Shown here: piece by piece, positions 1 to 64,000 of the stretch
Position numbering within the stretch: position 1 is the first letter of the stretch
Layout of the letters: each line of letters begins with the position of its first letter
Assembly (NCBI GenBank): GCA_044230415.1
Contig: JBGARE010000001.1
Span: forward strand, 497,195 to 561,194
Direction: 5' to 3'
DNA: 64,000 nt
Origin: Kofleriaceae bacterium
GTDB taxonomy: Bacteria > Myxococcota_A > Polyangia > Haliangiales > Haliangiaceae
Translations under genes and position numbers: made by a program
The notes under the pieces: generated by a model
Seen by the model: the letters and a program-made list of their open reading frames with translations, nothing else
What the model was told of the DNA's origin: nothing
Databases searched by the model: none

Positions 1-1
1 G

Positions 2-664
2 ATCGAAGCCACCGTCGGAGATCCAGCACGGCGCGTGCGATCCGTCACCGCGGAGCTGCCGGGTCCCGTCGACGCCGGCGCCGCCGACATCGCCGTCGAG
101 GTGTTGCGCGCGGGCAACTCGGTCACCACCGCGCGCGCGTCGCTGACGCAACCCAATGGCATCAAGACGCACGCGGTGGCCGTGCTCGCGGCATCGCGAA
201 AGAGCTCGGATGTCGCGTGGCAGGAGCTCGTGCCACCAACGGCGCCCGCGTGGACCGACGTCGCGGCCCTCCCGTGGAACCCGATGTTCCCCGAGTTCGC
301 GCAGCACTTCGAGTATCGAGTCGTCGAGGGAATCCCGGGCAGCGGAGCCGCGGCGCGCGCGATCGGCTGGGTCCGCTCGCGCGATCCGGGTAGCGCGCGA
401 GACAGCGCGTACATCGCCGCGCTCGCCGACGTGTGGTGGCCCGCGTCGCTCGTCCGGTTCCGCGCGATGCGGCCCGCGGCGACGATCGCGTACACGCTCG
501 ACATCGTCGGCACGCTCGACGGCCTCGATCCCGACGCGCCGCTCCTCTATCGCGGAACGGTGCCCGTCGTCGGCGAAGGCTACTTCCTCGAGACGCGCGA
601 GCTGTGGGGCAGCGACGGTCGCCTCGTCGCGATCAACCACCAGACGTTCGCGCTGCTCGGCTAA
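2..664 (+). CDS. Thioesterase-family (acyl-CoA thioesterase-like, hotdog fold) protein, 5'-partial; the ORF is open to the window edge
   Basis: The ORF is open from base 2 with no upstream stop. The translation has a thioesterase-II-like double-hotdog character (…VVEGIPG…LYRGTVPVVGEGYFLETRELWGSDGRLVAINHQTFALLG). Family assignment is from sequence pattern only. Confidence 0.5.
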   Translation: MEATVGDPARRVRSVTAELPGPVDAGAADIAVEVLRAGNSVTTARASLTQPNGIKTHAVAVLAASRKSSDVAWQELVPPTAPAWTDVAALPWNPMFPEFAQHFEYRVVEGIPGSGAAARAIGWVRSRDPGSARDSAYIAALADVWWPASLVRFRAMRPAATIAYTLDIVGTLDGLDPDAPLLYRGTVPVVGEGYFLETRELWGSDGRLVAINHQTFALLG

Positions 665-1473
665 TCGATCGCTTCGATCACGAGCCGACCGCCGATCTGA
701 CGGATCGTGTACCGGCGCAGGCCGCCACCGAGCCCCATGTCCGGCACGCCGCGCGCTCGCTGATGGCGTTCCCACGCCGCGCGCGACATCGCTTGGATCT
801 CGCGATCGGGATCGTCGGGATAGCCACCCATGTGGTCCTGGACCAAGCGCGCCATCTGCAGCTCGCGCGTGCCCATGAGCCACAGAAACGGCGCGAGGAT
901 CAGCAGCTGATAGCTCGGACCCGCGAGGCCGAGGATGCCGAACGCGACCGCGGCGACGCGCGCGACCTTCACCGCCATCTCCGTCGCGTGCACGTACGAG
1001 AACTTGTGGGTCAGCGCCGCACGGAGGATGCGCCCGCCATCCATCGGGAGCGCGGGAATCAAATTGAAGCCCGCGAGCACGAGGTTGATCCAGCCGATCG
1101 TCATGATCAGGTCGTTTCCGACGAGCGCTCCGAGCCCGAGGCCCACACCCGCGAGCGCGAGCGACACGGCCGGGCCGGCCGCGGCGATCGCGATCTCGTG
1201 GTTCGCCTTGCGCGGCATGCCGGACATCTTCGCGGCGCCGCCGAGGAAGCCGAGCTCGATGCCCAAGATCTCCACGCCGAGGTGGCGGGCGACGACGGCG
1301 TGACCGAGCTCGTGCAACAGCACGGAGGCGAACGCGATCGAGACGACGAGAACGCCGATCAAGCCGCCGAACGCGATGAACACGATCGCGAGCAGGATCA
1401 GGAAGCTCGCGTTGAGATCGATCGGGAACCCGAGCACGCGGCCCAAGCGCCACGACTTGAGGGATGGGAACAT
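661..1473 (-). CDS. Site-2 protease family (peptidase M50) integral membrane metalloprotease
   Basis: HELGH zinc motif inside a TM helix (VLLHELGHAVVARHLG) and a multi-TM hydrophobic profile. The chosen start is the ATG giving MFPSLKSWRL; the longer ORF upstream is Arg-rich and looks non-coding. The 4-bp overlap with the upstream thioesterase stop fits tight packing. Confidence 0.8.
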   Translation of the reverse strand: MFPSLKSWRLGRVLGFPIDLNASFLILLAIVFIAFGGLIGVLVVSIAFASVLLHELGHAVVARHLGVEILGIELGFLGGAAKMSGMPRKANHEIAIAAAGPAVSLALAGVGLGLGALVGNDLIMTIGWINLVLAGFNLIPALPMDGGRILRAALTHKFSYVHATEMAVKVARVAAVAFGILGLAGPSYQLLILAPFLWLMGTRELQMARLVQDHMGGYPDDPDREIQAMSRAAWERHQRARGVPDMGLGGGLRRYTIRQIGGRLVIEAID

Positions 1474-1606
1474 GGGAGACACTGTGCGCACGGCCAGGCG
1501 GATACGCAATTCCCCGTCGGGGAGCAGCCCGTTCGGGGAGGCCCGTGCTCGCCCAGGGAGGCCCGTCCTCGCGAGGAGGCGCTCCGGCATCGTGCGAAGG
1601 CGAAGT

Positions 1607-2401
1607 TCACCTACGTGGAGCTCGATCGACGTCCGCGTCAGGTGGCCAGGCAATGAAGTCGGTCTGCTCCCGATCGACGAGCTGACCGATGCGCCGCGCT
1701 AGCTCTCGACGATCCTCGGGTGCGATCCACGGGATCGATACGCGTCCGAGATCGGTTCCATTCTTGTCCGCGAATCGGATGTAGTCGCCCCACACGGTGA
1801 CGCCGAACCGCGAGCGCACCACGAGCTCGCGCAGCTTCTTGCCTTCGGGCACCAGGATCCTGCCGTCGTCGTGGATCGCCATCGCGAACCGCGCGCGATC
1901 GCGGAACAGCCGTCGCGCGTACACGACGTAGCGATCGCCGTGGTCGGCGAGGAGCACCTTGTCGAGGCCGCGGCCGATCTCGAACGCGCGCCGGACATCG
2001 CCCGCGAGATCGACGAGCTCCGTCTTCAACCGATGGGCGAGCCGATCGAGCGACGCGAGCGCGACGAGGCCATGCGGATCGAGGAGGCTGACGGGCTCGA
2101 CCCCGAAGATACGGCGCATGCCCGCCTTGGCCGTATCGGCATCCAGCTCGATCCAGATGCCGACGTCCTCGTGCGGGACATCGCGCGCGACGACGAGCCG
2201 GCCGCTGATCTTCAGCGACGTTCTCTTGTCCTTGGCCTTCGTCTTCTTGTGGTGCTCGACCACCGTCGCGAATCTCTCGGAGATGTGCAGCGTTCGCAGC
2301 GCGACGTGCAACCGGACCGCCCGGGGCGCGAGCTCGGCACGGAGCGTACCGTCGGCCGTCGGGGCCTCGATCGCGTCCCCGCTGTCGTCGCGATACGCCA
2401 C
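1607..2401 (-). CDS. Hypothetical protein (no recognised domain); start uncertain
   Basis: Long ORF with good codon periodicity and a K-rich patch (HHKKTKAKDKRTSLK). An ATG at 2482 would overlap the ettA start and span a strong palindrome, so a GTG at about 2401 (VAYRDD) or an internal Met is more likely. Confidence 0.4.
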   Translation of the reverse strand: MAYRDDSGDAIEAPTADGTLRAELAPRAVRLHVALRTLHISERFATVVEHHKKTKAKDKRTSLKISGRLVVARDVPHEDVGIWIELDADTAKAGMRRIFGVEPVSLLDPHGLVALASLDRLAHRLKTELVDLAGDVRRAFEIGRGLDKVLLADHGDRYVVYARRLFRDRARFAMAIHDDGRILVPEGKKLRELVVRSRFGVTVWGDYIRFADKNGTDLGRVSIPWIAPEDRRELARRIGQLVDREQTDFIAWPPDADVDRAPRR

Positions 2402-2414
2402 ATCGAGAATATAG

Positions 2415-2443
2415 CGGGGGGACCCGGGGGTGTCCCCCGGGTG
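2415..2443. promoter_or_regulatory. GC-rich perfect inverted repeat (CCCGGGGG-TGT-CCCCCGGG, with alternative GGGGGAC/GTCCCCC arms) in the divergent intergenic region upstream of ettA
   Basis: Read directly from the sequence at 2415-2443. It sits about 40 bp upstream of the ettA start codon, between divergent genes. Confidence 0.4.
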
Positions 2444-2480
2444 TAGCCGACGCCACGCAGCCCCGGTATAACCCCGGCCC

Positions 2481-4163
<1,683 letters not shown>

Positions 4164-4196
4164 TGCGCGCGTGGCTGCTGCTCGCACCGCGGGCTG

Positions 4197-5036
4197 TCAG
4201 CCGTTCACCGCAACGTCGAGCGATGCGGTGTAGCCCGCGCTCGTGCTGCCGGTGACGGTCGCGAGCTGCGAGCTCGAACCATCGCTGAACACGTTGTCGC
4301 TCGACAAGCTGACCGACGCGAGGTTCGACACGCTCGCGCTGTACCCCGTGGTCGCGTAGACCTCGTCGCACGCGGACTTCGGAAGCGCGAGCTGCGAGGT
4401 CGCGATCTTGTTCGCGGAGCTCGTCGCCGCCGCGGCGCTCGGATAGACCTCGAAGTGAATGTGCGGCCAACGGCCCGAGTAGCAGGCTGGAAAGATCGAC
4501 GTGAACGTGACCTCGCCGTTGTCGTCGGTCTCTTGTACGCCGCGCAGGTAGTTCTGATTCGTCACGCCCGACGAGTACAGCGAGTAGCGGCCCTCGCGAT
4601 CGCAGTGCCACAGGTACACGGCATAGCCCGCGAGCGGAGCGCACGAGTTACTCGCGTCGGTGAGCTTCAGCTTGATCGTCAGCGTGACGCCGGCGGCGGT
4701 GCCGGACAGGCTGCCGAAGCTCGTGCGGATGTCGCTGCGCACGACCCCCGACGTCGACAACACGTTCGGACCGTTCGAGCCGTCGCCGGGATAGGGACCC
4801 GCGGTCTCCTCGGGGATCTTCGTGCAGGTGCCACCCGACCCCGAACCCGAGCCCGCGTCGTCGGTGCTCGCGTCGACGCCCATCTCGTCGACGGTGCGAT
4901 CGATGCAGCCCGACACGAATGCGAAGAGTCCAGCGCCGCCGATCCACTTGAGGACCGCGCGGCGCGACCGCGTGCGCTGCGCGAGTGTCTGGAGGTCATA
5001 CGAGAGTCCGCGATCGTGTTCGTCATCGTGCTTCAT
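4197..5036 (-). CDS. Intradiol ring-cleavage dioxygenase-like protein, TAT-secreted
   Basis: Twin-arginine signal (TRSRRAVLKWIGGAGLFAFVSGC). Core motifs of the protocatechuate/catechol intradiol dioxygenase fold are present (YLWHCDREGRYS … GRWPHIHFEV). The start was taken at MKHDDEHDRGL. Confidence 0.75.
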   Translation of the reverse strand: MKHDDEHDRGLSYDLQTLAQRTRSRRAVLKWIGGAGLFAFVSGCIDRTVDEMGVDASTDDAGSGSGSGGTCTKIPEETAGPYPGDGSNGPNVLSTSGVVRSDIRTSFGSLSGTAAGVTLTIKLKLTDASNSCAPLAGYAVYLWHCDREGRYSLYSSGVTNQNYLRGVQETDDNGEVTFTSIFPACYSGRWPHIHFEVYPSAAAATSSANKIATSQLALPKSACDEVYATTGYSASVSNLASVSLSSDNVFSDGSSSQLATVTGSTSAGYTASLDVAVNG

Positions 5037-5091
5037 GCACGATAGGAATCGTCCTCGCACCTCCGCGTTGCAGCCTGAAACAGACTGCAAC

Positions 5092-5868
5092 TCAGGGCCG
5101 TGGCGCGGGTGGCGCGGGCGCGTGTGCGTCGTGCATCTGGTGCGCGTGCAGGCGAACCTCGGCGACGAGCGGACGGTGATCGCTCGCTCGGCGTGCGAGA
5201 TCCGAGTCGCAGCGCGTCAGCCGCATGAAGTCGACCGCGCCGCGCACGAAGATCGCGTCGAGCGCGCGGACCGGTCCCCACGCGGGGAACGTGAGCGGGC
5301 GCTTCGTGATGCCGCGAAATCCCGAGGGTGAGAGCAACGTCTCGAGACCGCCATACACGTCGTTGAGATCGCCACCGACGATCACCGGCGTGTCGTGGTG
5401 CAGGCGCGAGAAGGGATGCGAGTCGAGGAACTTCTGGAGCTGGATCTTGCGCTCGAAGCCCGCGAGCCCGAGGTGCATGTTGAACACGTGCACCGTGCGA
5501 TCGACATCGTCGTGGCGCACGCGCAGGACGCCGTGGAGGACGCTGCGCTTCTTCTTGAACCGGATCGAGAGATCGATGTTCGAGGTCTCGATCAGCGGAT
5601 AACGCGCGAGGATCGCGTTGCCGTACTGGCCGCCGCCGCGCACGTCGACGTTCGGGAACCAGCTCCAGTACTTCATGCCGAGCTTTTCGGCGAGCACTTC
5701 GGCTTGCTTGTCGCGGTTCGAGCGCGTCACCCCGGCGTCGACCTCTTGGAGCATCACGACGTCGGCGTCTTGCTTGTTGATGACCTCGACGATGCGATCG
5801 GGTTGGTACTTGCGGTCGACGCCGCCGATGCACTTGTGGATGTTGTACGAAAGGACCTTGAGCCTCAC
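5092..5868 (-). CDS. Endonuclease/exonuclease/phosphatase (EEP) family protein
   Basis: [13 protein letters not shown]…VVMLQEV…GGDLND…[10 protein letters not shown] are the canonical EEP catalytic motifs. There is a 4-bp overlap with the upstream PP2C gene, suggesting an operon. Confidence 0.85.
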
Positions 5869-8015
5869 GGCGCAGACTCCGCGGCGACGCGCGCGATGAC
5901 CACCGTCTCGTCATCGGCAAGCGGACGACCCGCGCGGTGTGCGGCGAGCCCCGATTGAACAACCGCGTGCACCGCGTTCGGTGACAGGCGCGTGCGGTCG
6001 AGGCGCTTCAAGAGCTGCTGGAGGCGGCGGTCGCCGAACGGTGTCCCTGCAGGATCCTGCGCGTCGATCACACCATCGGTATACCAGACCAGCACATCGC
6101 CGGCCTGGATCGGGCGCTGCAGGACCTTGGGGGCGCCGCCGAGAGAACCGCCCAGCGGGTTGCCACGGCCGACGAGCGCGTGCAGCTCCATCGTCTTGTC
6201 GCCCGGGCGGCACAGGTATGGCGTGGTGTGCCCGCACGACACGAACCGCACCTCCTGCGCCTTCGGATCGAGGATCGCTGCGAAGCAGGTCATCGCGAGC
6301 GAGCCACCGCCGACGCGCCGGACCGCGGCATCGAGCGCCGAGATCAGCTCGCGCAGATCCACGGTGTCGCCGCTGCGCCGGACGCACACATCGCACGCGC
6401 CGATCGCCGCCGCGGTCACCATCGCGCTCGCGACGCCGTGGCCCGTGACATCGCCGATCGCGACGAGCACGCGGCCCTCGCCGAGCGGGTAGACCTGCCA
6501 GAAATCGCCGGCGCATCGCGTCGCGGGCTGCCACGAACCGACGACGGTGATCGGACCGAACACGTGCGGGCCTTTGCCGGGCAACAGCTCCCCTTGCACG
6601 GTCGCTGCGAGCTCGACTTCGCGCGCGAGGTTCGCGCGATCCGCGGCGCGGCGAGCCATGCGGGCGTGCAGCAGCGCCTCCGCGAGGCGCTCGCCGGCGC
6701 GCTCGAGAAAATCGAGCGGACGTCCGCGCAAGCGACCCGCGGACACGGGCACGACGACGAGACCGATCAGCTCGTCGACGCTCGCGACGGGAACCAACGC
6801 GCGCGCCTCGCTGCGCTCGAAGAGCTGCGTGACCAGATCGCGAAGGTCGGCGGGGACGGACTCGAGATCGTCGGCGAACAACGCGCCGCGATGCTCGGCG
6901 AGCCACGCGACGAGCATCGGATCGGGCGCGAGATCATCGGCGACGCGCTCGCCCGTCTCGCGAGTCCAGCCCCAATCCTCCTCGGCGGCGAGCATGATCT
7001 TCGTGCGCACGCCGATGCCCAGCTCGACGATATCGATCGCGAGCTGCGCGATCTGCGAGGCCGCGGTCTGCGTGCGCGCGCGTCCGACGAGCTGTGCGAG
7101 CAAGCGCTCGAGCGGCCCATCACCGAGGCGGCCGCCGCGCTGCACGAGGGAGATCGTCGCGACCGATGCGCGCACCGCGCCGAACGTCATCACGAGCGCG
7201 ATCGTGACGACCCACCACGGTGGTGATGAACCGAGCAGCGACAGGACGATCCACCCGAGGAAGATCGCCGATGCGAAGAACGCGACGAGGAGCGGCGCCG
7301 TGGTGTCGACAGCGCGCACGCGCAACAGATCCTCGAACACCAGCGCGCGAACGATGAGCAAGCTCCCGATGCCCGAGAGCAACCAGCCGAGCGGCACGAC
7401 GTTCGCTCCGTACGCGAGCGCGACATCGACGAGGCCGGCGTATGTGACGCTGTTCGCGAGCAGCGCGGCGCGCAGTTGCCGCCGCTCGACCGTCGGTTTA
7501 CCGAACAGCGCCGCGCGCGCGAGGAGATAGAAGCCGGGCACCGAGAGGAGGAACGTGTGCAACACGCCGAGCCACGCGTAGCGTCCGGCGGTGGGATACC
7601 AGTACCCGTTCATGTGGGTGATCCCCGAAAGGGCAGCATCGGTCGTGCTGCTCACGACAACCCACACCGACGCCTGCGCGAGACACGCCCAGATCAGCCA
7701 GCGGTACTTCCGATGCTTGCGGATCAGCGACAGCTGGAACGCGGTCCCCGTCGCGGCGGCCATCGGGATGAAGGAGACCGCGACCTGGAAGAGCTTTTCG
7801 GCGACGCGCCCGTCGGTGATCGACGGTGACAGCATCATCACGACCGCATAGGGCAAGAGCGACAGGCAGTGGCCGAGGAGCCACAGACGCAGCGTCGGAG
7901 ATCCCCGCATCACCGCCGCGTAGGCGATCACGATCAGCATCGCGGCGGGTGCGAGTGCGAACGGTAGCGACAGCAGGTGCGCCTCGTAGCTCGCGCTCGA
8001 CCACAGCTCCTGCAT
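5865..8015 (-). CDS. Membrane sensor / PP2C-family (SpoIIE-like) Ser/Thr phosphatase with an N-terminal multi-TM domain and a central GAF-like region
   Basis: About 300 aa of N-terminal TM helices, a middle GAF-like region, and a C-terminal PP2C/SpoIIE phosphatase domain ([31 protein letters not shown] … VWYTDGV). The start was taken at MQELWSS. Confidence 0.8.
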
Positions 8016-8050
8016 CGCCGGTCGGACTGTAACTCGGGTATGCTCGCTGC

Positions 8051-9748
8051 GTGGCGGATCCACGCAACCCCTCGGGCCGAAGGCCGCCCGCGTTGCCGCT
8101 TCCGCCCCCGGTCGATGACGAGCCGCCGACGGGAACGATGGCGCAGCCTCCGCGCCGGCGTCCTCCGACGAAGGATGTGACGACCGAGCTGCCGCGGCTT
8201 CCCGAGGTCAGCTTGATGAACGAGGAGTCGAGCGAGGTGCGCATCGATCACCGCGCGCTCGCACCGAATCGTCGTTCGCTCTCCGGTGCCCGCTCGATGC
8301 CCGCGCCGCCCGCGACGCTCGGCAATCGGCCGCACGTCGTCGATTCTCGTCGTGCGGCGCGACCGACGGCTCCCGACAAGCCGATCAACAAGCTGCCGCA
8401 ACAAGCGGCACCCGATCCGCAGCAACAACAGCGGCCGAAGTTCATCCCCGCGCAGACGCTCACGCCCGCACCACCGCCGCGCAGCGCGATGCAGCGCGTC
8501 CACACCGCGCAGCACTCGTCGCTGATCGGCGGCCGCTATCAGATCGTGCAGCGCATCGGTCAGGGCGGCATGGGCAAGGTCTACAAGGTCACGCACACGC
8601 ACCTGTCGCGTACGTTCGCGTTGAAGATCATCTCGAACACCGTCGCGGAGACCGACGAAGCGCGCGAGCTGTTCTATCGCGAGGCGCGCTTCGCGTCGGC
8701 GATGGTTCACCCGAGCATCACGTCCGTCGTCGATTTCGGCGAAGACGAGAAGGTCGGCATGTTCATGGTCATGGAGTTCGTCGACGGCGAACCCTTGAAC
8801 CGCATCCTGTTCCGCGAGAAGCGAATGTCGCCGCGCAAGGCGTGCGAGATCGTGCTCCAGGTCGCCGAAGCGCTGAACTACATCCACAAGCAGAACGTCG
8901 TGCACTGCGACATCAAGACCGAGAACATCCTCATCTCCGAGGAGGATCTCGAGGGCAAGCGCACGCGCCGCATCGCGAAGCTGCTCGACTTCGGCCTCGC
9001 GCGCTCGCTGACGGCCTCGCGCGCATCGACGTCGCTGTCGGGCACGCCGCACTACGTGGCGCCCGAGCGGATCCGCGGCGAGCCCGCGTCGCCGGCATCG
9101 GACGTCTACGGCGTGGGCATCTTGCTCTACGAGCTGATCTGCGGCGCCGTGCCGTGGGATGGCCCGGTGCAGAAGATCCTCGCGGGACACCTCGACGAGA
9201 AACCGAAGCCGCCGTCGCAGATCGTCGAGGGAATGGATCCCGCGCTCGAGACGCTGATCCTGCACGCGCTCGAGAAGCGTCCCGCGAATCGCCACAAGGA
9301 CATGGCGGCGTTCATCTACGAGCTGCGCACCGTCATGGACATGATGGGGTTCGGCGCTCGTCGTGCGCGCGGCGAGCCGAAGCGCGTGGTCATCGAGCAA
9401 CGCACGACCACGTCGCGCGACGAGTTCGCTCGCATCGCGTTCGACGCGTGCCGCCTACCGCTCGCGCTGCTCGGTGCGAATGGCGTCATCATCTGCGCGA
9501 ACCAAGCGTTCGCGAAGTTCGTGATGGGCGTGTCCGTCGAGGTCGAGGGCTTGCCCGTGAAGTCGACGGCGCTCGCGAATGCATGGAGCACCGCCGAGGC
9601 GGACATCCGCCGCACGATCGGCGGTCAGCTCATCCGCCGCATCATCGAGATCGACGTCGCCGAGGGCGAAGTCCGCCGCTTGCTGCTGTGGCTGGACTCG
9701 GTGAGCGCCGATCAGGTGCTGCTCGGCGTTCAGCCGCTCGATCTCTGA
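8051..9748 (+). CDS. Hanks-type Ser/Thr protein kinase with a Pro-rich N-terminal extension and a C-terminal sensor-like domain
   Basis: GQGGMGKVYKV…ALK (VAIK-like), HCDIKTENILI, DFGLAR, GTPHYVAPE. The ORF start is a GTG 35 bp from the divergent phosphatase start; downstream starts MAQPP (about 8138) or MNEESSE (about 8219) are also possible. Confidence 0.85.
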   Translation: MADPRNPSGRRPPALPLPPPVDDEPPTGTMAQPPRRRPPTKDVTTELPRLPEVSLMNEESSEVRIDHRALAPNRRSLSGARSMPAPPATLGNRPHVVDSRRAARPTAPDKPINKLPQQAAPDPQQQQRPKFIPAQTLTPAPPPRSAMQRVHTAQHSSLIGGRYQIVQRIGQGGMGKVYKVTHTHLSRTFALKIISNTVAETDEARELFYREARFASAMVHPSITSVVDFGEDEKVGMFMVMEFVDGEPLNRILFREKRMSPRKACEIVLQVAEALNYIHKQNVVHCDIKTENILISEEDLEGKRTRRIAKLLDFGLARSLTASRASTSLSGTPHYVAPERIRGEPASPASDVYGVGILLYELICGAVPWDGPVQKILAGHLDEKPKPPSQIVEGMDPALETLILHALEKRPANRHKDMAAFIYELRTVMDMMGFGARRARGEPKRVVIEQRTTTSRDEFARIAFDACRLPLALLGANGVIICANQAFAKFVMGVSVEVEGLPVKSTALANAWSTAEADIRRTIGGQLIRRIIEIDVAEGEVRRLLLWLDSVSADQVLLGVQPLDL

Positions 9749-9757
9749 TTCACTGAT

Positions 9758-10054
9758 TCACGGGACGATGCCGGCGCACTCGTCGATGCAGGCGAAGCTG
9801 CCCGAGCACGAGCGATCATCGATGCACGCCTGGCAGTCCTCGGCGTGGTCGGCGAAGCCGTCGTCCTCCGCCGCGTTCTCGCAGTCGGCCTGGCAAGCGC
9901 TCGTGTCGTAGTTCGCGTCGAAGCAGTCCGCGTAGCGATCGCAGATCTGGTCGCAGTTGTACTTGTTCTCGATCGTCGAGCACGCCGGGGCGGTGACCGC
10001 GAATGCGAGAGTCATGGAGAGAAGCGAAGCGAATCCAAGCTTGAGCATGCGCAC
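9758..10054 (-). CDS. Small secreted cysteine-rich protein (98 aa, 12 Cys), possible lipoprotein
   Basis: Signal peptide MRMLKLGFASLLSMTLAFAVTAPAC, followed by an acidic D/E-rich mature part with 12 Cys in CxxxC and CxxC spacings. Convergent with the kinase gene. Confidence 0.55.
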   Translation of the reverse strand: MRMLKLGFASLLSMTLAFAVTAPACSTIENKYNCDQICDRYADCFDANYDTSACQADCENAAEDDGFADHAEDCQACIDDRSCSGSFACIDECAGIVP

Positions 10055-10183
10055 GGCATGTCCACGCGCCGTGCCAGCGTAGGCACGCGGAGCGCCGAGT
10101 GCCTCCGCGCTCGCCGGTGCGCGATGACGCTACGTTGTAGCTCGTTGGACGGGCGCGGCGGCGGACCGTGAGTCGGTCGATCG

Positions 10184-13100
10184 GTGTCCACGAAGCGCAT
10201 TCGTTACCCGATGCCTCACCAGACCGATGCCGAGTGCTGCCCGTCGGCGTACACGTGCCCACCTTCACGAGTTGCCACGATCGTCGAACCGACTTCCGTG
10301 GAGACCCATTTCCGTCGCGTTGCCTCGTGTGCCGTGTTCGCCCTCGTGGTCGGCGCTGCGGAGCCCGCGCGCGCCGACATCACGTTCGCGGCCGGCTCCC
10401 TGATCATTCCCTCGGGCTCGAGCTATCAGAGCGACTGCGGTGCCGTCGCGATGTACGGCCTCGTGTACGACGTGCTGCGCGCGAATCAGTGGCTCGCCGC
10501 GAACCACTACACGCCGATCCGCGTCTACTACACGTACAAGGACACGAAGGAGTCGCCGAACCGCTGCACGCCGACGAACCTCGACGCGGGTCCCGCGTAC
10601 ACCGGCTCGACGAGCCCGGTGCTGCACTCGGATCCGAAGTGGAACGACGGTTGCGACTTCGAGCTGTTCAACGGCACGACCACGCCGGTGACGCTCGTGA
10701 CGAACACGACCGCGACGAACGCGGCGACCGATACGAACATCGCGACGATCAACACGTCGTCGAAGACCACCGTGTATCCGCGCTGGCCGACGCGCACGAT
10801 CCAGCACACGACGTCCGCCACGACGAACGTGCACACCGTGCGGTATCTCGGTGGACCCTTCGTGATCGCCGAGAAGGACGCGACCACGTTCCTCAAGCTG
10901 CTCGAGGGCTCGCTCGTCGCGAGCGACGCGAACGGCAACGCGATCAGCTTCGCGCCGTTCCGCCAGTCGATCAGCACCTGCTCGTTCGGTACGACGATCG
11001 GCGGCTACGTTCGCATCCATCGCGCCGCGGCGGCGTTCGTCGCACCGTCGCCGAAGAGCTTCATCGTGCTGCCGCCGCGCCTCGCGCTCCTCGCGACGAA
11101 CGGCTCGGGCATGACGGGCACGGTGTCGGCCGGCATCCTCGAGCAGTACCTGCAGAACGCGGGTCTCTCGTATACCGGAGCGCAAGGCTGCCCGCCGGGC
11201 GGTGCGAACGTCGCCAACGCGACGTACTGCCCGAACGGCGGCGTACGCGGACAGATCTTCGACTTCTTCGACTTCTCCGACCTCAAGAACAACCTGCTCG
11301 CCGCCGTCGATTCGTCCGGCAACCCCTACTACAAGATGCTGTGGGCCCCGCACTGGGAGCTGTCGTCCTCGAGCTCGAGGGATCCGAACGCGAACGAGGT
11401 CACCGGCATCACGAACGTCGCGAGCTTCCTCAACGGCCAGACGGGCCTCATGGCGGAGTGCGAATCGATCTCGAGCTTCGAGGGCAGCTACAAGACGGGT
11501 GTCGCGAACAAGCGCGGCACGCCGAACGGTCAGTTCCAGACCTGTCTCAATGATGGCTCGGGCAAGTGCTCGACGTCGGCGACGGTGAAGTACGGCGTCA
11601 ACCGTGACTACACGCTTCGCATCACGGCGGCGAAGCAGAACTGCACGGATCCGACGCTGTCGTCGGCCGCGAACTGCATCTACTTCGGTGCCCCCGGGGA
11701 TCCGTACGCGCAGCCGGGCGATTACATGTGGAACCCAGTGAACGGCCTCACCGAAGACTTCACGCCGAACAGCATCACCGGGACGATCTATCGCCCCGGT
11801 GTCCTGCCGCTGATCTCCGGCGTCGCGTCTCTCGACAAGACGAAGCTGACGAACAGCACGGTCGCGCGCGCGATGATCGTGTCGGACTTCGTCACGCGCG
11901 GGTCGAAGGACGACGATCCGCTGAAGGGCAACCTGATGTACGTCGCCGGTCACGACCTGACCTCCGTCGTGTCGGGCACGAAGGTCGTGCTCCAGACGCT
12001 CCTGCTCCTCGGCGAGCCGCCGCCCGCGTACGAGACCTACGAGGTGTCGCGCTCGACGCCGGTCATCGCGCCCGTCGGAACCGTCGATGCGATCGTGCAG
12101 GGCACGTTCGAGAACCTCCAGCCGACGCCGCCCGCGAAGACCGTGGTGGTCGATGCCGACGCCGCCGCGTTCGAGTTCCCGGCGATCAAAGGCCACCTCC
12201 GCGCGATGGCGAAGAACTACGTCACGACCGCCGCGACGAAGTTCTCCGATCAATACGCGCTGTTCGATGCGGCGACCCAGATCCCCGCAGCGAACTACAA
12301 CGGATGCTCGTCCACGTTCGGCGGCACGTGCCGCACGGTGTTCACGAACCTCGTCGGCGGGCTTCGTCCGGCTCGCACGCTGTGGCAATCGAGCAACGTG
12401 ACCGCGATCGGTGCATTGATCGGCTCGGACCTCTCCGCCGCGACGCACGCGACGGTGATGCAACGCGTACTCGCAGGCGTGGCGAAGTCCGATGGCTCGG
12501 GCCAATACGTCTCCAAGCTCGGCGGTGTCGATCGCTCGACGGTCGCCGTCATTCCGCCGACCGAGCTGACGAACGCGACGCGTCCGACGATCGCGTACTT
12601 CGGTGCGGCCGATGGCATGTTGCACGCGGTGTGCGCGAGCTCGACCGTGGGGACGGCGTGCCCCGCGCTCGGCAAGGAGCTGTGGGCATTTCTCCCGCGC
12701 GTCCAGATCCCGCGCATTCGCTACAACACGCAGCGCATCGAAGGCTCCCCGCGCGTGCTCGACATGTTCGGCGACTGGGACGGCACCGGCCTTCGCAGCT
12801 ATCGCACGATCCTGATGTTCCAGACCGCGTCGGGTGATCCGACCGTCACCGTCGCGAAGCCGGCGATCTACGCGCTCGACGTCACCGATCCGACGAACCC
12901 GAAGATCCTGTGGGAGTACACCGCGCCCGCGTCGCGCGGCGCGTTCGAGCTCGGCCAGGGCCTCGTGCTCGCCGCCGGTTCGGTCGCGCTCGGCACCACG
13001 AACAAGTACTACGTGATCGCGCAGACCAACAACGGCGGCACCGGCGGCGCGGGCAACGTCGTCACCGCGATCGACATCGAGTCCGGTCAGAAGGTGTGGC

Positions 13101-13861
13101 AGACGGCGCACGCGTATCCCGCGGCGCGGGTGGGCGCGAACCCCAGCGTTCCCGCAACCGGCATTCCGGGGGGCGCCGTTGCCATTCGCAGCAAGGAGAC
13201 CGGGCACCTCACCGATGTCGTGTTCGGCACGCTCTACGGCGACATCTGGCAGCTCGATGCGCGCACCGGCGAGAACAAGCACGTCGACAAGCCCCTGTTC
13301 CGGTACGGCTCGGACTTCCATCCGTTCGGCGCCGCGCCGACCCTGTACTCGAAGTCCAGCAACGTCTTCGCCGTGATGATCAGCGGTTCGTACACCGACC
13401 TCGTCGCGACGACGCAGTGGTCGACGAACGCCCAGTCTGCGATCGGAGTCTCGATGGCGGCGCCCGCATCGGCCGCGACGCTGACCGAAACCTCGGGCGC
13501 ACCCTACGTGCCGCTCGTCTACACCATCACGTCCGGCGAGAAGGCCTCGTCGCAGGCGATCGTCGTCGGTGACGAGATCTACTTCACGACCGACGGCGGC
13601 GACGTCAACGCCGGCACCTACGGCACGACGAGCACCGCGACCGGCCACGCGTACAAGGTGGACATCAACACGAACACCGGCTCGAGCGTCGTGATCACGG
13701 GTGGCGCGGGCTCGCTCGTTGCCTCGGGCACGGCGATCTACGCGAGCTCTCGCGATGGCGCGCAGCGGCTCACGACCGATGCGACCGGCACGACCGGCGA
13801 GGCCGTGAACAACAACCCCGACCCGAAAGTGACCAAGCGGATATGGCTACGCTCCAACTAA
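10184..13861 (+). CDS. pilY1: PilY1-like type IV pilus tip-associated adhesin (paralog A), about 1200 aa
   Basis: Signal peptide (…ASCAVFALVVGAAEPARA). The C-terminal half carries PilY1/PilC beta-propeller signature motifs (TIAYFGAADGMLHAVCAS, ELWAFLPR, YRTILMFQTASG, AIYALDVTDPTNPKILWEY). Followed by a PilX-like gene. The start codon is uncertain; Met at 10184 or 10211, or a GTG near 10298. Confidence 0.8.
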   Translation: MSTKRIRYPMPHQTDAECCPSAYTCPPSRVATIVEPTSVETHFRRVASCAVFALVVGAAEPARADITFAAGSLIIPSGSSYQSDCGAVAMYGLVYDVLRANQWLAANHYTPIRVYYTYKDTKESPNRCTPTNLDAGPAYTGSTSPVLHSDPKWNDGCDFELFNGTTTPVTLVTNTTATNAATDTNIATINTSSKTTVYPRWPTRTIQHTTSATTNVHTVRYLGGPFVIAEKDATTFLKLLEGSLVASDANGNAISFAPFRQSISTCSFGTTIGGYVRIHRAAAAFVAPSPKSFIVLPPRLALLATNGSGMTGTVSAGILEQYLQNAGLSYTGAQGCPPGGANVANATYCPNGGVRGQIFDFFDFSDLKNNLLAAVDSSGNPYYKMLWAPHWELSSSSSRDPNANEVTGITNVASFLNGQTGLMAECESISSFEGSYKTGVANKRGTPNGQFQTCLNDGSGKCSTSATVKYGVNRDYTLRITAAKQNCTDPTLSSAANCIYFGAPGDPYAQPGDYMWNPVNGLTEDFTPNSITGTIYRPGVLPLISGVASLDKTKLTNSTVARAMIVSDFVTRGSKDDDPLKGNLMYVAGHDLTSVVSGTKVVLQTLLLLGEPPPAYETYEVSRSTPVIAPVGTVDAIVQGTFENLQPTPPAKTVVVDADAAAFEFPAIKGHLRAMAKNYVTTAATKFSDQYALFDAATQIPAANYNGCSSTFGGTCRTVFTNLVGGLRPARTLWQSSNVTAIGALIGSDLSAATHATVMQRVLAGVAKSDGSGQYVSKLGGVDRSTVAVIPPTELTNATRPTIAYFGAADGMLHAVCASSTVGTACPALGKELWAFLPRVQIPRIRYNTQRIEGSPRVLDMFGDWDGTGLRSYRTILMFQTASGDPTVTVAKPAIYALDVTDPTNPKILWEYTAPASRGAFELGQGLVLAAGSVALGTTNKYYVIAQTNNGGTGGAGNVVTAIDIESGQKVWQTAHAYPAARVGANPSVPATGIPGGAVAIRSKETGHLTDVVFGTLYGDIWQLDARTGENKHVDKPLFRYGSDFHPFGAAPTLYSKSSNVFAVMISGSYTDLVATTQWSTNAQSAIGVSMAAPASAATLTETSGAPYVPLVYTITSGEKASSQAIVVGDEIYFTTDGGDVNAGTYGTTSTATGHAYKVDINTNTGSSVVITGGAGSLVASGTAIYASSRDGAQRLTTDATGTTGEAVNNNPDPKVTKRIWLRSN

Positions 13862-14382
13862 ACCGTCGCCGCTCGACGAAGCGCGGCAGCGCGATGCTCG
13901 TGACGATGATCGTCATCGGCGCGCTCCTGGCCGGTGCTGCGACACTCACGAACATGCAGATGCAGTCGCAGCGGTCGCAGGACCTCACGAAGTCCAACGT
14001 CTCGTCGCTCTACTGCGCGGAGGCGGGCATCGCCGCGGCGCGTACGGCCCTCGCAACCCACTACTCGAGCTGGGGCTTGGGCCTCGCGCAGTCCGCCGGC
14101 GGCGACAAGACCGAACCGAGCTGGCTCGCGACGGCGATCGGGAGCCACGACATCGACGGCGACAACCAGGCCGACTTCGCCGCGTACATCTACGACAACA
14201 ACGATGATCCGGTCGACAACAACCCCTCGGCGGACAACGACCTCCAGGTGTTCATCGCGGTCTCGTGTACCAAGTACCCCGAGACCCCGAACACGATCAC
14301 CGAGCTCGTGAAGTACAACGGCGGCGTCGGCTGCCACCCGTCGCAGATTGGCGGCTGCGGCGGCGAAGGCAACAGCAACTAG
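13843..14382 (+). CDS. pilX: PilX-like minor pilin (PilX_N-type N-terminus), paralog A
   Basis: N-terminus RRRSTKRGSAMLVTMIVIGALLAGAATLTNMQMQ matches the PilX N-terminal hydrophobic segment. A conserved C-terminal Cys pattern is shared with the paralog at 25366. It overlaps the pilY1-A stop by 19 nt. Confidence 0.7.
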   Translation: MATLQLNRRRSTKRGSAMLVTMIVIGALLAGAATLTNMQMQSQRSQDLTKSNVSSLYCAEAGIAAARTALATHYSSWGLGLAQSAGGDKTEPSWLATAIGSHDIDGDNQADFAAYIYDNNDDPVDNNPSADNDLQVFIAVSCTKYPETPNTITELVKYNGGVGCHPSQIGGCGGEGNSN

Positions 14383-14414
14383 TTGGTGTACGTTCCCTCC
14401 GCTCAACGGAGGGA

Positions 14415-15821
14415 ATGATGAAACTCTCGAAGATCGTGATTGCCGCGACGCTGTTCGCGGCCAGCGGAGCCATCGCAGACCAGGCGATGCTCCGTCCCGC
14501 TGTTCCGGTCGCCGCGGATCCGAAGATCGATTTCGTGAAGTACACGCTTCCGAATGGTCTCGAGGTGCTGCTGTCGTCGGACAAGAGCGTGCCGCTCGTG
14601 GCGGTGAACGTCTGGTACCACGTCGGAAGCGGCAACGAGAGCTACGGCAAGAGCGGCTTCGCCCACCTGTTCGAGCACATGCTGTTCCAGGGCTCGAAGC
14701 ACGTCGGTGTCGACAATCACTTCGACATCCTCAAGAAGATCGGCGCCGATGGTGTGAACGGCACCACGAACCCGGATCGCACGAACTACTACGAGATCGT
14801 CCCGAGCAATCAGCTGGAGACGGCGCTGTGGCTCGAGAGCGATCGCATGGGCTACTTGCTCGATCCGCCCGGATCCGTGAAGGACCCGGCGAACCACTTC
14901 AAGACCAGCCTCGACAATCAGATCGAGGTCGTCCGGAACGAGCGCCGCCAGCGCTACGACAACGTGCCGTATGGCAAGGCGCGGTTCGCGACGTACATGG
15001 CGATGTATCCCGAGGGTCATCCGTATCGCTATCTGACGATCGGCAAGCACGAGGACCTCGCGAGTGCGTCGACCGACGACGTGAAGAACTTCTTCAAGAG
15101 CTGGTACGTGCCGGCGAACGCGACGATCGCGATCGTCGGTGACTTCGACGTCGAAGAAGCGAAGAAGGCAGTCGACAAGTGGTTCGGCAAGTTTCCGAAG
15201 AGCGCGAAGCCGCGCGTCGTACCGGCGCCGATGCCCTCGATCAAGAGCAAAGAGATCAGCGTCGACGACGAGTTCGCGAAGCTGCGCCAGATCCAGTTCA
15301 CGTGGCACTCGCCCGCGAACTTCGCCGAGGGTGACGCCGAGCTCGACATCGCCGCGAACGCGTTGACGCGAGAAGGTCCGGGCCGGCTGTACAAGGCGCT
15401 CGTGTACGCGAACAAAGCGCAGAGCGTGTTCGCGTCGCAGTCGGGTAGCGGGTTCTCCGGGCTGTTCACCGTGACGGTGACGCTCAAGAGCGACTCGAAC
15501 CTCGACGAGATCAAGAAGATCGTCATGAACGAGGTGGCGAACATCACGACGAAGCCGCTCGATGCAAAGGAGATCTCGCGCGTGATCGTCGCCAACGAGT
15601 CGTTCGCGATCCGCGGGCTCGAGACGGTGTTCGGTCGATCGAGCGTGCTGCAGCAATACAACCACTACCTGGGTGATCCGAATCGGATCACCTGGGACCT
15701 CGATCGGTACCGGAATACCAACGCAGAGAAGATCCGCGCGACCGCGGCGAAGTACTTGCGCACGGACAACGTGCTGACCGTGATCACGAACCCCGTGAAG
15801 GGCGACAAGGGAGCGAAGTGA
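14415..15821 (+). CDS. Peptidase M16 (insulinase/pitrilysin family) zinc protease, secreted, catalytic HxxEH subunit
   Basis: RBS-like GGAGGGA precedes ATGATG. Signal peptide MMKLSKIVIAATLFAASGAIA. Inverted zinc motif HLFEHMLFQGSKH and the M16 N- and C-domain pattern. Confidence 0.85.
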   Translation: MMKLSKIVIAATLFAASGAIADQAMLRPAVPVAADPKIDFVKYTLPNGLEVLLSSDKSVPLVAVNVWYHVGSGNESYGKSGFAHLFEHMLFQGSKHVGVDNHFDILKKIGADGVNGTTNPDRTNYYEIVPSNQLETALWLESDRMGYLLDPPGSVKDPANHFKTSLDNQIEVVRNERRQRYDNVPYGKARFATYMAMYPEGHPYRYLTIGKHEDLASASTDDVKNFFKSWYVPANATIAIVGDFDVEEAKKAVDKWFGKFPKSAKPRVVPAPMPSIKSKEISVDDEFAKLRQIQFTWHSPANFAEGDAELDIAANALTREGPGRLYKALVYANKAQSVFASQSGSGFSGLFTVTVTLKSDSNLDEIKKIVMNEVANITTKPLDAKEISRVIVANESFAIRGLETVFGRSSVLQQYNHYLGDPNRITWDLDRYRNTNAEKIRATAAKYLRTDNVLTVITNPVKGDKGAK

Positions 15822-17488
15822 TGAAGCGCCACATCTGGATGATCGCGGGCGTTGTCCTGGCCGCCTGCAAGACCGCACCGGTACCACCGCCGGAGCCGCC
15901 GAAGCCCGACGAGCCGGTCGGCACTCTCCCGAATCCCGACGGCGAGCCGGACCAGCCGATGCCGCCGAAGAACGACGAGGTGATCAAGGTGACTCAGACC
16001 GCGCAGCCACAGCAGTTGCAGTTTCCGGAGGAGGAGTTCCGCGCGACGCAGCCCGTCGCCGGTGCGCCGCGTCCGTTCCGTCTGCCGGTGATGAAGCCGT
16101 TCACGCTCAAGAACGGCGTCAAGGTGTTCCTCGTCGAGCAGCACACGCTGCCGATCATCTCGGTCGACCTCAACTTCGAAGGCGGATCGCTGATCGATCC
16201 GAAGGGCAAGGAGGGCCTCGCGAGCGTGTGCATGTCGATGCTCACCGAAGGCACCGAGTCCCTCGACAAGATCCAGTTCGCCGAAGCGCTCGGTGACATC
16301 GCCTCGGGCGTCAGCTCGTACGCGGGCGACGACACCCACGGCGTCACGTTCAACACGCTGACCAAGCATCTCGACGCGACGTTCGCGCTGTTCTCGGACT
16401 CGCTGCTGAAGCCCGGCTTCCGGCAGTCCGACTTCGATCGCATGATCAGCCGCCGCATCGAGAACGTGAAGCAGTCGAAGGGCAACCCCGCCTCGGTCGC
16501 GGGTCGCGTCAGCGGCGCGGTGCTCTACGGGCTCGCGCATCCGTACGGCGCGATCAACACGGAAGCATCGCTCAAGGCGATCACGCTCGATGACTGCAAG
16601 GCCGTCGCGAAGAAGTGGCTCGCGCCCGGCGGTGCGAAGCTATTCGTCGTCGGTGATCTCACCGAGCAGCAGGTCCGCGACTACTTCGAGGGTCCGCTCC
16701 TCGCGAGCTGGAAGGGCAAGATGCCCGCGGTGCCCGCGCTCGCGGCACCGAAGGGTCCCAAAGGCCGCATCTTCTTCGTCAACGTGCCCGGCGCCGCGCA
16801 GTCGCAGGTCTCGATGATGCACTTCGGTCCCAAGCGCACCGCGCCGGACTACTTCCCGAACTCGATGTTGGCCGCGGTGTTCGGCGGTGGCTTCTCGAGC
16901 CGCATCAACATGAACCTGCGCGAGGACAAGGGCTACTCGTACGGTGCGCGCGGCGGCTTCTCGTACTCGAAGCAGTACGGAACGTTCCAAGCGAGCGCGT
17001 CGGTGCGCACGGACTCGACGTACCAGACGCTCCTCGAGATCGATCGCGAAGTGAAGGATCTCGTGAAGGGCACGCGGCCGGTCGTCGCCGACGAGCTGGA
17101 TCGCGAAAAGCAGGGTGCGATCCTCGGTCTGCCGGGTCGGTTCTCGACGGGGCAGGCCGCGCTCGGGCAGTTCCGCATGTTGGTCTACTTCGGCTTGCCG
17201 ATGGACTACTACAACACCGTCGTCGAGAAGGTCGGCAAGGTGACCGAGGCGCAGCTGAAAGTAGCCGCGAAGAAGCAGCTCAAGCCTGCGACCGCTGTCT
17301 ACCTCGTCGTTGGCGATGGCAACGCGAAGGTCGTCGTCCGCAACGCGGATACGAAGAAGGACGAGCCGTACCAGAAGGACGGCAAGCAGCTCACGCTGCG
17401 CGAGGCGCTCGCCGAGCTGGCCGCGCGCGGTGATGTGGGCGCGGGTGGGCTCGTCGAGCTGGACGCCGATGGCCAGCTCGTGAAGTAG
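15818..17488 (+). CDS. Peptidase M16 family protein, lipoprotein, non-catalytic partner subunit (no HxxEH)
   Basis: ATGA start/stop overlap with the preceding M16 gene. Lipoprotein signal MMKRHIWMIAGVVLAAC. M16-like fold motifs are present, but no HxxEH was found. Confidence 0.75.
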   Translation: MMKRHIWMIAGVVLAACKTAPVPPPEPPKPDEPVGTLPNPDGEPDQPMPPKNDEVIKVTQTAQPQQLQFPEEEFRATQPVAGAPRPFRLPVMKPFTLKNGVKVFLVEQHTLPIISVDLNFEGGSLIDPKGKEGLASVCMSMLTEGTESLDKIQFAEALGDIASGVSSYAGDDTHGVTFNTLTKHLDATFALFSDSLLKPGFRQSDFDRMISRRIENVKQSKGNPASVAGRVSGAVLYGLAHPYGAINTEASLKAITLDDCKAVAKKWLAPGGAKLFVVGDLTEQQVRDYFEGPLLASWKGKMPAVPALAAPKGPKGRIFFVNVPGAAQSQVSMMHFGPKRTAPDYFPNSMLAAVFGGGFSSRINMNLREDKGYSYGARGGFSYSKQYGTFQASASVRTDSTYQTLLEIDREVKDLVKGTRPVVADELDREKQGAILGLPGRFSTGQAALGQFRMLVYFGLPMDYYNTVVEKVGKVTEAQLKVAAKKQLKPATAVYLVVGDGNAKVVVRNADTKKDEPYQKDGKQLTLREALAELAARGDVGAGGLVELDADGQLVK

Positions 17489-17561
17489 CTACCCCACCCT
17501 TAGCTAACGTCATAACCCGGTCGTAACTTCCGACGCTGGGGCGACAGCCGACTCAACATGA
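17489..17561. promoter_or_regulatory. Locally AT-richer intergenic stretch upstream of the truncated pilY1 paralog (putative promoter region)
   Basis: ccttagctaacgtcataacccggtcgtaacttccgac is clearly less GC-rich than the flanks and lies immediately 5' of the GTG start at 17562. Confidence 0.3.
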
Positions 17562-19253
17562 GTGAGTACCCTGTCCCGCCGTGTTCGTTCGGTTCTGACC
17601 GCCGCGCTGTCGATGACCGCCACCGCGTTCGCGCAGTCGCCGTCCTCGCAGGGTGACGTCGTCGACGAGGTCGCGCACGCGGCGCCGATCGTCGCGCTGA
17701 TCGATGCGACCTCGACGCTGGTGCACGGAACGACCGAGCGCGGCGCTACGATGACCGCGGTCGAGACGTCGTCGGACATCAACGCGTTTCGGTTTCCGGC
17801 CACCCTCGGCCACCTCCGCGGCTACGCGACGAATCGCATCCCGGAGTCGGCGCGCTACGGCGAGCACCCCGCGCTGTTCGATGCAGCGACGATGATCCCG
17901 CCGGTCAGCTACACCGGTTGCGGTCGGTTCGATTCGACGTGCCGCTCCGTGTTCACGACGGTGACGCCCGGCGCGCACCCCGCGCGCGTGATGCTCGAGG
18001 AGAAGACGCTGTCGACGGTGGGCCCGCTCCTCGCGAGCGGCACGGCGCTCTCGCCGGCGGATCAGCGCGTGCTCGTGCATCGCGTGTTGGCCGGCCGCGA
18101 GATCGCACCGAACACGTTCGCGCCTGCGCTCGGCGGCATCGACCACTCGACGGTCGCGGTGATCCCGACGAGCCCGATGACGGGCGTCGAGCGCCCGACG
18201 ATGATCTACGTCGGCGCGGCCGACGGAATGCTGCACGCGATGTGCGGCAGCGTGAAGGCCGGCGTCTGCGATCGCATCGGCCGCGAGCTGTGGGCGTACA
18301 TTCCGCGCACGTCGCTCGGTTCATTGCGCACGAACACGGCGACGGTCGACGGCTCGCCGCACGTCGTCGAGGTGATGGGCGATTTCGACGCCGCCGGTCG
18401 CCGCTCGCTGCACACGATCTTGCTGTTCTCGACGGGCGCGAGCGGTTCGGTCTACGCGCTCGACATCACGGACCCGGCCGATCCATCCGTGGTGTGGGAG
18501 TACGCCTCGCGCGATGTCGCGGGCACGACGATCGCCACCGGCCGCGTCCAGCTCCAGACCGGACCGAAGTACTTCGCCTACGTCCCGACGACGACCGGCG
18601 TGACCGCGCTCGACCTCGAGACCGGTCGTGTCTCGTGGCAGCACGCGGGGCAGGGCGCGAGCGGCGTGGCCGTGACCGTGACCAAGGGCCAGGTCCAGGA
18701 CGTGGTGTTCGGAACCGAGCGCGGCGAGCTGTGGGTGCTCGATGCGCTCACCGGTACGAACCGCCGCCGTGGTCCGGCCTTCCAGTTCTCCGAGCCGGGG
18801 CATCCGATCACCAACGCGCCGGCGATCTACACGAACGCCGATGGTGAGACATACGCGCTCGCCGTGTCCGGCGGCCCGAAGGCTGCACGCACGCAGTACG
18901 CGATCGCGATCTCGCTCAGCGCCCGCCCCAACCCCGCTCCGCTCGACGAGCAGAGCGCCGATTCGACCCGGCTGCCAATCGTGTTGGCATTCGACGAGCG
19001 CACGAGCTCGCGCCCGCTCGTGATGGGAACCGAGCTGGTGTTCGCGACGGCGTCGAAGGCGTACCGCGTGTCGTTCGTCACGAGCGCGATCGCCACCGCC
19101 GAAGCGCCCGACAACGCATCGCTGTCCGCAACGAGCACGGGGCTGTTCGCAACGGGCCTTACGTCGTTCGGTCGGGTCGAGATCGCGATGAGCGACCGCG
19201 CTGCCCACAGTGTCTCCACGGTGGCCGTCGACGACGATTCGTCGTGGTACTGA
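17562..19253 (+). CDS. PilY1 C-terminal beta-propeller-domain protein (N-terminally truncated PilY1 paralog with its own signal peptide)
   Basis: GTG start. Signal peptide MSTLSRRVRSVLTAALSMTATAFAQ. The remaining 530 aa align motif-for-motif with residues about 640-1225 of pilY1-A (FRFPATLGHLRGY, YTGCGRFDSTCRSVFTT, MIYVGAADGMLHAMCGS, ELWAYIPR, HTILLFSTGASGSVYALDITDPADPSVVWEY). Confidence 0.8.
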   Translation: MSTLSRRVRSVLTAALSMTATAFAQSPSSQGDVVDEVAHAAPIVALIDATSTLVHGTTERGATMTAVETSSDINAFRFPATLGHLRGYATNRIPESARYGEHPALFDAATMIPPVSYTGCGRFDSTCRSVFTTVTPGAHPARVMLEEKTLSTVGPLLASGTALSPADQRVLVHRVLAGREIAPNTFAPALGGIDHSTVAVIPTSPMTGVERPTMIYVGAADGMLHAMCGSVKAGVCDRIGRELWAYIPRTSLGSLRTNTATVDGSPHVVEVMGDFDAAGRRSLHTILLFSTGASGSVYALDITDPADPSVVWEYASRDVAGTTIATGRVQLQTGPKYFAYVPTTTGVTALDLETGRVSWQHAGQGASGVAVTVTKGQVQDVVFGTERGELWVLDALTGTNRRRGPAFQFSEPGHPITNAPAIYTNADGETYALAVSGGPKAARTQYAIAISLSARPNPAPLDEQSADSTRLPIVLAFDERTSSRPLVMGTELVFATASKAYRVSFVTSAIATAEAPDNASLSATSTGLFATGLTSFGRVEIAMSDRAAHSVSTVAVDDDSSWY

Positions 19254-19368
19254 CCGCGTGTAGGCGCCGGTAGTTCTACTTCGATAACCGATCGATAGCT
19301 CTCGGTTCTCGACGGCCGGTGCTACCATGGGCTCGCTTATGGTCGATTACATCGACGAGGGAAGCTTC

Positions 19369-19920
19369 ATGAGACACCCGCGTCGTGGATTCACGCTGAT
19401 CGAAATGATGATCGTGGTCGCGCTCATCGCGATCCTGGCGATCGTCGTTGTTCCGTCGTTCTTCCGCGAGAGCGGCAAGACTCGCTCGATCACCGAAGTG
19501 ACGCCGATGTTCGCCGAGATGGCGAACAAGCTCGAGCAATACAAGTCCGACACGGGCAAGTACGTGAACGCGACGACGCTACAGAACGACACGCCCGTCG
19601 TCTGCCCGTCGGCGCCGAGCAGACCGGGCGTCGACGCACTCACCACGTGTGTCGGTAGTGGATCCGCGTGGGCCGATCTGCGCGTGAATCCGCCGCAGTC
19701 GAAGCTGCACTGCAGCTACGAGATCCAAGTCGGCGACGTCGGTGATTCGTATATCGGCGCGCTGCCGGCGGGCATCACGTTCACCGCGCCGACGACGATC
19801 GGCTGGTGGACGCTTCTCGCCACGTGCGATGCGGATGGCCAAGGAACGTCGTCGGTGAACGGCAAGTTCTTCCAGTCGAGCGTGGACGCCACCATCCAGA
19901 AAGTGAACGACGCGCTGTGA
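19369..19920 (+). CDS. Type IV pilin-like protein (prepilin-type N-terminal cleavage/methylation domain)
   Basis: MRHPRRGFTLIEMMIVVALIAILAIVVVPSF is the class III signal peptide with the conserved G-1/F+1/E+5. An AT-richer promoter-like region lies upstream (19254-19368). Confidence 0.8.
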   Translation: MRHPRRGFTLIEMMIVVALIAILAIVVVPSFFRESGKTRSITEVTPMFAEMANKLEQYKSDTGKYVNATTLQNDTPVVCPSAPSRPGVDALTTCVGSGSAWADLRVNPPQSKLHCSYEIQVGDVGDSYIGALPAGITFTAPTTIGWWTLLATCDADGQGTSSVNGKFFQSSVDATIQKVNDAL

Positions 19921-20432
19921 CTCGCAGGCGTTCACACGCGGGCTTCACGCTCGTCGAGATGATGGTGGTCGTCGCGATCGTCGCGATCCTCTCCGGCCTT
20001 CTGATTTCGACCTCGAGTCGTCCGGTCGGTGCGAACGCGCGGAACATGTCCGAGACCGTGGTCTCGACGATCAACTTCGCGAAGCTCCGTGCTGGCGCGA
20101 CCCGCCGCGTGCACACGGTGCAAATCACCGATACGCAGCTCGCCGTGTACGCCTGCGCCACCACCGGCCTCGTCTGCACCACGCCGCCCGGCGATCTGAT
20201 CCAGCAGGTCCGCGTCGCCAAGGGCGTCACGATCCTGAACACGTCGAGCACGCTGTACCCCGCGGGTGGTGCGAGCGTGTCGGCGCCGTCGAGCGCGCTC
20301 AACTCCGCGCTCGCCATTCGCCCCGACGGTCAGGCGACGCCAATGACCATCTTCCTCACCGACACGAAGGACTCGTGGCGCGTGCTCGTCTATCACGTGA
20401 CCGGCGGCGCATACGCGCGACAGGGTTGGTAA
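19917..20432 (+). CDS. FimU/FimT/GspH-like minor (pseudo)pilin
   Basis: GTG start overlapping the upstream stop (ctGTGA). VTRRRSHAGFTLVEMMVVVAIVAILSGLLIS is a prepilin signal. The size and pattern resemble the GspH/FimT family. Confidence 0.7.
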   Translation: MTRRRSHAGFTLVEMMVVVAIVAILSGLLISTSSRPVGANARNMSETVVSTINFAKLRAGATRRVHTVQITDTQLAVYACATTGLVCTTPPGDLIQQVRVAKGVTILNTSSTLYPAGGASVSAPSSALNSALAIRPDGQATPMTIFLTDTKDSWRVLVYHVTGGAYARQGW

Positions 20433-20439
20433 CGGAGCC

Positions 20440-23400
20440 TTGGAGAACACCATGCACCAAACACCCAAGCTCATCGGCAAGCTCGTCACTACCATCGCTC
20501 TCGTCGGAGTGACGGCGGTGGCGACACCAGCGCTTGCCGACACGAAGGACTTCAAGGCGGGCTCGCTCATCATCCCCGCGACCTCCGTGTTCCAGACCGA
20601 CTGCGGTGCCGTGTCGATGTACGGCCTGATCTACAACGTGCTTCGCGCGAACGCGTGGCTCGATGCCGATCCGGGCTACGGCCCGATCGAGATCTACTAC
20701 GCGTACAACACCGCGAAGAGCTCGCCGAATCGCTGTACGCCGACGAACCTGCACACGAGTCCGACGGTGTCGACCACGTGGGAGGATGGCTGCGACTTCG
20801 CGATCAGCGATAGCGGCGGCACGACCAACATCGTGTCGCTCGTGAACAACAAGGTCGCCACCACCGACTCGACGATCACGACCTACGACACGAGCGGCAA
20901 GGGCAACGTCTACCCGCGCTACGCGCTCTCGCAGGTGATCACCGCGGCTGCCGGCGTGAACACGGTCCGGTACTCCGGCGGTGCGTTCGTGATCGACAAG
21001 TCCGATGCGGACACGTTCATCGGTCTGCTCCGCGGAACGATCCCCGCGAAGGACAACGGCGTCACGATCAACTACGCGCCGTGGCGCCTGTCGGACGCTG
21101 CGGGCGTCCCCACCGCATGCACGTTCAACACGGCGTGGTCGACGTCCACCGTCGGCGGCTGGGTCAACATTCACCGCGCGCTTGTCGACTTCACGGCACC
21201 GGTCCCCAAGCTGTTCAACTCGAACCCGCCGCGCCTCGCGCTGCTCGCGCTCGACACCTACAACGGCACGGGCACGCTCTCGAACAACATCCTCCAGGGC
21301 TACCTCAGCCGCGCCGGTCTCACGTTCACGGGCGCGAACGGCTGCCCGACAAACAGTCCACACAAGCTGATCGCCGCGACCTGTCCCACCGGCGACACGA
21401 GCGGCGAGATCTACGACACGTTCGACTTCGACGACGTCCTCAACGACCGACTCGACAACACGAAGTACAAGATGTTCTGGGCGCCGCACTGGGAGCTGGA
21501 CAGCTCGACGGGTGGCGGCACCTTGAACGAGAAGGCGGCGATCACGAAGATCGCCACGTTCCTCGAGGGCAAGACGGGCGTGATGGCGGAGTGCGCGTCG
21601 ATCTCGAGCTTCGAGGGCTCGCAGAGCCGCGAGTCAGGGACCGAAGCGAAGTTCCAGACCTGTGAAGATAACGCCGGCGCATGTGCCAGCCCTGAAGGAA
21701 ACCGTGGTTTCCAGGTGAACTCGGGCGGCTGGATCTCGTCCGATCCGAGCGGCCTCTTGCGCAACTGCACCGATGCCACCACGAGCGTCGGCGGCAACTG
21801 CTACTACATCTCGTATCCGTCCGATCCGTACGTGCAGATCGGTGACTTCCGCTGGTACGCGGACGATGGCGTCGTCGCGGACTTCCTGCCCAATACGGCG
21901 TCTCCCGCGGCGCGGTACAAGAACGGCGTCCTACCGCTGATCTCGGGCGTGACCGCCAACGATGTCACGAAGCTCGATACACCCGCCAATGCACGAGCGA
22001 GCGGGCTGCTCACGGGTGACTACGTGTCGCGCAACCAGAAGGACGACGCCGCGGGGAAAGGCAACATCCTCTACCTCGGTGGCCACGACCTGACCGAGTC
22101 CGTCGCCGGTACGAAGGTGGCGCTCCAGACGCTGCTCCAGCTCGGCACGCCGGATGTCACGTCGTACACGACGGAGATCTCGCGCGCGACGCCGATCATC
22201 GCGCTCCTCGGTAGCGGCCAGGCGCTGGTGCAGGGAACGTACGAGTCGGTGCAGCCGATCGCCGGTACGCCGAAGAAGATGACGCTCGACACCGATGCAC
22301 CCACGTTCGAGTTCCCCTTCGTGCGCGGCCACCTCCGTGGCTACACGAACGTCGGCACGACCGCGGCGACGTTCGAGACGCTCGGCGCCTCGACCTGGGA
22401 CACGACGACGCTCATCCCGACCGCGGACTACGCCGGTTGCACGCCGTTCACCGCGAATTGTCGCACGGTGTTCACGAACCTCGTCGCGAGCTGCAGCCGC
22501 GACTCGACGAAGTGCACGAACACGGTGCTCTCGGATGACACCGCGGACGAAGTGGGACCGCTGATGGCGAGCGATCTTCTGCCCGCCACGCAGACCACGT
22601 TGGTCCGCCGCACGCTGGAAGGTGTTCCCGATGCCTTGCTGGCGAACAAGTACAAGGCGCGGCTCGGTGGCATCGATCGTTCGACGGTCGCGGTCATCCC
22701 GCAGAGCTCGCTCGCGGGTCTCGGTGCGCGTCCGACGATGATCTACGTGGGTGCGAGCGACGGCATGATCCACGCGATCTGCGGTGACAGCGTCGCTCCA
22801 TGCGATACCCCGGGACGCGAGCTGTGGGCGTTCCTCCCGCGCAATCAGTTGTCGTCGGTGCGCAACAACGAGACGCGGATCGATGGGTCGGTGCGCGTGC
22901 AGGACATGTACGGCAACTTCGACGGGACCGGAAAGTCGTATCGCACGGTGCTCGTGTTCCAGTCGTCGCCGGCCGCCGCGACCGCCACGGCAGCGGTGTA
23001 CGCCCTCGACGTGACGTTCCCCGGTGCCCCCAAGATCCTCTGGGAGCATCCGACGAACGGTAGCGGTCTCGCGATCACGATGGGCAAGATCAGCACCGGC
23101 CAGCTCGCCGCCTTCGCAGAGACCAACAGTGGTACGTCGACGGCGGCCACGGAGGTTCGCGCGATCGATGTCGAGACCGGCCTCGCGATCTGGACGAAGT
23201 CGATCGCGATGCCGGCCTCGCGCACGGTGTCGCGTCAGGTGCCGGCCACCGGCATCCCGGGTGGTGCGGTCGCGGTCGATCTCACCGACAGCGGAAGCAT
23301 GACCGACGTCGTGTTCGCGACTTTGTACGGCCAGATCTTCCGGTTGAACGCAGCGGACGGCGTCAATCCGTACGAGCCGAACCCGCTGTTTCAATTCACG

Positions 23401-23967
23401 GAAGACTTGAAGCCGTTCGGTGCGGCGCCGGCGTTGTTCGCGAGCGGGCAGGTCTACGCGGTCGCCGCGTCGGGTGGCTACCTCGACTACGACACCGATA
23501 CCGAGCCGCTGTGGACGAGCAGCAGCACGATGCAACAAGCGGTTGCGGTCGCGATCAACACGCCGGTCGCGAGCACGCCCCTGACCGAAACGACGACGCC
23601 TTCGCCGACCGGCCTCAAGTTCAAGTACGACCTCGGCGCGGGACAGCTCAGCTACTCGCAGGCACAAGTGATCGGCGATCAGATCTTCCTGACGACGGAC
23701 ACCACCGACGTCAACGCGACGTCGTACGGCACCGGTAGCGACACGGGCACGCTGCATCGCATCGACCTCTCGGGCGGCAGTGCGACGACGATCGCGATCA
23801 TGGGTGGTGCGGCGAGCATCGGTCGTCAGGGCACCACGACGTTCGCGGCGACGGGTGAGAAAGCGCAGCAGCTCTCGCTGTCGGCCGGATCGTCCGCACC
23901 GACCGAGGGTGTCAATGGTGGCTCGCAATCGAAGGTGACGCGTCGCCTCTGGCTCCGCACGCTATGA
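20440..23967 (+). CDS. pilY1: PilY1-like type IV pilus tip-associated adhesin (paralog B), about 1170 aa
   Basis: Signal peptide (LIGKLVTTIALVGVTAVATPALA). Collinear with pilY1-A throughout (DFKAGSLIIPATSVFQTDCGAVSMYGLIYNVLRA…, beta-propeller motifs MIYVGASDGMIHAICGD, ELWAFLPR, AVYALDVTFPGAPKILWEH). Confidence 0.8.
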   Translation: MENTMHQTPKLIGKLVTTIALVGVTAVATPALADTKDFKAGSLIIPATSVFQTDCGAVSMYGLIYNVLRANAWLDADPGYGPIEIYYAYNTAKSSPNRCTPTNLHTSPTVSTTWEDGCDFAISDSGGTTNIVSLVNNKVATTDSTITTYDTSGKGNVYPRYALSQVITAAAGVNTVRYSGGAFVIDKSDADTFIGLLRGTIPAKDNGVTINYAPWRLSDAAGVPTACTFNTAWSTSTVGGWVNIHRALVDFTAPVPKLFNSNPPRLALLALDTYNGTGTLSNNILQGYLSRAGLTFTGANGCPTNSPHKLIAATCPTGDTSGEIYDTFDFDDVLNDRLDNTKYKMFWAPHWELDSSTGGGTLNEKAAITKIATFLEGKTGVMAECASISSFEGSQSRESGTEAKFQTCEDNAGACASPEGNRGFQVNSGGWISSDPSGLLRNCTDATTSVGGNCYYISYPSDPYVQIGDFRWYADDGVVADFLPNTASPAARYKNGVLPLISGVTANDVTKLDTPANARASGLLTGDYVSRNQKDDAAGKGNILYLGGHDLTESVAGTKVALQTLLQLGTPDVTSYTTEISRATPIIALLGSGQALVQGTYESVQPIAGTPKKMTLDTDAPTFEFPFVRGHLRGYTNVGTTAATFETLGASTWDTTTLIPTADYAGCTPFTANCRTVFTNLVASCSRDSTKCTNTVLSDDTADEVGPLMASDLLPATQTTLVRRTLEGVPDALLANKYKARLGGIDRSTVAVIPQSSLAGLGARPTMIYVGASDGMIHAICGDSVAPCDTPGRELWAFLPRNQLSSVRNNETRIDGSVRVQDMYGNFDGTGKSYRTVLVFQSSPAAATATAAVYALDVTFPGAPKILWEHPTNGSGLAITMGKISTGQLAAFAETNSGTSTAATEVRAIDVETGLAIWTKSIAMPASRTVSRQVPATGIPGGAVAVDLTDSGSMTDVVFATLYGQIFRLNAADGVNPYEPNPLFQFTEDLKPFGAAPALFASGQVYAVAASGGYLDYDTDTEPLWTSSSTMQQAVAVAINTPVASTPLTETTTPSPTGLKFKYDLGAGQLSYSQAQVIGDQIFLTTDTTDVNATSYGTGSDTGTLHRIDLSGGSATTIAIMGGAASIGRQGTTTFAATGEKAQQLSLSAGSSAPTEGVNGGSQSKVTRRLWLRTL

Positions 23968-24365
23968 CCACGCACCGCAAACCACGTCTCCGTCGGCGTC
24001 GTCGTGGCGTCGGCTTCACCATGATCGAAGTCATGGTGGCGCTGCTCCTCACCGCGATCGCGGCGTCGGGAATCATCGCTCTGTTCATGGTGCAGACGCG
24101 GTCCTCCGGATACTCGCGTCACGCCACGGAAGCGACGATCCTCGCGCAGGACGAGATGGAGCGCTTGCGTGCGATGAACATCAACGCCGGTAGCGGGACC
24201 GCGTCCGGGCTCAACGAGTTCGGGCAGACCGGCGGCATCTTCACGCGTAGCTGGGCGATCACCGCGAGCGCGGGCTCGCACCTCGACGTCACCGTGTCGG
24301 TGTCGTGGGACGAGGATGGCAACGCACCGCGGACGGTCACCCTCGTCTCGAGGAAGAGCCCGTGA
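23964..24365 (+). CDS. pilV: PilV-like minor pilin
   Basis: RRRRRGVGFTMIEVMVALLLTAIAASGIIALFM prepilin signal, about 130 aa. ATGA overlap with the pilY1-B stop. Confidence 0.7.
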   Translation: MTTHRKPRLRRRRRGVGFTMIEVMVALLLTAIAASGIIALFMVQTRSSGYSRHATEATILAQDEMERLRAMNINAGSGTASGLNEFGQTGGIFTRSWAITASAGSHLDVTVSVSWDEDGNAPRTVTLVSRKSP

Positions 24366-25369
24366 GTCGTCGCATCGCCAGACGTCGCCGCCGTGGAGGC
24401 TTCACGCTCGTCGAGCTGATGGTGTCGCTCGTGATGTTCTCGTTCGCGATCGCGGGCGTGCTGGCGGTGGCCGTGTCGATGGCGAACGGGTTCCGCGAGC
24501 AACGCGCGGGCGTCGGCACCGAGGGCGCGGCGCGGTCGGCGATGGAGTTTCTGAGCGATGCGATCCGCGGCGCGAGCCCCGGTATCGAGAGCGGCATCAT
24601 CTATCCGATGGATGACTCGGAGTGCAACACGGTCACCGGCCTCGCCAACGGCGTGAACCGTTCGTTCCGCGCGACGATGGGCAACGCGACGGCGCCCGAT
24701 TCGGTGACGGTCACGTTCGCGTACGGCTCTGTCGTCACGACGGCCCTCACCGGGTACGACACGGCGGCGCTCGGCGGTACGATCACCGTCGAGAACGGGT
24801 CGCAGTTCCAGAACGGTGACTTCATCGTGCTGACGGACTTCTCGAACGCAGTACTGATCAAGGTCGATGTCTCGGGCAACACGCTCACCTACGACGCGAC
24901 ACCGGCGTGTACGCAAGCGATCAACATTCCGGCGGGCGCGCTCGCCATTCGTGCACTGCGCGCGCGGTTCTACATCCAGAACCTCGACGGTATCCCGACG
25001 CTGTTCATGGATCCCGATCCGACCGACGGCGTGACCAACGACGACGAGCCGCTCGCCGAAGGCATCGAGGATCTCCAGGTCGTGCTCGGCATCGACTCCG
25101 GCTCCGACGGGCTCGGTGCGGAGAATGCTGTGGTCGACGGCGACGAGTGGTGGGGCAACCTGCCGGGCGAGACGATTCCCACGACCGGCGCGATCACGAT
25201 GCGTGCGGTGCGTCTCTCGCTCGTCGCTCGTGCCCTCGTCCCCGTTAGCGGTACGGCGTCGTACTTCCGGCCCGCGCTGGAGGATCACGACGGCAGCACC
25301 ACCGACAATTTCCGGCGACGTGTGCTCACGTCGATCATCGAGGTCCGCAACATGTTGGGGTCCAAATGA
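24362..25369 (+). CDS. pilW: PilW-like minor pilin
   Basis: GTG start overlapping the upstream stop (GTGA). VSRRIARRRRRGGFTLVELMVSLVMFSFAIAGVLAV prepilin signal. About 335 aa, typical of PilW. Confidence 0.7.
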   Translation: MSRRIARRRRRGGFTLVELMVSLVMFSFAIAGVLAVAVSMANGFREQRAGVGTEGAARSAMEFLSDAIRGASPGIESGIIYPMDDSECNTVTGLANGVNRSFRATMGNATAPDSVTVTFAYGSVVTTALTGYDTAALGGTITVENGSQFQNGDFIVLTDFSNAVLIKVDVSGNTLTYDATPACTQAINIPAGALAIRALRARFYIQNLDGIPTLFMDPDPTDGVTNDDEPLAEGIEDLQVVLGIDSGSDGLGAENAVVDGDEWWGNLPGETIPTTGAITMRAVRLSLVARALVPVSGTASYFRPALEDHDGSTTDNFRRRVLTSIIEVRNMLGSK

Positions 25370-25908
25370 GGCGCACGCGTCGTCGGCAACGGACTCGTCA
25401 GCGTGGCAGCGCGATGCTGGTCACGCTGATCATCATCGGTGCGCTGCTCGCCGGCGCGGGCGTGTTGCTCTCGGTGCAGATGGCGTCGAACCGCTCGTCG
25501 GATCTCTCGCGGTCCGGAATGACCTCGTTGTACTGCGCGGAGGCAGGCCTCGCGGCCGCGCGCCAAGTGGTGGCCGAGCACTACATCGATTGGAAAGCGA
25601 GCCTGTGCACGGCCACGACGTGCACCGAGCCGACGTGGATGAGCGATGGCATCGACCTCAAGACGTTCCCGAAGGAGCACGATCTCGACGGTGACGGCCA
25701 GGCCGACTTCACGGTCTGGCTTCGTGACAACTACGACGAGCTCGCGGGGAACGACCCGGGGGTCGACTCCGATCTCCAGGTCTACATCGTCTCGAAGTGC
25801 ATCAAGTTCGCGGACACCCCGAAGCAAGTCGAGGAGCTGATCCTCTTCGAAGGTGGCATCGAGTGCTATCCGTGGCAGCTCGGTGGTTGCACCGGCGGCG
25901 GGCAGTAG
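25366..25908 (+). CDS. pilX: PilX-like minor pilin (PilX_N-type), paralog B
   Basis: MRRTRRRQRTRQRGSAMLVTLIIIGALLAGAGVLLSVQMAS. Clear paralog of 13843..14382 with a shared C-terminal motif (DLQV[FY]I…C.K[FY]…EL…GG..C[HY]P.Q[IL]GGC.G.G). ATGA overlap with pilW. Confidence 0.7.
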   Translation: MRRTRRRQRTRQRGSAMLVTLIIIGALLAGAGVLLSVQMASNRSSDLSRSGMTSLYCAEAGLAAARQVVAEHYIDWKASLCTATTCTEPTWMSDGIDLKTFPKEHDLDGDGQADFTVWLRDNYDELAGNDPGVDSDLQVYIVSKCIKFADTPKQVEELILFEGGIECYPWQLGGCTGGGQ

Positions 25909-26014
25909 CGCTCGCTGCGTCACCACCGCACGCCGCCATCGGTCGACGCGCACGAAGATCTCGCGTAGGTCTACGGATCTCGCGCGGCGCGGAAATCGCA
26001 ACGCTGCACCAACG

Positions 26015-26614
26015 ATGCGCGTTCGCTTTTTCCTCGGTCTTCTGTGCCTCGTCGCCGGCTGCGTGTCCTCGCTTCCGGACTACCCCTACGCGAGCGAGCC
26101 CGACCCGCGAAAGAACGAGGTGATCCTCGGCGTCGGCGACGTCGTGGCGATCAACGTGTGGGGCGAAGCGAACGAAGCGCTCAACACCGAAGCCACGATT
26201 CGACCGGATGGCACGATCACGATGCCGCTCGTCGGCGACATCAAAGCCGCGAACGAGACGACGACGTCGCTCAAAGAGAAGATCAAGAAGCAGCTCGCGA
26301 ACTACGTGAAGATGGAAGGCACGGCGGTCACGGTCGCGATCAAAGCGTGGAAGAGCTATCGCTTCACGATCCAGGGCGAGGTGATGCGCCCGAGCGTGTA
26401 CACGAACGATCAGTTCTTGACGGTCGCCGATGCGCTCGCACTCGCGGGCGGTCCCACGCGCTTCGCGAAGCGCAGCCAGATCGTGCTCATGCGTGCGGAC
26501 GCCAAGACGAAGGAGACGCGGCGCATCCCGCTCGACTACGACGCGCTCGCGTCGGGCAAGCGCATGGACATGAACATCTTCGTGCTGCCCGGCGACTCGA
26601 TCTACGTCCCCTGA
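26015..26614 (+). CDS. Polysaccharide export protein (Wza/GumB-like Poly_export + SLBB domains), lipoprotein
   Basis: Lipobox LLCLVAGC. Poly_export-type pattern VILGVGDVVAINVWGE…IRPDGTITMPLVGDIKAANETTTSLKEKIKKQL, and an SLBB-like C-terminus (LTVADALALAGGPT…). Confidence 0.7.
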   Translation: MRVRFFLGLLCLVAGCVSSLPDYPYASEPDPRKNEVILGVGDVVAINVWGEANEALNTEATIRPDGTITMPLVGDIKAANETTTSLKEKIKKQLANYVKMEGTAVTVAIKAWKSYRFTIQGEVMRPSVYTNDQFLTVADALALAGGPTRFAKRSQIVLMRADAKTKETRRIPLDYDALASGKRMDMNIFVLPGDSIYVP

Positions 26615-26765
26615 GGGCTGTACGTCCGCCGGCCGGACACGAGCAACTCTCGTTGCGCCTCCGCACCGGGGTTGGGGATCGAGAAAGCGCAGTCGCGTAC
26701 AGCGCTTGGCCGATGTTGCAATGTCGCATGCCATGCATGCCGGCCATGCCGGACATGCTCGGGCA

Positions 26766-27881
26766 TCAAGGCGTCTTCGGGCCGGGGACCCAGACCGCCG
26801 CGCCGTCGAGGACGCCGATGATCTTGATCGGTGCGGTCGTGTACGCGCCTTCGAGCTGCGCGCGATAGAGCGACAGGTTGCCGGTCGGCGGCGGGACCTC
26901 GACGTCGTCGGTCGGCATGTCGTCGTCGGACTCGCCCTTGTTCTCGGACTCGTTCGACGGCTCCGCCATCGGATCCTTCTTGGACTTCTTGTCGGACTTC
27001 TTCTTCGACTTCTTCGGAGCGGCGGCTTTGTCGCGCGAGCCGAGCAACAGGCCGTACTTGCCGTCGGACGCGATCGACGCGCCGGTGTAGCCCTTCCAGC
27101 ATTTGTACTGGCCACCGGTCGCGTGGACGATGCAGGCGGATCCCCGGTCCTGCATCAGCAGCCACTCGTTGTCGTGCGACCACTCGGCGGCGACGCCGGA
27201 CTTGACCGACTTGCGCCGCGCGCCTTGCCCGTCGAGCGGGAACGTCATCAGCAGCTCCGCCGGCTTCGTCGTGTGCACGCTGTCGTGGATCACGTCGGCA
27301 TAGACGCCGGTGGCGCGCGTGCCCGCGGGGTTCGGCAGGAAGCCGCGCAGCGGCGCATCGGGAGCGACGAGCGTCTTCTTGCGCGGATCGTTCGGCGGCG
27401 AGGCCCACACGCCGGAGGAGTCGGCCCACACGAGCTTGCGATCGGCGGCCGTGCCGACGATGCGCGCGCCCGCGGTGGGAATCGGGATCGTGATCGAGGC
27501 CTTGGTCGCGAAGTTGATGATCAGCGACGACGTGGCGGACTGCGCGCGGCACAGAACGCACGAGCCATCGGCGGCGAGCTGCGCGGGCCCGTCGGCGCAC
27601 GGCAGATCGGTGAGCGTCGACGTCTTGCCGTCGAGCGGCATCCACGACCACTTGCCACCCACGTTCGCGAGCAGGATCTTGCCGGCCTCGTCGGTGCGCA
27701 GCGCGCGGACCGGGGCCTTCGTCGCGAGCTTCGCGACCTCGGTCTCGGTCTTGCCCTTGGGATCCGTGCGGATCAGCGAATCGCCGCGGGCGAAGATGAC
27801 GTAGGCGCCGCCGAAATCGTCGTCGGCGAGCGCGGGGGTGGCGGCGGTGGCCACGATCGCGAGCGCGACGAGCGAACGCAT
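26766..27881 (-). CDS. Secreted hypothetical protein with a Lys-rich low-complexity segment
   Basis: Signal peptide MRSLVALAIVATAATPALA. A KKSKKKSDKKSKKD segment near the C-terminus. The start codon overlaps the upstream gene stop (ATGA). The long Arg-rich N-terminal extension of the raw ORF is judged non-coding. Confidence 0.55.
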   Translation of the reverse strand: MRSLVALAIVATAATPALADDDFGGAYVIFARGDSLIRTDPKGKTETEVAKLATKAPVRALRTDEAGKILLANVGGKWSWMPLDGKTSTLTDLPCADGPAQLAADGSCVLCRAQSATSSLIINFATKASITIPIPTAGARIVGTAADRKLVWADSSGVWASPPNDPRKKTLVAPDAPLRGFLPNPAGTRATGVYADVIHDSVHTTKPAELLMTFPLDGQGARRKSVKSGVAAEWSHDNEWLLMQDRGSACIVHATGGQYKCWKGYTGASIASDGKYGLLLGSRDKAAAPKKSKKKSDKKSKKDPMAEPSNESENKGESDDDMPTDDVEVPPPTGNLSLYRAQLEGAYTTAPIKIIGVLDGAAVWVPGPKTP

Positions 27882-29086
27882 CAGCGCACCAATGCCGCCG
27901 CGCGGTTCGCGTCGCGATAGCTCGTGACGAAGCGGCCTTTGCCGCTGATCTCGAGGAGCGTGACGTCGCCGAAGCGCGGGAAGTGAACGTCGAGCGACTT
28001 CACGCCATCGGCGGACTTCGCGTCGCGTTCGAAGTCTTGCTTCGTCAGCGGCTTGCCGTCGACGAAGACCTCGGACAGGAACTCGATCGGCGCGATCCAG
28101 GAGGCGCCATCGCGGTGGATCTTGTCGCGGAGCGCACCGGAGAGATTGTCCGAGCGGCGGACGATCTGGTCCCAGTCGCGCTTGCCGAGCGCGGCGGCGA
28201 CGTCGAGGTCGAACCGCTCCGCGGGGAACACGAGCACGACCGCGCCGTCGATCTCCGTCGCCGCGATCGGCGGACCCTTCGGCTCTTCTTTGACCGCCAC
28301 GGGCGCCGGGGCGGGGGCGGGCGCTGCCTTCGCGACCGGCTTGCCGTTCGCCGGCGCCGGCGCGGGCGGCTTCTTCGCCGACGAAGAGGGCGCACCGGGC
28401 AGCATCGAGAACTGATCGATCGCCGCGAGCTGTGTCTCCATCAGCATCGACTTGCGCTGATCCCACGAGCCGTCTTCCTCGAGGACATCGACGACGAGGA
28501 GGTCACCGCGGCGCTCGAACGTCACGCCCGAGAGGTTCGCGATGATCTGGTCTTCGGTGAGCTCCTCGAGGCGCTTCTCGAACGCCAGCAGCTTCGCTTC
28601 GAACTCCTTCTGCGACAGCGGCGTCGCGCGGCGCTTGCCGTCGAGGTCGACCTGCGGATCGAGCGCGTAGGGGAGGAGCGCGATGCCGCGCAGATCGCGT
28701 GCGTCGCGCGCGACGATGACCGCATCGCCCCACGAACCGAGCGAGAACAAGCGGCCCAAACGTACGGGCAGCGCGGCGACGGTGTTGATCAGCGCTTCTT
28801 TGGCGGCCCGAAGGTCGCCCTTCACGATCGGATCCGCCTGCGGATCGGGCCGCGGCGTGATCGTCGTGTCGTCGATGATCATCAGGCGCCGCTCGCCGCG
28901 ACGACGGAAGGGCATCGACGGCGATAGCTCCATTTCCGCGCGCGGGTCGAGGCGATCGACGTCGAGCAACTGCTTCGTCTCGAGTGCTTCCTGTCCGCCG
29001 AGGCCTTCGATCAGAGTTTTCTGATCGATGGCCGCGTTGGCCTGGAACATCAGGTCGGTGACGAGGCTGTCGATGGAGAGGGACAT
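27881..29086 (-). CDS. Hypothetical protein (401 aa) with a Pro/Ala-rich linker, in the BatA-like operon
   Basis: Full-length ORF with good codon usage and an AKKPPAPAPANGKPVAKAAPAPAPAPVAVKEEPKGPP linker. No recognisable catalytic motif. Confidence 0.5.
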   Translation of the reverse strand: MSLSIDSLVTDLMFQANAAIDQKTLIEGLGGQEALETKQLLDVDRLDPRAEMELSPSMPFRRRGERRLMIIDDTTITPRPDPQADPIVKGDLRAAKEALINTVAALPVRLGRLFSLGSWGDAVIVARDARDLRGIALLPYALDPQVDLDGKRRATPLSQKEFEAKLLAFEKRLEELTEDQIIANLSGVTFERRGDLLVVDVLEEDGSWDQRKSMLMETQLAAIDQFSMLPGAPSSSAKKPPAPAPANGKPVAKAAPAPAPAPVAVKEEPKGPPIAATEIDGAVVLVFPAERFDLDVAAALGKRDWDQIVRRSDNLSGALRDKIHRDGASWIAPIEFLSEVFVDGKPLTKQDFERDAKSADGVKSLDVHFPRFGDVTLLEISGKGRFVTSYRDANRAAALVR

Positions 29087-29101
29087 ATCAACGCTTCCTT
29101 A

Positions 29102-31609
29102 CTACAAATAGCCGCTTCGCTGGCGCAACAGCCACTCCAGACCGAGGAGGCCGATGACCAGGAACAACAGACCAGGACGACTCCACAGCTCGACGTCCGT
29201 ACGACGATCGACGCGGACGATGCGTGGAGGATCGAACGCGAGGTTCGCGGGAAGTGAATCGACGACACCGAGCGCCATTCCGCCGGTGGCCTTCGCGATC
29301 GACTCGAGCGTGGCGGGGTCGCCGACGGGCCGGTCGAGCTCGCTGCCGCCCTCGCGCACGAGGAAGATGTCGCTCGCATCGACCTTGCGGCCGCCGACCG
29401 TCGCCTCGCCCATGACGCGGTAGACGCCCGGCTCCAGCGTGATCTGGTTCGCGAGCTCGAGCACCGCCGTACCGTCTTCACCGACGGTGACCGTGGCCGT
29501 GATGTCCTGGATCGCGCGCGCCGGATCCGCGCCGCGCTTGACGACGACATTGACGACGCCGCCGGGCATCGGCTGGTAGTCGCGCCCGAGCAAGCGCACC
29601 GCGACACGCACGGGCTGACCGGGCGTGTACTCGACGGCGTCGCTGTCGACGTGCAGGTTGCGCAGGTCCGGATCCTGGATCAGCCAGCGCATCGATTGAT
29701 CCCAGAACTTCGTGTACTGGCGGCCCTGATCGCCGGGGCGCGCCGCCGCGACGAAGCCCCACTTCCACAGCGTGTCGGTGGTGACGGCCAACGTCCGGCC
29801 CTTGCCGTACTCGCCCGCGACGATCACCGGCATCGGCTTGCCCGTCTTCTTGATCTTCAGCTTCGGGTGATACGCGAGCACCGTCGCGTCGGGCTTCGCG
29901 CCGGCGACGATGTTGACGCCGTCGAGCGGCGGCAGCGACTTCCACGCGGCGAGGTTCTCCTCGGACGAGTAGCGCAGCGACGTCACCGGATGCACCTGGC
30001 CGGCCTCGGTGAGCTGCGGTTGGAAGCGGCTGTTGTCGAGCACGGGACCCGAATCGAACGGACCGTAGAGCTCGACGGGCAACGCGGCCGCGACCGGCGT
30101 GCCGTAGTAGCCGCCCGACGAGAACGACGCGCTGCCGCCGAGCATCGCGAGGCCACCGCCACCCTCGACGTAGCTGCGGATGTTCTCGAGGTAGTCGCCG
30201 ATGCCGTACGGCAGGTACTCGAAGTCCTGCAGGATGATCAGATCGAACGAGGGCAGCTGCTGCTCGAACAGCTCGCGCGTGGGGAACGGGATCAGCGACA
30301 TCTCGTCGTTCGGCACGAGCGAGATATCGTCCTGCGTGCGCAAGATGAAGAAGCTGATCAGATCGACGTTCGGGTTGCCCTTGAGCATCTGCCGTAGCGC
30401 CCGCACGTCCCAGCCGGGTTGACCGGCGACCTGCAGCACGCGTGTCTTGTCGCGAATGACGCGCACGACGAAGCTGCGCGCGTTGTTCGTGGTCACGGCC
30501 TCGCCGGGCGCGACGGGAACGCTGACCTCGTAGACATAGCGACCGACGCGCGGAGGCGTGACCTCGAACGTGACGGTGACATCGCGATCCCCGGCGGGGA
30601 GGTCGACCATCTTCTGGCGCAGCGGTTGGCCGTCCGTCGACAGCGTGACGGCGACCTGCCGCGCGGGAAGTCCGGTCGTGCGGATCACCGCATCGATGCG
30701 CACGACGGTCCGGACGAACGCGAACTCGTCGGCCATGATCTTGGCGACCGCGAGATCCTTGAGGCCTTTGCGCGCGGCCCACACGGTGTGCACGCGCGTG
30801 TCGAGCGAGCGCAGGAAGTCGCGCACGGCGCCATCACCCGAATCCTCGTCGAAGCCGCCCGTCGACGAGCCGTCGGAGATCAGCACGATGCCGGCGAGAT
30901 CGTGCCCTTCGTAGCGGTTGCGCACCGATTCGAGCGCCTTGCGGATCAGCGTCGCTTTGCCCTTCGCCGTCTTCTCGGCGAGCGCGGCGAGCGTCGTGGG
31001 ATCGAGCGTCTCGCTGAACGTGTAGAAGTCGATCTTGTGCGTCTTCTCCCACTCCGCGAGCGTGTCGGTGGAGTCGGCGAGCATCTGACGCGCACGCGCG
31101 ATCCGCGTGGGACCGTCGACCTGCTCTGCGAGCGACATCGACTTCGAGTCATCGATCAGCACCGCGATGCGATTCGGCTCGCGCGCGACCTGGCGCAGCT
31201 CGACCGCGGGCTCGAGGAACACGACGAGCGCACCGACGGCAGCGCCCGCGCGCAGACCGATCATCGTCGCGCGCCGCCACGCCGTTGCACCGCGGCTCGC
31301 GCGCCACGACAGCGCGACGATGGCGAGCACCGCGACGCCGCCGAGCGCGAGGCCGAGTCGGCCCCACGGCGCGAGCATCACCCAGCGGTACTCGTTGAAG
31401 TCCGACGATCCGCGCGCCGCGATCCGCACCGTCAGTCCGACGAGCAGCTCCGCGATCAGCGCACCGACGCACAGAAACGCGAGGGACGCGAGCGCACCGC
31501 CGAGGCCGCCCTTGCCGCGCTTGACGGCGACCACGGTCGCGATCGCGAGCACGAGCGCGAGCGCCGCGAGCACGACGCGAACCACCGCCGGAAACAGGAC
31601 GATGTTCAC
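29102..31609 (-). CDS. BatA-like aerotolerance-family membrane protein with VWA domain and a C-terminal glutamine-amidotransferase-like domain
   Basis: N-terminal TM helices (NIVLFPAVVRVVLAALALVLAIATVVAV…). A VWA-type segment (NRIAVLIDDSKSMSL… GIVLISDGSSTGG). C-terminal TM (LLFLVIGLLGLEWLL). Probable GTG start overlapping the upstream stop codon (taGTG). Confidence 0.75.
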   Translation of the reverse strand: MNIVLFPAVVRVVLAALALVLAIATVVAVKRGKGGLGGALASLAFLCVGALIAELLVGLTVRIAARGSSDFNEYRWVMLAPWGRLGLALGGVAVLAIVALSWRASRGATAWRRATMIGLRAGAAVGALVVFLEPAVELRQVAREPNRIAVLIDDSKSMSLAEQVDGPTRIARARQMLADSTDTLAEWEKTHKIDFYTFSETLDPTTLAALAEKTAKGKATLIRKALESVRNRYEGHDLAGIVLISDGSSTGGFDEDSGDGAVRDFLRSLDTRVHTVWAARKGLKDLAVAKIMADEFAFVRTVVRIDAVIRTTGLPARQVAVTLSTDGQPLRQKMVDLPAGDRDVTVTFEVTPPRVGRYVYEVSVPVAPGEAVTTNNARSFVVRVIRDKTRVLQVAGQPGWDVRALRQMLKGNPNVDLISFFILRTQDDISLVPNDEMSLIPFPTRELFEQQLPSFDLIILQDFEYLPYGIGDYLENIRSYVEGGGGLAMLGGSASFSSGGYYGTPVAAALPVELYGPFDSGPVLDNSRFQPQLTEAGQVHPVTSLRYSSEENLAAWKSLPPLDGVNIVAGAKPDATVLAYHPKLKIKKTGKPMPVIVAGEYGKGRTLAVTTDTLWKWGFVAAARPGDQGRQYTKFWDQSMRWLIQDPDLRNLHVDSDAVEYTPGQPVRVAVRLLGRDYQPMPGGVVNVVVKRGADPARAIQDITATVTVGEDGTAVLELANQITLEPGVYRVMGEATVGGRKVDASDIFLVREGGSELDRPVGDPATLESIAKATGGMALGVVDSLPANLAFDPPRIVRVDRRTDVELWSRPGLLFLVIGLLGLEWLLRQRSGYL

Positions 31610-32433
31610 TACGTGCCCTTTTTCGCGGGCGGCGCCGGGGTCGCGCCGTCGTCGGGCTTCCAGCGCCGGCGCTTCATGATGAAAGGCACGTGCACCTGGT
31701 CGGCCTTGTAGTCGAGACACAGCGCGTACATCACGAGGTTCACGCCCATGCGAAATGACAGCTCGCGCTGGCGCTCGCCACCGGGCTCGCAGCGAAACTC
31801 GTAGTTGCCGAAGTCATCGCGCGACCACGCGCCGCCCATGTCGTTCGAGATGTACGCGGCGACCAAGCGACCGTCGCGGATCACGCCTTCCATCGCGGGC
31901 GCGATCGACAGGCGGCCGAGCGGTTTGTCGAGCAAGTAGAACGAGCGATACACGACGTGATCCGTGGGGATCACCTCGAGGCCCTTCTGCGGCCCCGACG
32001 CGGGAAGCACCGCGGCCATCAGCTTGCGAACGGATCCGTCGAACGCGCCGTCCGTCGAACCCTCGGCGGAGTCGATCAGCAAGAAGCCACCGAACGTCAA
32101 AAACCGCCGCAGCGATTCGATGCCGGCCGCGTTGGGCAGCTCGATGTCGCGCTCGCCCGCGAAGTACAAAAACGGAGTCTCGTGCAGCGTCTCGGTCGTC
32201 GCGCTCACGATCGCGGGCTCGAGCTGCGGCTCGATCGACGTTCGCTTCTCGACTTCCCACGCGAGACGCCGCAGCGCGTTCGGCCGCGGATTCGTTCCGG
32301 GTCCGAGCACGAGCTGGCCGAACCGGAACTTCGATGCGGGTCCGATGGCGTCGGCGCGGCGCGGGAGCACGAACGCGGCGGCGGCGGCGACTCCACCCGC
32401 TAGCAGCCCTCGTCGCGTGAACCCCCGAGACAT
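31609..32433 (-). CDS. DUF4159-family protein with twin-arginine signal
   Basis: MSRGFTRRGLLAGGVAAAAAFVLP TAT signal. The DUF4159-like pattern (FLYFAGERDIELPNAAGIESLRRFLTFGGFLLID) commonly sits next to BatA/VWA genes. Confidence 0.65.
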   Translation of the reverse strand: MSRGFTRRGLLAGGVAAAAAFVLPRRADAIGPASKFRFGQLVLGPGTNPRPNALRRLAWEVEKRTSIEPQLEPAIVSATTETLHETPFLYFAGERDIELPNAAGIESLRRFLTFGGFLLIDSAEGSTDGAFDGSVRKLMAAVLPASGPQKGLEVIPTDHVVYRSFYLLDKPLGRLSIAPAMEGVIRDGRLVAAYISNDMGGAWSRDDFGNYEFRCEPGGERQRELSFRMGVNLVMYALCLDYKADQVHVPFIMKRRRWKPDDGATPAPPAKKGT

Positions 32434-32486
32434 TCGCGGAAGGTAGCGCCGGGCGGGGGAGGAGGCTAGCTCCGCCTCGTGTTAGC

Positions 32487-33215
32487 GTGGGCTCCGTGAA
32501 GCTCCCCGTGGTGGCTGCTTTCGGACTCGTCCTGGGAACGGTCGGCGGGGCATGGGCACAGGGTGTCGCGCCGGCCAAGGAGCCGGACGGGACGCCACCG
32601 CCGTCGAGCCCGCCCGATGCGACTCCCGAGGCACCCCGCCCTCCCGGGACATCGGGGCCGGTGACGTTCTCGCACAAGGGCCAGATCCAGGCCTCCCTCC
32701 GGCTGTCGCTCGGAATGCGCGCGATCGTCGCGTACGACGACGCCGACTACTGCGGCGAGACGGACTCGATGAGCAGCACGGGCAACAAGGCCGTGTGCAC
32801 GGGCCGGGTGCCGTTCTCGTTCGACTTCGAGCTCGGCTACGGCATCGCGCGCAAGATCGACCTGATCGCAGAGTTCCGCATCGGCATCGAGAACGACTTC
32901 ACCGCGACGTTCACCGGCGCCGGCGATGGCCCGCGCATGTTCCACTTCTCGCCCGGCGCGCGGTTCTTCTTCAGCGATGCAAAGACGATGAAGCTGTTCA
33001 CCACCGCGCAGGTGGTGTTCGACTTCGCGGGCTACAAGGACGCGGCGGGCAACGACCGCGGCGCGGACTTCGGTGTTCGCAACTTGAACGGCCTGTGGCT
33101 CGATCTCGATCGTGCCTACGGGTTCTATGCCTATGTGGGCGAGACCGCGACGTTCGGGCGTTGGCTCCTCACCGAGCTCGAGCTGGGCGCGGGAGTCTCG
33201 GCACGATTCCGCTGA
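32487..33215 (+). CDS. Hypothetical secreted / outer-membrane beta-barrel-like protein
   Basis: Signal peptide (VKLPVVAAFGLVLGTVGGAWAQG), a Pro-rich linker, then alternating amphipathic strands ending …GAGVSARFR. Confidence 0.5.
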   Translation: MGSVKLPVVAAFGLVLGTVGGAWAQGVAPAKEPDGTPPPSSPPDATPEAPRPPGTSGPVTFSHKGQIQASLRLSLGMRAIVAYDDADYCGETDSMSSTGNKAVCTGRVPFSFDFELGYGIARKIDLIAEFRIGIENDFTATFTGAGDGPRMFHFSPGARFFFSDAKTMKLFTTAQVVFDFAGYKDAAGNDRGADFGVRNLNGLWLDLDRAYGFYAYVGETATFGRWLLTELELGAGVSARFR

Positions 33216-33235
33216 TCGGCGCATCGTAGCCGTAC

Positions 33236-33985
33236 ATGACCTCGCCGACCTTCGCCGACCACTTCTCGTCTGTCGCGAAAGGGTACGCCGCCTATCGGCC
33301 CACGTATCCGCCGGCCCTCGCCGCCACGCTCGCGGAGCGCTCGCCGCGCGGCACCGCGTGGGATGTCGGGTGCGGCAACGGTCAGCTGTCGGTGGACCTC
33401 GCGGACCACTTCGACCACGTGATCGCCACGGATCCCGCGAAGGCGCAGATCGACGCGGCGGAGCCGCACCCGCGCGTCGAGTATCGCGTCGCGAGCGCCG
33501 AAGACTCGGGCCTCGCCGACCACAGCGTCGAGCTCGTCGTCGCCGCGCAGGCCGCCCATTGGTTTCAGTGGGACCGATGGATCGCCGAGGTCGAGCGCGT
33601 CGCGGTGCCCGGCGCGCTGATCGCGCTCGTCAGCTACGGCATCATCTTCGTCGAAGGCGACGCCGCGAACGCGCTCGTCGAGCGCTACTACCACGACGAG
33701 GCGGGCCCGTTCTGGCCGAAGGGACGCGAGCACGTCGAGAATGGCTATCGCGACCTCGTGCTCCCGTGGCCCGCCGTCGAGCCGCCGGTGCTCGAGATGA
33801 CGGCGCGCTGGACGCGCGACGAGCTACTCGGCTACGTGAACACCTGGTCCGCGACCGCGAAGCTGACGCAGGTCAAAGGCGATGCGCCCGTGCGCGCGCT
33901 CTCCGACGCGCTCGCCGCGGTGTGGCCCGACGGCGAGATCCGCACGGTGACCTGGCCGCTCTCGATCCGTCTCGCGCGTCGCTAG
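33236..33985 (+). CDS. Class I SAM-dependent methyltransferase
   Basis: Motif I VGCGNGQLSVDLA, an acidic-loop motif, and typical MTase length. Confidence 0.8.
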   Translation: MTSPTFADHFSSVAKGYAAYRPTYPPALAATLAERSPRGTAWDVGCGNGQLSVDLADHFDHVIATDPAKAQIDAAEPHPRVEYRVASAEDSGLADHSVELVVAAQAAHWFQWDRWIAEVERVAVPGALIALVSYGIIFVEGDAANALVERYYHDEAGPFWPKGREHVENGYRDLVLPWPAVEPPVLEMTARWTRDELLGYVNTWSATAKLTQVKGDAPVRALSDALAAVWPDGEIRTVTWPLSIRLARR

Positions 33986-34015
33986 CGTGCTGAACGCGCG
34001 CTATAACCAGCGGCG

Positions 34016-34825
34016 ATGTATCGGCTGCTCGCGCTGGATCTCGACGGGACGCTGCTCAAGCGCGATCACACGGTCGACGAGCGCGATGTCGCCGCGATCA
34101 ACGAGCTGCAGCGCGCGGGTGTCACCGTCACGATCGTCACGGGGCGGCTCCACTCGGGCTCGGTCGCCGCGGCGCGTGCGTGCGGTATCGAGGGTGTGAT
34201 CGCGTGCGTCGAGGGCAGTCACCTCGTCGAGCTCGCGTCGAACACCACGCTCGTGCATCACGCGATCGAGCCGGAGACGTCCGCGTTGCTGCGCCAGACC
34301 ATCGGCGCGAACGGGCTCGTGCCGTTCGTGTTCGACGCACAGGGTATCCACCACGATCACGCGGGCGCCGCGTACGCGCACTACGTGAGCACGTGGTCAC
34401 CGAACCTGCGCATCGTCGAAGAGGACGTCGCATGGCAAACCGAGCCGCTCGCTGCCGTGGCGATCGGCGACGAGGCGGCGGTGTTGGCCGCGGCGCAAAC
34501 GCTGCGCGCGCACGCGGATCGCTTGTTCTCGGTGAACTTCCAGGTGTGGACGATCGCCGGCAAGCACGCGCTCCTCGCGCGAGCGGCGGGGCCGAGCAAG
34601 GGCACCGCGCTGCGCGAGCTGTGTGCGCGCATCGGCTGCTCCGTCGAGGAGGCGGTCGCCGTCGGCGACTGGATGAACGACATCCCGATGTTCGAGGTCG
34701 CCGGGCGCTCGTTCGTGATGGGCGGCGCGCCGGAGGCCATCTCGTCGACGGCCACCGACCAACTCGAGTCTGCGAGTGGCGGTGGCGGTGGCATCGCGGA
34801 GGCGATCAGGCGAGCATGGGGCTAG
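34016..34825 (+). CDS. Cof-type HAD-IIB family hydrolase
   Basis: LLALDLDGTLL (DxDGT motif I), …GD..ND… motif IV (VGDWMNDIPMF). Confidence 0.85.
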   Translation: MYRLLALDLDGTLLKRDHTVDERDVAAINELQRAGVTVTIVTGRLHSGSVAAARACGIEGVIACVEGSHLVELASNTTLVHHAIEPETSALLRQTIGANGLVPFVFDAQGIHHDHAGAAYAHYVSTWSPNLRIVEEDVAWQTEPLAAVAIGDEAAVLAAAQTLRAHADRLFSVNFQVWTIAGKHALLARAAGPSKGTALRELCARIGCSVEEAVAVGDWMNDIPMFEVAGRSFVMGGAPEAISSTATDQLESASGGGGGIAEAIRRAWG

Positions 34826-34831
34826 TCCCCA

Positions 34832-36334
34832 TTGGCAGCCGAGCGTCGAAGAAAAAAGCGGAAGTACAACGATGGCGTGTTCGCGCTGTCGCGCAAGTTC
34901 ACGCTGACTCCGATCTCGCACGCCACAGAGCTCGAGGGCCCGTTTCTCGTCGAGCCGGCGTGGGACGGTCATCGCGTGCTCGCGACGCGGATGGGCACGC
35001 AGGTCCGGCTCGCCGCGATCGACTATCGCGATTGGACGCAGACGTTCCCCGCGGCGGCAGCGGCGCTCGGCAAGCTGGGCTCGTCGTCGATCGCGATCGA
35101 CGGCATGATCTGCGTGTTCGACGAGCACGGTCGCCCGTCGTTCGACGCGCTGCGCGCGAAGGTGCAGAGCGGCGCCGCGGTGATGTCGGCCGCGCTGATC
35201 TGCTGGGACCTCTTGTGGCTCGACGACGAAGATCTGCGCGGGCTCCCGCTGCGCGAGCGTCGCGAGCGATTGATCGCGCTGCTCGCGGACGCGCCGAAAG
35301 CGATCCTGCCGTCGCAGGCGCTCGACGGTGCGCCGGCGAAGGTGTTGACCGCGGTCGCCGCGCACGGCATTCGCTCCGTCGTGGCGCGCAACGCGGCGAG
35401 CACCTACGACGCCGCGTGGACGGTGCATGGCGAGCGCGTCGATTGGCAGCGTTCGCTGTCCCCGCCGCCGCCGATGTCGAACGCGGACAAGGTGCTCTAT
35501 CCGCGCGATGGCATCTGCAAGCGCGACATCATCGGCTACTACCGCGATGTCGCGCCGCTGCTCGTGCCGCAGCTGCTCGATCGCCCCGTCGTGATCCAGC
35601 GCTGGGTCGACGGCATCGACGAGTTCGATTGGTACCAGCACCGCGTGCCGCCGCGATCGCCGGACTACATCCGCGCGGCGTGGGTCGATGGCGTGCGCCG
35701 GATCGTCGTCGAGAACGTCGACGCGCTGCTGTGGATGGTGAACCAGGCGGGGCTCACGTTTCACGGCTTCGCATCGCGACTGTCGTCGTTGCCGGAGCCG
35801 GACTACGCGATGATCGATCTCGATCCGGGCGATCGCACGACCTGGTGGGACGACATGATCGATGTCGCGCTCGGCATTCGCAAAGTGCTCGAGCTGCTCG
35901 AGCTGCCGAGCGTGGTCAAGACCAGCGGTCAACGCGGCATCCACATCCTCATCCCGCTCGCATCCGGCCACGACTTCGCCCAGGCCGAGACGCTCGCGCG
36001 CGGCATCGCCACGCTGGTCCAGACGCTGATCCCCGACAAGGTCACGCTCGAGCAGGAGAAGGAGAAGCGCTTCGGTCGCCTGCTGATCGATCACAAGCAG
36101 TTCATGGCGAAGACGCTCGTCGTGCCGTACTCGCTGCGCGGCGCCGACGGTGCTCCGGTGTCCACGCCGCTCGCGTGGGACGAGGTCACGCACGCGCTCG
36201 TGCCGAAGGCGTTCACGCTGCGCACGTTGCGCGCGCGCCTCGACGAGCGAGGCGATCTCGCCGCTCCGCTCCTCGAGGGAACCGCGCAGCTCGCACCCGC
36301 GCTCGCGCAGCTGCGCGCGGCCGGCGCGATCTAG
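34832..36334 (+). CDS. LigD-related protein: N-terminal ligase-like adenylation module (motif I Lys replaced by Ala) fused to a LigD polymerase/primase (PolDom) domain
   Basis: Residues about 215-500 match LigD PolDom (KVLYPRDGICKRDIIGYYRDVAPLL… MIDLDPGD… KTSGQRGIHILIPL… STPLAWDEV). The N-terminal about 215 aa align with ATP-dependent ligase motifs (FLVEPAWDGHRV = motif I with K->A, IAIDGMICVFDEHGRPSFDAL, LICWDLLWLDDEDLRGLPLRERRERL), but are too short to include an OB domain. Confidence 0.7.
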   Translation: MAAERRRKKRKYNDGVFALSRKFTLTPISHATELEGPFLVEPAWDGHRVLATRMGTQVRLAAIDYRDWTQTFPAAAAALGKLGSSSIAIDGMICVFDEHGRPSFDALRAKVQSGAAVMSAALICWDLLWLDDEDLRGLPLRERRERLIALLADAPKAILPSQALDGAPAKVLTAVAAHGIRSVVARNAASTYDAAWTVHGERVDWQRSLSPPPPMSNADKVLYPRDGICKRDIIGYYRDVAPLLVPQLLDRPVVIQRWVDGIDEFDWYQHRVPPRSPDYIRAAWVDGVRRIVVENVDALLWMVNQAGLTFHGFASRLSSLPEPDYAMIDLDPGDRTTWWDDMIDVALGIRKVLELLELPSVVKTSGQRGIHILIPLASGHDFAQAETLARGIATLVQTLIPDKVTLEQEKEKRFGRLLIDHKQFMAKTLVVPYSLRGADGAPVSTPLAWDEVTHALVPKAFTLRTLRARLDERGDLAAPLLEGTAQLAPALAQLRAAGAI

Positions 36335-38520
36335 CGCTTCGCGCGGCGATCGGGCTCGTCGTTCATCTGCACGAGGAACCCGAACTCTTCCGCGACTTCG
36401 TGGAGTTGATCGAAGCGTCCGGACGCACCACCGTGGCCCGAGGTCATGTCGGTCACCAGCACGAGCGTGTTCGTGTCCGTCTTCGTCGCGCGCAGCTTCG
36501 CGACCCACTTCGCGGGCTCGAAGTACTGCACCTGGCTGTCCCACAGCCCCGTGCGCACGTAGATCGCCGGGTACGCCTGCGCCTTGACGTTGTCGTACGG
36601 CGAGTAGCTCAGCATGTACTCGTACGCCGCTTTGTCCTCGATCGGGTTGCCCCACTCGACGAACTCGCCCGTGGTCAGCGGGATCGAGACATCGATCATC
36701 GTGGTGATCACGTCGACGAACGGCACGTCCGCGATCACGCCGCGATAGAGATCCGGGCGCATGTTGACGATCGCACCCATCAAGAGCCCACCGGCGCTGC
36801 CGCCTTTGGCGAACACGCGATTCTTCGCGCCGTACTTCGCCTGTACGAGGTGCTCGGTCGCCGCGATGAAGTCGGTGAACGTGTTCTTCTTGTTCATCAG
36901 CTTGCCGTCGTCGTACCAAGCGCGGCCCATCTCCTGGCCGCCGCGAACGTGCGCGGTCGCCCAGACCCATCCGCGATCGAGGAGGCTCACCCGCGAGTAG
37001 CTGAAGTTCGGCTCCATCGCGTAGCCGTACGAGCCGTAGCCGTAGACGAGCAGCGGCGCGGTGCCGTCGATCTTCGTGCCCTTGCGATACACGATCGAGA
37101 TCGGGACCTTCGTGCCATCGCTCGCCGTCGCGTGGACGTACTCGCTCGTGTACAGCGACGCGTCGTAGCCGGGCACCGGTTGTTGCTTGAGCAGCTCGCG
37201 CTTCTTCGTCGCGACATCGAGCTCGAACACGGAGCTCGGCGTGGTCATCGATTGATACGAGTAGCGCACGCGCTTCGCCGACGCGTCCGGCGTGTTCCAC
37301 ACGGACATCACGTACGCGGGATCCTGTGCATCGATCATGAACGCGGCGCCCTTCTTCGGCATCACGCGCACCTTGGATAGCCCGTCGGTGCGAAGGCCTA
37401 CCGCGAGGAAGTCGCGATACACGGCGACGTCCTCGATGAACACCTTGGGATCATGCGCGACGATGTCCTTCCACTTCGCGCGATTGCCGACGTTCGCGTC
37501 GCTCGCTTCGACCAGGCGATAGTTCTTCGCGTGATCGTTCGTGCGGATCACGAAGCGTCCGTCGAGGTGATCGAGGCTGTAGATGTGGCCGCGCTCGCGA
37601 GGCACGACCATGCGCATCGGCGAGCTCGGCTTGTTCGCATCGATCAGGCGCATCTCCGCGCCATCGAGTGAATCGATCGCGACCACGAGGTACGCGTGCG
37701 ACTTCGTCTTGTCGACCTCGATCGAGAACTCGCCGTCCTTCTCCTCGTAGACGAGCGTGGGCTCCTTGTCGCCGATCGCGAGCCGCAGCAGCTTGTCCTC
37801 GCGCAGCGTGACGGGATCCTTGCCCGCGAAGAACAGCGTCTTGTTGTCGTTCGCCCACGCCATCGTCGGGGCGATGTTCGTCGCCGTCTCCGGCAGCAGC
37901 GCGCCCGTCTTCAGATCCTTGATCCGCAGCACGAACTGGTTGCGCCCGACGAGGTCCTCCGCGTACGCGAGCAGCTGCCCGTTGCGGCTGACGTCGAAGG
38001 TTCCGATCTTGTAGAAGTCGTGGCCCTTCGCGAGCGCGTTGCCGTCGAGGAGGATCTCCTCGGCGCCCGTCATCGTGCCCTTGCGGCGGCAGTACAGCGG
38101 ATGCTGCTGCCCGGTCTCGAAGCGCGTGTAGTACCAGTAGCCGTTGTCGAGCATCGGGACGCTCGCGTCGTCCTCCTTCACACGCGCGCGCATCTCGGCG
38201 AACAGCGTGTCGACGAGCTTCGCCGACGGTGCGAGCACCTTCTTCGCGTACGCGTTCTCCGCGTCGAGATATCCGATCACCTCTTTGTCGGTGCGCGTGT
38301 CGTCGCGCATCCAGAAGTACGGATCGTTGCGCACAGGTCCATGCGGCGACGTCAGCGTGTGCGGCACGACCTTCGCGATCGGCGGCCCGTTCTCGTCGGG
38401 TTTCGCTGGCGCGACCGGCTCGACCGGCGCGGGCTCTGGCGTCGGCGTCGGTGCAGGGCGCGCTGGATCGGGAGCCGAGCTACACGCGACGAGGAGGCTG
38501 ATCAGAAGGACGCGGCGCAT
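36331..38520 (-). CDS. ptrB: Oligopeptidase B (S9A prolyl-oligopeptidase family), lipoprotein
   Basis: Lipobox LLVACSS. PtrB-like N-terminal beta-propeller (DPYFWMRDDTR…IGYLDAENAY). Catalytic Ser in GGSAGGLLMG, Asp/His in the C-terminal part (…DMTSGHGG). The 4-bp stops overlap with the convergent LigD-like gene. Confidence 0.9.
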   Translation of the reverse strand: MRRVLLISLLVACSSAPDPARPAPTPTPEPAPVEPVAPAKPDENGPPIAKVVPHTLTSPHGPVRNDPYFWMRDDTRTDKEVIGYLDAENAYAKKVLAPSAKLVDTLFAEMRARVKEDDASVPMLDNGYWYYTRFETGQQHPLYCRRKGTMTGAEEILLDGNALAKGHDFYKIGTFDVSRNGQLLAYAEDLVGRNQFVLRIKDLKTGALLPETATNIAPTMAWANDNKTLFFAGKDPVTLREDKLLRLAIGDKEPTLVYEEKDGEFSIEVDKTKSHAYLVVAIDSLDGAEMRLIDANKPSSPMRMVVPRERGHIYSLDHLDGRFVIRTNDHAKNYRLVEASDANVGNRAKWKDIVAHDPKVFIEDVAVYRDFLAVGLRTDGLSKVRVMPKKGAAFMIDAQDPAYVMSVWNTPDASAKRVRYSYQSMTTPSSVFELDVATKKRELLKQQPVPGYDASLYTSEYVHATASDGTKVPISIVYRKGTKIDGTAPLLVYGYGSYGYAMEPNFSYSRVSLLDRGWVWATAHVRGGQEMGRAWYDDGKLMNKKNTFTDFIAATEHLVQAKYGAKNRVFAKGGSAGGLLMGAIVNMRPDLYRGVIADVPFVDVITTMIDVSIPLTTGEFVEWGNPIEDKAAYEYMLSYSPYDNVKAQAYPAIYVRTGLWDSQVQYFEPAKWVAKLRATKTDTNTLVLVTDMTSGHGGASGRFDQLHEVAEEFGFLVQMNDEPDRRAKR

Positions 38521-38564
38521 GCAGCGGCTGTAGCACGTCCGCTGTTTCGCCGGGAACGAGCGGG

Positions 38565-39065
38565 CTACGTCGCCGACTCGAGCTGCGCGAGCCAATACTC
38601 TTTCTGCGCCGGGTAGTAGTCGTCCCACTCCGGCTTCGGCGTGCCCTCGCGCGCGTGCACGAGCATGTCGAAGTAGTACTCCCAGCCCGGGCCGAAGTCG
38701 CCGACCATCTTCTTCTTCGCGTCCGACAGGTGGTGGCAGAACTCGAGGTACGTCGTGCCGTTGCCTTCGCGCAGACGGATCTCGTAGTGCGACTCGCCGA
38801 AGTCGGACTTGCTCGTCACGTCGAGGTGATGCGGCGCCTCGCACTTGTTGATCGTGACATCGATCCACGAGTCGCCCTTCTCGAACACCATCAGCAGCTT
38901 GATCGTGTTGCCGACGCGCGCGTCGCCTTCCCAGCGACCGAACCATCGCTCGGTCCGTTCGGACTTCGTGACGCTCTCCCACACATCGGCGATCGGCGCC
39001 TTGAACGTGCGCGTCACGATCAGATCGTTTCCACGCAAACTCCCAGTCGGCTTCGGCTTGCTCAT
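38565..39065 (-). CDS. SRPBCC-superfamily protein (AHSA1 / activator-of-Hsp90-ATPase-like domain)
   Basis: TRTFKAPIADVWESVTKSERTERWFG is AHSA1-type. ATGA coupling with the upstream ArsR gene is a classic arrangement. Confidence 0.8.
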   Translation of the reverse strand: MSKPKPTGSLRGNDLIVTRTFKAPIADVWESVTKSERTERWFGRWEGDARVGNTIKLLMVFEKGDSWIDVTINKCEAPHHLDVTSKSDFGESHYEIRLREGNGTTYLEFCHHLSDAKKKMVGDFGPGWEYYFDMLVHAREGTPKPEWDDYYPAQKEYWLAQLESAT

Positions 39066-39502
39066 GCGGTCTCCTTGTCTTCCTCGTCATTGACCTGCGC
39101 ACTCCCAACGGGAGCGCTACGCGCCCGACGTTCGTCGGGCTTGTCGACCACGGCGCGCTGGATGGCAGCTTCCTTCGCGCGGTCGCGTTTCGTGCGGTGG
39201 ACTTCCGTCTCGAGCGCCATGAAGCGGCGCTCCCAGGTGGCGGCGTGATCCTCGCGAAGCTCCGCGAAGAACGCTTCGAGCTCGGCGAGCGCTCCGAGCT
39301 GCAAGCGATACACGCGCTCGCGTCCCTGTGCCTCGTCGACCACGAGACCCGCCTCGCGCAGCACCCGTAGATGACGGCTGATCGCGGGCCGGGTCACATC
39401 GAACGCTCCCGCGATCGCTCCCGCGGATAGCTGCGCGTCGCGCAACATTCGCAGGATTTGACGCCGGGTGGCGTCTGCGAGGGCCTGAGCTACCAAATCC
39501 AC
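39062..39502 (-). CDS. ArsR/SmtB-family transcriptional regulator
   Basis: ALADATRRQILRMLRDAQLSAGAIAGAFDVTRPAISRHLRVLREAGLV is an ArsR-type winged HTH. Confidence 0.85.
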   Translation of the reverse strand: MDLVAQALADATRRQILRMLRDAQLSAGAIAGAFDVTRPAISRHLRVLREAGLVVDEAQGRERVYRLQLGALAELEAFFAELREDHAATWERRFMALETEVHRTKRDRAKEAAIQRAVVDKPDERRARSAPVGSAQVNDEEDKETA

Positions 39503-39628
39503 GAACGAACCGTAACGATGTCGTTACGCGTCGTCAAGCACGATGTCGGTTTTTTGCGACTTTCGCCGCGACCGATCCTCTTTGCAGGGTTTCGGCGCGG
39601 ACTGCGTGGGTAGGGCAGAGGTCGAAAC

Positions 39629-40678
39629 ATGGCGGAGTTCCAGAACGAGACAGCCCCCGAGATGCCGCTCCCCGCACGGGCGCCTACGAGTGCCGCCACC
39701 GCGAGCACGCCCGCGCCCACGGCGGGACTCACGACGGGTGCTCGATCGGGCGCGCCGTTCGCGGGCATGTACGACGCCGCCGAAGCGCCGGCGTTCAAGA
39801 CGAAGGCGATGCACGAAAACTATCGCGGCGAAGAGATGTTCGGGTTTCGGACCAACACAGACGACATCGAGGCGGGGATCCTGAAGGAGCGGCCGGACCT
39901 CAAGTCCATCGGGGGCGTCACCACGCACTACATGTCCGAGGCCGAGCGCGAGCAGACGGAGATCGGTGTGAACAAGGACGGCAAGATCCTCGACGCGCAG
40001 GGAGCGCTCCTCGACACCACGAAGGCGTCGGGCATCGGCACGCTCGACGGAGAGGCGGCGGGCAAGCACATCTACGTGATGAACCAGGGCGGCGAGTTTC
40101 GTCAGGCCGATCCGTGGGCGAACAAGAAGGTCGTACCAACCTCGTCCGTCAAGGCGAACGCCGCGACGATCCAGCACACGTCGTTCGAAGCCGGCGCGGA
40201 CGTCGCGGGCGCCGGCGAGATGCGTGTCGAGAACGGGGAGCTCCAGCAGCTCTCCGATGCGAGCGGTCACTATCGCCCCGACGGCACGATGTTCCGGCAG
40301 TCGCTCGACCAGCTCGAGGGAAAAGGAGTGAACATGGACAAGACGGCCGTGAAGTTCGCGGGGAAGACGGACGGACAGAAGCCCGTGTACTGCTCGCCGA
40401 CGCAGTTCCGGCAGCACGACGCCGAAACCGCCGAGAAGGAGATCCGCTCGGAGAAGGAGCTCTTGAAGAGCGAGCTCGAGAAGTCGGTCGCGGCGCGTCG
40501 CGCGAAACGCTCCGCCAACGGCGGCGATGGGCGCGACTCCGAGGACGTGCGCGAGTTCGTGAAGGTGGACACGTCGGTGAAGACGGCCGAGGAGGCAAAC
40601 GAGGACTGCTACAAGAAGCCTGCCGCGGCGGACCCCAACAACTCGTACAAGACGAACCCCGACGCCGAAGCGAACTAG
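39629..40678 (+). CDS. Hypothetical protein (349 aa), K/E-rich, lower-GC codon usage, no signal peptide
   Basis: Continuous ORF with an Ala/Thr/Pro-rich N-terminal tract, then a globular region (…HIYVMNQGGEFRQADPW… HTSFEAGADVAGAGEMRVENGELQQLSDASGHYRPDG…), then a charged tail. No known family recognised. Confidence 0.5.
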   Translation: MAEFQNETAPEMPLPARAPTSAATASTPAPTAGLTTGARSGAPFAGMYDAAEAPAFKTKAMHENYRGEEMFGFRTNTDDIEAGILKERPDLKSIGGVTTHYMSEAEREQTEIGVNKDGKILDAQGALLDTTKASGIGTLDGEAAGKHIYVMNQGGEFRQADPWANKKVVPTSSVKANAATIQHTSFEAGADVAGAGEMRVENGELQQLSDASGHYRPDGTMFRQSLDQLEGKGVNMDKTAVKFAGKTDGQKPVYCSPTQFRQHDAETAEKEIRSEKELLKSELEKSVAARRAKRSANGGDGRDSEDVREFVKVDTSVKTAEEANEDCYKKPAAADPNNSYKTNPDAEAN

Positions 40679-40716
40679 GAGCGAGCCACGAACCCCGACG
40701 CGAGCGCGGGGACGCG

Positions 40717-41355
40717 CTACGGAGCGTCGCCGAAATCGCAGGCCGACAGGCCGGGGCACACGAGATCGAACGAGCCCTTCACCTTGACCGTTTTGTTGCC
40801 GGGAACGACCTTGCCCGAGAGATCGATCGTGCCCGCGATGTGGCGCAGATCGATCGCGGTGATCTCCACCGTGCCGGCGGCGTCGGAGAGCGACGGCGAT
40901 GCAGCGGTGACAGCAGGACCGAACGTCATCATCACGTTCGCACCGTCCGACTTGCCCTTCGCGAACGTGAACTTCTTCGCCGAGAACGGCATGCCGTCGA
41001 GCTTTCCGCCGCCCGGGAGGAGCTTGAAGTTGAACTTCTCGCCCTTGCAGGTGACGACGTAGCCGTCGACGCCCATCATGTTCTTGCGCTCGTCGGCGTT
41101 GTACCAGTAGGCGACGTTGGTCGCGTCCTTGCCGCCGGGCGACGACTGCGATGCCGTGATCTGACCGGTCACCTCGATATCGCACTTGCCCAGATCGGCG
41201 GGCGGCGGGTTCTTCTTCTTCTTGGGCGGCGGAGGCGGCGTGTCACTCGCCGGGCGGGTGGCCTCCGTCTCCGGCTTCTGCTTCGTGTAGTCCTCTTTCT
41301 CGGGACCACATGCGACGAAGAACACCAATGCCGAAACGGTCGTGAGGGTGCGCAT
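40717..41355 (-). CDS. Hypothetical lipoprotein (212 aa)
   Basis: Lipobox ALVFFVACG. PPPPPKKKKNPPP linker, then a small beta-rich domain with 4 Cys. The longer raw ORF upstream is Arg-rich junk. Confidence 0.6.
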   Translation of the reverse strand: MRTLTTVSALVFFVACGPEKEDYTKQKPETEATRPASDTPPPPPKKKKNPPPADLGKCDIEVTGQITASQSSPGGKDATNVAYWYNADERKNMMGVDGYVVTCKGEKFNFKLLPGGGKLDGMPFSAKKFTFAKGKSDGANVMMTFGPAVTAASPSLSDAAGTVEITAIDLRHIAGTIDLSGKVVPGNKTVKVKGSFDLVCPGLSACDFGDAP

Positions 41356-41385
41356 GTGCGGACAGTAGCCGTATAGTCGGGTGCC

Positions 41386-42591
41386 TTGCACGTCACGGAG
41401 CTGCTCGACGTCATCTTCCGATGGGCGCACTTGATCGCCGGGATCATGTGGGTGGGCAACTCGATGTTGTTCAACTGGCTCGACCGCAACCTCGAGAAGA
41501 GTGCGGAGCTCGGCCGGCTGTCCCAGGGCAAGATCTGGATGCTGCACTCGGGCGCGTTCTACGAGGCCGAGAAGAAGCTGCTCGCCCCCGGCGAGATGCC
41601 GAGCACGCTGCACTGGTTCAAGTGGCAGAACTTCACGACGTGGGCGACCGGCATCTCGCTGTTCATCATCGTCTACTACCTGAACAACACGGCCTACCTG
41701 GTCGATCCGACGCTGCACGATATCTCGCGCGGCGTGGCGCTCACGCTGTCGATCAGCGCGGTGTTCGTCGCCTGGCTGCTCTACGACATGCTGTGGCGCT
41801 ACCTCGGGACCAGGGCGCCGGGTGTCGCCACCGTGCTGACCGTGCTGATGCTGTTCGGCGCGATCTTCGCGTTCGGCCAGCTGTTCAGCGGGCGCGGCGC
41901 GTACATGCAGGTCGGCGTGATGATCGGAACGATCATGACGGGCAACGTGTGGATGGTGATCGTGCCGTCGCAGCGCGAGCTCGTGAACGCGACGAACGAA
42001 GGCCGCGAGCAGGACGCGACGCTGTCGATCCGCGCGAAGCAGCGCAGCATCCACAACAACTACCTGACGTTCCCGCTGCTGTTCATCATGGTCTCGAACC
42101 ACGTGCCGGCGGCGACGGCGCATCCGCTGAACTGGCTGATCCTGATCCTCGTGATGATCGGCGGCGCGGGCGTTCGTCACTTCATGAACGTGCGCTACCT
42201 CGGTGCGGGCAAGCAGCTCGCGAAGTCTCTGTGGCTCGGTCCGGCGGTCGGCGCGGGCGCGTTCACGATCGCGGCGTTCATGGTGGTCACGCGCATCCAT
42301 CCGCCGGGCGTCGCGGATGCGGCGATGCCGGTCTCGTTCAAGCGCGCACACGAGATCATCGCCGTGCGCTGTGCGCCGTGCCATTCCGCGAAGCCGATGG
42401 ACGACATGTTCCAGACCGCACCCGCCGGTGTCGTGCTCGACACGCCGCCGCAGATCAAGATGATGGCAGAGCGGATCCGCGTTCGCGCCGTCGAACAACA
42501 GAGCATGCCGTTCAACAACAAGACCGGCATGACCGCGCAAGAAAGAGGTGAGCTAGGTCGCTGGATTCGCGACGGAGCTCTCCTCGAATGA
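41386..42591 (+). CDS. puuD: Urate hydroxylase PuuD (membrane DUF989 domain fused to a C-terminal cytochrome c)
   Basis: Multi-TM N-terminal domain (HLIAGIMWVGNSMLFNWL…) and a C-terminal CAPCH haem-binding motif. Located with the other purine-catabolism genes. Confidence 0.8.
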   Translation: MHVTELLDVIFRWAHLIAGIMWVGNSMLFNWLDRNLEKSAELGRLSQGKIWMLHSGAFYEAEKKLLAPGEMPSTLHWFKWQNFTTWATGISLFIIVYYLNNTAYLVDPTLHDISRGVALTLSISAVFVAWLLYDMLWRYLGTRAPGVATVLTVLMLFGAIFAFGQLFSGRGAYMQVGVMIGTIMTGNVWMVIVPSQRELVNATNEGREQDATLSIRAKQRSIHNNYLTFPLLFIMVSNHVPAATAHPLNWLILILVMIGGAGVRHFMNVRYLGAGKQLAKSLWLGPAVGAGAFTIAAFMVVTRIHPPGVADAAMPVSFKRAHEIIAVRCAPCHSAKPMDDMFQTAPAGVVLDTPPQIKMMAERIRVRAVEQQSMPFNNKTGMTAQERGELGRWIRDGALLE

Positions 42592-42677
42592 GCCTCGCGG
42601 CCTGTTCGGGTTCCGCACACGGCGATTGTTAGAATCGTCGAGGATCGAGTCAGCGGCCGCTGTGGGACCGTAGCGGC

Positions 42678-44258
42678 ATGCCCGCGATTGCCCGCTTGCG
42701 AGCCAACCGGATCGATCCGAATGATCGATCGGTGCCCGCTCCCGCGCCGTTCGTACCGCCGGCGCGCATCGCGAATGGCAGCTCGACGCTGCAGGCGATC
42801 CTCGAAGAAGACGAGCGCTTCGGTCCGTACACGGTGCACGAGTCGCTCGGCGAGGGCGGCATGGCGAGCGTGCATCGCGCCGAACGCGACGGATGGGAGC
42901 GCAACGGGCAACGCGCGCCGATCGCGCTCAAGCGATTGTTTACGGAGCTCTCGGAGGACTCGCAGTTCGTCGAGGGCTTCTTGCAGGAAGCGCGGCTCGC
43001 GAAGCTGCTCGATCACCCGAACATCGCGCGCAGCTACGAGCACGGAAAGATCGACGGCCAGTACTTCATCGCGATGGAGTACGTGCCCGGCCCGACGCTA
43101 CGCGCGGTGATGATCCAGTCGCGCACGGCCGCGGGTGCGATGCCGATCCGGATCGTCGTCGAGATCCTCACGCAGCTCTGCGATGCACTCGCGCACGCGC
43201 ACGAGCTGCGCGACGAGAAGGGCCGCCCGCTCGGGCTCGTCCATCGCGATGTCACGCCCGCGAACGTGATCCTGTCGACGAACGGCGTGGTCAAGCTGAT
43301 CGATTTCGGCATCGCGAAGGCGAAGCACTCGCGCGTGCAGACGCAGGCCGGCTACATCAAGGGCAAGGTCAGCTACGTCGCGCCGGAGTACACGCACGGC
43401 CGGCTCGATCACCGCGCGGACCTGTTCGCGGTCGGCGTGATCGCGCACGAGATGCTCACGGGGCGGCGGCTGTTCGATGGAGAGACGCAGGGCAGCGTGG
43501 TCGTGAAGGTGCGCGACCTCGCGATCCATCCGCCATCTCATCACGACCCGAAGATCCCGCACGAGCTCGACGACATCGTCATGCTCGCGCTGCAACGCGA
43601 TCCCGCGAAGCGCTGGCAGAACGCGTCCGCGATGCGCACCGCGCTGTCGAACGTCGCGCGTCAGCTCGGCAACCCGGTGACCGGCAAAGAGCTGCGCACG
43701 TGGATCGAGTGGGCGTTCACGCGCGAGCCGTGGCGCGATTCGTTCGTCGGCAAGATCGTCGATCGGCTCGACACGTCGGGCTCGTTCTCGGGGATGCAGA
43801 ACACGATGTCGATCTCCGCCGACGATCTCGAGGTACTCGAAGAGGCTCCCGAGACCCTGCCGATGCGCCGCGTCGCGCAAGCCGCGCTGCTCGCCGACTC
43901 CGAAGCGTCGTATCCCGGATCGAAGGGCGTCACGTTCACGCGCGCGAACGCCAACGTCGTGGTCCGCGCCGCGGCTCCGCGCGCGGCCGATCCGACGAGC
44001 GCGGAGTCGCCCGGCGGCAAGCAGAAGAAGACGCCCGCGACGTCCGATTCGAGCAGCCGCAACGGCCGCTCGCGGTCGCTGCTCGAGCGGCTCGACACCG
44101 CGCGCGACAACGTCCTCGACGGATGGGCACCGCCGACCGGGACCGCGCTCGTGCGTCCGAACGCCCCCACGAAGTCGGCACTCCCGTTCCTGCTATTGAT
44201 GTTGATGCTGGCGATCACCTTCGCCGCGGCGGCGCTGACGGGTTACATGCCGTTGTGA
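42678..44258 (+). CDS. Hanks-type Ser/Thr protein kinase with a C-terminal TM anchor
   Basis: LGEGGMASVHRA, ALKRL, HRDVTPANVILS, DFGIAKA, APEY, and a C-terminal hydrophobic segment (LPFLLLMLMLAITFAAAALTGY). Confidence 0.85.
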   Translation: MPAIARLRANRIDPNDRSVPAPAPFVPPARIANGSSTLQAILEEDERFGPYTVHESLGEGGMASVHRAERDGWERNGQRAPIALKRLFTELSEDSQFVEGFLQEARLAKLLDHPNIARSYEHGKIDGQYFIAMEYVPGPTLRAVMIQSRTAAGAMPIRIVVEILTQLCDALAHAHELRDEKGRPLGLVHRDVTPANVILSTNGVVKLIDFGIAKAKHSRVQTQAGYIKGKVSYVAPEYTHGRLDHRADLFAVGVIAHEMLTGRRLFDGETQGSVVVKVRDLAIHPPSHHDPKIPHELDDIVMLALQRDPAKRWQNASAMRTALSNVARQLGNPVTGKELRTWIEWAFTREPWRDSFVGKIVDRLDTSGSFSGMQNTMSISADDLEVLEEAPETLPMRRVAQAALLADSEASYPGSKGVTFTRANANVVVRAAAPRAADPTSAESPGGKQKKTPATSDSSSRNGRSRSLLERLDTARDNVLDGWAPPTGTALVRPNAPTKSALPFLLLMLMLAITFAAAALTGYMPL

Positions 44259-44373
44259 GGTTGCAAACGTAGGGGAGACCCCACCAATTGCAGCCTCCTG
44301 ACCCCGGAGCATGCTCGTGTAACCGCTCGTGATCATACAAACGGGCCGAGGTATGCTGCCTGCATCAACCTCC

Positions 44374-45042
44374 ATGTCGATGCAGGTCGAGACGCGTTTG
44401 CTCGGGCTCGTGGCGGCACTCGCCGCGCTCGGCCCGCTCGCGGCCTGTGAGTTTCCGACCCCTTCGAAGCACTATGCCTGCGAAGAGGACACGGACTGCG
44501 ATCCCGAGCGTGTCTGCTCGCCCGCGAAGTATTGTGTCCTGCCCTCCACGGCAGGTCCGGACGGTGGCATGGACACCGACGCGGCTCCGATCGATGGCAT
44601 GACGATCGATGCGGATCCGTTCGCTGCCACGCGCGCCGCGTGTTTGGCCGCCGGCTACACGAAGGAAGCTACGACGGGCGGCCTGTATCGCTTCGTCACG
44701 ACGACCGCGACGTGGACGAACGCGCGCACGGATTGCGAGAACGATGTCGCCGGCGCGACGCACGTGATCACGCTGTCGAACGACACCGAGGTTGCCTACC
44801 AGCGTGCAACGCAGCTCGACGCATGGATCGGGTGGGTCGATCGCCCGACGGAAGGCACGTGGCACGTGCTCACGGCCGAGGTCCCGGTCCTCAACTATCA
44901 GAACGCGTGGGCGTCCAATCGACCCGACGGTGGCAACAGCGAGAACTGCGCGCTGATGCGCTCGGGCGGCATCGACGACGTGGACTGCCCGCAGGCGCAT
45001 CGCTACATCTGCGAGTGCGACGGCCAAGCCGTGCTCCCCTAG
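44374..45042 (+). CDS. C-type lectin-domain lipoprotein
   Basis: Lipobox LAALGPLAAC. C-type-lectin fold landmarks in the C-terminal part (WIGWVDRPTEGTWHVLTAE…WASNRPDGGNSENCALM…DDVDCPQAHRYICE). Confidence 0.7.
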   Translation: MSMQVETRLLGLVAALAALGPLAACEFPTPSKHYACEEDTDCDPERVCSPAKYCVLPSTAGPDGGMDTDAAPIDGMTIDADPFAATRAACLAAGYTKEATTGGLYRFVTTTATWTNARTDCENDVAGATHVITLSNDTEVAYQRATQLDAWIGWVDRPTEGTWHVLTAEVPVLNYQNAWASNRPDGGNSENCALMRSGGIDDVDCPQAHRYICECDGQAVLP

Positions 45043-45079
45043 TTGAACGCCGACGCATGAAGCGCTGATACTGCGCGCG

Positions 45080-46426
45080 ATGTCCACTCGCATCGTTCGC
45101 TCCACGCGCGTCGTCACCGGAGGCGCGATCACGCCCGCGACGATCCACATTCGCGATGGCGTGATCGATCGGATCGGCGGGCACGACGACGTCGCGGGCG
45201 GGCAGGTCGACGACGTCGGCGACCTCGCGGTGATGCCGGGCATCGTCGACACGCACGTGCACCTGAACGAACCGGGCCGCACCGAGTGGGAAGGCTTCGC
45301 GACGGCGACGCGCGCGGCCGCGATCGGCGGCATCACCACGCTCGTCGACATGCCGCTCAACTCGATCCCCCCGACGACGACGCGCGAAGCGTTCGCCGCG
45401 AAGCGCGCGGCGGCGAAGGGCCAATGCAACGTCGACGTCGGGTTCTGGGGCGGCGTCGTGCCGGGAAACGCGGGCGAGCTCGCGGGCCTCGTCGCCGACG
45501 GCGTGCGCGGCTTCAAGTGCTTCTTGGTCGACTCCGGCGTCGAAGAGTTCGGCTGGGTCGACGAGCGTCACCTCCGTCCGGCGATGCAGATCCTCGCGGG
45601 GCTCGGTGCACCACTGCTCGTCCACGCGGAGGTCGCGGGACCGATCGATGCAGCGACCGCAGCGCTCGTCGCCGCGCACGCGGATCCGACGAAGTACGCC
45701 ACGTATCTCGCCTCGCGACCGGGCGCCGCCGAGGAGCAGGCGATCGCGCTCGTGACCGGGTTGTGCCGCGAGACGCACGCGCGCACGCACATCGTGCATC
45801 ACTCCGCGGCGAGTGCGATCGGTCAGCTGCGCTCGGCGCGCGCCGAGGGACTGCCGCTCACCGCGGAGACGTGCCCGCACTACCTGCACTTCACCGCGGA
45901 GACGATTCCCGACGGTGCCACGCCGTTCAAGTGCGCGCCGCCGATCCGCGACGAAGACAATCGCGAAGCGCTGTGGGGCGCGCTCGCCGAGGGCGTGCTG
46001 GACTTGGTCGCGAGCGATCACTCGCCGTGCTCGCCGAACCTGAAGGCGATGGAGCAGGGCGACTACATGGCGGCGTGGGGCGGCGTGTCGGGACTGCAGC
46101 TCGCGCTGTCGGTGGTGTGGATGGAGGCCGCGCGGCGCGGGCACACGCTGGTGGATGTGGTCCGCTGGATGTGCGAAGGGCCGGCGCGACTCGCGGGCCT
46201 CGCCGGCAAGAAGGGCGCGATCGTTCCCGGCGCGCACGCCGATCTCGTGATCTTCGACGACGCGGGCATCACGACGGTGACGCCCGAGCGCGTCGAGCAT
46301 CGCCACAAGGTGACGCCGTATGCGGGCGAGCATCTGCGCGGTGCCGTGCGCGCGACGTATCTGCGCGGAGAGAAGATTGCCGAGGACGGTCGTGTCCTCG
46401 TGCCGGAGCACGGAGCATTGCTATGA
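45080..46426 (+). CDS. allB: Allantoinase (cyclic amidohydrolase superfamily)
   Basis: PGIVDTHVHLNEPGRTEWEGFATATRAAAIGGITTLVDMPLNS is the allantoinase/dihydropyrimidinase metal-binding N-terminus. Found among the other urate-catabolism genes. Confidence 0.8.
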   Translation: MSTRIVRSTRVVTGGAITPATIHIRDGVIDRIGGHDDVAGGQVDDVGDLAVMPGIVDTHVHLNEPGRTEWEGFATATRAAAIGGITTLVDMPLNSIPPTTTREAFAAKRAAAKGQCNVDVGFWGGVVPGNAGELAGLVADGVRGFKCFLVDSGVEEFGWVDERHLRPAMQILAGLGAPLLVHAEVAGPIDAATAALVAAHADPTKYATYLASRPGAAEEQAIALVTGLCRETHARTHIVHHSAASAIGQLRSARAEGLPLTAETCPHYLHFTAETIPDGATPFKCAPPIRDEDNREALWGALAEGVLDLVASDHSPCSPNLKAMEQGDYMAAWGGVSGLQLALSVVWMEAARRGHTLVDVVRWMCEGPARLAGLAGKKGAIVPGAHADLVIFDDAGITTVTPERVEHRHKVTPYAGEHLRGAVRATYLRGEKIAEDGRVLVPEHGALL

Positions 46427-47958
46427 CCACGCCTGACGCCCCCGCGTTCACCGATCTGCCCGACCTCGCGAGTGCGACCGTCGGCGGTGCCGCGCTCGCC
46501 TGCAACGACGAGTTCTTCGCCGAGAAAGAGAACCTCCTCAAGCCCGACGAGGCCGTGTGGAAGGATCACCTCTACACGGATCGCGGCAAGTGGATGGACG
46601 GCTGGGAGACGCGGCGGTTTCGCCCCGCCGACGGTGTCGCGCCCGGACCCGAGAGTGACATCCACGACTGGTGCGTGATCCGCCTCGGACTGCCCGGCGT
46701 GATCCGAGGACTCGTCGTCGACACCGCGTGGTTTCGCGGGAACTACCCGGCGTCTGCGGCGGTCTTCGCGACGTCGGTCGATGACGCGCTCGATCAGCGC
46801 GCGCTCGACACGGCGACGTGGACCGAGATCCTTCCGCGCTCGAACCTCGCGGGGAACACGAAGAACTACTTCGCGATCGCGGATGCGTCGCGGTTCACGC
46901 ACCTGCGCTTGCAGATCTATCCCGATGGCGGCGTCGCGCGCCTGCGCGTGCACGGCGAAGCCGTCCCGGTGTGGAGCAAGCTGCGCGCGCTCGGCGGTCC
47001 GGTGGATCTCGCAGCGCTCGAGAACGGCGCCGTCGTCGAGACGTGCAGCGACATGTTCTTCGGCTCGCGCAATAACCTCATCAAGCCCGGCGAGTCGCTG
47101 TCGATGGCCGATGGCTGGGAGACACGCCGCCGCCGTGGCCCGGGCAACGACTGGGCGATCATTCGCCTCGCCGCGGCGGGCACGATCGAGCGGCTGTTGA
47201 TCGACACCTCGCACTTCAAGGGCAACGCACCGGCGCTGTGCACCGTCGAGGGCGTGCACGCACCGGGCGCCGCGGCCGATGCGCTGACCGGATGGCGACA
47301 GCTGCTCGCGTCGCCGCTGCAGGCACACACGCGCCACTTCTTCGACGAGGATCTGCGCCGCATCGGTCCGATCACGCACCTGCGCCTCTCGGTGTATCCG
47401 TGCGGCGGCGTCGCGCGACTGCGCGCGTGGGGCAACCTCGTGCCGCACGAGCCCGCATCGCTCGCCGTGTTGAACACGCTCGCGGCCTCCGACGCGCACG
47501 CGGCGTTCCAGCGCTGCTGCGGATCGTCCGCGTTCGCCGACGCGATGACCGCGCTGCGTCCATTCGAGGGTGTCGCCGCGATGCTGCGCGCGGCGGAGCG
47601 CGTGTGGTGGTCGCTCGACGACGCCGCGCATCGCGAGGCGTTCAGCGCGCATCCGCGCATCGGCGAGAAGAAGGCACCTGCGAGCGGCGACACCGCGTGG
47701 TCCGCGGGCGAGCAGGGCGGCACCGCGGCCGCGACCGCGCGCACGATGACGGAGCTCGCCGACGCACAGCGCGCGTACGATCAGAAGCACGGCTTCCTCT
47801 ACATCGTGTGCGCGACGGGCAAGTCGGCCGACGCGATGCTCGCCGATTGCCGCGCACGACTCGCGAACGATGCGGCCAGCGAGCTGCGCTGCGCCGCCGA
47901 GGAGCAGATGAAGATCACCCGCCTTCGCCTCGCGAAGCTACTGACGGAGCTCGCATGA
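46423..47958 (+). CDS. Allantoicase (two tandem allantoicase repeats) fused to OHCU decarboxylase
   Basis: Two allantoicase repeats (DGWETRRFRPADG…; DGWETRRRRGPGNDW…) followed by a C-terminal UraD-like domain (…FSAHPRIGEKKAP… HGFLYIVCATGKSADAMLADCRARL). ATGA overlap with allB. Confidence 0.8.
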   Translation: MTTPDAPAFTDLPDLASATVGGAALACNDEFFAEKENLLKPDEAVWKDHLYTDRGKWMDGWETRRFRPADGVAPGPESDIHDWCVIRLGLPGVIRGLVVDTAWFRGNYPASAAVFATSVDDALDQRALDTATWTEILPRSNLAGNTKNYFAIADASRFTHLRLQIYPDGGVARLRVHGEAVPVWSKLRALGGPVDLAALENGAVVETCSDMFFGSRNNLIKPGESLSMADGWETRRRRGPGNDWAIIRLAAAGTIERLLIDTSHFKGNAPALCTVEGVHAPGAAADALTGWRQLLASPLQAHTRHFFDEDLRRIGPITHLRLSVYPCGGVARLRAWGNLVPHEPASLAVLNTLAASDAHAAFQRCCGSSAFADAMTALRPFEGVAAMLRAAERVWWSLDDAAHREAFSAHPRIGEKKAPASGDTAWSAGEQGGTAAATARTMTELADAQRAYDQKHGFLYIVCATGKSADAMLADCRARLANDAASELRCAAEEQMKITRLRLAKLLTELA

Positions 47959-48287
47959 TCACCACGCATGTCCTCGACACCGCTCTCGGCATCCCCGGCA
48001 AGAACATCGCGATCGAGCTCGAGCGCCAGGACGGCGCAGCGTGGCACCTCGTCGGTGCGGGCATCACCGACAGCGATGGACGACTTCGCACGCTGACGCC
48101 GCAAGGACCAGTACAGCCCGCGACGTATCGCATCCGATTCGTGATCGCGCCGTACTTCGAGTCGCACGGGACGAAGGGTTTCTTCCCGCTCGTCGAGATC
48201 CAGTTCGTCGTCGACGACGGCAATGCGCACTACCACGTGCCGCTCTTGCTCTCGCCGTTCGGCTACTCCACGTATCGCGGCAGCTGA
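47955..48287 (+). CDS. uraH: 5-hydroxyisourate hydrolase (transthyretin-like)
   Basis: MITTHVLDTALGIPG… ends in the diagnostic YRGS tetrapeptide. 110 aa. ATGA overlap with the upstream gene. Confidence 0.9.
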   Translation: MITTHVLDTALGIPGKNIAIELERQDGAAWHLVGAGITDSDGRLRTLTPQGPVQPATYRIRFVIAPYFESHGTKGFFPLVEIQFVVDDGNAHYHVPLLLSPFGYSTYRGS

Positions 48288-48450
48288 TCACGAGTGATCA
48301 CGCGGTGGCCGGCAGAGTCTAGCGATCGGCTACCCGAACCGTCGCTCGCATCCACCGCGAGTGGCCACTGCACTGGCCACTTGTCCGAGCAAGTCCTCGA
48401 ACCTGCGCGCGGATCGTGCGGGCAAGGGCTTTGCACCGGGCGGCGCGCAT

Positions 48451-49791
48451 ATGCGCCTCGCGTATCTCCTCGCCTCCACCCTCCTCGCGTCTGCGTGTGT
48501 CGAAACCGTAAGCGACAGCTCCAAGCTCGATAGCGACGAACCGGGCTTCGGCATCGACGATCTCGGCAAGGCCGACGGTGTTCTCTCGAGCGCCGACCGC
48601 GCGCGCATCGAGACCGCGTTCGATCAAGCGATCACGAGCGCCGAGTCGACGGTCGCCCAGCTCGAGACCGAGATCGCTCAGCTCGAAGCGAGCCACGCCG
48701 CGAAGCAAGCCGAAGCAGATCGGCTCGTCGCGCAGATCGCCGCCCGCGAAGAAGACATCCGTCGCAACTTCAACAACAACCTGATCGTCTGCGCGTTCTT
48801 CCCGAGCCCCGCGTGCTTCCTCGCGACCGCGTTGTCGAATGACTCCGCGCTGCGCTCGTTCCGCCAGCAGCTCGCGAGCGCACAAGCGGAGCAGACGCGC
48901 ATCCGCAACGAGATCGGCGCGTACGGCCAGAAGCGCGACGCGATCCGCGCGAAGGTCACGCCGCTGCGCGCCGGCAAGCAGCGCGTGCTCGCGATGCTGA
49001 ACGGCACCGCGCCGCACACGCCGCCGGCCGAGCTCGCGAGCGATCCCGCGACCGCGGAGGCGTACTGGCGCGCGGGAGCGATGTCCGACGTGCAAGCCGC
49101 CGTCGCCGAAGAGGTTCGCTTGCTCCTCGAGCTCCGCGATGCCGCGGTCGAGCTCGCGACCACGCTCGATCAATCGCTGCTCACGCTGCGCCGGCTCGAG
49201 GAGAGCGTCGCCACGCTCGTCGAGAAGCAGCGCGAGCAGTTCATGAAGCTCGTGGTCGGCGTGCTCACGGGAGACCCGGCCGCCGCGGCGCAGAAGTTCC
49301 TCGACGCTCAGATCGCCGCGCGCACGCGAGCCGTGCTGAACACGCTCGAGTGGCCGCTCAACGAGTTCGCGATGTTCCTCGCGAGCAAACGCGGCGATGG
49401 TGACGTGCAGGCGCTCTATCGCAAGTTGCTCGAGAAGCTGATCGCCGATTCGCAGCCGCGCGTAGTGGAGGTCACCACGCCGGTGAATATCCTCGACAAC
49501 ACCGTCGCTTCGTCGCCGGTCACGATCGCGCAGGCGAGCACCGCGGAGAAGGTCGAAGTGCACGTCTCGCTCGAGCACAGCTACGTCGGCGATCTCGTCA
49601 TCTCGCTGACCCACGGCACGAAGACGTGGCTGCTCTCGGAGCGCGTCGGCGGCAGCGCGGACAACCTCGACAAGACGTTCACGCTCCCCGACACGGGCAT
49701 CGCGATGAAGGGTAAGTGGACCCTCGCGATCGAGGACAAAGAAGCGCAGGACCAGGGCAAGCTCCTCGGCTGGGAGCTGATCGCGTACTAA
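48451..49791 (+). CDS. Lipoprotein with a coiled-coil region and a C-terminal proprotein-convertase P-domain (no protease domain)
   Basis: Lipobox LLASAC. Long heptad-rich middle. The C-terminal VEVHVSLEHSYVGDLVISLTHGTKTWLL… GKWTLAIEDKEAQDQGKLLGWELI matches the P-domain (H.Y.GDL.I.L.SP.GT … G.W.L.V.D … G.L..W.L). Confidence 0.65.
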   Translation: MRLAYLLASTLLASACVETVSDSSKLDSDEPGFGIDDLGKADGVLSSADRARIETAFDQAITSAESTVAQLETEIAQLEASHAAKQAEADRLVAQIAAREEDIRRNFNNNLIVCAFFPSPACFLATALSNDSALRSFRQQLASAQAEQTRIRNEIGAYGQKRDAIRAKVTPLRAGKQRVLAMLNGTAPHTPPAELASDPATAEAYWRAGAMSDVQAAVAEEVRLLLELRDAAVELATTLDQSLLTLRRLEESVATLVEKQREQFMKLVVGVLTGDPAAAAQKFLDAQIAARTRAVLNTLEWPLNEFAMFLASKRGDGDVQALYRKLLEKLIADSQPRVVEVTTPVNILDNTVASSPVTIAQASTAEKVEVHVSLEHSYVGDLVISLTHGTKTWLLSERVGGSADNLDKTFTLPDTGIAMKGKWTLAIEDKEAQDQGKLLGWELIAY

Positions 49792-50111
49792 CCGACGCGC
49801 TGCTTCAGCTCTTGAATGTCGCGCTCGCAGGTCGTCACGCGAGCGTCGAGATCGCGCCGATCGGTCAGCAGCACCTTCACGTCGTTCAACGTGCCGGCCA
49901 TATCGGTGATGGCCGTCGCGAGGCGCACCTCGGTCTCGACGAGCCGCTGGTTCGTCTGATCGATCCGTGCACCGAGGTGGTCGATCCGCTGGTTGGTCTG
50001 ATCGATGCGCGCACTGAGCTCGACCCGGGTCTGATCGAGTCGTTCGTTGGTCTGGGTGATCTGGTCTCGAATCTCGATCAGTACACGAACGGTGATGTCG
50101 TCGTTCTGCAT
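49788..50111 (-). CDS. Small coiled-coil protein (107 aa) with tandem 11-14-residue repeats
   Basis: MQNDDITVRVLIEIRDQITQTNERLDQTRVELSARIDQTNQRIDHLGARIDQTNQRLVETEV…; the DNA carries matching tandem repeats at about 49,920-50,040. The rest of the 684-aa raw ORF upstream is antisense to the next gene and was discarded. Confidence 0.5.
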   Translation of the reverse strand: MQNDDITVRVLIEIRDQITQTNERLDQTRVELSARIDQTNQRIDHLGARIDQTNQRLVETEVRLATAITDMAGTLNDVKVLLTDRRDLDARVTTCERDIQELKQRVG

Positions 50112-50267
50112 GGCGCTGCTCCAGTCTACAAGGGTGTGCAGCGTGGGACGAGCAGTATCCGTGCCGCGCGGAACCACGCGACATGACTCGTCCTCGTCGA
50201 CAAACGCGGCCGGAATTCGGACGAGGCGGCGGATCGATCTGCGCGTGCGAGTGATACAAACGCGCGC

Positions 50268-51653
50268 ATGACCACGGCGCGTACCTCCCTCTCCGAGAAG
50301 AAGCTGGCGAAAGTTCTGGAGCGCGTGCAGCGCGCGCAGAACAAGGTCTTCGAGCGCTATCCGGGCGACTCCGGCGCGCGCCAACCCGTGCACACCGTGT
50401 ACGGCGGCGCGCATCTGTTCACGGCCGACACCGCGAAGAAGCTCGGCGAGCTCTCGCTGCGCGCGCTCGACACGTACGCCCCCGACGCGGCGTCGTTCTC
50501 CGAAGCGATCGGCATCCGCGGCGATCTCGCGCCGAAGGTCTACGAGCGCGTGCGCGAGAAGCTGCGCCGCGAAGCCGTCGAGGACTTCCGCATCGACTTC
50601 GAGGACGGCTACGGCAATCGCCCCGACGCCGAAGAAGACGGTCACGCCGCCGCCGCGGGCATCCAGGTCGCCGCCGGCATGGCCGCCGGTTCGCTGCCGC
50701 CGTTCCTCGGCATTCGCATCAAGCCGCTGACCCGCGATCTCGCGGCGCGCTCGCTGCGCACGCTCGACATCTTCCTCACCGAGCTTCTCGACAAGAGCGG
50801 CGGTCAGCTGCCGCAGAACTTCGTCGTCACGCTGCCGAAGATCCTCTCGCGTATGGACGTCACCGCGCTCGTCGACACGTTCGAGCTCCTCGAGGAACGC
50901 CTCGAGCTGCCGGGCGGATCGCTCAAGGTCGAGTTCATGGTCGAGACCACGCAATCGATCTTCGATCCGAAGGGCCGCTCGATCCTGCCGCGCCTCCACG
51001 ACGCCGCGCGCGGTCGCCTCACGGGCGCGCACTTCGGAACGTATGACTACACCGCGAACTGCGACATCACCGCCGCGCATCAGCGCATGCGCCACCCGGC
51101 GTGCGACTTCGCGAAGCACGTGATGAAGGTGACGTTCGCGGGCACCGGCGTCATGCTCTCCGACGGCGCGACGAACATCATGCCGATCGCTCCGCACAAG
51201 GGATCGAAGGAAGCACCGCTCCTGACCGAAGATCAGAAGCGCGAGAACAAGGCCGCGGTCTACGCCGCCTGGCGCCTCCACGCCGACGACGTTCGCCACT
51301 CGCTCGTCAACGGCTTCTACCAGGGCTGGGATCTCCACCCGGGCCAGCTGCCCACGCGCTACGGCGCGGTCTACGCGTTCTTCCTCGATGGCTTCGCATC
51401 CGCGAGCGAGCGCCTCTCGAACTTCGTCGGCAAGGCCGCCCAGGCAACGCTCGTCGGCGACGTGTTCGACGACGCGGCGACCGGCCAGGGCCTCCTCAAC
51501 TACTTCCTGCGCGGCATCGCGTGCGGCGCCGTCACCGAGCAAGAAGCGCTCGCGACCGGCCTCTCTCTCGACGAGATTCGCTCGAAGTCGTTCGTGAAGA
51601 TCATGGCCGCACGCCGCGCGCAGCCGGCTCCGTCGGCTCCGTCGGCTCAGTAA
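50268..51653 (+). CDS. Hypothetical protein, possibly an HpcH/HpaI-aldolase / citrate-lyase-beta-like TIM-barrel enzyme
   Basis: 461-aa ORF with an IDFEDGYG segment and an overall pattern resembling PEP/oxo-acid-utilising TIM-barrel lyases. Assignment is weak. Confidence 0.4.
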   Translation: MTTARTSLSEKKLAKVLERVQRAQNKVFERYPGDSGARQPVHTVYGGAHLFTADTAKKLGELSLRALDTYAPDAASFSEAIGIRGDLAPKVYERVREKLRREAVEDFRIDFEDGYGNRPDAEEDGHAAAAGIQVAAGMAAGSLPPFLGIRIKPLTRDLAARSLRTLDIFLTELLDKSGGQLPQNFVVTLPKILSRMDVTALVDTFELLEERLELPGGSLKVEFMVETTQSIFDPKGRSILPRLHDAARGRLTGAHFGTYDYTANCDITAAHQRMRHPACDFAKHVMKVTFAGTGVMLSDGATNIMPIAPHKGSKEAPLLTEDQKRENKAAVYAAWRLHADDVRHSLVNGFYQGWDLHPGQLPTRYGAVYAFFLDGFASASERLSNFVGKAAQATLVGDVFDDAATGQGLLNYFLRGIACGAVTEQEALATGLSLDEIRSKSFVKIMAARRAQPAPSAPSAQ

Positions 51654-52240
51654 TACGGCGCCGTTCCCGGCTTCACCGTGCTCCACGTGTAGCCGACGCT
51701 GATCCCCAGCTGCAGCTGGTTGAAGTCCGGCGCGCCCAAGTTCAGGTGCCGCGTCGCACGCGCATCGATGCCGATGCGCACGCCCCAGATATCGAGGCCC
51801 ACGCTCGCCATCGCGATCGGTCCCCACGCGCCGCCGCCCCAATCGTCAGCGACCTTGTCGATCGTGATCGCGTGAATGCCAACGCCGAGGATCGCGCGCA
51901 TCGCCTTCACCTTGACGCCACCGGCCCACACCACCGGCATCGAGAAGCCCTTGTCGTCGCCATCGCCCCAACACTCGAACCCCGCGAGGAAGCCGACCAC
52001 GGGACCGAACGTCATGTGCGGCGCCATCACGGGAAGCAGCTCGTACTCGAGCCGCGCGACCCAGCCCTCGTCGGCCCAGCCGAACACGGCGCTTCCGCCC
52101 AGGCCCGCGGGCGGATGCCGATGGCGCGGCTCGACCGCGGCCCGTGGCCTGTCGTCGGAGACGGCCTCGGCCGCCTTCTGCGCCAGCGCGCTCCGTCCCA
52201 CGAGGGCCAGCGAGACGAGCGCAAAGGCAAGCGACCTCAC
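51647..52240 (-). CDS. Hypothetical secreted / outer-membrane protein
   Basis: Signal peptide MRSLAFALVSLALVGRSALA, Gly/aromatic-rich beta pattern, C-terminal …GTAPYY. Confidence 0.5.
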   Translation of the reverse strand: MRSLAFALVSLALVGRSALAQKAAEAVSDDRPRAAVEPRHRHPPAGLGGSAVFGWADEGWVARLEYELLPVMAPHMTFGPVVGFLAGFECWGDGDDKGFSMPVVWAGGVKVKAMRAILGVGIHAITIDKVADDWGGGAWGPIAMASVGLDIWGVRIGIDARATRHLNLGAPDFNQLQLGISVGYTWSTVKPGTAPYY

Positions 52241-52320
52241 GACTTGGAAACGTCGTGGGACGTCCAGCGCTTACACCGTTGCGGTCCCGCGGCGGTTCGG
52301 GTAGAAAACCCGCTCGTCAC

Positions 52321-52397
52321 GGTGGTCATAGCTCAGTTGGTAGAGCGCCAGGTTGTGGTCCTGGATGTCGCGGGTTCGAACCCCGTTGATCACCCCA
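52321..52397 (+). tRNA. tRNA-His: tRNA-His (anticodon GUG)
   Basis: Cloverleaf read by hand. G-1 paired to discriminator C73 (a His-tRNA hallmark). 7-bp acceptor stem GTGGTCA/TGATCAC. D-arm GCTC-AGTTGGTA-GAGC. Anticodon stem CCAGG/CCTGG with loop TTGTGGT (GTG). T-arm GCGGG-TTCGAAC-CCCGT. 3'-CCA encoded. Confidence 0.85.
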
Positions 52398-52404
52398 AGT
52401 AGAG

Positions 52405-53511
52405 TCAGCGCTGCAAGTAGATGAAGGTGACCGCGGTGCACACGGGCACTGCCTCTCCATTGATCGAGTACGGGGAGTACCGCCACGTCGCGATCCCGGT
52501 CAGCAGATCGCGATCGTAGGCCGGGAAGCCCGTCGAGCGCATCGGCAGCACGGACTCGACGCGTCCCTCCACATCGAGACACACGCGGAACGATCCTTTG
52601 ATCTCCTGACCGCGATACTTCGCGATCTCCGGCTTGGTCGCATCGTCGGGAACAATGGTGCGCCGCCCAGCGATCCGCTTGCCTTCCATCAGCGTCACGA
52701 AGGCTCGCTGCGCGAGTGATAGCGGCGGTCGCACGAACTTCGATTTCGGCGGCGGCAACGGGAGCTCCTCGATCGGCGGTGCCTTGTCCGCCGGATACGA
52801 CATCTGCACCATCGAGCACACCGGGACCGGCTGTCCCGCGTGGAGGAACGGCCGAAATGTCCACGTGCGCGCGGCTGTCACGAACGCATCCATCATCACG
52901 TACGAGGGAGGCGTGTATGGATGGACGTCGGTCACGGCGCCGCTCTCGTCGAGGCAGACCTTCAGCCACATCACGGCGGCCTCATCGCCCGGCGACAGCT
53001 CGCGCGCGAAGCTAGCCGTCGTCGCCGCATCGAACACCGGCACGCGTTGCCCGCCCGTTCGCAGCGCTTCGAACGCGGCCGTGTCCAGCGTGGGAGCGTT
53101 CGGTGTCCCGGGGTGCTGCGACGCGAACCCGATCCACGTCAGCTGCGATCGGTCCCGCATGCGAATGATCCGCGCCTCGACCTCGAAGCCCGGGCCATAG
53201 CTGAGGACGGCGACATCGCCGAGGGCATCCTCTCGCCCATTCGGATGAAGCCGGAGCGTCGACAGACAGCGCGCGAGCTCCGCGAGCTTGTCCGCGTGGA
53301 CTTCTCCCGGAGGAAACGCAGAGGCGCACGCGGCGTCGTCGAACAGCAGGTTGCCCAGCGTGACGGAGTCATGCAGCAACGTGGCGATCGTGGCCGGCTC
53401 GCCCGACAGGTCGTTGGCCGAGGCCTTCGCCGCTTCGCGTGCGTCGGGAGGCTTGAGCCCTGGACCACACGCCCCGATCACCACCGCCAGCACGAACGCT
53501 GCTCGCGACAT
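52405..53511 (-). CDS. Hypothetical lipoprotein with a possible TonB-C-like C-terminal domain
   Basis: Lipobox AVVIGACG after MSRAAFVL. C-terminal …INGEAVPVCTAVTFIYLQR. Begins 8 bp after the tRNA-His 3' end, on the opposite strand. Confidence 0.5.
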   Translation of the reverse strand: MSRAAFVLAVVIGACGPGLKPPDAREAAKASANDLSGEPATIATLLHDSVTLGNLLFDDAACASAFPPGEVHADKLAELARCLSTLRLHPNGREDALGDVAVLSYGPGFEVEARIIRMRDRSQLTWIGFASQHPGTPNAPTLDTAAFEALRTGGQRVPVFDAATTASFARELSPGDEAAVMWLKVCLDESGAVTDVHPYTPPSYVMMDAFVTAARTWTFRPFLHAGQPVPVCSMVQMSYPADKAPPIEELPLPPPKSKFVRPPLSLAQRAFVTLMEGKRIAGRRTIVPDDATKPEIAKYRGQEIKGSFRVCLDVEGRVESVLPMRSTGFPAYDRDLLTGIATWRYSPYSINGEAVPVCTAVTFIYLQR

Positions 53512-53721
53512 GTGCCGAGGATACACGCGAGGTGCGCACGACTCGAAGTCGAGGAGTCCAATCGTATTGAGATCGAACAGCGCCGTGATCGAAGGCGTGC
53601 ACGCACAATTCGTGGTCAGTGGAACGCCGCGCACACTAGGTGCCGGTGCTCCTCTCTCGATTCGTCGCCACCAACGTCGATCGAGAACGTGGCCCATTCG
53701 TGAGGGAACGCTTCCGGCTGG

Positions 53722-53736
53722 TTTGAAAGATTCAAA
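53722..53736. promoter_or_regulatory. Perfect AT-rich palindrome TTTGAA-AGA-TTCAAA in the lower-GC intergenic region upstream of the DUF222 gene
   Basis: Seen directly. It lies in a 360-bp intergenic region that is conspicuously AT-richer than the genome. Confidence 0.3.
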
Positions 53737-53869
53737 TCTCCCAAACGGAGCGTCTGCGCGAGGGTGCGGCTGGAGCGTTCTCGTCCGTGGTTCGTCGCGT
53801 TCTTCTCGCGGAACGCAACAACGAGATCGTCATTGCGAGATCGTGAGTGTCAGAGTCGGATGATAGTCA

Positions 53870-55238
53870 ATGATCATGTCCGTCGATCTCGATGATCTGG
53901 GCGAGCGCATCGCAACGCACGCCGCCCACCTCGACGCCGCCACCCACACGCTGCTCACCGACCTGCGCGAGTTCGACGCCGCGAACGGTTGGTACAAGCA
54001 AGGCGCTCGCTCGTGCGCCGATTGGCTCTCGTGGCGAGTCGGCTGGAACATCGGCACCGCGCGCGAGCACCTTCGCGTCGCTCGCAGGCTCGCCGAGCTG
54101 CCGTTGATCGATGACGCTCTTCGGCGTGGCTCCATCTCGTACGTGAAGGTCCGCGCGATCACGCGTGTCGCGACCACGGCGAACGAGGCACTGCTCCTGA
54201 CCGACGCGCAGCACGCGACCGGCTCGCAGCTCGAGCGCATCTGTTGCAAGTACGCGGCCGTCGTTCGCGCCTCGAAGGAACCCGACGAGGGCTACGACCG
54301 CGATCGTCGCTATCTTCGTCGTTTCGATCTCGGCGACGGAATGGTGAAGATCGATGGCGTCTTTTATTTTGAAGAAGCGGCGATGATCTGGGCAGCGCTC
54401 GAGGCCGTCGCTCGCGCTCGCACGAGCGAGCATCCTCGGGCCGAGACAACCAGCGGCGCGGAGACCGCAACAACACGCGATGGCGCCGCCGTCGCGATGG
54501 CGCTCGATGCTCCATCGATGGGCACTATTCCGAAGCGTGAGCGAGAGGCTCGATTCGATCGCGCCGATGCCTTGGTCTCGCTCGCTCGCGACACGTTGCG
54601 CGGCGATCGCGTGCACGCCGTCCCGACGGAGCTGGTCGTCACCGTTGCCGCCGAGACGCTGGCGAATCCGTTGAGCGCGCCCCGATCCGTTCGCGGTCAC
54701 GAGCGATGGCACCTGCGTTTCCGCGGAAACGGCCCGTCGCCTCGCGTGCGACTGCGGCGTCGTCCACATGGTCGAGGATCAGGCCGGCACGACGCTGTCC
54801 GTCGGTCGGAAGACGCGCTCGATCCCCGCGTCGATGAAGCGTGCGCTGTTGAAACGAGACACGACGTGCCGCTTCCCGGGCTGCTGCAACCGCATCTTCG
54901 TCGAGGGTCACCATATCCATCACTGGGCCAATGGTGGCGAGACCTCGCTCGGAAACCTGGTCGGCCTGTGCAGCCACCACCACCGCTTTGTCCACGAGTA
55001 CGGCTATCGCGTCGAGCTCGACGAGCGCCAGCAGCCGCGGTTCTTCGATCATTGCGATCGATTGGTCACGGATGCGCCTCCGCGCCCAGCACCGCGACGG
55101 CTCGGAATGCAGGCACTGGTCGACAGGCACCGCGAGCTCGACATTTCCGCGGACACGAACGAGCCGCGATGGGACGGCGATCCCGTGAACTATCCGTGGG
55201 TCATCGGGGATCTCGTCCGCGTCGATGGACTCCACTAG
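53870..55238 (+). pseudogene. DUF222-family HNH endonuclease, interrupted by a frameshift (N-terminal DUF222 region in one frame, CDC…HNH domain in another)
   Basis: Frame A (53870-about 54690) gives the typical DUF222 N-terminus (…ADWLSWRVGWNIGTAREHLRVARRLAELP…). Frame B (open from 54675 to 55238) gives DGTCVSAETARRLACDCGVVHMV…CRFPGCCNRIFVEGHHIHHWANGGETSLGNLVGLCSHHHRFVHE, the canonical HNH end of the same family. A TGA at 54672-54674 closes frame B just upstream. Confidence 0.6.
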
Positions 55239-55354
55239 GTTAGATCGTGACCGCGTGGCCATCGCGTACGGGAGGCGATCTCGGTCAACTCGATCGGGTT
55301 CATCACCCCACGTTGATGTGAAACGCGGTGGCTGCATCGGGCTCTACCCGTTCG

Positions 55355-58300
55355 ATGCCGAATGTTCGTCGTGCCTTCGCACTCCTCATGCTCGCGGCTT
55401 GTGCCGACGATGCAACCAGCCCACCCGAAACCGTCACGATAGCCAAGGGCGAGAACGAGGCGTGCCCGGTCGGCGCCGTCTCGTTCCCGACCAAGCTTCC
55501 CGACGCGGCGACTCCCGCTCTCGGGGCGCTGCCCGGTGCGTTCGATGTGACGCCGTCGGGCGACGCCGCCTACTCGATTCCCCTCGCGCTGCCACCGACT
55601 CCCACGGTGCTGCCGTTTCCACTCTCGCTCGAGTATCGAGCGAGTGGTGGCGACAGCTTCTTGGGAACCGGCTTCTCGCTGGCGGGCCTGTCGGTGATCT
55701 CGCGTTGCCCGCGAACCTTCGCGCGCGATCTCGAAGTTCGTGCCGTGCAATACGACGACACCGACAACTTCTGCCTCGACGGCAAACGCCTCGAGAACGT
55801 CGGCGTCGATACCTACCGGACGTATCCGGACACGTTCGTCCGCATTCGAGCGAATCGCAACGCCGACAAGGAGATCGAGTCGTTCACGCTCCGAGCTCCG
55901 AGCGGCGTCCACTACACGTACGGCGGAACCGATCACGGCCGCGTGCTCGCGTATTCGGACAAGCTCGTCAACACGGGCTGGCTCCTCGACAAGATCTCGA
56001 CGGACACGACCCCGCTCGGGGTCGACATCGACTACACGAACATCAAGGATCAGACGCTCGGGTATACGACCGAGGTCGTCCCTGCGTCGGCCACGTACGG
56101 CGAGGCCCAGATCCAGTTCGCGTACGATTCGAAGGCACCGGAGGACGTTCGCGAGAGTTGGAACCACGGGATGCGAATGACGCGCTCGTTGCAGTTGCGA
56201 CACATCGCGATGGGAACGCTCGGCGGCGAGCTGACCGCGCGCAAGTACGTGTTCGGCTACGACGCCGGAAAGCGAACGCGTCGGACGAATCTCGTGTCGG
56301 TCAAGCAATGCGATGCGAGCAATGCTTGCCAGCCTCCGACGACGTTCACGTACGACAGCACACCGCTCGGGAGAAACGAGCTCTCGTGGACCGACACGCA
56401 AGGCGTGATCCCGCCACCGGTCGCAGCACAGGCGACCGTGATGGCGATGGATGTCACCGGCGATGGGCTCGACGATCTCGTCACCGCCGACACGACGCCC
56501 ACGCCATCGGCGACGACGGTGTGGAGCATTGCCCGCAATATCGGCGACGGAAAGTTCGCCGCGCCGGTCGTCGCGTTGACGGAGCCGATGCGGCAGATAA
56601 CAGCTGTGTCGGCAGACTCGGTGATTCTCGACCGCGGAACAGCGATCGACTACAACGGTGACGGCCTCCTCGACATCTTGCTCCACGACGTCGACGGCCA
56701 ATTTGCCAACTGGCAGGTGCTGCTCTCGGCGTTCGGATCGACCTCGTTCACGCGCTTCGATACGGGCATCGCGCGGCCGTTCGCGTCGACGATCCCGAAG
56801 GGCTTGGTCGGTATCGACGGCTCCGTGCATCTCGCGGACTTCGACGGTGACGGGGTCTCGGATCTCGTGCAGTGCAAGAGCGCGGGTAACAGCCAGTGGA
56901 CGTGGACCGTCAACACGTGGAGAGGGCCGCCGGTGTACGCGGCCGGCTTCGATCCCTTCGCGCTGGTGATCGAAAACAGCGAGTTCAACTCGCACGCATT
57001 CACGCTGCGCGGCTATCCATGTGACACACCGGTGATTCCACTCGATGTGGATCACGATGGCCGCATGGACTTGCTCGTTCGCGAAGTGTTGTTCGCCGAC
57101 GGCACGAATCCGACGCAGTACGGCAGCAAGCTGTTCGCGATCGGGCGTCATGGGACGTGGTCGAGCTTCGAGGTAACCGATCCGAAGCTGCCGGCGCCCA
57201 CGGGGCAGCTCGCGTTTGCCGACATCAACGGAGACGGCTTGCTCGACGCGCTGTCGACGCCTGCCGTGCCAAACACGAACTTCGACGTCAGGATCAATCA
57301 AGGTGGCACCTTCGGGCCGGCGACCAACGCATTGCCGTCGTCGCAGATGGTGGTCGACGTGTCGCTGAACCTCGCCGCACCGACCGATGTCGATGGTGAC
57401 GGCCGTCAGGACGTGATCGTTCCGATCAAGACGAGCGGCAGTTTCGTTCAATGGAAGGTTCTTCACGCTCGCAATGACGGGCAGGCGATCGCAGGGGCTC
57501 CGCTGGAAGTGTGGAGCCCGGGATTTCCGACCGACCTCGAGTTTCAGATCGACCAGGAACCCACGCTCTCCCATCCGCTCGCGCCTCGCGTCGCCGACGT
57601 CGACGGCAACGGTGCACACGACGTGTTGTTGTTCACGGGCGGCAAACTGCATGCCTTCAAGAGCAAGGCGTTCGAAGAGGACATGCTCGCGACCATCACC
57701 ACCGGATCCAATGCAAGGGCTCCGGGGGATGCCAAGTTCGTTCCCGACGTGTCCATTTCGTATGGACACTTGGTCGATCGGTTCATCACCGACGGTGGCG
57801 CATCAGCGCCAGAGAAGTATCTGTATCTGTCGCGCTCCGACAAGACGAACACCTGCGAGTACCCGCGCCGCTGCGCGGTCGGCGCACGTCGCGTGGTCGC
57901 GAAGTACGAGACGAACAATGGTGCCGACGTGAAGCACGTCTTCGATCTGCACTATCGCGACGGTCGGGTGCATCTCCGCGGCTGGGGTTGGCTCGGCTTC
58001 GGTACGCAGATCCTGCTCGACGACGCGAACAAGGCGACAAAGACAACGACGTTCGAGAATCGTACACCGGCGGCGATCTTCGGCGACTACCCGTTAGCGG
58101 AACGCGCGGCATCGGTCGTCACCACGGTGCGCGCGAAAGCGACCGACCCGAACCCGAACCGGATCGATTCGTTCCGGATCGACATCACGCGTGAGATGGA
58201 AGTAATCAACACGAGCACTGGTCTGCAGTACTTTGTCGCGCCGACGGCGACGCGAGAGCAGACGTTGCAGGACGGTGTGATCGTTTCGGATGCCCGGACC

Positions 58301-61300
58301 TCGACGACGTACGACGAGCTCGGCAACCCGAGAAACAGCGTCTCTTGGGTCGAGGGTGTCGACGAGACCACGACCATCGAACGCGACTACTGGAACGATC
58401 AATCCAACTGGCTGCTCCGCCGGCCGAAGCATGTCGTGCGCTGCAGCACCACCGGCGGAGGCGCGCAATGCAAGACTCTCGATGTCGACTACGACGCCTT
58501 AGGTCGACCCGTCACGCAGCGAAGTAGTGCCGATGGTGGCGCGGGCGTGACGGTCACCTATACGTACGATGACAAAGGCAATCCAAACACGGCCGCTGTC
58601 TCCGACGCGACCGGCACTACGCGCAAGTCCTGCATGACCTTCGATTCGACGGGCACGTTCCCGACGGCGATGATCGACGGTCTAGGTCACAAGCGCTTCT
58701 ATCAATACGACGCCCGATTCGGGACGCTGAGCACGGAGATCGATCCGAATGGTCTCGCCACGCAATGGGCAACTGATCGTCTCGGTCGCGTGACCCAGGA
58801 GCGCCGGCCGGACGGAACGCAGACCACGATCCTGCGCTCGCAGATCGTCGACCCGATCCGTGGGAAGGCCACGCAGGTCAAGACGATGGCCACCGGCGCA
58901 CCGACTACGACGGTGCAGTTCGATCAACGCGATCGGCCGGTCATCGAGTGGACCGACAATCTGCATCCGTACTGCACGGGCCCTTGCCTGATCGTTCCGC
59001 GCCTCGTGCACTACACCGAGTACGAGACACTCACGGACGAAGTTCGGCGAGAGTCGATGCCCGTCGACGAGACGTTGCCGCTGACCACGTTCTGGAATTC
59101 GTATCTGCGAGATGCGACGGGACGCATTCTCAAGTCGGACACGTACTGGGCTGGGGGCACGATGAAGTTCGGCTACGACAAGCTCGTCACGACGGTCACC
59201 ACCCCCGGCAATATCGTCAAGACGATCACGACCGATCCGGGCGGCCGCACCGTCGCGATCAAGGATCCATCGGGAACCTCGACATTCGAATACGGTCCGT
59301 TCGGGCGCCTCGCGAAGTCGACCTCGTCGGCGGGAGAGGTCTCGCGGTACAGCTACGACGGGTTCGGGCGCATCACGTCCGCGACGGAACCGAATCGCGG
59401 AACTACGACGCGCACGTTCGATGGCTTCGGCAATCTCGTCGAAACGACCGATGCGATGGGCCGCACGATGAAGTGGACGTATGACACCGGCGGTCGACCG
59501 CTGACGCGTACGGACAATGACGGCCTCGCCACGTGGACGTGGGACACGGCTCCTGGTGCGGGCATCGGGCACATCGCCGCGCTCGATGCGCCCGCCGGTA
59601 AGCGGAGCTATTCGTATACGGCGGTCGGGCAGCTCGCATCGGACACACTGACGATCGGCAGCGAATCGTTCGTGACGACGCGGACGTACGACACGGCTGC
59701 GCGGCTCGCGACGATCGCGTATCCGCTCGCACCGGGACTCCCGGGGGCGGTCGTCGCGAAGCGCGAGTACGACAGCGCGGGGCACTTGGTTCGCGTGGCC
59801 GATGCGACGACGAACGCGAACTACTGGACGATCACCGCAAAGGACGCGTACGGACATCCGACCGAAGAGCTCCTCGGAAATGGCGCGAAGACGGCGATCG
59901 GCTACGTCCTCGACAAGAATCGCGTCTCGTCGATCAAGACGACGCTCGGAGCGTCGACGCTGCAAGATCTCACCTACGTGTGGACCGATCGGCTCGATCT
60001 CGCGAGTCGTGCGGATGGTCTGCAGCACAAGACCGAGAGCTTCACGTACGACCCGCTCGATCGGCTCACCTGCGCGAAGTTCGACGCGTCGCCGACGTGC
60101 GCACTCTCCGTCGCATATGCGGCGAACGGGAACATCGCGTCGAAGTCCGATGTCGGCAGCTACGTTTACGCGGCCGATCATCCGCATGCGGTGCGCTCGA
60201 TCGCGAGCAAGACGTACGACTACGATCTCGTCGGCAATCAGATCAAACGCCCCGACGCGACGCTGACATACACCGCGAACGATCAAGTCCGCTCGATCGT
60301 GCCAACTGCCGGTGCCAGCGTCACGTACGACTACGACGCCAATGGCAAGCGGATCCGCCGCACGATCGGGACCGAGACGGCGATCTACGCCGGTTTGTAC
60401 GAGCGCACCACGAAAGCTTCGGGCGTCGATCATCTCTATTCGATCACGAACAACGATCACGTCGTCGCGCTTGTCACCCGCCATGCAGGGCTCGCGGATA
60501 CGACGACGTTCGTCCACGTCGATCATCTCGGCTCGCCCGATGTCTTGACGAACAAGACGGGTGTGGTGATCCAGCGGCTCAGCTACGACGCGTTCGGTCA
60601 GCGTCGCAATCCAGCGTGGGGCCAGTCCTACACGCCCGCGACCTCGGCGGTACCGATGTCCTATACGGGACAGCACGAGGACGTGCTCGACCTCGTCGAC
60701 ATGAAGGGTCGTACGTACGACCCGAAGCTCGGACGGTTCCTTCAAGCGGACCTGATCTCCGGATCGCCGCTCGCGAGCCAATCGAACTCGTACAGCTACG
60801 TTGGCAACAACCCGCTCGTCTTCACCGATCCGAGCGGCTACACGGCCGTGCTGCATCAAACGACGCAGACGACGACCGTGAGCGTTCCGAGCTCGGCGCC
60901 ATCGACGGATCCATCACCGACGATCAACGCATCCCTCGAGCAGTCGGCACCGGCCCCGGCGCACGACACGCGCAATGCGGGTGAGAACACTGCGAACGAC
61001 ACGGCGAGCACCGGAACCACCTCGACGGTGTCCTTCGATGTCTGGGACGTGGTCGACACCGGCCTGCACTTGGCGCTCGAGTCCGGTCCGTGGGCCGGTA
61101 TGTCCGTCGAGCCGCTGCCCACGGTCGGCGACGCGATCGGTCAATCGATCGGTTCACTCGGCAGCATCGGTAGCCACGGCATCCACAAGTCCAAGGACAC
61201 GCCGGACTCCGAGTTCGTTGGCCCACCACTACTGATGGACGACGACGACACTCTCCCGAAGTGGTGTGCTCCGCTCGCCATCTTCGCGATCGGAGTCGGT

Positions 61301-61810
61301 GGTGCCGAGATCATGGCCGACATCATCGTCGAGATGATGGTGGAGTCTCTCGTCGAGGCTGGCTTCGACTATCTCGAGGATTGGGTTCTCGATGTCGGCA
61401 AGGATCTGTTGAAGCGGTATCTGAACATCGACGACTTCGAGCTCCCCGACGTCGTCGAACACCTGTTGCGTCGCTTCATCCAGTTCGGGACGGTCTCGAA
61501 GATCCCGAAGGACAAGGTCGACTACGGCCCGAAGCGTCGCGGGGGCGCCCCGGTCGGAAACGACAAGAAGCCGATCGAGCTTCATCACCTCGACCAGAAG
61601 AACGACTACTCACCGCTCGCCGAGCTGATCCGCAGAGATCACCGTGGCAAAGGCGCCTACAAGCGGAACCACGGCAATACGGGTCAGCAAGGCTCGTCGA
61701 TCATGCGCAAAGACTTCGACCACTGGACCGGGAAGTACTGGGAGCACCAGTTCGACACGGGCCAGTTCGACGGGCTCGACGATTGCCCGCCGATGCTCAA
61801 CCTCCGATAG
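55355..61810 (+). CDS. Rhs/YD-repeat polymorphic toxin lipoprotein: SpvB-like N-terminal domain, FG-GAP/VCBS integrin-like repeats, YD-repeat RHS shell with RHS core, and a C-terminal LHH-type HNH/EndoVII nuclease toxin domain
   Basis: Lipobox LLMLAAC. A SpvB/TcB-like N-terminal segment (about 55,500-56,300). Seven or more DxDGDGxxDLV FG-GAP repeats (about 56,450-57,650). Numerous YD repeats (TYTYDDKGN, YQYDARFG, YSYDGFGR, KWTYDTGGRP, TYDYDANGKRIRR) from about 58,300 to 60,700. RHS-core end …RTYDPKLGRFLQADLISGS…YSYVGNNPLVFTDPSGY (about 60,700-60,860). A 310-aa C-terminal tip with KKPIELHHLDQKNDYSPLAELIRRDHRG (the LHH signature of the HNH/EndoVII toxin clade) at about 61,570-61,650. Confidence 0.85.
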   Translation: MPNVRRAFALLMLAACADDATSPPETVTIAKGENEACPVGAVSFPTKLPDAATPALGALPGAFDVTPSGDAAYSIPLALPPTPTVLPFPLSLEYRASGGDSFLGTGFSLAGLSVISRCPRTFARDLEVRAVQYDDTDNFCLDGKRLENVGVDTYRTYPDTFVRIRANRNADKEIESFTLRAPSGVHYTYGGTDHGRVLAYSDKLVNTGWLLDKISTDTTPLGVDIDYTNIKDQTLGYTTEVVPASATYGEAQIQFAYDSKAPEDVRESWNHGMRMTRSLQLRHIAMGTLGGELTARKYVFGYDAGKRTRRTNLVSVKQCDASNACQPPTTFTYDSTPLGRNELSWTDTQGVIPPPVAAQATVMAMDVTGDGLDDLVTADTTPTPSATTVWSIARNIGDGKFAAPVVALTEPMRQITAVSADSVILDRGTAIDYNGDGLLDILLHDVDGQFANWQVLLSAFGSTSFTRFDTGIARPFASTIPKGLVGIDGSVHLADFDGDGVSDLVQCKSAGNSQWTWTVNTWRGPPVYAAGFDPFALVIENSEFNSHAFTLRGYPCDTPVIPLDVDHDGRMDLLVREVLFADGTNPTQYGSKLFAIGRHGTWSSFEVTDPKLPAPTGQLAFADINGDGLLDALSTPAVPNTNFDVRINQGGTFGPATNALPSSQMVVDVSLNLAAPTDVDGDGRQDVIVPIKTSGSFVQWKVLHARNDGQAIAGAPLEVWSPGFPTDLEFQIDQEPTLSHPLAPRVADVDGNGAHDVLLFTGGKLHAFKSKAFEEDMLATITTGSNARAPGDAKFVPDVSISYGHLVDRFITDGGASAPEKYLYLSRSDKTNTCEYPRRCAVGARRVVAKYETNNGADVKHVFDLHYRDGRVHLRGWGWLGFGTQILLDDANKATKTTTFENRTPAAIFGDYPLAERAASVVTTVRAKATDPNPNRIDSFRIDITREMEVINTSTGLQYFVAPTATREQTLQDGVIVSDARTSTTYDELGNPRNSVSWVEGVDETTTIERDYWNDQSNWLLRRPKHVVRCSTTGGGAQCKTLDVDYDALGRPVTQRSSADGGAGVTVTYTYDDKGNPNTAAVSDATGTTRKSCMTFDSTGTFPTAMIDGLGHKRFYQYDARFGTLSTEIDPNGLATQWATDRLGRVTQERRPDGTQTTILRSQIVDPIRGKATQVKTMATGAPTTTVQFDQRDRPVIEWTDNLHPYCTGPCLIVPRLVHYTEYETLTDEVRRESMPVDETLPLTTFWNSYLRDATGRILKSDTYWAGGTMKFGYDKLVTTVTTPGNIVKTITTDPGGRTVAIKDPSGTSTFEYGPFGRLAKSTSSAGEVSRYSYDGFGRITSATEPNRGTTTRTFDGFGNLVETTDAMGRTMKWTYDTGGRPLTRTDNDGLATWTWDTAPGAGIGHIAALDAPAGKRSYSYTAVGQLASDTLTIGSESFVTTRTYDTAARLATIAYPLAPGLPGAVVAKREYDSAGHLVRVADATTNANYWTITAKDAYGHPTEELLGNGAKTAIGYVLDKNRVSSIKTTLGASTLQDLTYVWTDRLDLASRADGLQHKTESFTYDPLDRLTCAKFDASPTCALSVAYAANGNIASKSDVGSYVYAADHPHAVRSIASKTYDYDLVGNQIKRPDATLTYTANDQVRSIVPTAGASVTYDYDANGKRIRRTIGTETAIYAGLYERTTKASGVDHLYSITNNDHVVALVTRHAGLADTTTFVHVDHLGSPDVLTNKTGVVIQRLSYDAFGQRRNPAWGQSYTPATSAVPMSYTGQHEDVLDLVDMKGRTYDPKLGRFLQADLISGSPLASQSNSYSYVGNNPLVFTDPSGYTAVLHQTTQTTTVSVPSSAPSTDPSPTINASLEQSAPAPAHDTRNAGENTANDTASTGTTSTVSFDVWDVVDTGLHLALESGPWAGMSVEPLPTVGDAIGQSIGSLGSIGSHGIHKSKDTPDSEFVGPPLLMDDDDTLPKWCAPLAIFAIGVGGAEIMADIIVEMMVESLVEAGFDYLEDWVLDVGKDLLKRYLNIDDFELPDVVEHLLRRFIQFGTVSKIPKDKVDYGPKRRGGAPVGNDKKPIELHHLDQKNDYSPLAELIRRDHRGKGAYKRNHGNTGQQGSSIMRKDFDHWTGKYWEHQFDTGQFDGLDDCPPMLNLR

Positions 61811-61814
61811 GAGG

Positions 61815-62036
61815 CTAGTTCCGGAAGAACAGCGCGCAGGTCACGCAGTGAAACGATGCGTCCGACGACTGCGCCATGACGATCGAAACGACCTGGGACT
61901 CCGGGTGATCGGAGATCCAGCGCGTGACGTTCTCGCCGAGCACTTCGCGATCGCGATGCATCGTGGCTGAGAACACCTTGACGCCGGTGAAGGCCATACC
62001 AGGACGCAACACCAATTCTTTACTGCTCGGCGCCAT
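61815..62036 (-). CDS. Small ORF (73 aa) convergent with, and 5 bp beyond, the Rhs toxin stop; candidate orphan/immunity-like gene, low confidence
   Basis: ORF in a 360-bp lower-GC spacer (about 58% GC) between the Rhs gene and the convergent esterase. MAPSSKELVLRPGMAFTGVKVFSATMHRDREVLGENVTRWISDHPESQVVSIVMAQSSDASFHCVTCALFFRN. No family recognised; could be non-coding. Confidence 0.25.
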   Translation of the reverse strand: MAPSSKELVLRPGMAFTGVKVFSATMHRDREVLGENVTRWISDHPESQVVSIVMAQSSDASFHCVTCALFFRN

Positions 62037-62171
62037 TGTGTTCGCACCGTAGCACCGGCGTCTTCCGATAGCTCGCGCTACGGAGCGAGCTTCACAGGTG
62101 GGCGAGGTATTGGATGCAGAGGCCGTAATGGTGATTGCACTGCACCTGTGGGCAGGTTGGTCACCTTGCTG

Positions 62172-63266
62172 TCAGAGCGGACACGATTGCACGCCGGTAC
62201 AGGAGCCCGTACGCGGGGTAGCTCCACCCACACCGATGCCGCACCACTCGGGGGTTCCCGTCGGTAGTCCCGTGCTCGTCCACGGTGATGCGCCTGCGGG
62301 GAGCCAGTACGGATGATCGAGGACGAACTTGTAGAGCACGCGCAGCCCCACCATCGGATCGACGGGCGGCGCAGCGTGACCACAGTTGTGCACGCACTCG
62401 ACGACGAAGCTGCCTTGCGCTTCGAGCTTGCTGCCGAGCGCGTGCGAGCCCGCCTCGAAGCTCACACCGCCGCACGAGTCCGTCGAGCCGCCCCAGCCGT
62501 AGATGGTCGGGATCGGGCGCTCGGAGCCCGTCCACCCGCGCACGTCGGCGAAGCCGCCGAAGCCGCCCGTCGGGCCGACGCCACCGGAGATCACGATCGC
62601 GCTCGACAGTCGCGACGATCGACGCTGCATGAGCTGCGCGGTCCACAGCGCTCCCGCGCTCACGCCGACCGACGACACGCACTGCTCCTGCACGGGAAAC
62701 TGCTGCGCGACGCACGCGAGGATGTCGTCGAACAGCACCGCTTCTTGCTCGACGCGAGCGTTCGTCACGAAGTCCATGTACGGCCACGCGAGATCCACGT
62801 TCGCGATCGGGAGCAGTACGTCGCCCTTCTTCTCGGGAACGGCGATCAGCATGCGGAGCTCGTCGGCTGCGGGTTGGGCGTCGCCGTTGTTCACCATCGA
62901 GCTCGCGCTGCCGCCGATGTAGTGCCACATGAACAGCAGCGGCAGCGTTTCGGTCTGCGTGTCGAGAGCGCTCGGCACCACGAGCACGAACTTCCGTGGC
63001 ACGCCGCTCGACACGATCGTGTTCATGCCGGCGACGAGGGTCGGACACGTACCCGCGTACTGCGGTAGTGGTGGTGGCGTCGGTGCACCCGCTGGTGGCG
63101 GCGTCGCGCAGGTCACGCCGGCGTACGACGTCATCGGCGCGTCCGGCATCGGCGTCGACGAGCCGCTGCCATCGCCACCGTCGGGACCGTCGGGGCCGTT
63201 GGTCGGCGGCGCATCGCTGCCGCTGCAGCCGACGAGGAGAAGTGCGAGGAGGACGTGTTTGTTCAT
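62172..63266 (-). CDS. Secreted alpha/beta-hydrolase esterase (PHB-depolymerase / feruloyl-esterase-like family), lipoprotein
   Basis: Lipobox LLVGCSG. Gly/Pro-rich linker. Esterase core with the nucleophile-elbow GVSAGA and LPLLFMWHYIGGSASS. Cys-rich C-terminus. Confidence 0.65.
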   Translation of the reverse strand: MNKHVLLALLLVGCSGSDAPPTNGPDGPDGGDGSGSSTPMPDAPMTSYAGVTCATPPPAGAPTPPPLPQYAGTCPTLVAGMNTIVSSGVPRKFVLVVPSALDTQTETLPLLFMWHYIGGSASSMVNNGDAQPAADELRMLIAVPEKKGDVLLPIANVDLAWPYMDFVTNARVEQEAVLFDDILACVAQQFPVQEQCVSSVGVSAGALWTAQLMQRRSSRLSSAIVISGGVGPTGGFGGFADVRGWTGSERPIPTIYGWGGSTDSCGGVSFEAGSHALGSKLEAQGSFVVECVHNCGHAAPPVDPMVGLRVLYKFVLDHPYWLPAGASPWTSTGLPTGTPEWCGIGVGGATPRTGSCTGVQSCPL

Positions 63267-64000
63267 AGGATCGGGTCGTAGTTCTGACAAGCGGTGTCGA
63301 TGACTGGCAGTGCGTCGAGGAAGAACTGGTCGTAGTTGGCGGCGCAGACATCACCGATGAAGCCGCGCTCGTCGAACTTGTTCGTGAAGCCGAGCAGTCG
63401 CGATGCGGGCGTCGCTCCGCACGCGTTGTTGAGCTGCCGTCCGATCAGCGACAGCACGACGATGTTCTGTGCGTAGCCTCCGCGATGCGCGACGACGGTG
63501 TTGTACCAATCGGTCGACGTGCCGCCCGAGCCGTAGCTGTCGCAGACGCCGTTGCCGTCGCAGCCATCCGCGACGTCGTCCTCGTCGGTGATGATCACGA
63601 TGACGAGCAACGACTCGGGGCGCGAGAAGCCCGCGTTGCACGCGCCCTGTGCGTTGCGCGATGGCTCGAGCGCGTTCATCACCGCGCGGGCGATGCGCTC
63701 GTCGCTCGAGCCACCCGCGCCGACCTTGCCGGCGCAGGCGAACTTCTGCGCGAGGCTGGGCTCGGTGCCATCCATCCACGAGTGTCCGCTCGCGAACGGT
63801 CCGCACGTGCTCGCGCTCGACGACGGACCGCCGGTCTGCGTGATCAGATCACCGATCTCGCGACAGCCCACGGCGTTCGCTTGGTAGTCCTCGGTGGTGA
63901 CGATGCCGATGTGATAGCTCTGCGCCTGACCGAGTCGCGATTGGATGCCGGCGACGAAGCCCGGGAAGCTCGCGATCAAGCTGTCCTGCTGATCGGCCAT
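63263..64000 (-). CDS. Hypothetical protein, possibly 5'-truncated by the window edge (an ATG lies exactly at the edge)
   Basis: ORF reaches the window end. It contains …ESLLVIVIITDEDD…, Cys-rich. ATGA overlap with the downstream esterase gene. Confidence 0.4.
   Translation of the reverse strand: MADQQDSLIASFPGFVAGIQSRLGQAQSYHIGIVTTEDYQANAVGCREIGDLITQTGGPSSSASTCGPFASGHSWMDGTEPSLAQKFACAGKVGAGGSSDERIARAVMNALEPSRNAQGACNAGFSRPESLLVIVIITDEDDVADGCDGNGVCDSYGSGGTSTDWYNTVVAHRGGYAQNIVVLSLIGRQLNNACGATPASRLLGFTNKFDERGFIGDVCAANYDQFFLDALPVIDTACQNYDPIL

Follow-up and report, generated by a model that had tools for sequence, protein, structure and literature searches.

The window, by which we mean the whole 64-kb stretch of DNA that was analysed, has a GC content of around 66% and contains a type IVa pilus minor-pilin region, as judged from Pfam and NCBIfam matches and from the sequences themselves (Table 1). 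The canonical priming-complex genes, coding for PilY1-B, PilV, PilW and PilX-B, form a same-strand block (20440..25908), which continues upstream with the genes for a FimU-like minor pilin, a pilin-like protein and a PilY1-type protein of only 563 residues, here called short PilY1. Upstream of the latter are located two genes for secreted M16 peptidases and the genes for PilY1-A and PilX-A, an extra pair whose location varies among related genomes. No vWFA or lectin identity was found for the N-terminal domain that short PilY1 lacks; the model of the N-terminal domain of PilY1-B best matches folds of the ThuA/class I glutamine-amidotransferase-like type.

Table 1. Genes and features of the minor-pilin region, in positions of the 64-kb window.
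Feature	Position	Strand	Remarks
Ser/Thr kinase	8051..9748	+	
PilY1-A	10184..13861	+	ORF of 1225 aa; real start probably lies inside it, immediately ahead of the signal peptide
PilX-A	13843..14382	+	PilY1-A's own PilX
M16a, secreted M16 peptidase	14415..15821	+	HLFEH present; Pfam
M16b, secreted M16 peptidase	15818..17488	+	no HxxEH; Pfam
Upstream gap	17489..17561		73 bp, GC 57.5%; M16b stop to GTG
Short PilY1 gene	17562..19253	+	GTG start, TGA stop, 563 aa; from the ORF list
Signal peptide	17562..17636	+	residues 1–25, VSTLSRRVRSVLTAALSMTATAFA, followed by Q; predicted Sec/SPase I, by inspection
PilY1-type C-terminal domain	17667..19193	+	residues 36–544; N-terminal cap region, then beta-propeller
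C-terminal tail	19194..19250	+	residues 545–563; predicted disordered, pLDDT about 24
Terminal motif DDDSSWY	19230..19250	+	candidate 'plug'-like linear motif
Pilin-like gene	19369..19920	+	183 aa; N_methyl match; preceded by Shine-Dalgarno-like GAGGGAAG
FimU/GspH-like minor pilin	19917..20432	+	GspH match; GTG overlaps the pilin stop
PilY1-B	20440..23967	+	1175 aa
PilV	23964..24365	+	
PilW	24305..25369	+	
PilX-B	25366..25908	+	
Wza-like exporter			after PilX-B in plus-strand order

The GTG start of short PilY1 is immediately preceded, on its 5' side, by an in-frame TGA (17559–17561), and the M16b stop at 17488 closes the other end of the gap. The GC3 of the frame is 0.89; it matches that of all neighbouring genes, which marks the frame as coding. 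When the N-terminal domains of PilY1-A, PilY1-B and three relatives were used as five tblastn queries against the 64-kb window, only the two known N-domain loci were found, against three propeller loci. An earlier reading, made from the sequence alone, had described a stand-alone gene and had named as the alternative a third full-length pilY1, overlooked through a missed start or a frameshift. The gene stands and the alternative is rejected by the upstream TGA, the end of the M16 gene at 17488 and the lack of a third N-terminal domain.

The same reading had noted an AT-richer upstream region, and this is confirmed (57.5% GC in the gap against 69.6% in the open reading frame), as a difference that is ordinary for an intergenic gap. 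Within the gap, a 17-mer, CATAACCCGGTCGTAAC (17511..17527), is kept at three of four loci; the predicted RNA fold of the gap is not significant (z = -1.7). The proposal that the gene has its own promoter-like region is not supported. No sigma-70-like promoter was found in a scan of 13500..20600, where 0.6 would be expected, the plus-strand scan for promoters and terminators around the gene produced only a spurious match inside the pilin gene, and no terminator was detected between short PilY1 and its neighbours on either side. In view of these scans, short PilY1 may be co-transcribed with its neighbours.

On inspection, the amino-terminus, VSTLSRRVRSVLTAALSMTATAFA followed by QSPSS, shows the n-h-c pattern of a Sec type I signal peptide. 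In the AF2 model, residues 1–32 have a pLDDT below 50. There is no lipobox: the signal peptide and the residues that follow it contain no cysteine before residue 120. The mature protein starts some 10 residues ahead of the propeller module and contains no large amino-terminal adhesin domain. In BLASTP comparisons, residues 36–496 align with residues 620–1136 in PilY1-A, at 37% identity (E 8e-92), and with residues 579–1086 in PilY1-B, at 36% identity (E 4e-75). The two alignments run collinearly and are confined to the C-terminal halves of the long proteins, just as had been read from the sequence.

The AF2 model of the entire protein is of high confidence, with a pLDDT of 84.3 and a pTM of 0.85, and disorder is predicted only in the signal peptide and in residues 545–563. 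The beta-propeller appears to be 8-bladed. The cap region, which is not part of the propeller and carries two conserved disulfide pairs, is also homologous to PilY1; the four cysteines of the protein make up two invariant pairs, C120/C127 and C228/C236. Compared with the long paralogs, seven loops are trimmed, including the TGIPGGAVAVD-type region and the calcium loop, and neither an RGD nor a MIDAS motif is present. In profile searches, which the sequence-only reading had proposed as a check, the Pfam profile T4P_PilY1 scores 23.8 bits, below its cut-off of 28.1, PQQ_2 scores 31.9 bits, above its cut-off of 27.6, and the top PDB sequence match of the profile of the short family is the C-terminal domain of P. 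aeruginosa PilY1 (3HX6, E 5.5e-13).

An EF-hand-like calcium site with the pattern Dx[DN]xDGxxD is common in the propellers of PilY1 proteins, but not universal. In short PilY1, the equivalent loop is shortened by three residues relative to the long paralogs and the sequence TVTKGQVQD replaces the calcium-binding DNNSDGVAD of P. aeruginosa PilY1. Calcium motifs 1–3 are all absent, as they are from PilY1-A and PilY1-B, and clade 1.4a of the myxobacterial PilY1 proteins likewise lacks calcium motifs (PMC13190605). The idea of a calcium-binding module is contradicted by the replaced loop and the missing motifs.

A search of 5.8 billion proteins revealed at least nine clusters of orthologs, at 77–94% identity and from Kofleriaceae MAGs; the named cluster is labelled Kofleriaceae bacterium (Myxococcota, Haliangiales). 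As called, the orthologs are 544–564 residues long, except for one over-extended call of 603 residues, and they keep both the architecture and the genomic position of short PilY1. The signal peptide, with its A-x-A cleavage site before QSP, is kept in all orthologs of which the amino-terminus is fully called, and the GTG start is kept at the DNA level at four loci. The order M16-M16-short PilY1-pilin-FimU-PilY1 (about 1175 residues)-PilV-PilW-PilX is found at loci L001 to L004, where the short gene belongs to the same same-strand block as in the window. At three more distant loci (L005, L010 and L011), M16b is directly followed by pilin, FimU and a long PilY1, and the short gene is absent; the M16 pair thus adjoins the minor-pilin operon on its upstream side with or without it. 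From these junctions it follows that the short gene is a clade-specific insertion between M16b and the pilin gene and that the M16 pair is independent of it.

Between the window and loci L001, L002 and L004, short PilY1 is 81, 79 and 77% identical, with a dN/dS of 0.24–0.31. For PilY1-B these identities are 77, 75 and 74% (dN/dS 0.26–0.33) and for the minor pilins 70–88% (dN/dS 0.13–0.39); dS is possibly compressed by the strong GC3 bias, while the comparison of dN/dS between genes holds. Short PilY1 evolves at the rate of the pilus genes, the M16 genes being slower, and purifying selection on it is as strong as on the adjacent pilus genes. An annotation artefact is rejected: the gene is intact and conserved, and selection on it is purifying. 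Its identity to the long PilY1 proteins of related genera (41–43% by BLASTP) is higher than that to the paralogs in the window (36–37%), and in a neighbour-joining tree it forms a long basal branch of a clade with long PilY1 proteins from other genera. A recent tandem duplication of PilY1-A or PilY1-B is not supported by this placement. Short PilY1 is very probably a conserved, secreted, propeller-only paralog of PilY1 that does without the adhesive head.

An exhaustive search of representatives yielded 808 matches at E < 1e-3, among them two further genuine propeller-only PilY1 proteins with a signal peptide: P0115 (661 residues, locus L009) and P0108 (665 residues, locus L008). Each is the sole PilY1 of a tight FimU-PilY1-PilV-PilW-PilX operon. 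Among the second-tier matches of 600–700 residues, P0115/P0050 and P0108 are the only genuine short forms; P0017, P0011, P0041, P0104 and P0036 are fragments or frameshifted long genes. A 484-residue gene located 5' of FimU in L008 was considered as a detached N-terminal domain and shows no similarity. Like the family in the window, P0115 and P0108 are encoded in minor-pilin operons and have the signal peptide joined directly to the C-terminal module, which starts at 'EVSRSxPI'. They differ from short PilY1 in being the only PilY1 of their operon, in having a C-terminal region of full size and in ending in a basic plug of the type ..R-x-L-W-[LM].., and are 32–33% identical to it.

Since P0115 and P0108 group in another clade than the family in the window, the N-terminal domain has, on the evidence of these sequences, been lost at least twice. 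Locus L006, a syntenic relative, encodes a long version with an N-terminal domain of about 495 residues, and in the short version at L007 and L009 the signal peptide has the same '..ARAQ' end. This shared end points to a clean internal deletion in the L007/L009 lineage, at the domain boundary just before 'EVSRSxPI'. The signal peptide of short PilY1 had been read as a de novo acquisition; its presence is borne out by inspection, whereas for its origin, given that this second propeller-only lineage keeps the end of its long relative's signal peptide, it is no less likely that an internal deletion left the ancestral signal peptide in place.

The short family ends in ..VSTVxxDDDSSWY-COOH, the tail being written ..VSTVAVDDDSSWY. 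Conservation is 0.72 in the variable linker (residues 541–556) and 0.93 in DDDSSWY (ten orthologs and the fragment P0164). Tail peptides of the PilY1 proteins are STVAVDDDSSWY and SKVTRRLWLRTL; the last 14 residues of short PilY1 have a net charge of -3, against +3 or +4 in the long paralogs. Every long relative has a basic sequence at its end (for example KVTRRLWLRTL, KVTKRIWLRSN, TVSRKLWLRIQ or SRRLLWMNG), and the pattern [ST]-R-[RK]-L-W-L that they have in common is missing from the short tail, where only the tryptophan is shared with the long plugs when the terminal tryptophans are aligned. The terminal strands of the PilX proteins, ..QVEELILF.. and ..TITELVKY.., carry conserved acidic residues, so the basic plugs of the long paralogs fit them.

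Similar elements have been described in other pili. In AlphaFold-Multimer models for M. xanthus, the C-terminal strand of PilY1 is predicted to join the beta-sheet of PilX (PMC11046646). In N. meningitidis, piliation requires the 12 residues at the C-terminal end of PilC, and these also suffice for it. Modelled in isolation, they are disordered; they bind PilK, which corresponds to PilX, through strand augmentation, and permuting two of their charged residues abolishes both PilK binding and activity (bioRxiv 10.64898/2026.09.18.752573). By its sequence, the terminal motif of short PilY1 is likely a docking element. The short motif being acidic and the long plugs basic, the tail probably docks at another site or partner, or in another register, than the long plugs do. 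It is doubtful that the tail docks canonically to PilX-B or PilX-A, since the charge is opposite, the pattern is absent and the Neisseria plug is charge-sensitive. For the same differences in sequence and charge, simple competition with the long paralogs for one PilX site is not what one would expect by default. As partners, PilX-B in a different register and the extra pilin of the next gene downstream are candidates.

In full-length PilY1 and PilC proteins, a conserved propeller-plus-plug module presents a variable adhesive N-terminal head at the pilus tip. These proteins are required for piliation and are located at the tip or in the priming complex. Members of the family, such as the protein of entry 3HX6 and Neisseria PilC1 and PilC2, have mature lengths of about 1000–1700 residues. 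Mature short PilY1 has about 535: it is without the N-terminal domain of about 550 residues that forms the adhesive tip in the full-length proteins, it lacks the EF-hand-like calcium site, several propeller loops are deleted and its acidic tail has a sequence that does not resemble the plugs of the long paralogs.

With moderate confidence, we propose that short PilY1 is an adhesin-less PilY1 that acts in type IVa pilus priming or capping through a putative docking partner. It would be exported to the periplasm via its signal peptide, serve the pilus machine without an adhesin and occupy the PilY1 position atop the minor-pilin priming complex, or the secretin vestibule. It would dock through its conserved terminal motif and support or modulate pilus assembly, and the resulting pili or machine states would lack the adhesive head of the co-encoded, 1175-residue PilY1-B. 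An alternative or competing tip component, as suggested in the sequence-only reading, remains plausible in this sense.

Experiments on engineered proteins bear on this proposal. In K. kingae, constructs of PilC1 and PilC2 in which the signal sequence is fused to the C-terminal domain give normal piliation, while the bacteria are non-adherent and do not twitch (PMC9000118). These have the same architecture as short PilY1, a signal peptide fused to the propeller region, and together with the natural propeller-only proteins that are the sole PilY1 of their operon, they make an adhesin-less PilY1 plausible. They are, however, laboratory deletions that keep the native plug (PMC9000118), whereas short PilY1 occurs in nature, is conserved and encoded together with a full-length paralog, and has a diverged tail. 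M. xanthus PilY1.3 without its vWFA domain still pulls down PilX, PilW, FimU and PilO and yields no pili (PMC7541494), which indicates that loss of the N-terminal domain is not always tolerated. With seven loops trimmed, surfaces of short PilY1 that contact the machine may also have been lost. Further points against the proposal are that each long PilY1 of the window has a PilX of its own and short PilY1 has none, that the tail departs from the long plugs in pattern and charge, and that T4P_PilY1 scores below its cut-off.

The PilY1.3 result lends itself as well to the view that short PilY1 is a competitive regulator or decoy, which binds the site of PilY1-A or PilY1-B on the minor-pilin complex or the secretin without supporting adhesion, and perhaps extension, so that it titrates priming complexes and tunes the number of adhesive pili. 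Short PilY1 keeps the propeller core and the terminal tryptophan and is encoded in the same block as a full-length PilY1; moreover, the conserved block contains only one PilX for two PilY1-type proteins. We nevertheless consider a decoy unlikely: binding of the plug is specific for sequence and charge and the tail of short PilY1 is charge-inverted, propeller-only PilY1 proteins are the sole PilY1 in other genomes, and the C-terminal-only constructs of K. kingae support piliation (PMC9000118).

Improbable to a somewhat greater degree is a neofunctionalised periplasmic or secreted propeller untied from pili, for instance a BamB-like scaffold, or a partner or substrate presenter of the M16 pair with ..SSWY as a recognition tag. 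The 8-bladed propellers of BamB and PQQ-like proteins (Pfam PQQ_2) are among the closest known comparisons, but short PilY1 has no lipoprotein signal and scores 18.4 bits with the NCBIfam BamB equivalog (TIGR03300), far under the cut-off of 285. Unlike BamB, it carries PilY1-specific motifs and disulfides in an additional cap region on the N-terminal side, over which the homology to PilY1 extends, and is found in the context of pilus genes. As for the M16 peptidases, their genes adjoin the pilin operon also in genera without the short gene and evolve more slowly, short PilY1 following the pilus genes in rate. A decaying remnant of a duplicated pilY1, a functionless pseudogene in the making, might be suspected from a protein that is shorter than all its paralogs, with trimmed loops and lost motifs, but this is effectively refuted by a reading frame intact in at least ten lineages, by the dN/dS and GC3 values given above and by the conservation of the signal peptide and the terminal motif.

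Returning to the adhesin-less PilY1, a more far-reaching version of it is that, in this Kofleriaceae clade, pilus biogenesis or capping and adhesion are split between the two co-encoded genes, with the charge-inverted DDDSSWY tail targeting a different minor pilin (such as the extra pilin encoded downstream) or another register of PilX, allowing a switch between 'bald' and adhesive tips or the plugging of idle secretins. This version is speculative, and we hold it to be rather unlikely. If true, evolution would have provided a natural test of the recently proposed plug model and of the specificity between plug and pilin.

The myxobacterial PilY1 proteins described so far (M. xanthus PilY1.1–1.3 and clades 1.4a and 1.4b; PMC13190605) are another close comparison, coming from the same phylum, with multiple paralogs per genome and linkage to minor pilins. 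The four cysteines of short PilY1 compare with clade medians of 17–41, a low number that follows the trend of the short clades (PMC13190605). The 2026 survey in question, of 150 PilY1 proteins from 67 Myxococcota genomes, of which only one is a Kofleriaceae MAG, defines clades by N-terminal domain and length; it names no propeller-only class, and the only entries below 600 residues that it discusses, a pair from Sorangium, are called an annotation split (PMC13190605). In the full-text literature, a search for truncated, N-domain-less or short PilY1 homologs returned engineered constructs only.

The interest of the finding lies mainly in the fact that nature here matches the engineered constructs that consist of the C-terminal part only, and in a charge-inverted tail that bears on the plug model. 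To our knowledge, sufficiency of the propeller-plus-plug module alone for pilus assembly has been demonstrated only in engineered strains. Natural use of adhesin-less tips would be shown by a conserved gene that codes for just this module, and equally by unrelated lineages in which a propeller-only protein is the sole PilY1 of the operon. Genome surveys in which short PilY1 entries are set aside as fragments will overlook this propeller-only class. The short gene beside a full-length paralog, with a tail of opposite charge, is a ready-made system for studying how plug sequence determines partner specificity, and it can be used to test whether bacteria regulate the stickiness of their pili by swapping the tip protein.

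Propeller-only PilY1 proteins of 661–665 amino acids, each with its own signal peptide and a canonical basic plug (the carboxy-terminal tail predicted to dock into PilX), are also encoded in three loci of other Myxococcota, L007, L008 and L009; they are independent of the window's short PilY1 and belong to a different clade of proteins. In the FimU-PilY1-PilV-PilW-PilX operons of these loci, the propeller-only protein is the sole PilY1. Frameshifts interrupt the L007 copy near residue 480 and, near position 10000, the long PilY1 copy of L006, a syntenic relative; both are possibly errors of their source assemblies.

Features in the window and propeller-only PilY1 genes in other loci
Feature	Sequence	Coordinates	Strand	Remark
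Small ORF, 98 aa	window	9758..10054	(-)	between kinase and PilY1-A
PilY1-A + PilX-A	window	10184..14382		extra PilY1 with its own PilX; genes overlap by 19 nt
PilX-A	window	13843..14382
Secreted M16 peptidase pair	window	14415..17488		directly upstream of minor-pilin operon
17-nt element CATAACCCGGTCGTAAC	window	17511..17527		in gap upstream of short PilY1 gene
Fifth pilin-like gene, 183 aa	window	19369..19920		precedes FimU; GFTLIE N-terminus
PilX-B	window	25366..25908
Propeller-only PilY1	L007	10001..11987
Propeller-only PilY1	L008	10001..11998
Propeller-only PilY1	L009	7293..9278

The secreted M16 peptidase pair occupies the same place across several Kofleriaceae-like genera (the window, L001–L005, L010 and L011), and is found both with and without the short, propeller-only PilY1 gene. 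One subunit contains the sequence HLFEH, while the other lacks HxxEH and has a lipoprotein-like LAAC. The element CATAACCCGGTCGTAAC, which occurs once in the window, is conserved in the related locus L001, has two mismatches in L002 and is not conserved in L004; it may be a regulatory site.

The PilY1-A/PilX-A pair has the look of a module that moves or is rearranged. It is absent between the kinase and M16a genes of L004. In L001 the kinase segment is inverted, with PilY1-A on its far side and PilX-A not located. The product of the neighbouring 98-residue ORF has a signal-peptide-like amino-terminus and a mature part rich in cysteine and aspartate.

The EF-hand-like calcium motif Dx[DN]xDGxxD is customarily cited for PilY1. 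Ca motifs 1–3 are absent from all three PilY1-type proteins of the window. EF-hand-like calcium motifs are present in both PilX minor pilins, as DIDGDNQAD at residue 103 of PilX-A and as DLDGDGQAD at residue 106 of PilX-B, and DLDGDG is kept in the PilX-B orthologues of L001, L002 and L004.

The fifth pilin-like gene, preceded by a Shine-Dalgarno-like GAGGGAAG, is conserved among the related loci examined: it is kept in L001–L004, which have a short PilY1, and the more distant relatives without one, L005, L010 and L011, have genes in the corresponding place. Its product may be a non-core minor pilin, one that could bind the tail of the short PilY1.

Follow-up and report, generated by a model that had tools for sequence, protein, structure and literature searches.

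A probable LigD-derived repair primase-polymerase with a catalytically dead ligase module in uncultured Myxococcota

LigD proteins of non-homologous end joining (NHEJ) have been described in several domain arrangements. The canonical protein (Pseudomonas aeruginosa type) comprises phosphoesterase, ligase and polymerase domains in the order PE-LIG-POL. The Bacillus subtilis-type protein has two modules, LIG then POL, and no phosphoesterase domain (PMC8656161); its ligase is complete and active, with both the nucleotidyltransferase (NTase) domain and the OB fold. The ku gene lies within 10 kb of ligD in 75% of conventional NHEJ systems (PMC7719229). A ligase-dead mutant of the Mycobacterium smegmatis protein, LigD-K484A, is described as repair-proficient in NHEJ (PMC12848934), and a LigD without sealing activity can therefore still be useful. 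Stand-alone PolDom repair polymerases depend on a separate ligase, and Prim-PolC is described in a LigC complex in PMC5663958. Neither full-text literature searches nor the consulted papers on LigD, on ligases and on NHEJ censuses yielded a natural LigD without the motif I lysine or without the OB fold.

The gene analysed here was found in a 64-kb stretch of DNA from a Kofleriaceae bacterium (the window), and all features given below are on its + strand. The gene was located from the ORF list and the sequence at 34832..36334 (500 codons plus stop, TTG start) and encodes a LigD-type primase-polymerase preceded, in the same chain, by a pseudo-ligase domain. Homologues of approximately 500 aa have the same TTG or a GTG start codon and the same basic N-terminus. 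This Lys/Arg-rich tail (ERRRKKRK, aa 4-11; 34841..34864), which is also present in orthologues, is predicted to be disordered (pLDDT below 50 at aa 1-13 of the AlphaFold model). The remainder of the protein consists of the pseudo-ligase domain, a short linker and the polymerase domain; no PE domain was present. The model of the whole 500-aa chain was confident, and its pTM of 0.81 is the basis on which packing of the NTase domain against the polymerase is suggested. The most probable reading (approximately 0.8) is of a repair primase-polymerase derived from LigD, in which the N-terminal ligase module has turned into a pseudo-enzyme.

The LigD-type primase-polymerase (PolDom, AEP fold) occupies aa 215-480 (35474..36271) and was assigned from Pfam, PDB and Foldseek matches, which bear out its initial annotation as a convincing NHEJ PolDom. 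The LigD_Prim-Pol profile (PF21686) matched aa 230-476 with an E value of 1.4e-68 (231.7 bits, against a cutoff of 27.4). The best solved-structure matches, over aa 215-476, were the stand-alone PolDoms Methanocella paludicola NHEJ Pol (5dmu, E 8e-50) and mycobacterial Prim-PolC (5op0, 6sa0; E 4e-33), with Foldseek E values of 5e-23 to 5e-21. Further PDB matches included the POL domains of M. tuberculosis and P. aeruginosa LigD (2iru and 2fao), and Foldseek E values for the domain as a whole ranged from 5e-23 to 2e-17 (target-normalised TM 0.76-0.86). K220 and K230 (35489..35521) are invariant and aligned with NADKVLYP...TTK of 2iru; their counterparts in the M. tuberculosis PolDom are the two 5'-phosphate-binding lysines of the PolDom-DNA structures. 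The metal-binding DxD (D329, D331; 35816..35824), also invariant, aligned with FDLDP of the M. tuberculosis PolDom, and the nucleotide-binding motif SGQRGIH (aa 365-371; 35924..35944) aligned with its TSGSKGLH; S365, G366, R368, G369 and H371 were invariant in 65 sequences. The third catalytic aspartate (D420; 36089..36091) is invariant as well, and its counterpart in 2iru is the Asp of the VFVDW segment. The predicted polymerase active site is intact, since all residues of known importance for PolDom catalysis are kept, namely the three metal-binding aspartates, the SGxRGxH site and the two putative 5'-phosphate-binding lysines.

The pseudo-ligase domain (aa ~28-200; 34913..35431) has the nucleotidyltransferase (adenylation) fold of ATP-dependent DNA ligases without its catalytic residues. 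Its ligase origin, proposed in the initial annotation, was confirmed by sequence and predicted fold together. The Pfam profile DNA_ligase_A_M (PF01068) matched aa 33-194 (E 3.4e-10; profile positions 16-193 of 204), and the NCBIfam profile TIGR02779 (LigD ligase domain) scored 94 bits, far under its cutoff of 228, with coverage of positions 11-173 of 302 only. The M. tuberculosis LigD ligase domain (1vs0) aligned to aa 38-193 (E 2e-12), with its EGKWDGYR facing EPAWDGHR. In the AlphaFold model pLDDT was mostly above 90 across the domain, and the predicted fold matched 1vs0 in Foldseek with an E value of 8e-11 over approximately 190 columns (rmsd 2.7-2.9); E values for 1vs0 together with many other ligases were 1e-10 to 1e-8. 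The absence of the OB fold, also claimed at the outset, was evident in several ways. The Pfam OB-fold profile PF04679 gave no match in the protein, and the OB half of TIGR02779, beyond position 173, had no counterpart. A short conserved linker, ERVDWQRSLSPPPP (aa 201-214; 35432..35473), occupies the place of the OB fold in canonical LigD, and there is no space for such a fold because only these ~14 residues separate the NTase fold from the polymerase. R207, S210 and P212-214 of the linker were invariant in 65 sequences. The gap between the NTase and polymerase domains measured 10-53 aa in the lysine-less clade, against 142-468 aa in lysine-bearing LigDs.

Catalytic positions were compared site by site between 120 family members plus 22 distant members and 121 active ligases. 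The motif I remnant is EPAWDGHR (aa 41-48; 34952..34975), in which Ala43 stands at the position of the adenylated lysine; its GCG codon (34958-34960), reported previously, was read directly in the sequence. That relatives might carry lysine here had been raised as the alternative; instead, alanine was present in 121/121 homologues, encoded by GCG or GCC, against lysine at the same column in 121/121 active ligase relatives. Synonymous codon changes were also seen inside EPAWDGHR. The motif Ia arginine (R63) is lost, its position being Ile or variable. In the motif III remnant IDGM (aa 89-92; 35096..35107) the conserved glutamate is replaced by methionine; position 92 is Glu in 99% of active relatives and Val in 93% of the family. 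At motif IIIa (W125-D126; 35204..35209) the aromatic residue is Trp in 100% of the Kofleriaceae clade and Phe in 98% of active relatives, with Asp126 common to both. The EGxxxK of motif IV is replaced by RSVVAR (aa 181-186; 35372..35389): the glutamate (97% of active relatives) has become Arg181 (97% of the family) and the lysine (98%) Arg186 (100%). At motif V stands WTVHG (aa 196-200; 35417..35431), which AlphaFold models as a strand and which has an invariant W196 and no conserved lysine; a canonical relative, the LigD of locus L062, reads WIKIK there. Across 65 sequences, no lysine occupied an invariant or near-invariant position within aa 1-214. Arginines specific to the pseudo-ligase clade were gained at R66, R108, R144, R146, R186 and R207. 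In distant sub-clades the D-G-R of motif I drifts (EIAWSGYR, EPLLEGVR; AWSG, AWEG, LLEG), position 125 becomes Ser and D90 becomes Glu; no single ligand pocket is therefore kept clade-wide.

The ligase module is catalytically dead at at least six positions, in motif I and elsewhere. ATP-dependent ligases need the OB fold, with its motif VI, for adenylylation. Judged from its sequence, the protein is predicted to be unable to form ligase-AMP or seal DNA, because the residues of motifs I, Ia, III, IV and V and the OB fold with motif VI are missing.

Selection on the domain was assessed from close and distant pairs. The N-terminal domain gave dN/dS values of 0.02 against a 98% orthologue and 0.18 against a 90% orthologue, close to the 0.08 and 0.17, respectively, of the polymerase domain. 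In distant pairs the values were ~0.5-0.6 in the N-terminal domain and 0.25-0.3 in the polymerase domain, and identities to distant members were 25-41% and 55-63%, respectively. The pseudo-ligase domain was full length in every complete clade member, even in those with an overall identity as low as 40-45%. Far from decaying, it is folded and subject to purifying selection. The description of the module as a catalytically dead ligase remnant in the initial annotation consequently held for 'dead', at six or more positions, and was too weak in 'remnant', given that the domain is folded, is selectively maintained and goes back to one ancient event in a Myxococcota clade.

In a neighbour-joining tree of the PolDoms the lysine-less, OB-less proteins formed one clade, with the P0238-type protein described below placed separately. 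The nearest neighbours of this clade were two canonical lysine-bearing LigDs (P0157 and P0171), and the Ku-adjacent 871-aa LigD of L062 lay in the next group outward. The origin so indicated is single and ancient, from a PE-LIG-POL type LigD of Myxococcota. The family was represented at 64 loci in GTDB species genomes, and every record title that named a lineage named Myxococcota; all members found come from MAGs or metagenomes. More than 400 database proteins of the family have Pfam ligase and PolDom matches, and several bear the name 'non-homologous end-joining DNA ligase'.

The gene immediately upstream (34016..34825) encodes a Cof-type HAD-IIB hydrolase (PF08282, TIGR00099) and ends 6 bp before the TTG start. 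The two genes are probably co-transcribed. No promoter-like site was found between them, and a promoter/terminator scan of 33000-36700 returned nothing above background; the single terminator-like match (34303-34324) lies inside the HAD gene and was no better than a shuffled control. The tight pairing was present at 35/61 related loci and was confined to the Kofleriaceae clade. A role for the HAD protein as a DNA 3'-phosphatase partner was considered and found to be unsupported, the protein being a generic HAD-IIB Cof-type hydrolase that scores well under every specific cutoff. When the ORFs of 66 loci were clustered, no conserved adjoining repair partner gene was found; the only recurrent neighbours were the Cof-type HAD hydrolase and a urate-oxidase-family gene. 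Neighbours in the distant clades were unrelated (DAO/GCV_T oxidase, PP2C phosphatase, response regulator, HD-GAF protein).

The reported lack of an adjacent Ku gene was reproduced by a domain search and by tblastn. The domain search of the window ORFs scanned returned no Ku and no further ligase domain, and tblastn returned no Ku in the 64-kb window or at ~60 pseudo-ligase loci. A Ku match was obtained at one of the 69 related loci searched (1.1 Mb altogether), the canonical LigD locus L062 included as positive control. With ten active ligases as tblastn queries, neither the window nor any of the loci gave a match other than the target gene. Canonical Myxococcota ligD loci had ku alongside in 3/3 examined, and two contigs with Ku, both belonging to other assemblies, turned out to carry canonical ku-ligD pairs. 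A protein search with the Myxococcota Ku of L062 listed its best 120 matches, few of them named; the named ones were from Polyangiaceae and Pendulispora, and no match among those listed bore the name Kofleriaceae. The loss of ku linkage suggests that the protein may act outside the classical Ku-LigD operon logic.

Under the preferred reading, a LigD-derived polymerase with a pseudo-enzyme module, the protein would fill gaps or extend ends at breaks or short gaps, by analogy with other PolDoms. Sealing would be left to a separate enzyme, either NAD-dependent LigA or a stand-alone ATP-dependent ligase. The conservation of the pseudo-ligase domain and its arginine gains point to a non-catalytic scaffold or a DNA- or phosphate-binding module, which may be packed against the polymerase; the structural or DNA-binding role proposed in the initial annotation would be of this kind. 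Two readings deny the domain such a role, and both are highly improbable. That the protein is still a ligase, acting through a relocated nucleophile or with an OB domain supplied in trans, would agree with the database name carried by family members, and migrated catalytic residues are described in some pseudo-enzymes in PMC10211241. Against it, aa 1-214 hold no conserved lysine, substitutions have occurred at six independent catalytic positions, the protein lacks the OB fold and its motif VI, and neither an OB-only gene nor a ligase gene is a conserved neighbour. The N-terminal region might otherwise be a functionless, decaying leftover, or the alanine an assembly or sequencing error. Its faster evolution relative to the polymerase at long range would fit decay, but the domain is full length in every complete member with dN/dS of 0.02-0.18 in close pairs, 33 positions are invariant among 65 sequences, pLDDT is mostly above 90, and Ala43 recurs in 121/121 homologues through two different codons. 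Sequencing error, a pseudogene and a relocated lysine were accordingly rejected on conservation, dN/dS and the absence of a conserved lysine.

Other readings keep the domain functional and differ in what it would bind. It could be a non-reacting sensor of ATP, NAD+ or AMP, or of 5'-adenylated or 5'-phosphate DNA, that gates or targets the polymerase. The adenylate pocket is partly kept in the Kofleriaceae clade, where D45, G46, R48, D90, G91 and W125 are invariant, and the basic R186 lies at the motif IV phosphate-contact position; however, the pocket drifts in distant sub-clades even though the domain is retained, and the ribose-contacting motif III glutamate and the motif V lysines are gone, so that such a sensor is regarded as unlikely. 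A protein-protein adaptor recruiting Ku or a stand-alone ligase, which would cast the protein as combined polymerase and scaffold within a split NHEJ machinery, is likewise doubtful. LigC is the backup that seals for ligase-dead LigD in mycobacterial NHEJ. Such an adaptor would be in keeping with the support that ligase-dead LigD still gives to mycobacterial NHEJ (PMC12848934) and with the existence of Ku in Myxococcota, including Polyangiaceae, in which distant clade members occur. It is opposed by the absence of Ku at all ~60 pseudo-ligase loci when ku is present at 3/3 canonical Myxococcota ligD loci examined; among the best 120 Ku matches listed, few of which were named, none bore a Kofleriaceae name. 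More speculative still is a neo-functionalised, non-catalytic NTase domain that reads a nucleotide or a 5' end, phosphorylated or adenylated, and so targets or gates the polymerase in a Ku-independent, Myxococcota-specific route of break or gap repair. If true, no earlier natural 'pseudo-ligase' would have had its function demonstrated.

The database label 'DNA ligase' is almost certainly wrong for this family, because every ligase catalytic residue has been lost and the domain has been kept by selection across the lineage. Domain-based NHEJ censuses, for example the scheme of PMC7719229, would score the family as LIG+POL LigD. With the ku linkage lost, both the partner ligase and any end-binding factor come into question in these uncultured myxobacteria.

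Among known systems, canonical LigD shares the LIG-then-POL order and a homologous NTase fold with the window protein. Its nearest example, the 871-aa protein encoded next to ku at L062, has a PolDom 51% identical to that of the window protein and the same WYQHRVPP signature. Relative to canonical LigD the window protein is without the PE domain, the OB fold and linkage to ku, and all of its ligase catalytic residues are replaced. The two-module layout is that of the B. subtilis-type protein; of the complete ligase found there, the window protein retains the NTase half alone, in a dead form. The stand-alone PolDoms that gave the best structural matches have no ligase-like domain, and, unlike the Prim-PolC/LigC pair, the window gene and its relatives have no ligase gene nearby. 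One further protein, P0238 (522 aa), belongs to an unrelated LigD clade and has the same OB-less NTase-Pol layout with the motif I lysine lost (EFEFDGYR). On that other branch the motif Ia, III and IIIa residues and the motif IV lysine are intact, and the motif IV glutamate is replaced by proline. P0238 seems to represent at least one further, independent origin of such a layout. The closest parallel in the residue itself is M. smegmatis LigD K484A, which has the same lysine to alanine change at the same motif I position beside an intact POL domain; the mutant keeps the other ligase motifs and the OB fold, which the natural protein has lost. The window protein is a natural counterpart of this laboratory ligase-dead LigD, kept by selection over deep divergence, which argues that the adenylation domain of LigD has a worthwhile non-catalytic job.

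The pseudo-ligase/Pol gene occupies positions 34832-36334 on the plus strand (500 codons, TTG start), and its codon 43 reads GCG (34958-34960) within the peptide E-P-A-W-D-G-H-R. Residues 33-194 of the product were matched by DNA_ligase_A_M (Pfam E 3.4e-10; profile positions 16-193 of 204) and residues 230-476 by LigD_Prim-Pol (Pfam E 1.4e-68). The LigD ligase-domain model TIGR02779 (NCBIfam) was covered only over positions 11-173 of 302, so its OB-fold half has no counterpart here. In comparisons with solved structures, residues 38-193 aligned with 1vs0, the ligase domain of M. tuberculosis LigD (E 2e-12), which placed EPAWDGHR opposite EGKWDGYR. Residues 215-476 matched the NHEJ polymerase of Methanocella paludicola (E 8e-50), and also Prim-PolC and the M. 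tuberculosis and P. aeruginosa LigD polymerase domains. Both the ligase-type and the PolDom-type matches are far beyond chance. The domain description and alanine codon in the initial annotation were therefore accurate, and the N-terminal region is ligase-derived, as proposed there.

Alignment columns were compared across three sets: 120 close family members, 22 distant clade members and 121 lysine-bearing ligase relatives, the last drawn from an exhaustive profile-free search with residues 1-215. The motif I lysine (position 43; Lys in 100% of active ligases) is Ala in the pseudo-ligase family. At position 63 the motif Ia arginine (94%) is variable (Ile, Leu, Glu), and the motif III glutamate at position 92 (99%) is Val or Met. 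Trp replaces the motif IIIa phenylalanine (position 125; 98%), and Arg replaces both the glutamate (position 181; 97%) and the lysine (position 186; 98%) of motif IV. At the motif V position the strand sequence is WTVHG, with zero lysines; the corresponding strand of L062, a canonical relative from another genome, reads WIKIK. Only 14 residues separate the end of the NTase domain (about residue 200) from the start of the PolDom (residue 215), as against 142-468 in lysine-bearing LigDs. No invariant or nearly invariant lysine was found in residues 1-214 across 65 aligned family members, the first being K220, inside the PolDom; a relocated nucleophile in the N-terminal domain is therefore very unlikely. 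The protein has the fold of a DNA ligase, but its nucleophile, its OB domain and four further motifs are gone; their loss, with the missing conserved lysine, effectively excludes residual ligase activity. Functionally it does not count as a DNA ligase. The lysine replacement and absent OB fold noted initially were both confirmed, and the module is dead in several independent ways.

Ala43 was present in 121 of 121 sequences (the query plus its 120 best homologues, 62-98% identical and about 500 residues long), so that no orthologue checked carried lysine. In the same set E41, W44, D45, G46 and R48 of motif I were invariant, and P42 and H47 nearly so. Among five orthologous genes the motif codons varied synonymously (Ala GCG/GCC; GAG/GAA; CCG/CCC; GAC/GAT; GGT/GGC/GGG). 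The uniform alanine and this synonymous variation effectively exclude a sequencing error. Nei-Gojobori dN/dS for the N-terminal domain was 0.02 against a 98% orthologue and 0.18 against a 90% orthologue; values for the Pol domain were 0.08 and 0.17. Over longer range the N-terminal domain evolved faster (25-41% identity versus 55-63% for Pol), and it was kept at full length in every complete clade member. AlphaFold2, run on a 65-sequence alignment, returned a mean pLDDT of 87.6 and a pTM of 0.81, with most of residues 40-200 above 90; the pTM suggests that the NTase and Pol domains are held in a fixed mutual arrangement. Foldseek matched the N-terminal part of the model to ligase adenylation domains (from M. 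tuberculosis LigD, from archaeal ligases and from human ligases I, III and IV; E 1e-10 to 1e-8), and the C-terminal part to PolDom structures (E 5e-23 to 2e-17). Low close-pair dN/dS, full-length retention and the confident predicted fold effectively exclude a pseudogene. Of the original phrase 'catalytically dead ligase remnant', 'dead' stands; a decaying remnant does not, since the domain is folded and under selection (dN/dS 0.02-0.18). The 90%-identical orthologue at L008 (4021-5546; Kofleriaceae MAG F1F2.bin.256) is broken up into two overlapping ORFs, probably by a frameshift or assembly error in the pseudo-ligase domain.

The polymerase domain shows every testable defining feature of the LigD PolDom family. 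Across 65 sequences the metal ligands D329, D331 and D420 and the nucleotide site K363-T364-S365-G366-x-R368-G369-x-H371 were invariant, as were K220 and K230 in the family. All align with the corresponding M. tuberculosis PolDom motifs; K220 and K230 fall opposite its two 5'-phosphate-binding lysines. The polymerase accordingly looks fully competent from its sequence.

Named homologues came from Kofleriaceae (Haliangiales, Polyangia per NCBI) or 'Deltaproteobacteria' MAGs. With each GTDB species represented by a single genome, the scan yielded 64 loci, all in MAGs, at identities from 91% down to 40%. Every title naming a lineage was Myxococcota (Kofleriaceae, Haliangiales, Polyangiaceae, 'Archangium sp.' MAGs, Myxococcales); a few read only 'Proteobacteria bacterium'. 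Motif I drifts in distant sub-clades (ELAWDGHR, EIAWSGYR, ELAWEGQR, EPLLEGVR, EPLFDGLR), with lysine in none. Three further lysine-less NTase-Pol proteins of 470-510 residues (P0127, P0133, P0253) were found among 50%-identity cluster representatives. In a distance-based neighbour-joining tree of PolDom sequences, which carries no support values, the lysine-less, OB-less proteins formed one clade whose closest outgroups were canonical lysine-bearing LigDs; L062 grouped with P0175, one step outside P0157 and P0171. The most parsimonious account would be that a PE-LIG-POL LigD within Myxococcota lost PE, OB and its catalytic residues once, long ago. P0238 (522 residues, metagenomic) has the OB-less NTase-Pol layout in an unrelated LigD branch. 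Of the positions checked in this protein only two are altered, with Glu in place of the motif I lysine (EFEFDGYR) and Pro in place of the motif IV glutamate; it looks like an independent event and may represent a second, convergent pseudo-ligase family. In P0198 (527 residues, metagenomic) a lysine-less NTase domain (EPAFPGRR) comes after a PE domain; the Arg/Pro-rich, low-complexity C-terminus of the protein resembles out-of-frame translation, and P0198 is possibly a LigD pseudogene.

Upstream on the plus strand lie a SAM-methyltransferase gene (33236-33985) and a Cof-type HAD-IIB hydrolase gene (34016-34825), the latter ending 6 bp short of the TTG start; on the minus strand, a prolyl-oligopeptidase-family gene converges on the pseudo-ligase/Pol gene. 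Neighbours were compared by clustering ORFs from 66 loci. The HAD gene directly preceded the pseudo-ligase/Pol gene in 35 of 61 related loci, tight pairing being limited to the Kofleriaceae clade, and a urate-oxidase-family gene lay downstream in 29. Distant clades had unrelated neighbours. The hydrolase resembles phosphoglycolate phosphatases weakly, far below cutoff, and any functional connection with DNA end processing is no more than a lead. Purine/urate catabolism genes (41377-42591, 45047-46426 and 50187-51653, plus strand; Urate_ox_N family, amidohydrolase, DUF6986) keep their synteny with the target gene across many Kofleriaceae loci; allantoicase/OHCU decarboxylase is additionally encoded at loci L002 and L003, and a transthyretin-like gene is present at L002. 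Elsewhere on the plus strand are a 1229-residue ORF (10172-13861), whose GC3 is coding-like and which matches no Pfam family at E <= 1e-4, and a type IV pilus accessory cluster (17562-25369). The cluster encodes a PilY1/PQQ-propeller-like protein, two N-terminal-methylation pilin-like proteins (one a PilW homologue) and a 1188-residue ORF lacking a Pfam match (20401-23967). The 2162-residue protein encoded at 55322-61810 (plus strand) combines FG-GAP and RHS repeats with an LHH (HNH/EndoVII-type) nuclease domain at its C-terminus and looks like a polymorphic toxin.

A domain scan found no Ku or ligase domain in the other ORFs of the 64-kb window. An M. tuberculosis Ku sequence, validated as a tblastn query by its match to the L062 ku (E 2e-39), found no Ku in the window or related loci other than L062 (1.1 Mb total), in agreement with the earlier observation that no Ku gene is adjacent. 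Ten active ligases used likewise matched only the target gene itself. A database search with the L062 Ku gave, among the matches listed, named hits in Polyangiaceae and Pendulispora only. L062 holds the closest active relative identified in a named genome, a LigD of 871 residues (PE-LIG(+OB)-POL) with EIKYDGYR, DGE, EGLIAK and WIKIK present and a PolDom 51% identical to that of the query; its ku (5605-6453, minus strand) and ligD (6522-9137, plus strand) are divergent. Such divergent pairs were seen in all three canonical cases met in Myxococcota MAGs (L062, L070, L071), with full PE-LIG-OB-POL or LIG-OB-POL LigDs, whereas ku was not found alongside the pseudo-ligase genes. Three of three agrees with the 75% of conventional systems in which ku lies within 10 kb of ligD (PMC7719229).

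The gene encodes a fusion of an intact PolDom with an NTase domain that is folded, selected and catalytically void. Such a protein would probably act as a gap-filling or end-extending repair polymerase, with sealing left to another ligase. The pseudo-domain may serve as a scaffold or bind nucleic acid or phosphate, as hinted by clade-specific conserved arginines in the three-set comparison (R66, R108, R144, R146, R186, R207) and by a basic N-terminal tail conserved in the family. Nucleotide sensing and a protein-adaptor role are two less likely alternatives, about equally probable. In M. smegmatis LigD-K484A, backup sealing is supplied by LigC. This mutant, with the same Lys-to-Ala substitution, has been described as still proficient in repair (PMC12848934), a useful precedent for a ligase-dead LigD that still works. 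No description of a natural lysine-less or OB-less LigD was found in full-text literature searches or in a LigD structural review, a ligase review and an NHEJ census, which is not proof of absence. The gene represents a real, conserved pseudo-enzyme fusion, at present mis-annotated, rather than a new kind of system, and raises a clear question, open to testing, as to what the ligase adenylation domain may do apart from catalysis. Its likest working mode is that of the stand-alone PolDoms (Methanocella Pol, Prim-PolC), from which it differs in additionally bearing a LigD-derived pseudo-domain.

Follow-up and report, generated by a model that had tools for sequence, protein, structure and literature searches.

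The Rhs gene at 55355..61810 (+ strand) most probably encodes a Sec/SPII-exported, lipid-anchored cocoon toxin of the 'TcdB/TcaC' class. We put the probability of this reading, in which an accessory gene lacking its immunity gene would supply an LHH DNase for contact competition or kin discrimination, at about 0.7. Positions refer to the window, that is, the whole 64-kb stretch of DNA analysed. The Rhs protein is an unremarkable example of a weapon class common in myxobacteria, the 'TcdB/TcaC' polymorphic toxins described in 2012, and its one odd feature is the absence of a co-directional immunity gene.

Architecture of the Rhs protein

The gene is an uninterrupted ORF of 2151 codons plus a stop, supported by the ORF list and by Pfam and NCBIfam matches. 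It runs from an ATG at 55355 to the stop codon at 61808-61810, and its translation holds no internal stops. This ATG is a likelier start than the alternative GTG at 55328. An earlier sequence-only reading had described a 2100-aa lipoprotein; the Rhs/YD architecture that it proposed stands, while the length has to be corrected to 2151 aa. The protein matched the Pfam profiles RHS_repeat (5.7e-29), FG-GAP_3 (2e-20) and FG-GAP (3.2e-12), and the NCBIfam profiles YD_repeat_2x (7.5e-23) and Rhs_assc_core (3.8e-17). The Pfam profiles SpvB (0.0056) and TcdB_toxin_midN (0.0013) fell below their thresholds. The RHS/YD, FG-GAP and LHH matches all lie in one frame, with SpvB only sub-threshold in Pfam. 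The layout read from the letters was thus borne out: a lipoprotein signal leads into a TcB/SpvB-like head and an FG-GAP propeller, and the polymorphic toxin closes with an Rhs core and an LHH tip. The motifs quoted with it, DPKLGRF (aa 1789), DPSGY (1825), ELHHLDQ (2075) and ELIRRDH (2090), were all located where they had been placed.

The translation from the ATG begins MPNVRRAFALLMLAAC and reads as an SPII lipoprotein signal peptide (55355..55402, + strand), MPNVRRAFALLMLAA being followed by Cys16 of an L-A-A-C lipobox. Signal peptides with a Cys are also present in the closest homologs (P0002-P0016). Judged from this signal, the protein would be exported by Sec/SPII, processed as a lipoprotein and anchored by its lipid, probably in the outer membrane.

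A TcB-type N-terminal (SpvB-like) domain, recognized from the family profile and the AlphaFold (AF2) model, occupies approximately 55517..56389 (+ strand). When compared to the PDB, the family profile matched this domain to YenB (1.3e-6), TcdB1 (2e-6) and the SpvB N-domain (1.8e-4). An FG-GAP (integrin-like) beta-propeller, corresponding to the gate domain of TcB, lies at approximately 56417..57724 (+ strand; Pfam matches); its DxDGDG-type motifs are invariant in alignment A3, and the region was modelled as all-beta. The AF2 model of aa 17-1182 had a pLDDT of 83.6 and a pTM of 0.86. A Foldseek search with the N-terminal half gave TcdB2-TccC3, TcdB1 and YenB as the best PDB matches (E 7e-40 to 2e-33, TMq 0.54–0.63), and T6SS Rhs proteins and teneurins reached a TMq of at most 0.16. 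Profile-to-PDB matches of the family comprised YenB, TcdB1, the SpvB N-domain, YenC2 (5e-14) and T6SS Rhs shells (8h8a, 2.7e-46). The TcB fold match of the N-terminal half (E 7e-40, TM 0.62) therefore marks the protein as a natural fusion of TcB and TcC, preceded by a signal peptide; a TcB-like half (SpvB-like plus FG-GAP) is joined to a TcC-like half (RHS/YD shell plus Rhs core aspartyl autoprotease) in a single chain.

The RHS/YD-repeat shell (57752..60841, + strand), defined by RHS_repeat, Rhs_assc_core and PDB matches to Rhs proteins and YenC2, ends in the Rhs core autoprotease (about 60614-60838, + strand). The residues R1786, D1799 and D1825 of the autoprotease are present, and they are invariant in 17 homologs. 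If they behave like Tc BC cocoons and Rhs shells of solved structure, the halves would close as a hollow cocoon. Cleavage is predicted after DPSGY1829, as in TccC3 and BiTLP (PMC7861908, PMC13018210), and the severed tail would be kept inside.

The C-terminal tail and its LHH domain

The part beyond DPSGY is 322 aa long (35 kDa, pI 4.85 overall). A distinct C-terminal module after the RHS core had been proposed correctly, but at 310 aa it was drawn too short. Regions of 201–400 aa make up 97.9% of TcC cargo regions (PMC7861908), and the tail is within this range. A disordered linker would be followed in it by an orphan segment, acidic and helical, and then by a basic DNase of the Tox-LHH His-Me-finger type. 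The linker is rich in Ser/Thr/Pro (aa 1830-1891; 60842..61027, + strand; translation). The pre-toxin segment (aa 1892-2045; 61028..61489, + strand; pI 4.07) contains a four-helix region, predicted from the helices that the model places at residues 80-152, and its hydropathy shows a single hydrophobic stretch, LAIFAIGVGGAEIMADIIV. In the tip model, the first 76 residues (aa 1892-1967), which adjoin the linker, have a pLDDT below 50. No convincing relatives of this segment were found among 1.84 billion representatives; a few matches reach into it, but the alignment there shows zero conservation.

The tail ends in a Tox-LHH HNH/EndoVII nuclease domain (aa 2046-2151; 61490..61807, + strand; PF14411; pI 9.27) carrying the H2077-H2078 dyad, H2096 and N2105-H2106-x-N2108. 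The full protein matched PF14411 at 1.1e-9, and the tail by itself at 1.1e-10 (41.9 bits, cut-off 23.3). All 14 invariant columns of a 47-sequence alignment are kept, including the catalytic set. The HH dyad and two helix histidines that define the LHH family (PMC3113570) are all among them. The domain has 457 relatives at an identity of at most 53%, and no other member of its clade is as divergent. Of the positions conserved to at least 80% in the family, nine are changed here (two of them conserved to at least 93%), with T2092I and N2101A among the changes; the activity of the domain could therefore be reduced. The beta-beta-alpha core was modelled with a pLDDT above 90, and fold searches with the tip model gave no independent confirmation of an HNH fold. 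On these sequence features the tail is a putative DNase.

The codon usage of the tail had been described as less GC-biased than that of the shell. This was not observed, GC3 being 0.80 in the shell and 0.83 in the tip. Total GC is lower in the tip because of its second codon positions, and thus reflects amino-acid composition. Third-position GC runs unbroken over the shell/tail junction, and the tail shares the frame of the shell in a single ORF.

A strain-variable slot and the missing immunity gene

A tRNA-His gene (GTG; 52322-52397, + strand; ARAGORN) lies 2.96 kb upstream of the Rhs gene, in agreement with the roughly 3 kb noted before, and forms the left boundary of a 9.4-kb strain-variable segment (52403..61813). 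This segment, delimited by blastn against the sister-lineage contig L083, contains a tandem TonB_C gene, a DUF222-HNH pseudogene and the Rhs gene. Homology with L083 extends over 51077-52402 (94%), stops 5 nt past the tRNA-His 3' end, and resumes where the following gene has its stop codon (61814-64000, 89.6%); between these flanks, L083 has 7.2 kb of unrelated DNA with two PAS sensor kinases. The sister lineage thus holds different DNA in the same slot, as the proposal of an island-like segment next to tRNA-His would have it, and the Rhs gene is therefore accessory. The DUF222 part of the pseudogene is at 53870-54400 (E 2.4e-11) and the HNH part at 54768-55238 in another frame (E 2.2e-4); the gene is degraded, as had been suspected, and frameshifted. 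A direct repeat of the tRNA 3' end (at least 13 nt), suggested as a mark of the island boundary, was not found within 15.5 kb, and the scanned ORFs of the variable segment contain no recombinase domain.

Nearly all the related LHH toxins are followed by an immunity gene, and in 30 of 48 related loci one family of ~135 aa lies directly downstream. This family is absent from the six frames of 67.9 kb searched here (best E 1.8; positive controls 1e-50), and no immunity gene of whatever family directly follows the Rhs gene. As shell-toxin chimeras of a related system were toxic to E. coli when expressed (PMC13018210), an active DNase that lacks an immunity partner is a difficulty for our reading.

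The stop codon of the next gene lies only 4 nt past the toxin stop. It belongs to a convergent 73-aa gene (61815..62036, − strand) of a conserved Myxococcota small-protein family, and forms the right boundary of the variable segment. We rejected this gene as an immunity gene or part of the toxin system: it has no immunity-profile match, and lineages that lack the Rhs gene encode an identical protein. The protein has distant homologs in unrelated contexts and zero Pfam matches.

The absent immunity gene with a stop codon so close by, the nine changed positions in so divergent an LHH domain, and the adjoining pseudogene could be taken as signs of an orphaned, decaying or disarmed toxin, whose immunity gene was lost, whose nuclease is attenuated or whose gene is silent, leaving a locus that now does little. 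That no sigma-70-like promoter was found points the same way, although this is weak evidence for a myxobacterium. We consider such decay unlikely. The 6.4-kb ORF is intact with coding-type GC3 periodicity throughout, the 14 invariant LHH residues and the autoprotease residues are kept, and 21 public metagenome/MAG contigs, which come from many samples and show no more than 2 SNPs, encode a protein identical from M12 on.

Relation to known systems

The combination of domains had been thought unusual for a deltaproteobacterial-type genome; instead, it is frequent in Myxococcota, in many cases with a tip of the HNH type. SpvB, FG-GAP and RHS occur together with AHH, LHH, SHH, WHH, HNH or colicin-DNase tips in Sorangium, Minicystis, Polyangium, Corallococcus and Myxococcus. 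The same scaffold with varied tips was found in 602 homologs, in which conservation stops at DPSGF/Y and the tails beyond are unrelated. Among the sampled LHH relatives (n=46), SpvB matched in six and FG-GAP_3 in seven. The 'TcdB/TcaC-type' polymorphic toxins of Zhang, de Souza, Anantharaman, Iyer and Aravind (2012), whose phyletic range includes delta-proteobacteria (PMC3482391), likewise have a signal peptide, SpvB, an integrin-like beta-propeller, RHS repeats and a variable C-terminal toxin. In the 2012 table, Tox-LHH is listed with T2SS, T5SS, T6SS, T7SS and PVC but not with TcdB/TcaC, and its immunity protein is Imm-SUKH (PMC3482391), whereas here LHH stands on a TcdB/TcaC scaffold.

The BC cocoon of Tc toxins (Photorhabdus TcdB2-TccC3, Yersinia entomophaga YenB-YenC2; PDB 4o9x, 6h6e, 4igl) resembles the Rhs protein in its TcB fold, the YenC2 match, the Rhs core aspartyl autoprotease motif and the cargo size; it differs in that the Rhs chain is one polypeptide instead of two, its predicted cargo is a DNase and not a typical eukaryote-directed enzyme, and the host is a myxobacterium. 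The protein could be the BC component of a Tc (ABC) toxin, with a TcA-like pentameric injector encoded elsewhere docking on the FG-GAP propeller and the tail being injected into eukaryotic cells (amoebae, nematodes, insects, fungi). An immunity gene would then be unneeded because sibling cells are never targets, and its absence resembles eukaryote-targeting Tc toxins. By structure, the N-terminal half is nearest to TcB from TcA-bound holotoxins (6h6e, 6suf, 9c4k), the tail has a size typical of TcC cargo, and tcB-tcC fusion genes occur naturally (PMC7861908). We nevertheless find this reading quite unlikely. Apart from the Rhs gene there is no ORF above ~1230 aa in the window, and therefore TcA is absent within 55 kb upstream and 6 kb downstream; the window is also devoid of TcA-like partners, T6SS genes and other delivery machinery. 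To our knowledge, classical TcB and TcC are without signal peptides, whereas the clade of this Rhs protein has SPII (as here) or SPI signals. The immunity gene that almost always accompanies close LHH-tip relatives indicates bacterial targets. The tail is also acidic compared to most translocated Tc cargos, yet 36.5% of these fall below pH 7 (PMC7861908).

For the toxin class that we favour, a functional precedent is the T6SS-independent kin discrimination by myxobacterial signal-peptide Rhs proteins (reviewed in PMC10433427). Following their genetics in Myxococcus xanthus, contact with a neighbouring cell may release the tail, which would degrade the neighbour's DNA and result in competition or kin discrimination. 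Rhs4 and Rhs5 of that species share with our protein the phylum, a large signal-sequence Rhs chain, T6SS independence, a location in accessory, strain-variable DNA and a polymorphic C-terminal toxin. They are set apart by their descriptions as proteins of ~4000 aa (2151 aa here) on Mx-alpha prophages; the gene studied here sits in a slot beside a tRNA gene, where the genes examined included none of phages.

Bacterial teneurin-like proteins (TLPs; PDB 9ifo, 9pt5; Raoelijaona et al. 2026, PMC13018210) also form a YD shell around a cleaved polymorphic toxin and match in sequence over the shell region. Those of Myxococcota are SEC/SPII lipoproteins, and no delivery machinery is known for TLPs (PMC13018210). 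However, TLPs have an FN-plug and NHL propeller in place of SpvB and FG-GAP, the N-terminal fold match is poor (TMq 0.16), and almost all have the downstream immunity gene that is missing here (PMC13018210). T6SS Rhs effectors with Tox-LHH, such as Neisseria cinerea Nte (PMC8263058), share the RHS shell and the PF14411 tip, and T6SS Rhs shells gave the best PDB sequence matches of the family profile; in contrast, our protein has a signal peptide and a TcB-like head, and is without PAAR, VgrG or nearby T6SS genes. Every Neisseria Nte effector is listed with its own immunity protein (PMC8263058).

It is very unlikely that an active toxin is held in check by an unlinked immunity gene or in cis by the pre-toxin segment, which until delivery would inhibit the nuclease from within the chain or mimic its DNA. 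This acidic helical segment does immediately precede the basic nuclease and, having no relatives, would be confined to this toxin without an immunity gene; the immunity proteins of colicin DNases, too, are small bundles of four helices and acidic.

The Rhs gene and its scaffold

The Rhs gene is a single uninterrupted ORF on the plus strand, running from a GTG at 55328 to the stop codon at 61808–61810 (ORF list and translation). We chose the ATG at 55355 as the start because in the sequence that follows, MPNVRRAFALLMLAAC, a positively charged n-region is followed by a hydrophobic core and then by a lipobox (L-A-A-C). The N-terminus of the protein is a predicted signal peptide of the SPII type, and the homologs carry SPII- or SPI-like signals. 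From this ATG the product has 2151 aa, with a tail of 322 aa after the DPSGY motif. The sequence-only reading, which had recognized a Rhs-type toxin here, was thus right in its observation and erred in its sizes (2100 and 310 aa). The motifs that it quoted are placed correctly (DPKLGRF at aa 1789, DPSGY at 1825, ELHHLDQ at 2075 and ELIRRDH at 2090). We also checked whether the C-terminus could belong to a different frame or a separate gene. The tail is in frame with the shell within one ORF, and the coding-type third-position GC (GC3) continues unbroken over the junction. The tip had been described as less GC-biased than the shell, which was wrong: its GC3 is 0.83 vs 0.80 for the shell, and the difference in total GC sits in the second codon positions.

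A product identical from M12 onwards is called on 21 public contigs. Across seven contigs the sole variation in the gene consists of two T-to-C changes in one sample (L001, a Logan contig from SRR14092390). They are 7 nt apart, at window positions 56598 and 56605 (1244 and 1251 within the gene); the other copies are identical over 6.4 kb. A promoter and terminator scan returned 0 promoter-like sites, and terminator-like matches on the minus strand within coding sequence only.

Profile searches recovered the expected repeats. Pfam RHS_repeat (PF05593) matched six stretches with an E-value of 5.7e-29, the NCBIfam models YD_repeat_2x (TIGR01643) and Rhs_assc_core (TIGR03696) matched at 7.5e-23 and 3.8e-17, and Pfam FG-GAP_3 and FG-GAP at 2e-20 and 3.2e-12. 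Rhs shells in the PDB were found at 2e-25 with the single sequence and at 2.7e-46 with the family profile, which also matched integrin alpha-L weakly. PAAR and VgrG domains are absent from the protein. With the single sequence, SpvB (E 0.0056; 16.4 bits vs a cut-off of 22) and TcdB_toxin_midN (E 0.0013) stayed below the Pfam thresholds. Since this evidence for SpvB was weak, we tested it in three further ways. Precomputed annotation places PF03534 (SpvB) on almost all of the best 120 homologs, and PF12256 on many. We also turned 17 homologs (alignment A3) into a profile, whose N-terminal part matched YenB (1.3e-6), TcdB1 (2e-6) and the SpvB N-domain (1.8e-4). Its C-terminal part matched YenC2 (5e-14) and T6SS Rhs shells, the latter with E-values as low as 2.7e-46. 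Finally, a confident AlphaFold2 model of aa 17–1182 (29 sequences; pLDDT 83.6, pTM 0.86) had only TcB subunits as its top PDB matches. These were YenB, TcdB1 and the TcdB2 chain of the PTC3 holotoxin, with E-values between 7e-40 and 2e-33 and a TMq of 0.54–0.63; the overall match to the TcB fold has a TMq of 0.62. T6SS Rhs proteins, teneurins and a bacterial teneurin-like protein reached a TMq of only 0.08–0.16, and the model also aligned to the SpvB N-domain structure 6p0x (TMt 0.59). From the profile matches of the two parts and the TcB fold of the model, we concluded that the Rhs protein is a natural single-chain TcB–TcC ('BC') fusion.

All the elements named by the sequence-only reading are therefore present, the Rhs/YD repeats, FG-GAP repeats, Rhs core and LHH tip by profile matches and the SpvB-like head by the family profile and the AlphaFold2 model. 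Its argument that they form an unusual combination fails: scaffold, tip and their pairing all have many relatives in the databases, and the class is in the literature. HNH-tipped lipoproteins of the SpvB–FG-GAP–RHS type are plentiful among Myxococcota and have been described as a class since 2012, when the definition of TcdB/TcaC-type polymorphic toxins included an N-terminal signal peptide (PMC3482391). As a toxin, the Rhs protein adds little. It is of some value as a clean natural case of a predicted single-chain TcB–TcC cocoon that has a Sec/SPII signal, with no TcA among the large ORFs of the window; no mechanism of shell opening and delivery without TcA or T6SS is known for this class or for teneurin-like proteins (PMC13018210). 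Mildly interesting beyond this are the lack of an adjacent immunity gene, a unique acidic pre-toxin segment and an exact replacement polymorphism.

The Rhs core contains a cleavage-motif sequence, NNPLVFTDPSGY, of the PxxxxDPxG(L/F/Y) type. The predicted catalytic Arg, Asp and Asp of its autoprotease, R1786, D1799 and D1825 (the last lying within this motif), are invariant in the 17 homologs. D1799 follows R1786 by 13 residues, the same spacing as that of R2103 and D2116 in the bacterial teneurin-like protein BiTLP (PMC13018210). The predicted released fragment is aa 1830–2151 (35.1 kDa), and these 322 aa are inside the size range of TcC cargo regions, 97.9% of which fall in 201–400 aa (PMC7861908). 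Homologs are 33–38% identical to the Rhs protein up to DPSGF/Y, after which their tails differ (AHH, LHH, SHH, WHH, HNH, colicin-DNase or unannotated).

The tail: LHH nuclease and pre-toxin segment

The LHH profile (PF14411) matched the full protein at an E-value of 1.1e-9 and the tail alone at 1.1e-10 (41.9 bits vs a cut-off of 23.3). An exhaustive phmmer search with the last 260 aa against 1.84 billion representatives gave 457 relatives at E <= 1e-3. Essentially all of these matches lie within the last ~100 aa, at no more than 53% identity, and PF14411 was matched by all 47 tail sequences that we sampled. Based on the domain tallies of the sampled relatives (RHS repeats on 16, PT-HINT on 11, FG-GAP_3 on 7 and SpvB on 6), the predicted LHH tip moves between scaffolds and already occurs on the SpvB/FG-GAP scaffold. 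A word-index homolog search with the 309-aa tail returned nothing, missing even the identical protein because of the limits of such an index. A phmmer comparison of the tail with PDB sequences gave nothing at E up to 10, and fold searches with a model of the tip gave no informative match.

All 14 columns that are invariant in the 47-sequence alignment are kept in the window's LHH domain. The Tox-LHH definition comprises the LHH motif, with a metal-binding and a general-base histidine, and two helix-associated histidines (PMC3113570). The corresponding residues here are L2076-H2077-H2078 (the HH dyad), H2096 and H2106, together with the invariant E2090, N2108 and W2129. The domain is also the most divergent of its clade, departing at nine positions that are conserved in at least 80% of the sequences, e.g. 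T2092I (96% Thr) and N2101A (93% Asn).

A stretch of 216 residues separates the cleavage site from the nuclease; it starts with a S/T/P-rich linker and continues with the acidic pre-toxin segment (aa 1892–2045). The latter has a pI of 4.07 vs 9.27 for the nuclease, four predicted helices and one hydrophobic stretch, LAIFAIGVGGAEIMADIIV, and phmmer found no convincing relatives of it among the 1.84 billion representatives. Several close scaffold homologs (P0003, P0005, P0009, P0011 and P0014) share, in their C-terminal ~350 aa, a Gly-rich hydrophobic pre-toxin module of the pattern …GGFLGGLxLGLVPFAGVGHQLLD…GLAIGQIVGG…GVPAxVVST…, followed by differing toxins (AHH, WHH/colicin DNase, LHH and others). 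This module, which the window protein does not have, has the look of a translocation or pre-toxin element common to these homologs.

Immunity genes and proposed mode of action

The toxin gene is followed by a convergent gene, and 4 nt separate their stop codons. Downstream of the gene for P0011, another homolog with an LHH tip, a co-directional gene for a 119-aa DUF2251 protein starts after 11 nt. We collected 79 loci encoding LHH relatives and, in the 48 that matched best, looked for an ORF downstream of the toxin gene. In 30 of the 48 (L003–L016, L018–L022, L024–L026, L028–L032, L037, L042 and L049), a co-directional ORF of ~130–145 aa overlaps the toxin gene or starts no more than about 100 nt beyond it, as at L009 (4257–4679), L012 (4260–4682) and L004 (4314–4724). 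These loci are nearly all those whose toxin is closest to that of the window, and include Polyangium jinanense, Polyangiaceae and other Myxococcota. The family spans many phyla and has the motif DDGRVAYAYL...GDVWLYN...PF(L/A)NP...KPGWS; it is presumably the immunity protein of LHH toxins. It has no above-threshold Pfam match (DUF2251 reached an E-value of 0.031 on one member), and its relationship to DUF2251 is remote (profile E-values of about 1e-6 to 1e-7). Seven further loci, as well as the gene after P0011, have distant DUF2251-like relatives of this family. Other loci have SUKH (L043, L044 and L047), UPF0167 (L033, L036, L040 and L041) or other small ORFs downstream, and a credible candidate is missing in only two or three of the 48. 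The 2012 catalogue lists Imm-SUKH as the sole immunity for Tox-LHH (PMC3482391).

An HMM of the 30-member family had no match in any frame of the window plus a 3.9 kb extension (67.9 kb in all; best E 1.8), or in the ±10 kb contexts of four related contigs (L082–L085), with L009 and L012 as positive controls at 1e-50. A tblastn search of the window with the P0011-linked DUF2251 protein also found none. Therefore, the Rhs gene is without a cognate immunity gene immediately downstream, unlike nearly all of its relatives. This absence matters in part because shell–toxin chimeras were toxic to E. coli in a study of teneurin-like proteins (PMC13018210). An apparently intact nuclease without an immunity gene also raises the question of whether export and encapsulation can substitute for immunity.

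The convergent gene (61815–62036, minus strand) encodes 73 aa and is the last of a minus-strand series in which a Ser/Thr kinase gene is followed by genes for 296 and 364 aa. It belongs to no Pfam family. Its relatives (424 matches) are unannotated 60–100-aa proteins of Myxococcota (Kofleriaceae, Polyangia and Myxococcaceae). We rejected it as a novel immunity protein, since the family is widespread in Myxococcota, an identical protein is present in toxin-less lineages and its distant homologs sit in unrelated gene contexts. Around these homologs we found no conserved synteny that would show which of the two alternative segments beside tRNA-His is ancestral.

We consider it probable, at roughly 0.7, that the Rhs protein is a lipid-anchored BC-cocoon toxin that releases an LHH DNase on contact. 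The precursor would leave the cytoplasm through Sec, receive its lipid at Cys16 and end up in the outer membrane. The residue at +2 is alanine; the retention signal reported for M. xanthus is lysine at this position. The TcB-like and TcC-like halves would form a cocoon enclosing the tail, which would be cut after Y1829, and upon contact with another cell the tail would be freed and its LHH domain would degrade DNA. In myxobacteria, large Rhs proteins with signal peptides form the third known kin-discrimination system, with T6SS-independent delivery (PMC10433427).

Next to this contact-released toxin we weighed four other readings. The nuclease could be that of a disarmed orphan toxin, a reading that has to be set beside both the missing immunity gene and the 14 retained invariant columns, and we regard it as unlikely. 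More doubtful than this is that the protein is the BC subunit of a true ABC toxin whose TcA is encoded at a distance. The fold of the N-terminal half is that of TcB; the 64-kb window has no TcA-sized ORF and no TcA domains among its large ORFs. We give an equally low chance to an immunity-independent Rhs DNase, with self-protection by compartmentalization only and use as a weapon against non-kin prey (predation) and not against siblings. Here, Sec would export the lipoprotein precursor co-translationally, the BC cocoon would enclose the toxin, and the basic nuclease would be masked by the unique, acidic pre-toxin segment with its four helices. If true, its logic would be unlike the toxin–immunity pairing that defines polymorphic toxin systems. 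Least probable of all is an active toxin against which an unlinked or cis-acting inhibitor protects.

A strain-variable segment beside tRNA-His

The contig L082 is 100% identical to window 51815–64000. The contigs L083, L084 and L085, which include GCA_020051655.1, represent a sister lineage with 94% identity to the window over 51077–52402 and 89.6% over 61814–64000, and 7.2 kb of unrelated sequence in between. The junctions are exact: homology stops 5 nt past the tRNA (…CACCCCA-AGTAG|) and restarts at the CTA stop of the 73-aa gene. The polymorphism is hence a replacement, of 9.4 kb in the window vs 7.2 kb in the sister lineage. Along the window segment (52403–61813) lie a minus-strand gene with two tandem TonB_C-like domains, the remains of a DUF222-HNH gene broken by a frameshift, and the Rhs gene. 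The counterpart of this segment in the sister lineage (L083 10341–16179, also in L084 and L085) encodes two PAS-domain sensor kinase or response-regulator hybrids of 891 and 641 aa as well as a protein of 289 aa; the tRNA-His slot thus exchanges unrelated cargo, without recognizable integrase or att sites.

No repeat of the tRNA-His 3'-end of at least 13 nt, as expected of an att site, was present within 15.5 kb, and no recombinase domain was found in the scanned ORFs of the segment (the TonB_C gene, the DUF222-HNH frames, the Rhs gene and overlapping ORFs). Despite this, the comparison with the sister lineage supports the placement of the Rhs gene in a strain-variable, accessory slot. Of the features of a tRNA-linked integrative island, the presence/absence polymorphism with one boundary at a tRNA 3'-end is seen here, and an integrase and a flanking direct repeat of the tRNA 3'-end were not found in the ORFs and the range scanned. 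The segment has a GC of 0.637 and a gene GC3 of 0.79–0.80, compared to 0.66–0.67 for the flanks and a GC3 of 0.86–0.91 for most core genes. As the alternative segment is similar (GC 0.644, GC3 0.81–0.82), and several window flank genes are too, composition does not reveal which state is derived.

The sister lineage amounts to a natural toxin-minus 'knock-out' partner, with ~90–94% identical flanks and the locus replaced exactly. The pair is suited to testing Rhs-mediated kin discrimination outside Myxococcus.

The DUF222-HNH neighbor (53870–55238, plus strand) is degraded, as had been proposed. Its two parts, DUF222 (53870–54400; E 2.4e-11) and HNH (54768–55238; E 2.2e-4), do not share a reading frame, and near 54400–54650 the GC3 signal of coding sequence passes from one frame to another. 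In gene calls on public contigs it appears as a 156-aa ORF plus a spurious antisense ORF of 281 aa. The TonB_C gene, first in the segment (52405–53697, minus strand; public call of 362 aa, 52405–53493), matches Pfam TonB_C at an E-value of 9.8e-8 over aa 356–426. By eye, a second similar repeat lies upstream (VCLDESGAVTDV...PVPVCSMVQMSY vs VCLDVEGRVESV...AVPVCTAVTFIY).

Among the large ORFs of the window, we considered and rejected as TcA a prolyl oligopeptidase, a SpoIIE phosphatase, a GATase1-like/VWA protein and two proteins of ~1200 aa. The last two (10172–13861 and 20401–23967, both plus strand; coding GC3 0.87–0.90) have weak PQQ_2/BamB-like propeller matches near their C-termini (E 0.0023 and 0.0003) and are possibly paralogous large secreted proteins. 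Just upstream of the tRNA-His, the gene at 50268–51653 (plus strand) encodes a protein that matches DUF6986 (E 7.5e-187) and, weakly, the malate-synthase TIM barrel. On contig L092 this gene adjoins genes of purine catabolism (allantoicase, OHCU decarboxylase and a transthyretin-like protein).

Follow-up and report, generated by a model that had tools for sequence, protein, structure and literature searches.

The Rhs-LHH gene in the window, by which we mean the whole 64-kb stretch of DNA that was analysed, is very probably an orphaned toxin gene. It closes a 9.4-kb strain-specific segment, the immunity module that is linked to it in its relatives is absent, and the convergent 73-aa gene directly beyond it was already present at the site and has no role in immunity. 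Based on comparison with related loci, the absent module would, in this clade, normally consist of a DVWLYN protein of ~135 aa and, often, a SUKH-like protein of ~150 aa encoded behind it. As a toxin, Rhs-LHH belongs to a known class and is unremarkable within it, but its context is unusual and probably degenerate. The locus offers a clear case, found in nature, of a nuclease toxin that looks intact and is without a linked immunity module.

The features needed to follow the argument are listed here in window coordinates.

52322..52397, + strand: tRNA-His (GTG), the left border of the segment (ARAGORN)
52403..61813, no strand: strain-specific segment, 9411 bp (window compared with L001-L004 by blastn and tblastx)
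52405..53697, - strand: TonB C-terminal-domain protein, 430 aa (Pfam TonB_C 9.8e-8; TIGR01352 2.4e-6)
53870..55238, + strand: HNH endonuclease gene, apparently frameshifted near 54400-54680 (Pfam HNH 2.2e-4, 21.7 bits, cut-off 21.4)
55328..61810, + strand: Rhs/YD-repeat polymorphic toxin (2160-aa ORF; TAG stop at 61808-61810)
61535..61747, + strand: LHH nuclease domain of HNH/EndoVII fold (Pfam PF14411)
61811..61814, no strand: inter-stop DNA (junction alignment; synteny break against L002 between 61813 and 61814)
61815..62036, - strand: gene for a 73-aa member of a small-protein family conserved in Myxococcota (homologues, selection, codon GC)
62037..62171, no strand: intergenic region of 135 bp, presumed promoter of the 73-aa gene (no ORF with a coding signature)
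62172..63290, - strand: esterase-like gene, 372 aa, with weak PHA-depolymerase similarity (NCBIfam NF050058 3.6e-13, under cut-off)

The strain-specific segment and its borders

Locus L001 is 100% identical to the window, and three sister strains, L002-L004, match it at ~90% DNA identity on either side of the segment. Homology between the window and L002 stops at 52402, 5 bp past tRNA-His, and starts again at 61814, the first base beyond the 73-aa stop codon. At the same site L002 carries a segment of 7232 bp (L002 10224..17455), and no similarity between the 9411-bp and 7232-bp inserts was detected, even by tblastx. In L002-L004 the site is occupied by two PAS sensor kinases and small ORFs, the kinases lying downstream of the 73-aa gene and on its strand, and in relatives with 85% and 80% protein identity the 73-aa gene is followed by different genes again (a 194-aa ORF; a metallophosphatase). 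Judged from these strain comparisons, the DNA between tRNA-His and the 73-aa gene is a hot spot of replacement. The flank on the esterase side is common to the Rhs-less strains: the 372-aa esterase-like protein is 94.5% identical to its L002 orthologue, and L002-L004 share 364-aa and 296-aa genes, a Ser/Thr kinase, a sigma-54 activator, a GDSL lipase, a Big_7 protein, a fatty-acid hydroxylase and a TetR regulator.

The segment resembles variable islands at the side of tRNA genes in that it starts 5 bp past tRNA-His, varies in content among strains with ~90%-identical flanks and has a GC content (63.7%) slightly under that of the remaining window (66.9%). It differs from them in having no integrase among its genes, no repeat of the tRNA 3' end (none of at least 12 nt derived from tRNA-His near 61.8 kb) and no recognisable mobility gene except a broken HNH gene. 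Its content is limited to the TonB_C gene, this HNH gene and Rhs-LHH, the last of which ends 3 bp before the segment edge.

The HNH gene looks frameshifted because the frame that is marked by high GC3 changes, at ~54400-54680, from that of 53870 to that of 54768. The 5' part resembles a DUF222/13E12-type HNH protein by eye and gave no Pfam match. The 3' part corresponds to a 156-aa ORF (54768..55238) directly upstream of the Rhs gene; we considered this ORF as an upstream immunity gene or chaperone and rejected it, since it is the HNH part of the frameshifted endonuclease gene. Two of the public gene calls on L001 in this region look false: one of 281 aa (53867..54712, - strand) lies antisense to the HNH gene, and the other, of 56 aa (52271..52441, - strand), runs across tRNA-His.

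At the right border, the stop codon of the 73-aa gene (61815-61817) faces that of the toxin. The original prediction had stated that no co-directional gene follows the toxin and that the nearest ORF, 61815..62036, lies on the opposite strand. Both statements hold: no + strand ORF with a coding signature exists in 61811..62171, and the 73-aa ORF is present on the - strand with 4 bp (61811-61814) between the two convergent stops. Three further ORFs, a + strand one of 108 aa that overlaps the toxin gene (61644..61970) and two others (61924..62052 and 62098..62316), were rejected on codon-position GC. The same interval had been described as a 360-bp lower-GC spacer. The lower GC was confirmed, modestly (60.1% against 66.4% for the window), but the interval is not a spacer, as the 73-aa gene takes up 222 of its 361 bp. 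The truly non-coding DNA amounts to the 4 bp between the stops and the 135 bp upstream of the 73-aa gene. No sigma-70-like site was found in 62037..62171, and an Rfam scan of 61000..62600 returned no match.

The Rhs toxin and the module that follows it in relatives

The toxin gene is an uninterrupted ORF of 6.5 kb. Its true start is likely the ATG at 55355, where a lipoprotein-type signal, MPNVRRAFALLMLAAC (..AFALLMLAAC), can be recognized by eye. From the N-terminus, the protein consists of an SpvB-like region, TcdB_toxin_midN, an FG-GAP propeller, RHS repeats, the core end, a C-terminal region and the LHH domain. In Pfam searches, FG-GAP_3 (4e-21), RHS_repeat (2.5e-31, in five stretches), LHH (4.9e-10) and TcdB_toxin_midN (1.3e-7, 31.6 bits, cut-off 24.8) were matched, and SpvB (1.3e-3, 18.4 bits) stayed under its cut-off of 22. 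The core end motif, ..GRTYDPKLGRFLQAD..NPLVFTDPSGY, was located by eye in the translation and is separated from the LHH domain by a C-terminal region of ~330 aa. The protein thus has RHS repeats and a core motif ahead of a variable tip, as expected of a YD-repeat shell. The GC content of the gene is 63.1%, against 66.4% for the whole window, and its codon positions have GC1/GC2/GC3 of 0.60/0.49/0.80, with GC3 staying high through the tip. Independent assemblies encode the same protein or one with a single change in 2140 residues. In the databases searched, the Rhs core had no close orthologue, with no match above 47% identity.

The original prediction had raised the possibility that the tip is disarmed, which its residues do not bear out. 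A C-terminal fragment of the toxin, taken from 60800, matches PF14411 with an E-value of 1e-10 (42.1 bits, cut-off 23.3) over fragment residues 246-316. The published Tox-LHH signature comprises the residues N, LHH, E, H, H and W (table in PMC3482391), and it is matched in the tip by L32, H33 and H34, E46, H52, H62 and W85. All of the columns that are invariant in a 17-sequence alignment of the clade are kept as well (G19, A21, P22, E31, H33, H34, Q37, E46, H52, R53, H62, S70, R74 and W85). With the signature residues all intact, the predicted nuclease tip is not visibly disarmed. Against 129 relatives, the tip deviates at 1 of the 17 columns conserved at 95% or more, at 3 of 25 columns conserved at 90% or more (14 of the 129 relatives deviate equally much) and at 7 of 35 columns conserved at 80% or more (11 of 129 do so). 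It is also the most isolated tip of the clade, with a nearest-neighbour identity of 52% against a median of 68%. In terms of these alignments, therefore, the LHH tip is more divergent than most, yet carries no visible inactivation.

These properties bear on whether the gene could be a silent or decaying remnant. Under this explanation, a rearrangement took the module and left the toxin gene without a terminator against a convergent conserved gene, so that it is unexpressed or losing activity. The frameshift in the neighbouring HNH gene, the lack of room for a terminator between the two stops and the isolation of the tip, whose 7 deviations at 35 columns are matched by so few relatives, would fit such a history. 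On the other hand, the ORF is uninterrupted over 6.5 kb, GC3 remains at 0.80 through the tip, every signature residue is kept and the independent assemblies are virtually without change in the protein. We regard a remnant as possible, though rather doubtful. The intact ORF and catalytic residues argue against simple decay, and the toxin may therefore be in use, in which case a protection that our searches did not detect may exist.

What would normally provide this protection can be seen from the relatives of the tip. An exhaustive representative search recovered 492 of them, the best non-self match having 53% identity, where a word-indexed protein search had given only the distant P0121. Twenty loci, found with a 7-sequence alignment of tips, were fetched from reference genomes. 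In 18 of the 20, a co-directional ORF of ~135 aa (132-145 aa) starts 3-94 bp past the toxin stop or overlaps it, and some co-directional downstream gene follows the toxin in all 20 as well as in L126 and P0121. The premise of the original prediction, that nuclease tips are normally followed by an immunity gene on the same strand, is thus well founded for this clade. Members of the ~135-aa family share the motifs DDGRVAYAYL, GDVWLYN, KPGWS and GPLAK, and a second gene (~135-158 aa) with a GSGDPYF motif is present in seven of these loci. Examples of the module, which is seen directly after the LHH toxin stop in L014-L032 and L126, are as follows.

L014 4332..4742: first gene of the module
L126 9370..9786 and 9783..10217: first and second genes of the module

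The first family has a weak similarity to DUF2251 (E 0.01-0.03) and the GSGDPYF family a full-length one to SMI1_KNR4 (E 0.24); neither reaches a Pfam or NCBIfam threshold. For annotators, a by-product of this work is therefore a two-gene module, so far unannotated, downstream of this clade of LHH toxins. In L033 and in the distant relative P0121, the toxin is followed by a clear SUKH protein, in agreement with the literature, in which Tox-LHH is paired with Imm-SUKH (PMC3482391, PMC3113570).

At the present locus, a co-directional immunity gene directly after the toxin, which is the hallmark of a polymorphic toxin-immunity pair, was not found. Profiles of the DVWLYN and GSGDPYF families and two SUKH queries were run against a six-frame translation of 72 kb, made up of the 64-kb window and 8 kb of L001 beyond it, and scored 4.2 bits at best. 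Pfam searches with ten small or medium ORFs of the window and ten mostly larger ones detected no immunity family. The segment ends 3 bp past the toxin stop and leaves no room for a downstream gene, and this position of the toxin gene at the edge of the segment accounts for the absence of the immunity genes found in its relatives. Rhs-LHH therefore resembles the Rhs/YD toxins of the Tox-LHH and Imm-SUKH type in its RHS repeats, its core end motif and its C-terminal LHH domain with the published signature, and differs from them in having no immunity gene after the toxin. Its nearest relatives also depart from the Tox-LHH/Imm-SUKH pair, in that the ~135-aa family comes first and the SUKH-like protein only second; neither is present here.

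The cognate immunity gene might instead be unlinked, lying outside the 72 kb. The toxin would then be fully functional, and protection of the strain would act in trans. The intact toxin ORF and catalytic signature are consistent with this, and an active toxin would probably need an immunity protein here, as relatives of the same architecture do. However, no homologue occurs in the window or the adjoining 8 kb, and an unlinked gene would be exceptional given that a co-directional gene lies downstream of the toxin in all 20 relatives, L126 and P0121. An immunity gene elsewhere in the genome seems to us conceivable, if somewhat unlikely.

The architecture of the protein raises a further alternative, namely that no immunity is needed. 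In this case, the toxin would leave the cell by Sec or lipoprotein export inside an Rhs/TcB-TcC-like shell, would never fold in the cytoplasm of the producer, would be aimed at non-kin targets (prey bacteria or eukaryotes) and would not re-enter sister cells. The N-terminal lipobox signal noted by eye agrees with this, and SpvB, TcdB_toxin_midN and FG-GAP are typical of the B components of Tc toxins. TcdB_toxin_midN, the FG-GAP propeller, the RHS shell and the variable C-terminal toxin recall TcB-TcC fusions of Tc toxins, as does the SpvB-like N-terminus, whose match lies under the cut-off. Tc toxins are not known to carry immunity genes, and the Rhs-LHH locus would be like them in this respect too. 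Unlike a Tc system, however, no TcA partner was present among the window genes scanned by Pfam, and the tip belongs to a DNase family that is otherwise confined to interbacterial polymorphic toxins. Relatives of the same architecture do have immunity genes. P0145 (locus L126), with the same SpvB, FG-GAP, RHS and LHH arrangement, has both genes downstream (1.8e-48 and 4.8e-46 against our own profiles), and downstream of P0178, whose domains come in the same order, lie genes of 133 aa and 151 aa. Since these two keep the module, the SpvB/FG-GAP/RHS/LHH architecture alone does not remove the need for immunity, and we consider it unlikely that the toxin is tolerated in this way. The trafficking modes given for Tox-LHH in the literature include a Sec-type signal (Zhang et al. 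2011, PMC3113570; 2012, PMC3482391).

The convergent 73-aa gene

The only gene beside the toxin stop is the convergent 73-aa ORF, which the original prediction had put forward as a candidate for a non-canonical immunity gene. Its product would then bind and block the LHH nuclease. The ORF lies 4 bp from the toxin stop, is small, as immunity proteins are, and is by codon statistics a real gene of the expressed type (GC1/GC2/GC3 of 0.54/0.45/0.81, a pattern like that of the Rhs gene). Its distribution and conservation, by contrast, make such a role very improbable.

The protein has 424 homologues of 55-99 aa, the few named ones coming from MAGs of Kofleriaceae, Polyangia and Myxococcaceae; protein searching placed the family in more than 400 clusters, and at least 571 stretches of metagenome DNA contain it. 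Aligned, 36 members have 15 invariant residues and the motifs KVFSAT, R..LG, W, Q.SD (QSSD) and HC (FHC). Between the window and L002, the gene differs at seven nucleotides, all of them synonymous (dN 0, dS 0.153), and comparison with two orthologues, of 85% and 80% protein identity, gives dN/dS values of 0.13 and 0.19, respectively. From these substitution patterns we conclude that the 73-aa gene evolves under purifying selection. The case foreseen in the original prediction, that the small ORF might lack conservation, thus does not apply, and the gene itself stands. The AlphaFold model of the protein has a beta-alpha-beta-beta topology with a pLDDT of 84.6. It is a generic small domain in fold and belongs to no named family: Pfam, NCBIfam and PADLOC returned no match, no significant sequence or fold match was found in the PDB, and a sequence-profile search gave only noise. 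Annotators may wish to record it as an unannotated, highly conserved small-protein family of Myxococcota.

What speaks against an immunity function is that the family lives apart from the toxin. The identical 73-aa protein is found on many contigs and in the sister strains L002-L004, which have no Rhs gene at the site. Distant homologues adjoin genes for a histidine kinase, a lactonase, a methyltransferase, a 194-aa protein and a metallophosphatase, among others, and are also found beside the S16/RimM/TrmD/L19 ribosomal cluster, PRPP synthetase and ATP synthase. In 87 other loci of the family (494 kb in total, 35 of the loci being at least 5 kb long), no Rhs gene was detected by tblastn and no match to the LHH profile or to the LHH-immunity profile was obtained; as a positive control, the LHH profile recovered the toxin of the window itself at 9e-42. 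Clustering of the neighbours around 34 family loci revealed no conserved partner gene from which a function of the 73-aa protein could be read, only common kinases and clade-specific synteny. The profile search that had been proposed for the 73-aa product is likewise negative, with no match to SUKH or any other Pfam immunity family and 2.9 bits against the DVWLYN-family profile. The identification of the ORF as a non-canonical immunity gene is therefore refuted as far as sequence can refute it, and the 73-aa gene is a core gene independent of the toxin.

This removes the tempting but wrong annotation of the small convergent ORF as an immunity gene. Similar cases can be settled in the same way, from strains that have or lack the toxin and from the genes found behind the toxin in related loci.

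On the - strand at 61832..61846, within the last codons of the 73-aa gene, the sequence could form a terminator-like hairpin with a T-rich run behind it, and it is the same in L002. Such a hairpin could let the 73-aa gene keep its terminator although the DNA past its stop was replaced.

Origin of the junction, toxin tolerance and other genes of the window

The junction at which the toxin gene was orphaned probably arose when a rearrangement or deletion reached the ends of the two genes there and left both of them intact. Rhs-LHH would be an accessory gene that lost its linked immunity module or never brought it along, and the 73-aa gene a core gene that lies at the synteny break by chance. Two intact convergent ORFs only 4 bp apart are what is expected if the cell could tolerate a deletion or replacement as far as the ends of two genes that matter, but no further. 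As no close Rhs orthologue is available (the best core match has 47% identity and the best tip 53%), the ancestral arrangement and the deletion are inferred and not observed.

It can also be asked whether an intact, exported LHH DNase toxin is kept here with no immunity protein anywhere in the genome, the cell being protected by Sec export, the Rhs shell and the absence of uptake by kin. We judge this to be quite unlikely. If true, the Rhs nuclease would be a one-way weapon against prey or eukaryotes and would not serve in kin discrimination. A complete genome that also lacked an immunity gene would bear on the question of whether shell-enclosed, Sec-exported Rhs toxins can do without one.

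Several other genes of the window are unrelated to the toxin finding. Among them are genes for an amidohydrolase (45080..46426), for a secreted protein that has a proprotein-convertase P-domain (48361..49791) and for a DUF6986 protein (50268..51653, E 7.5e-187). The ORF 47238..48287 ends in a sequence that we take, from our own reading, to be a transthyretin-like hydroxyisourate hydrolase. Two paralogous beta-propeller proteins of ~1200 aa are encoded on the + strand at 10184..13861 and 20440..23967 and have weak PQQ_2/PilY1-like matches. The same region contains 19327..20432 and 23964..25369, together with pilin-like genes with N-terminal methylation motifs and a PilW homologue. Taken as a whole, this looks like a type IV pilus tip or minor-pilin region with a duplicated large gene.
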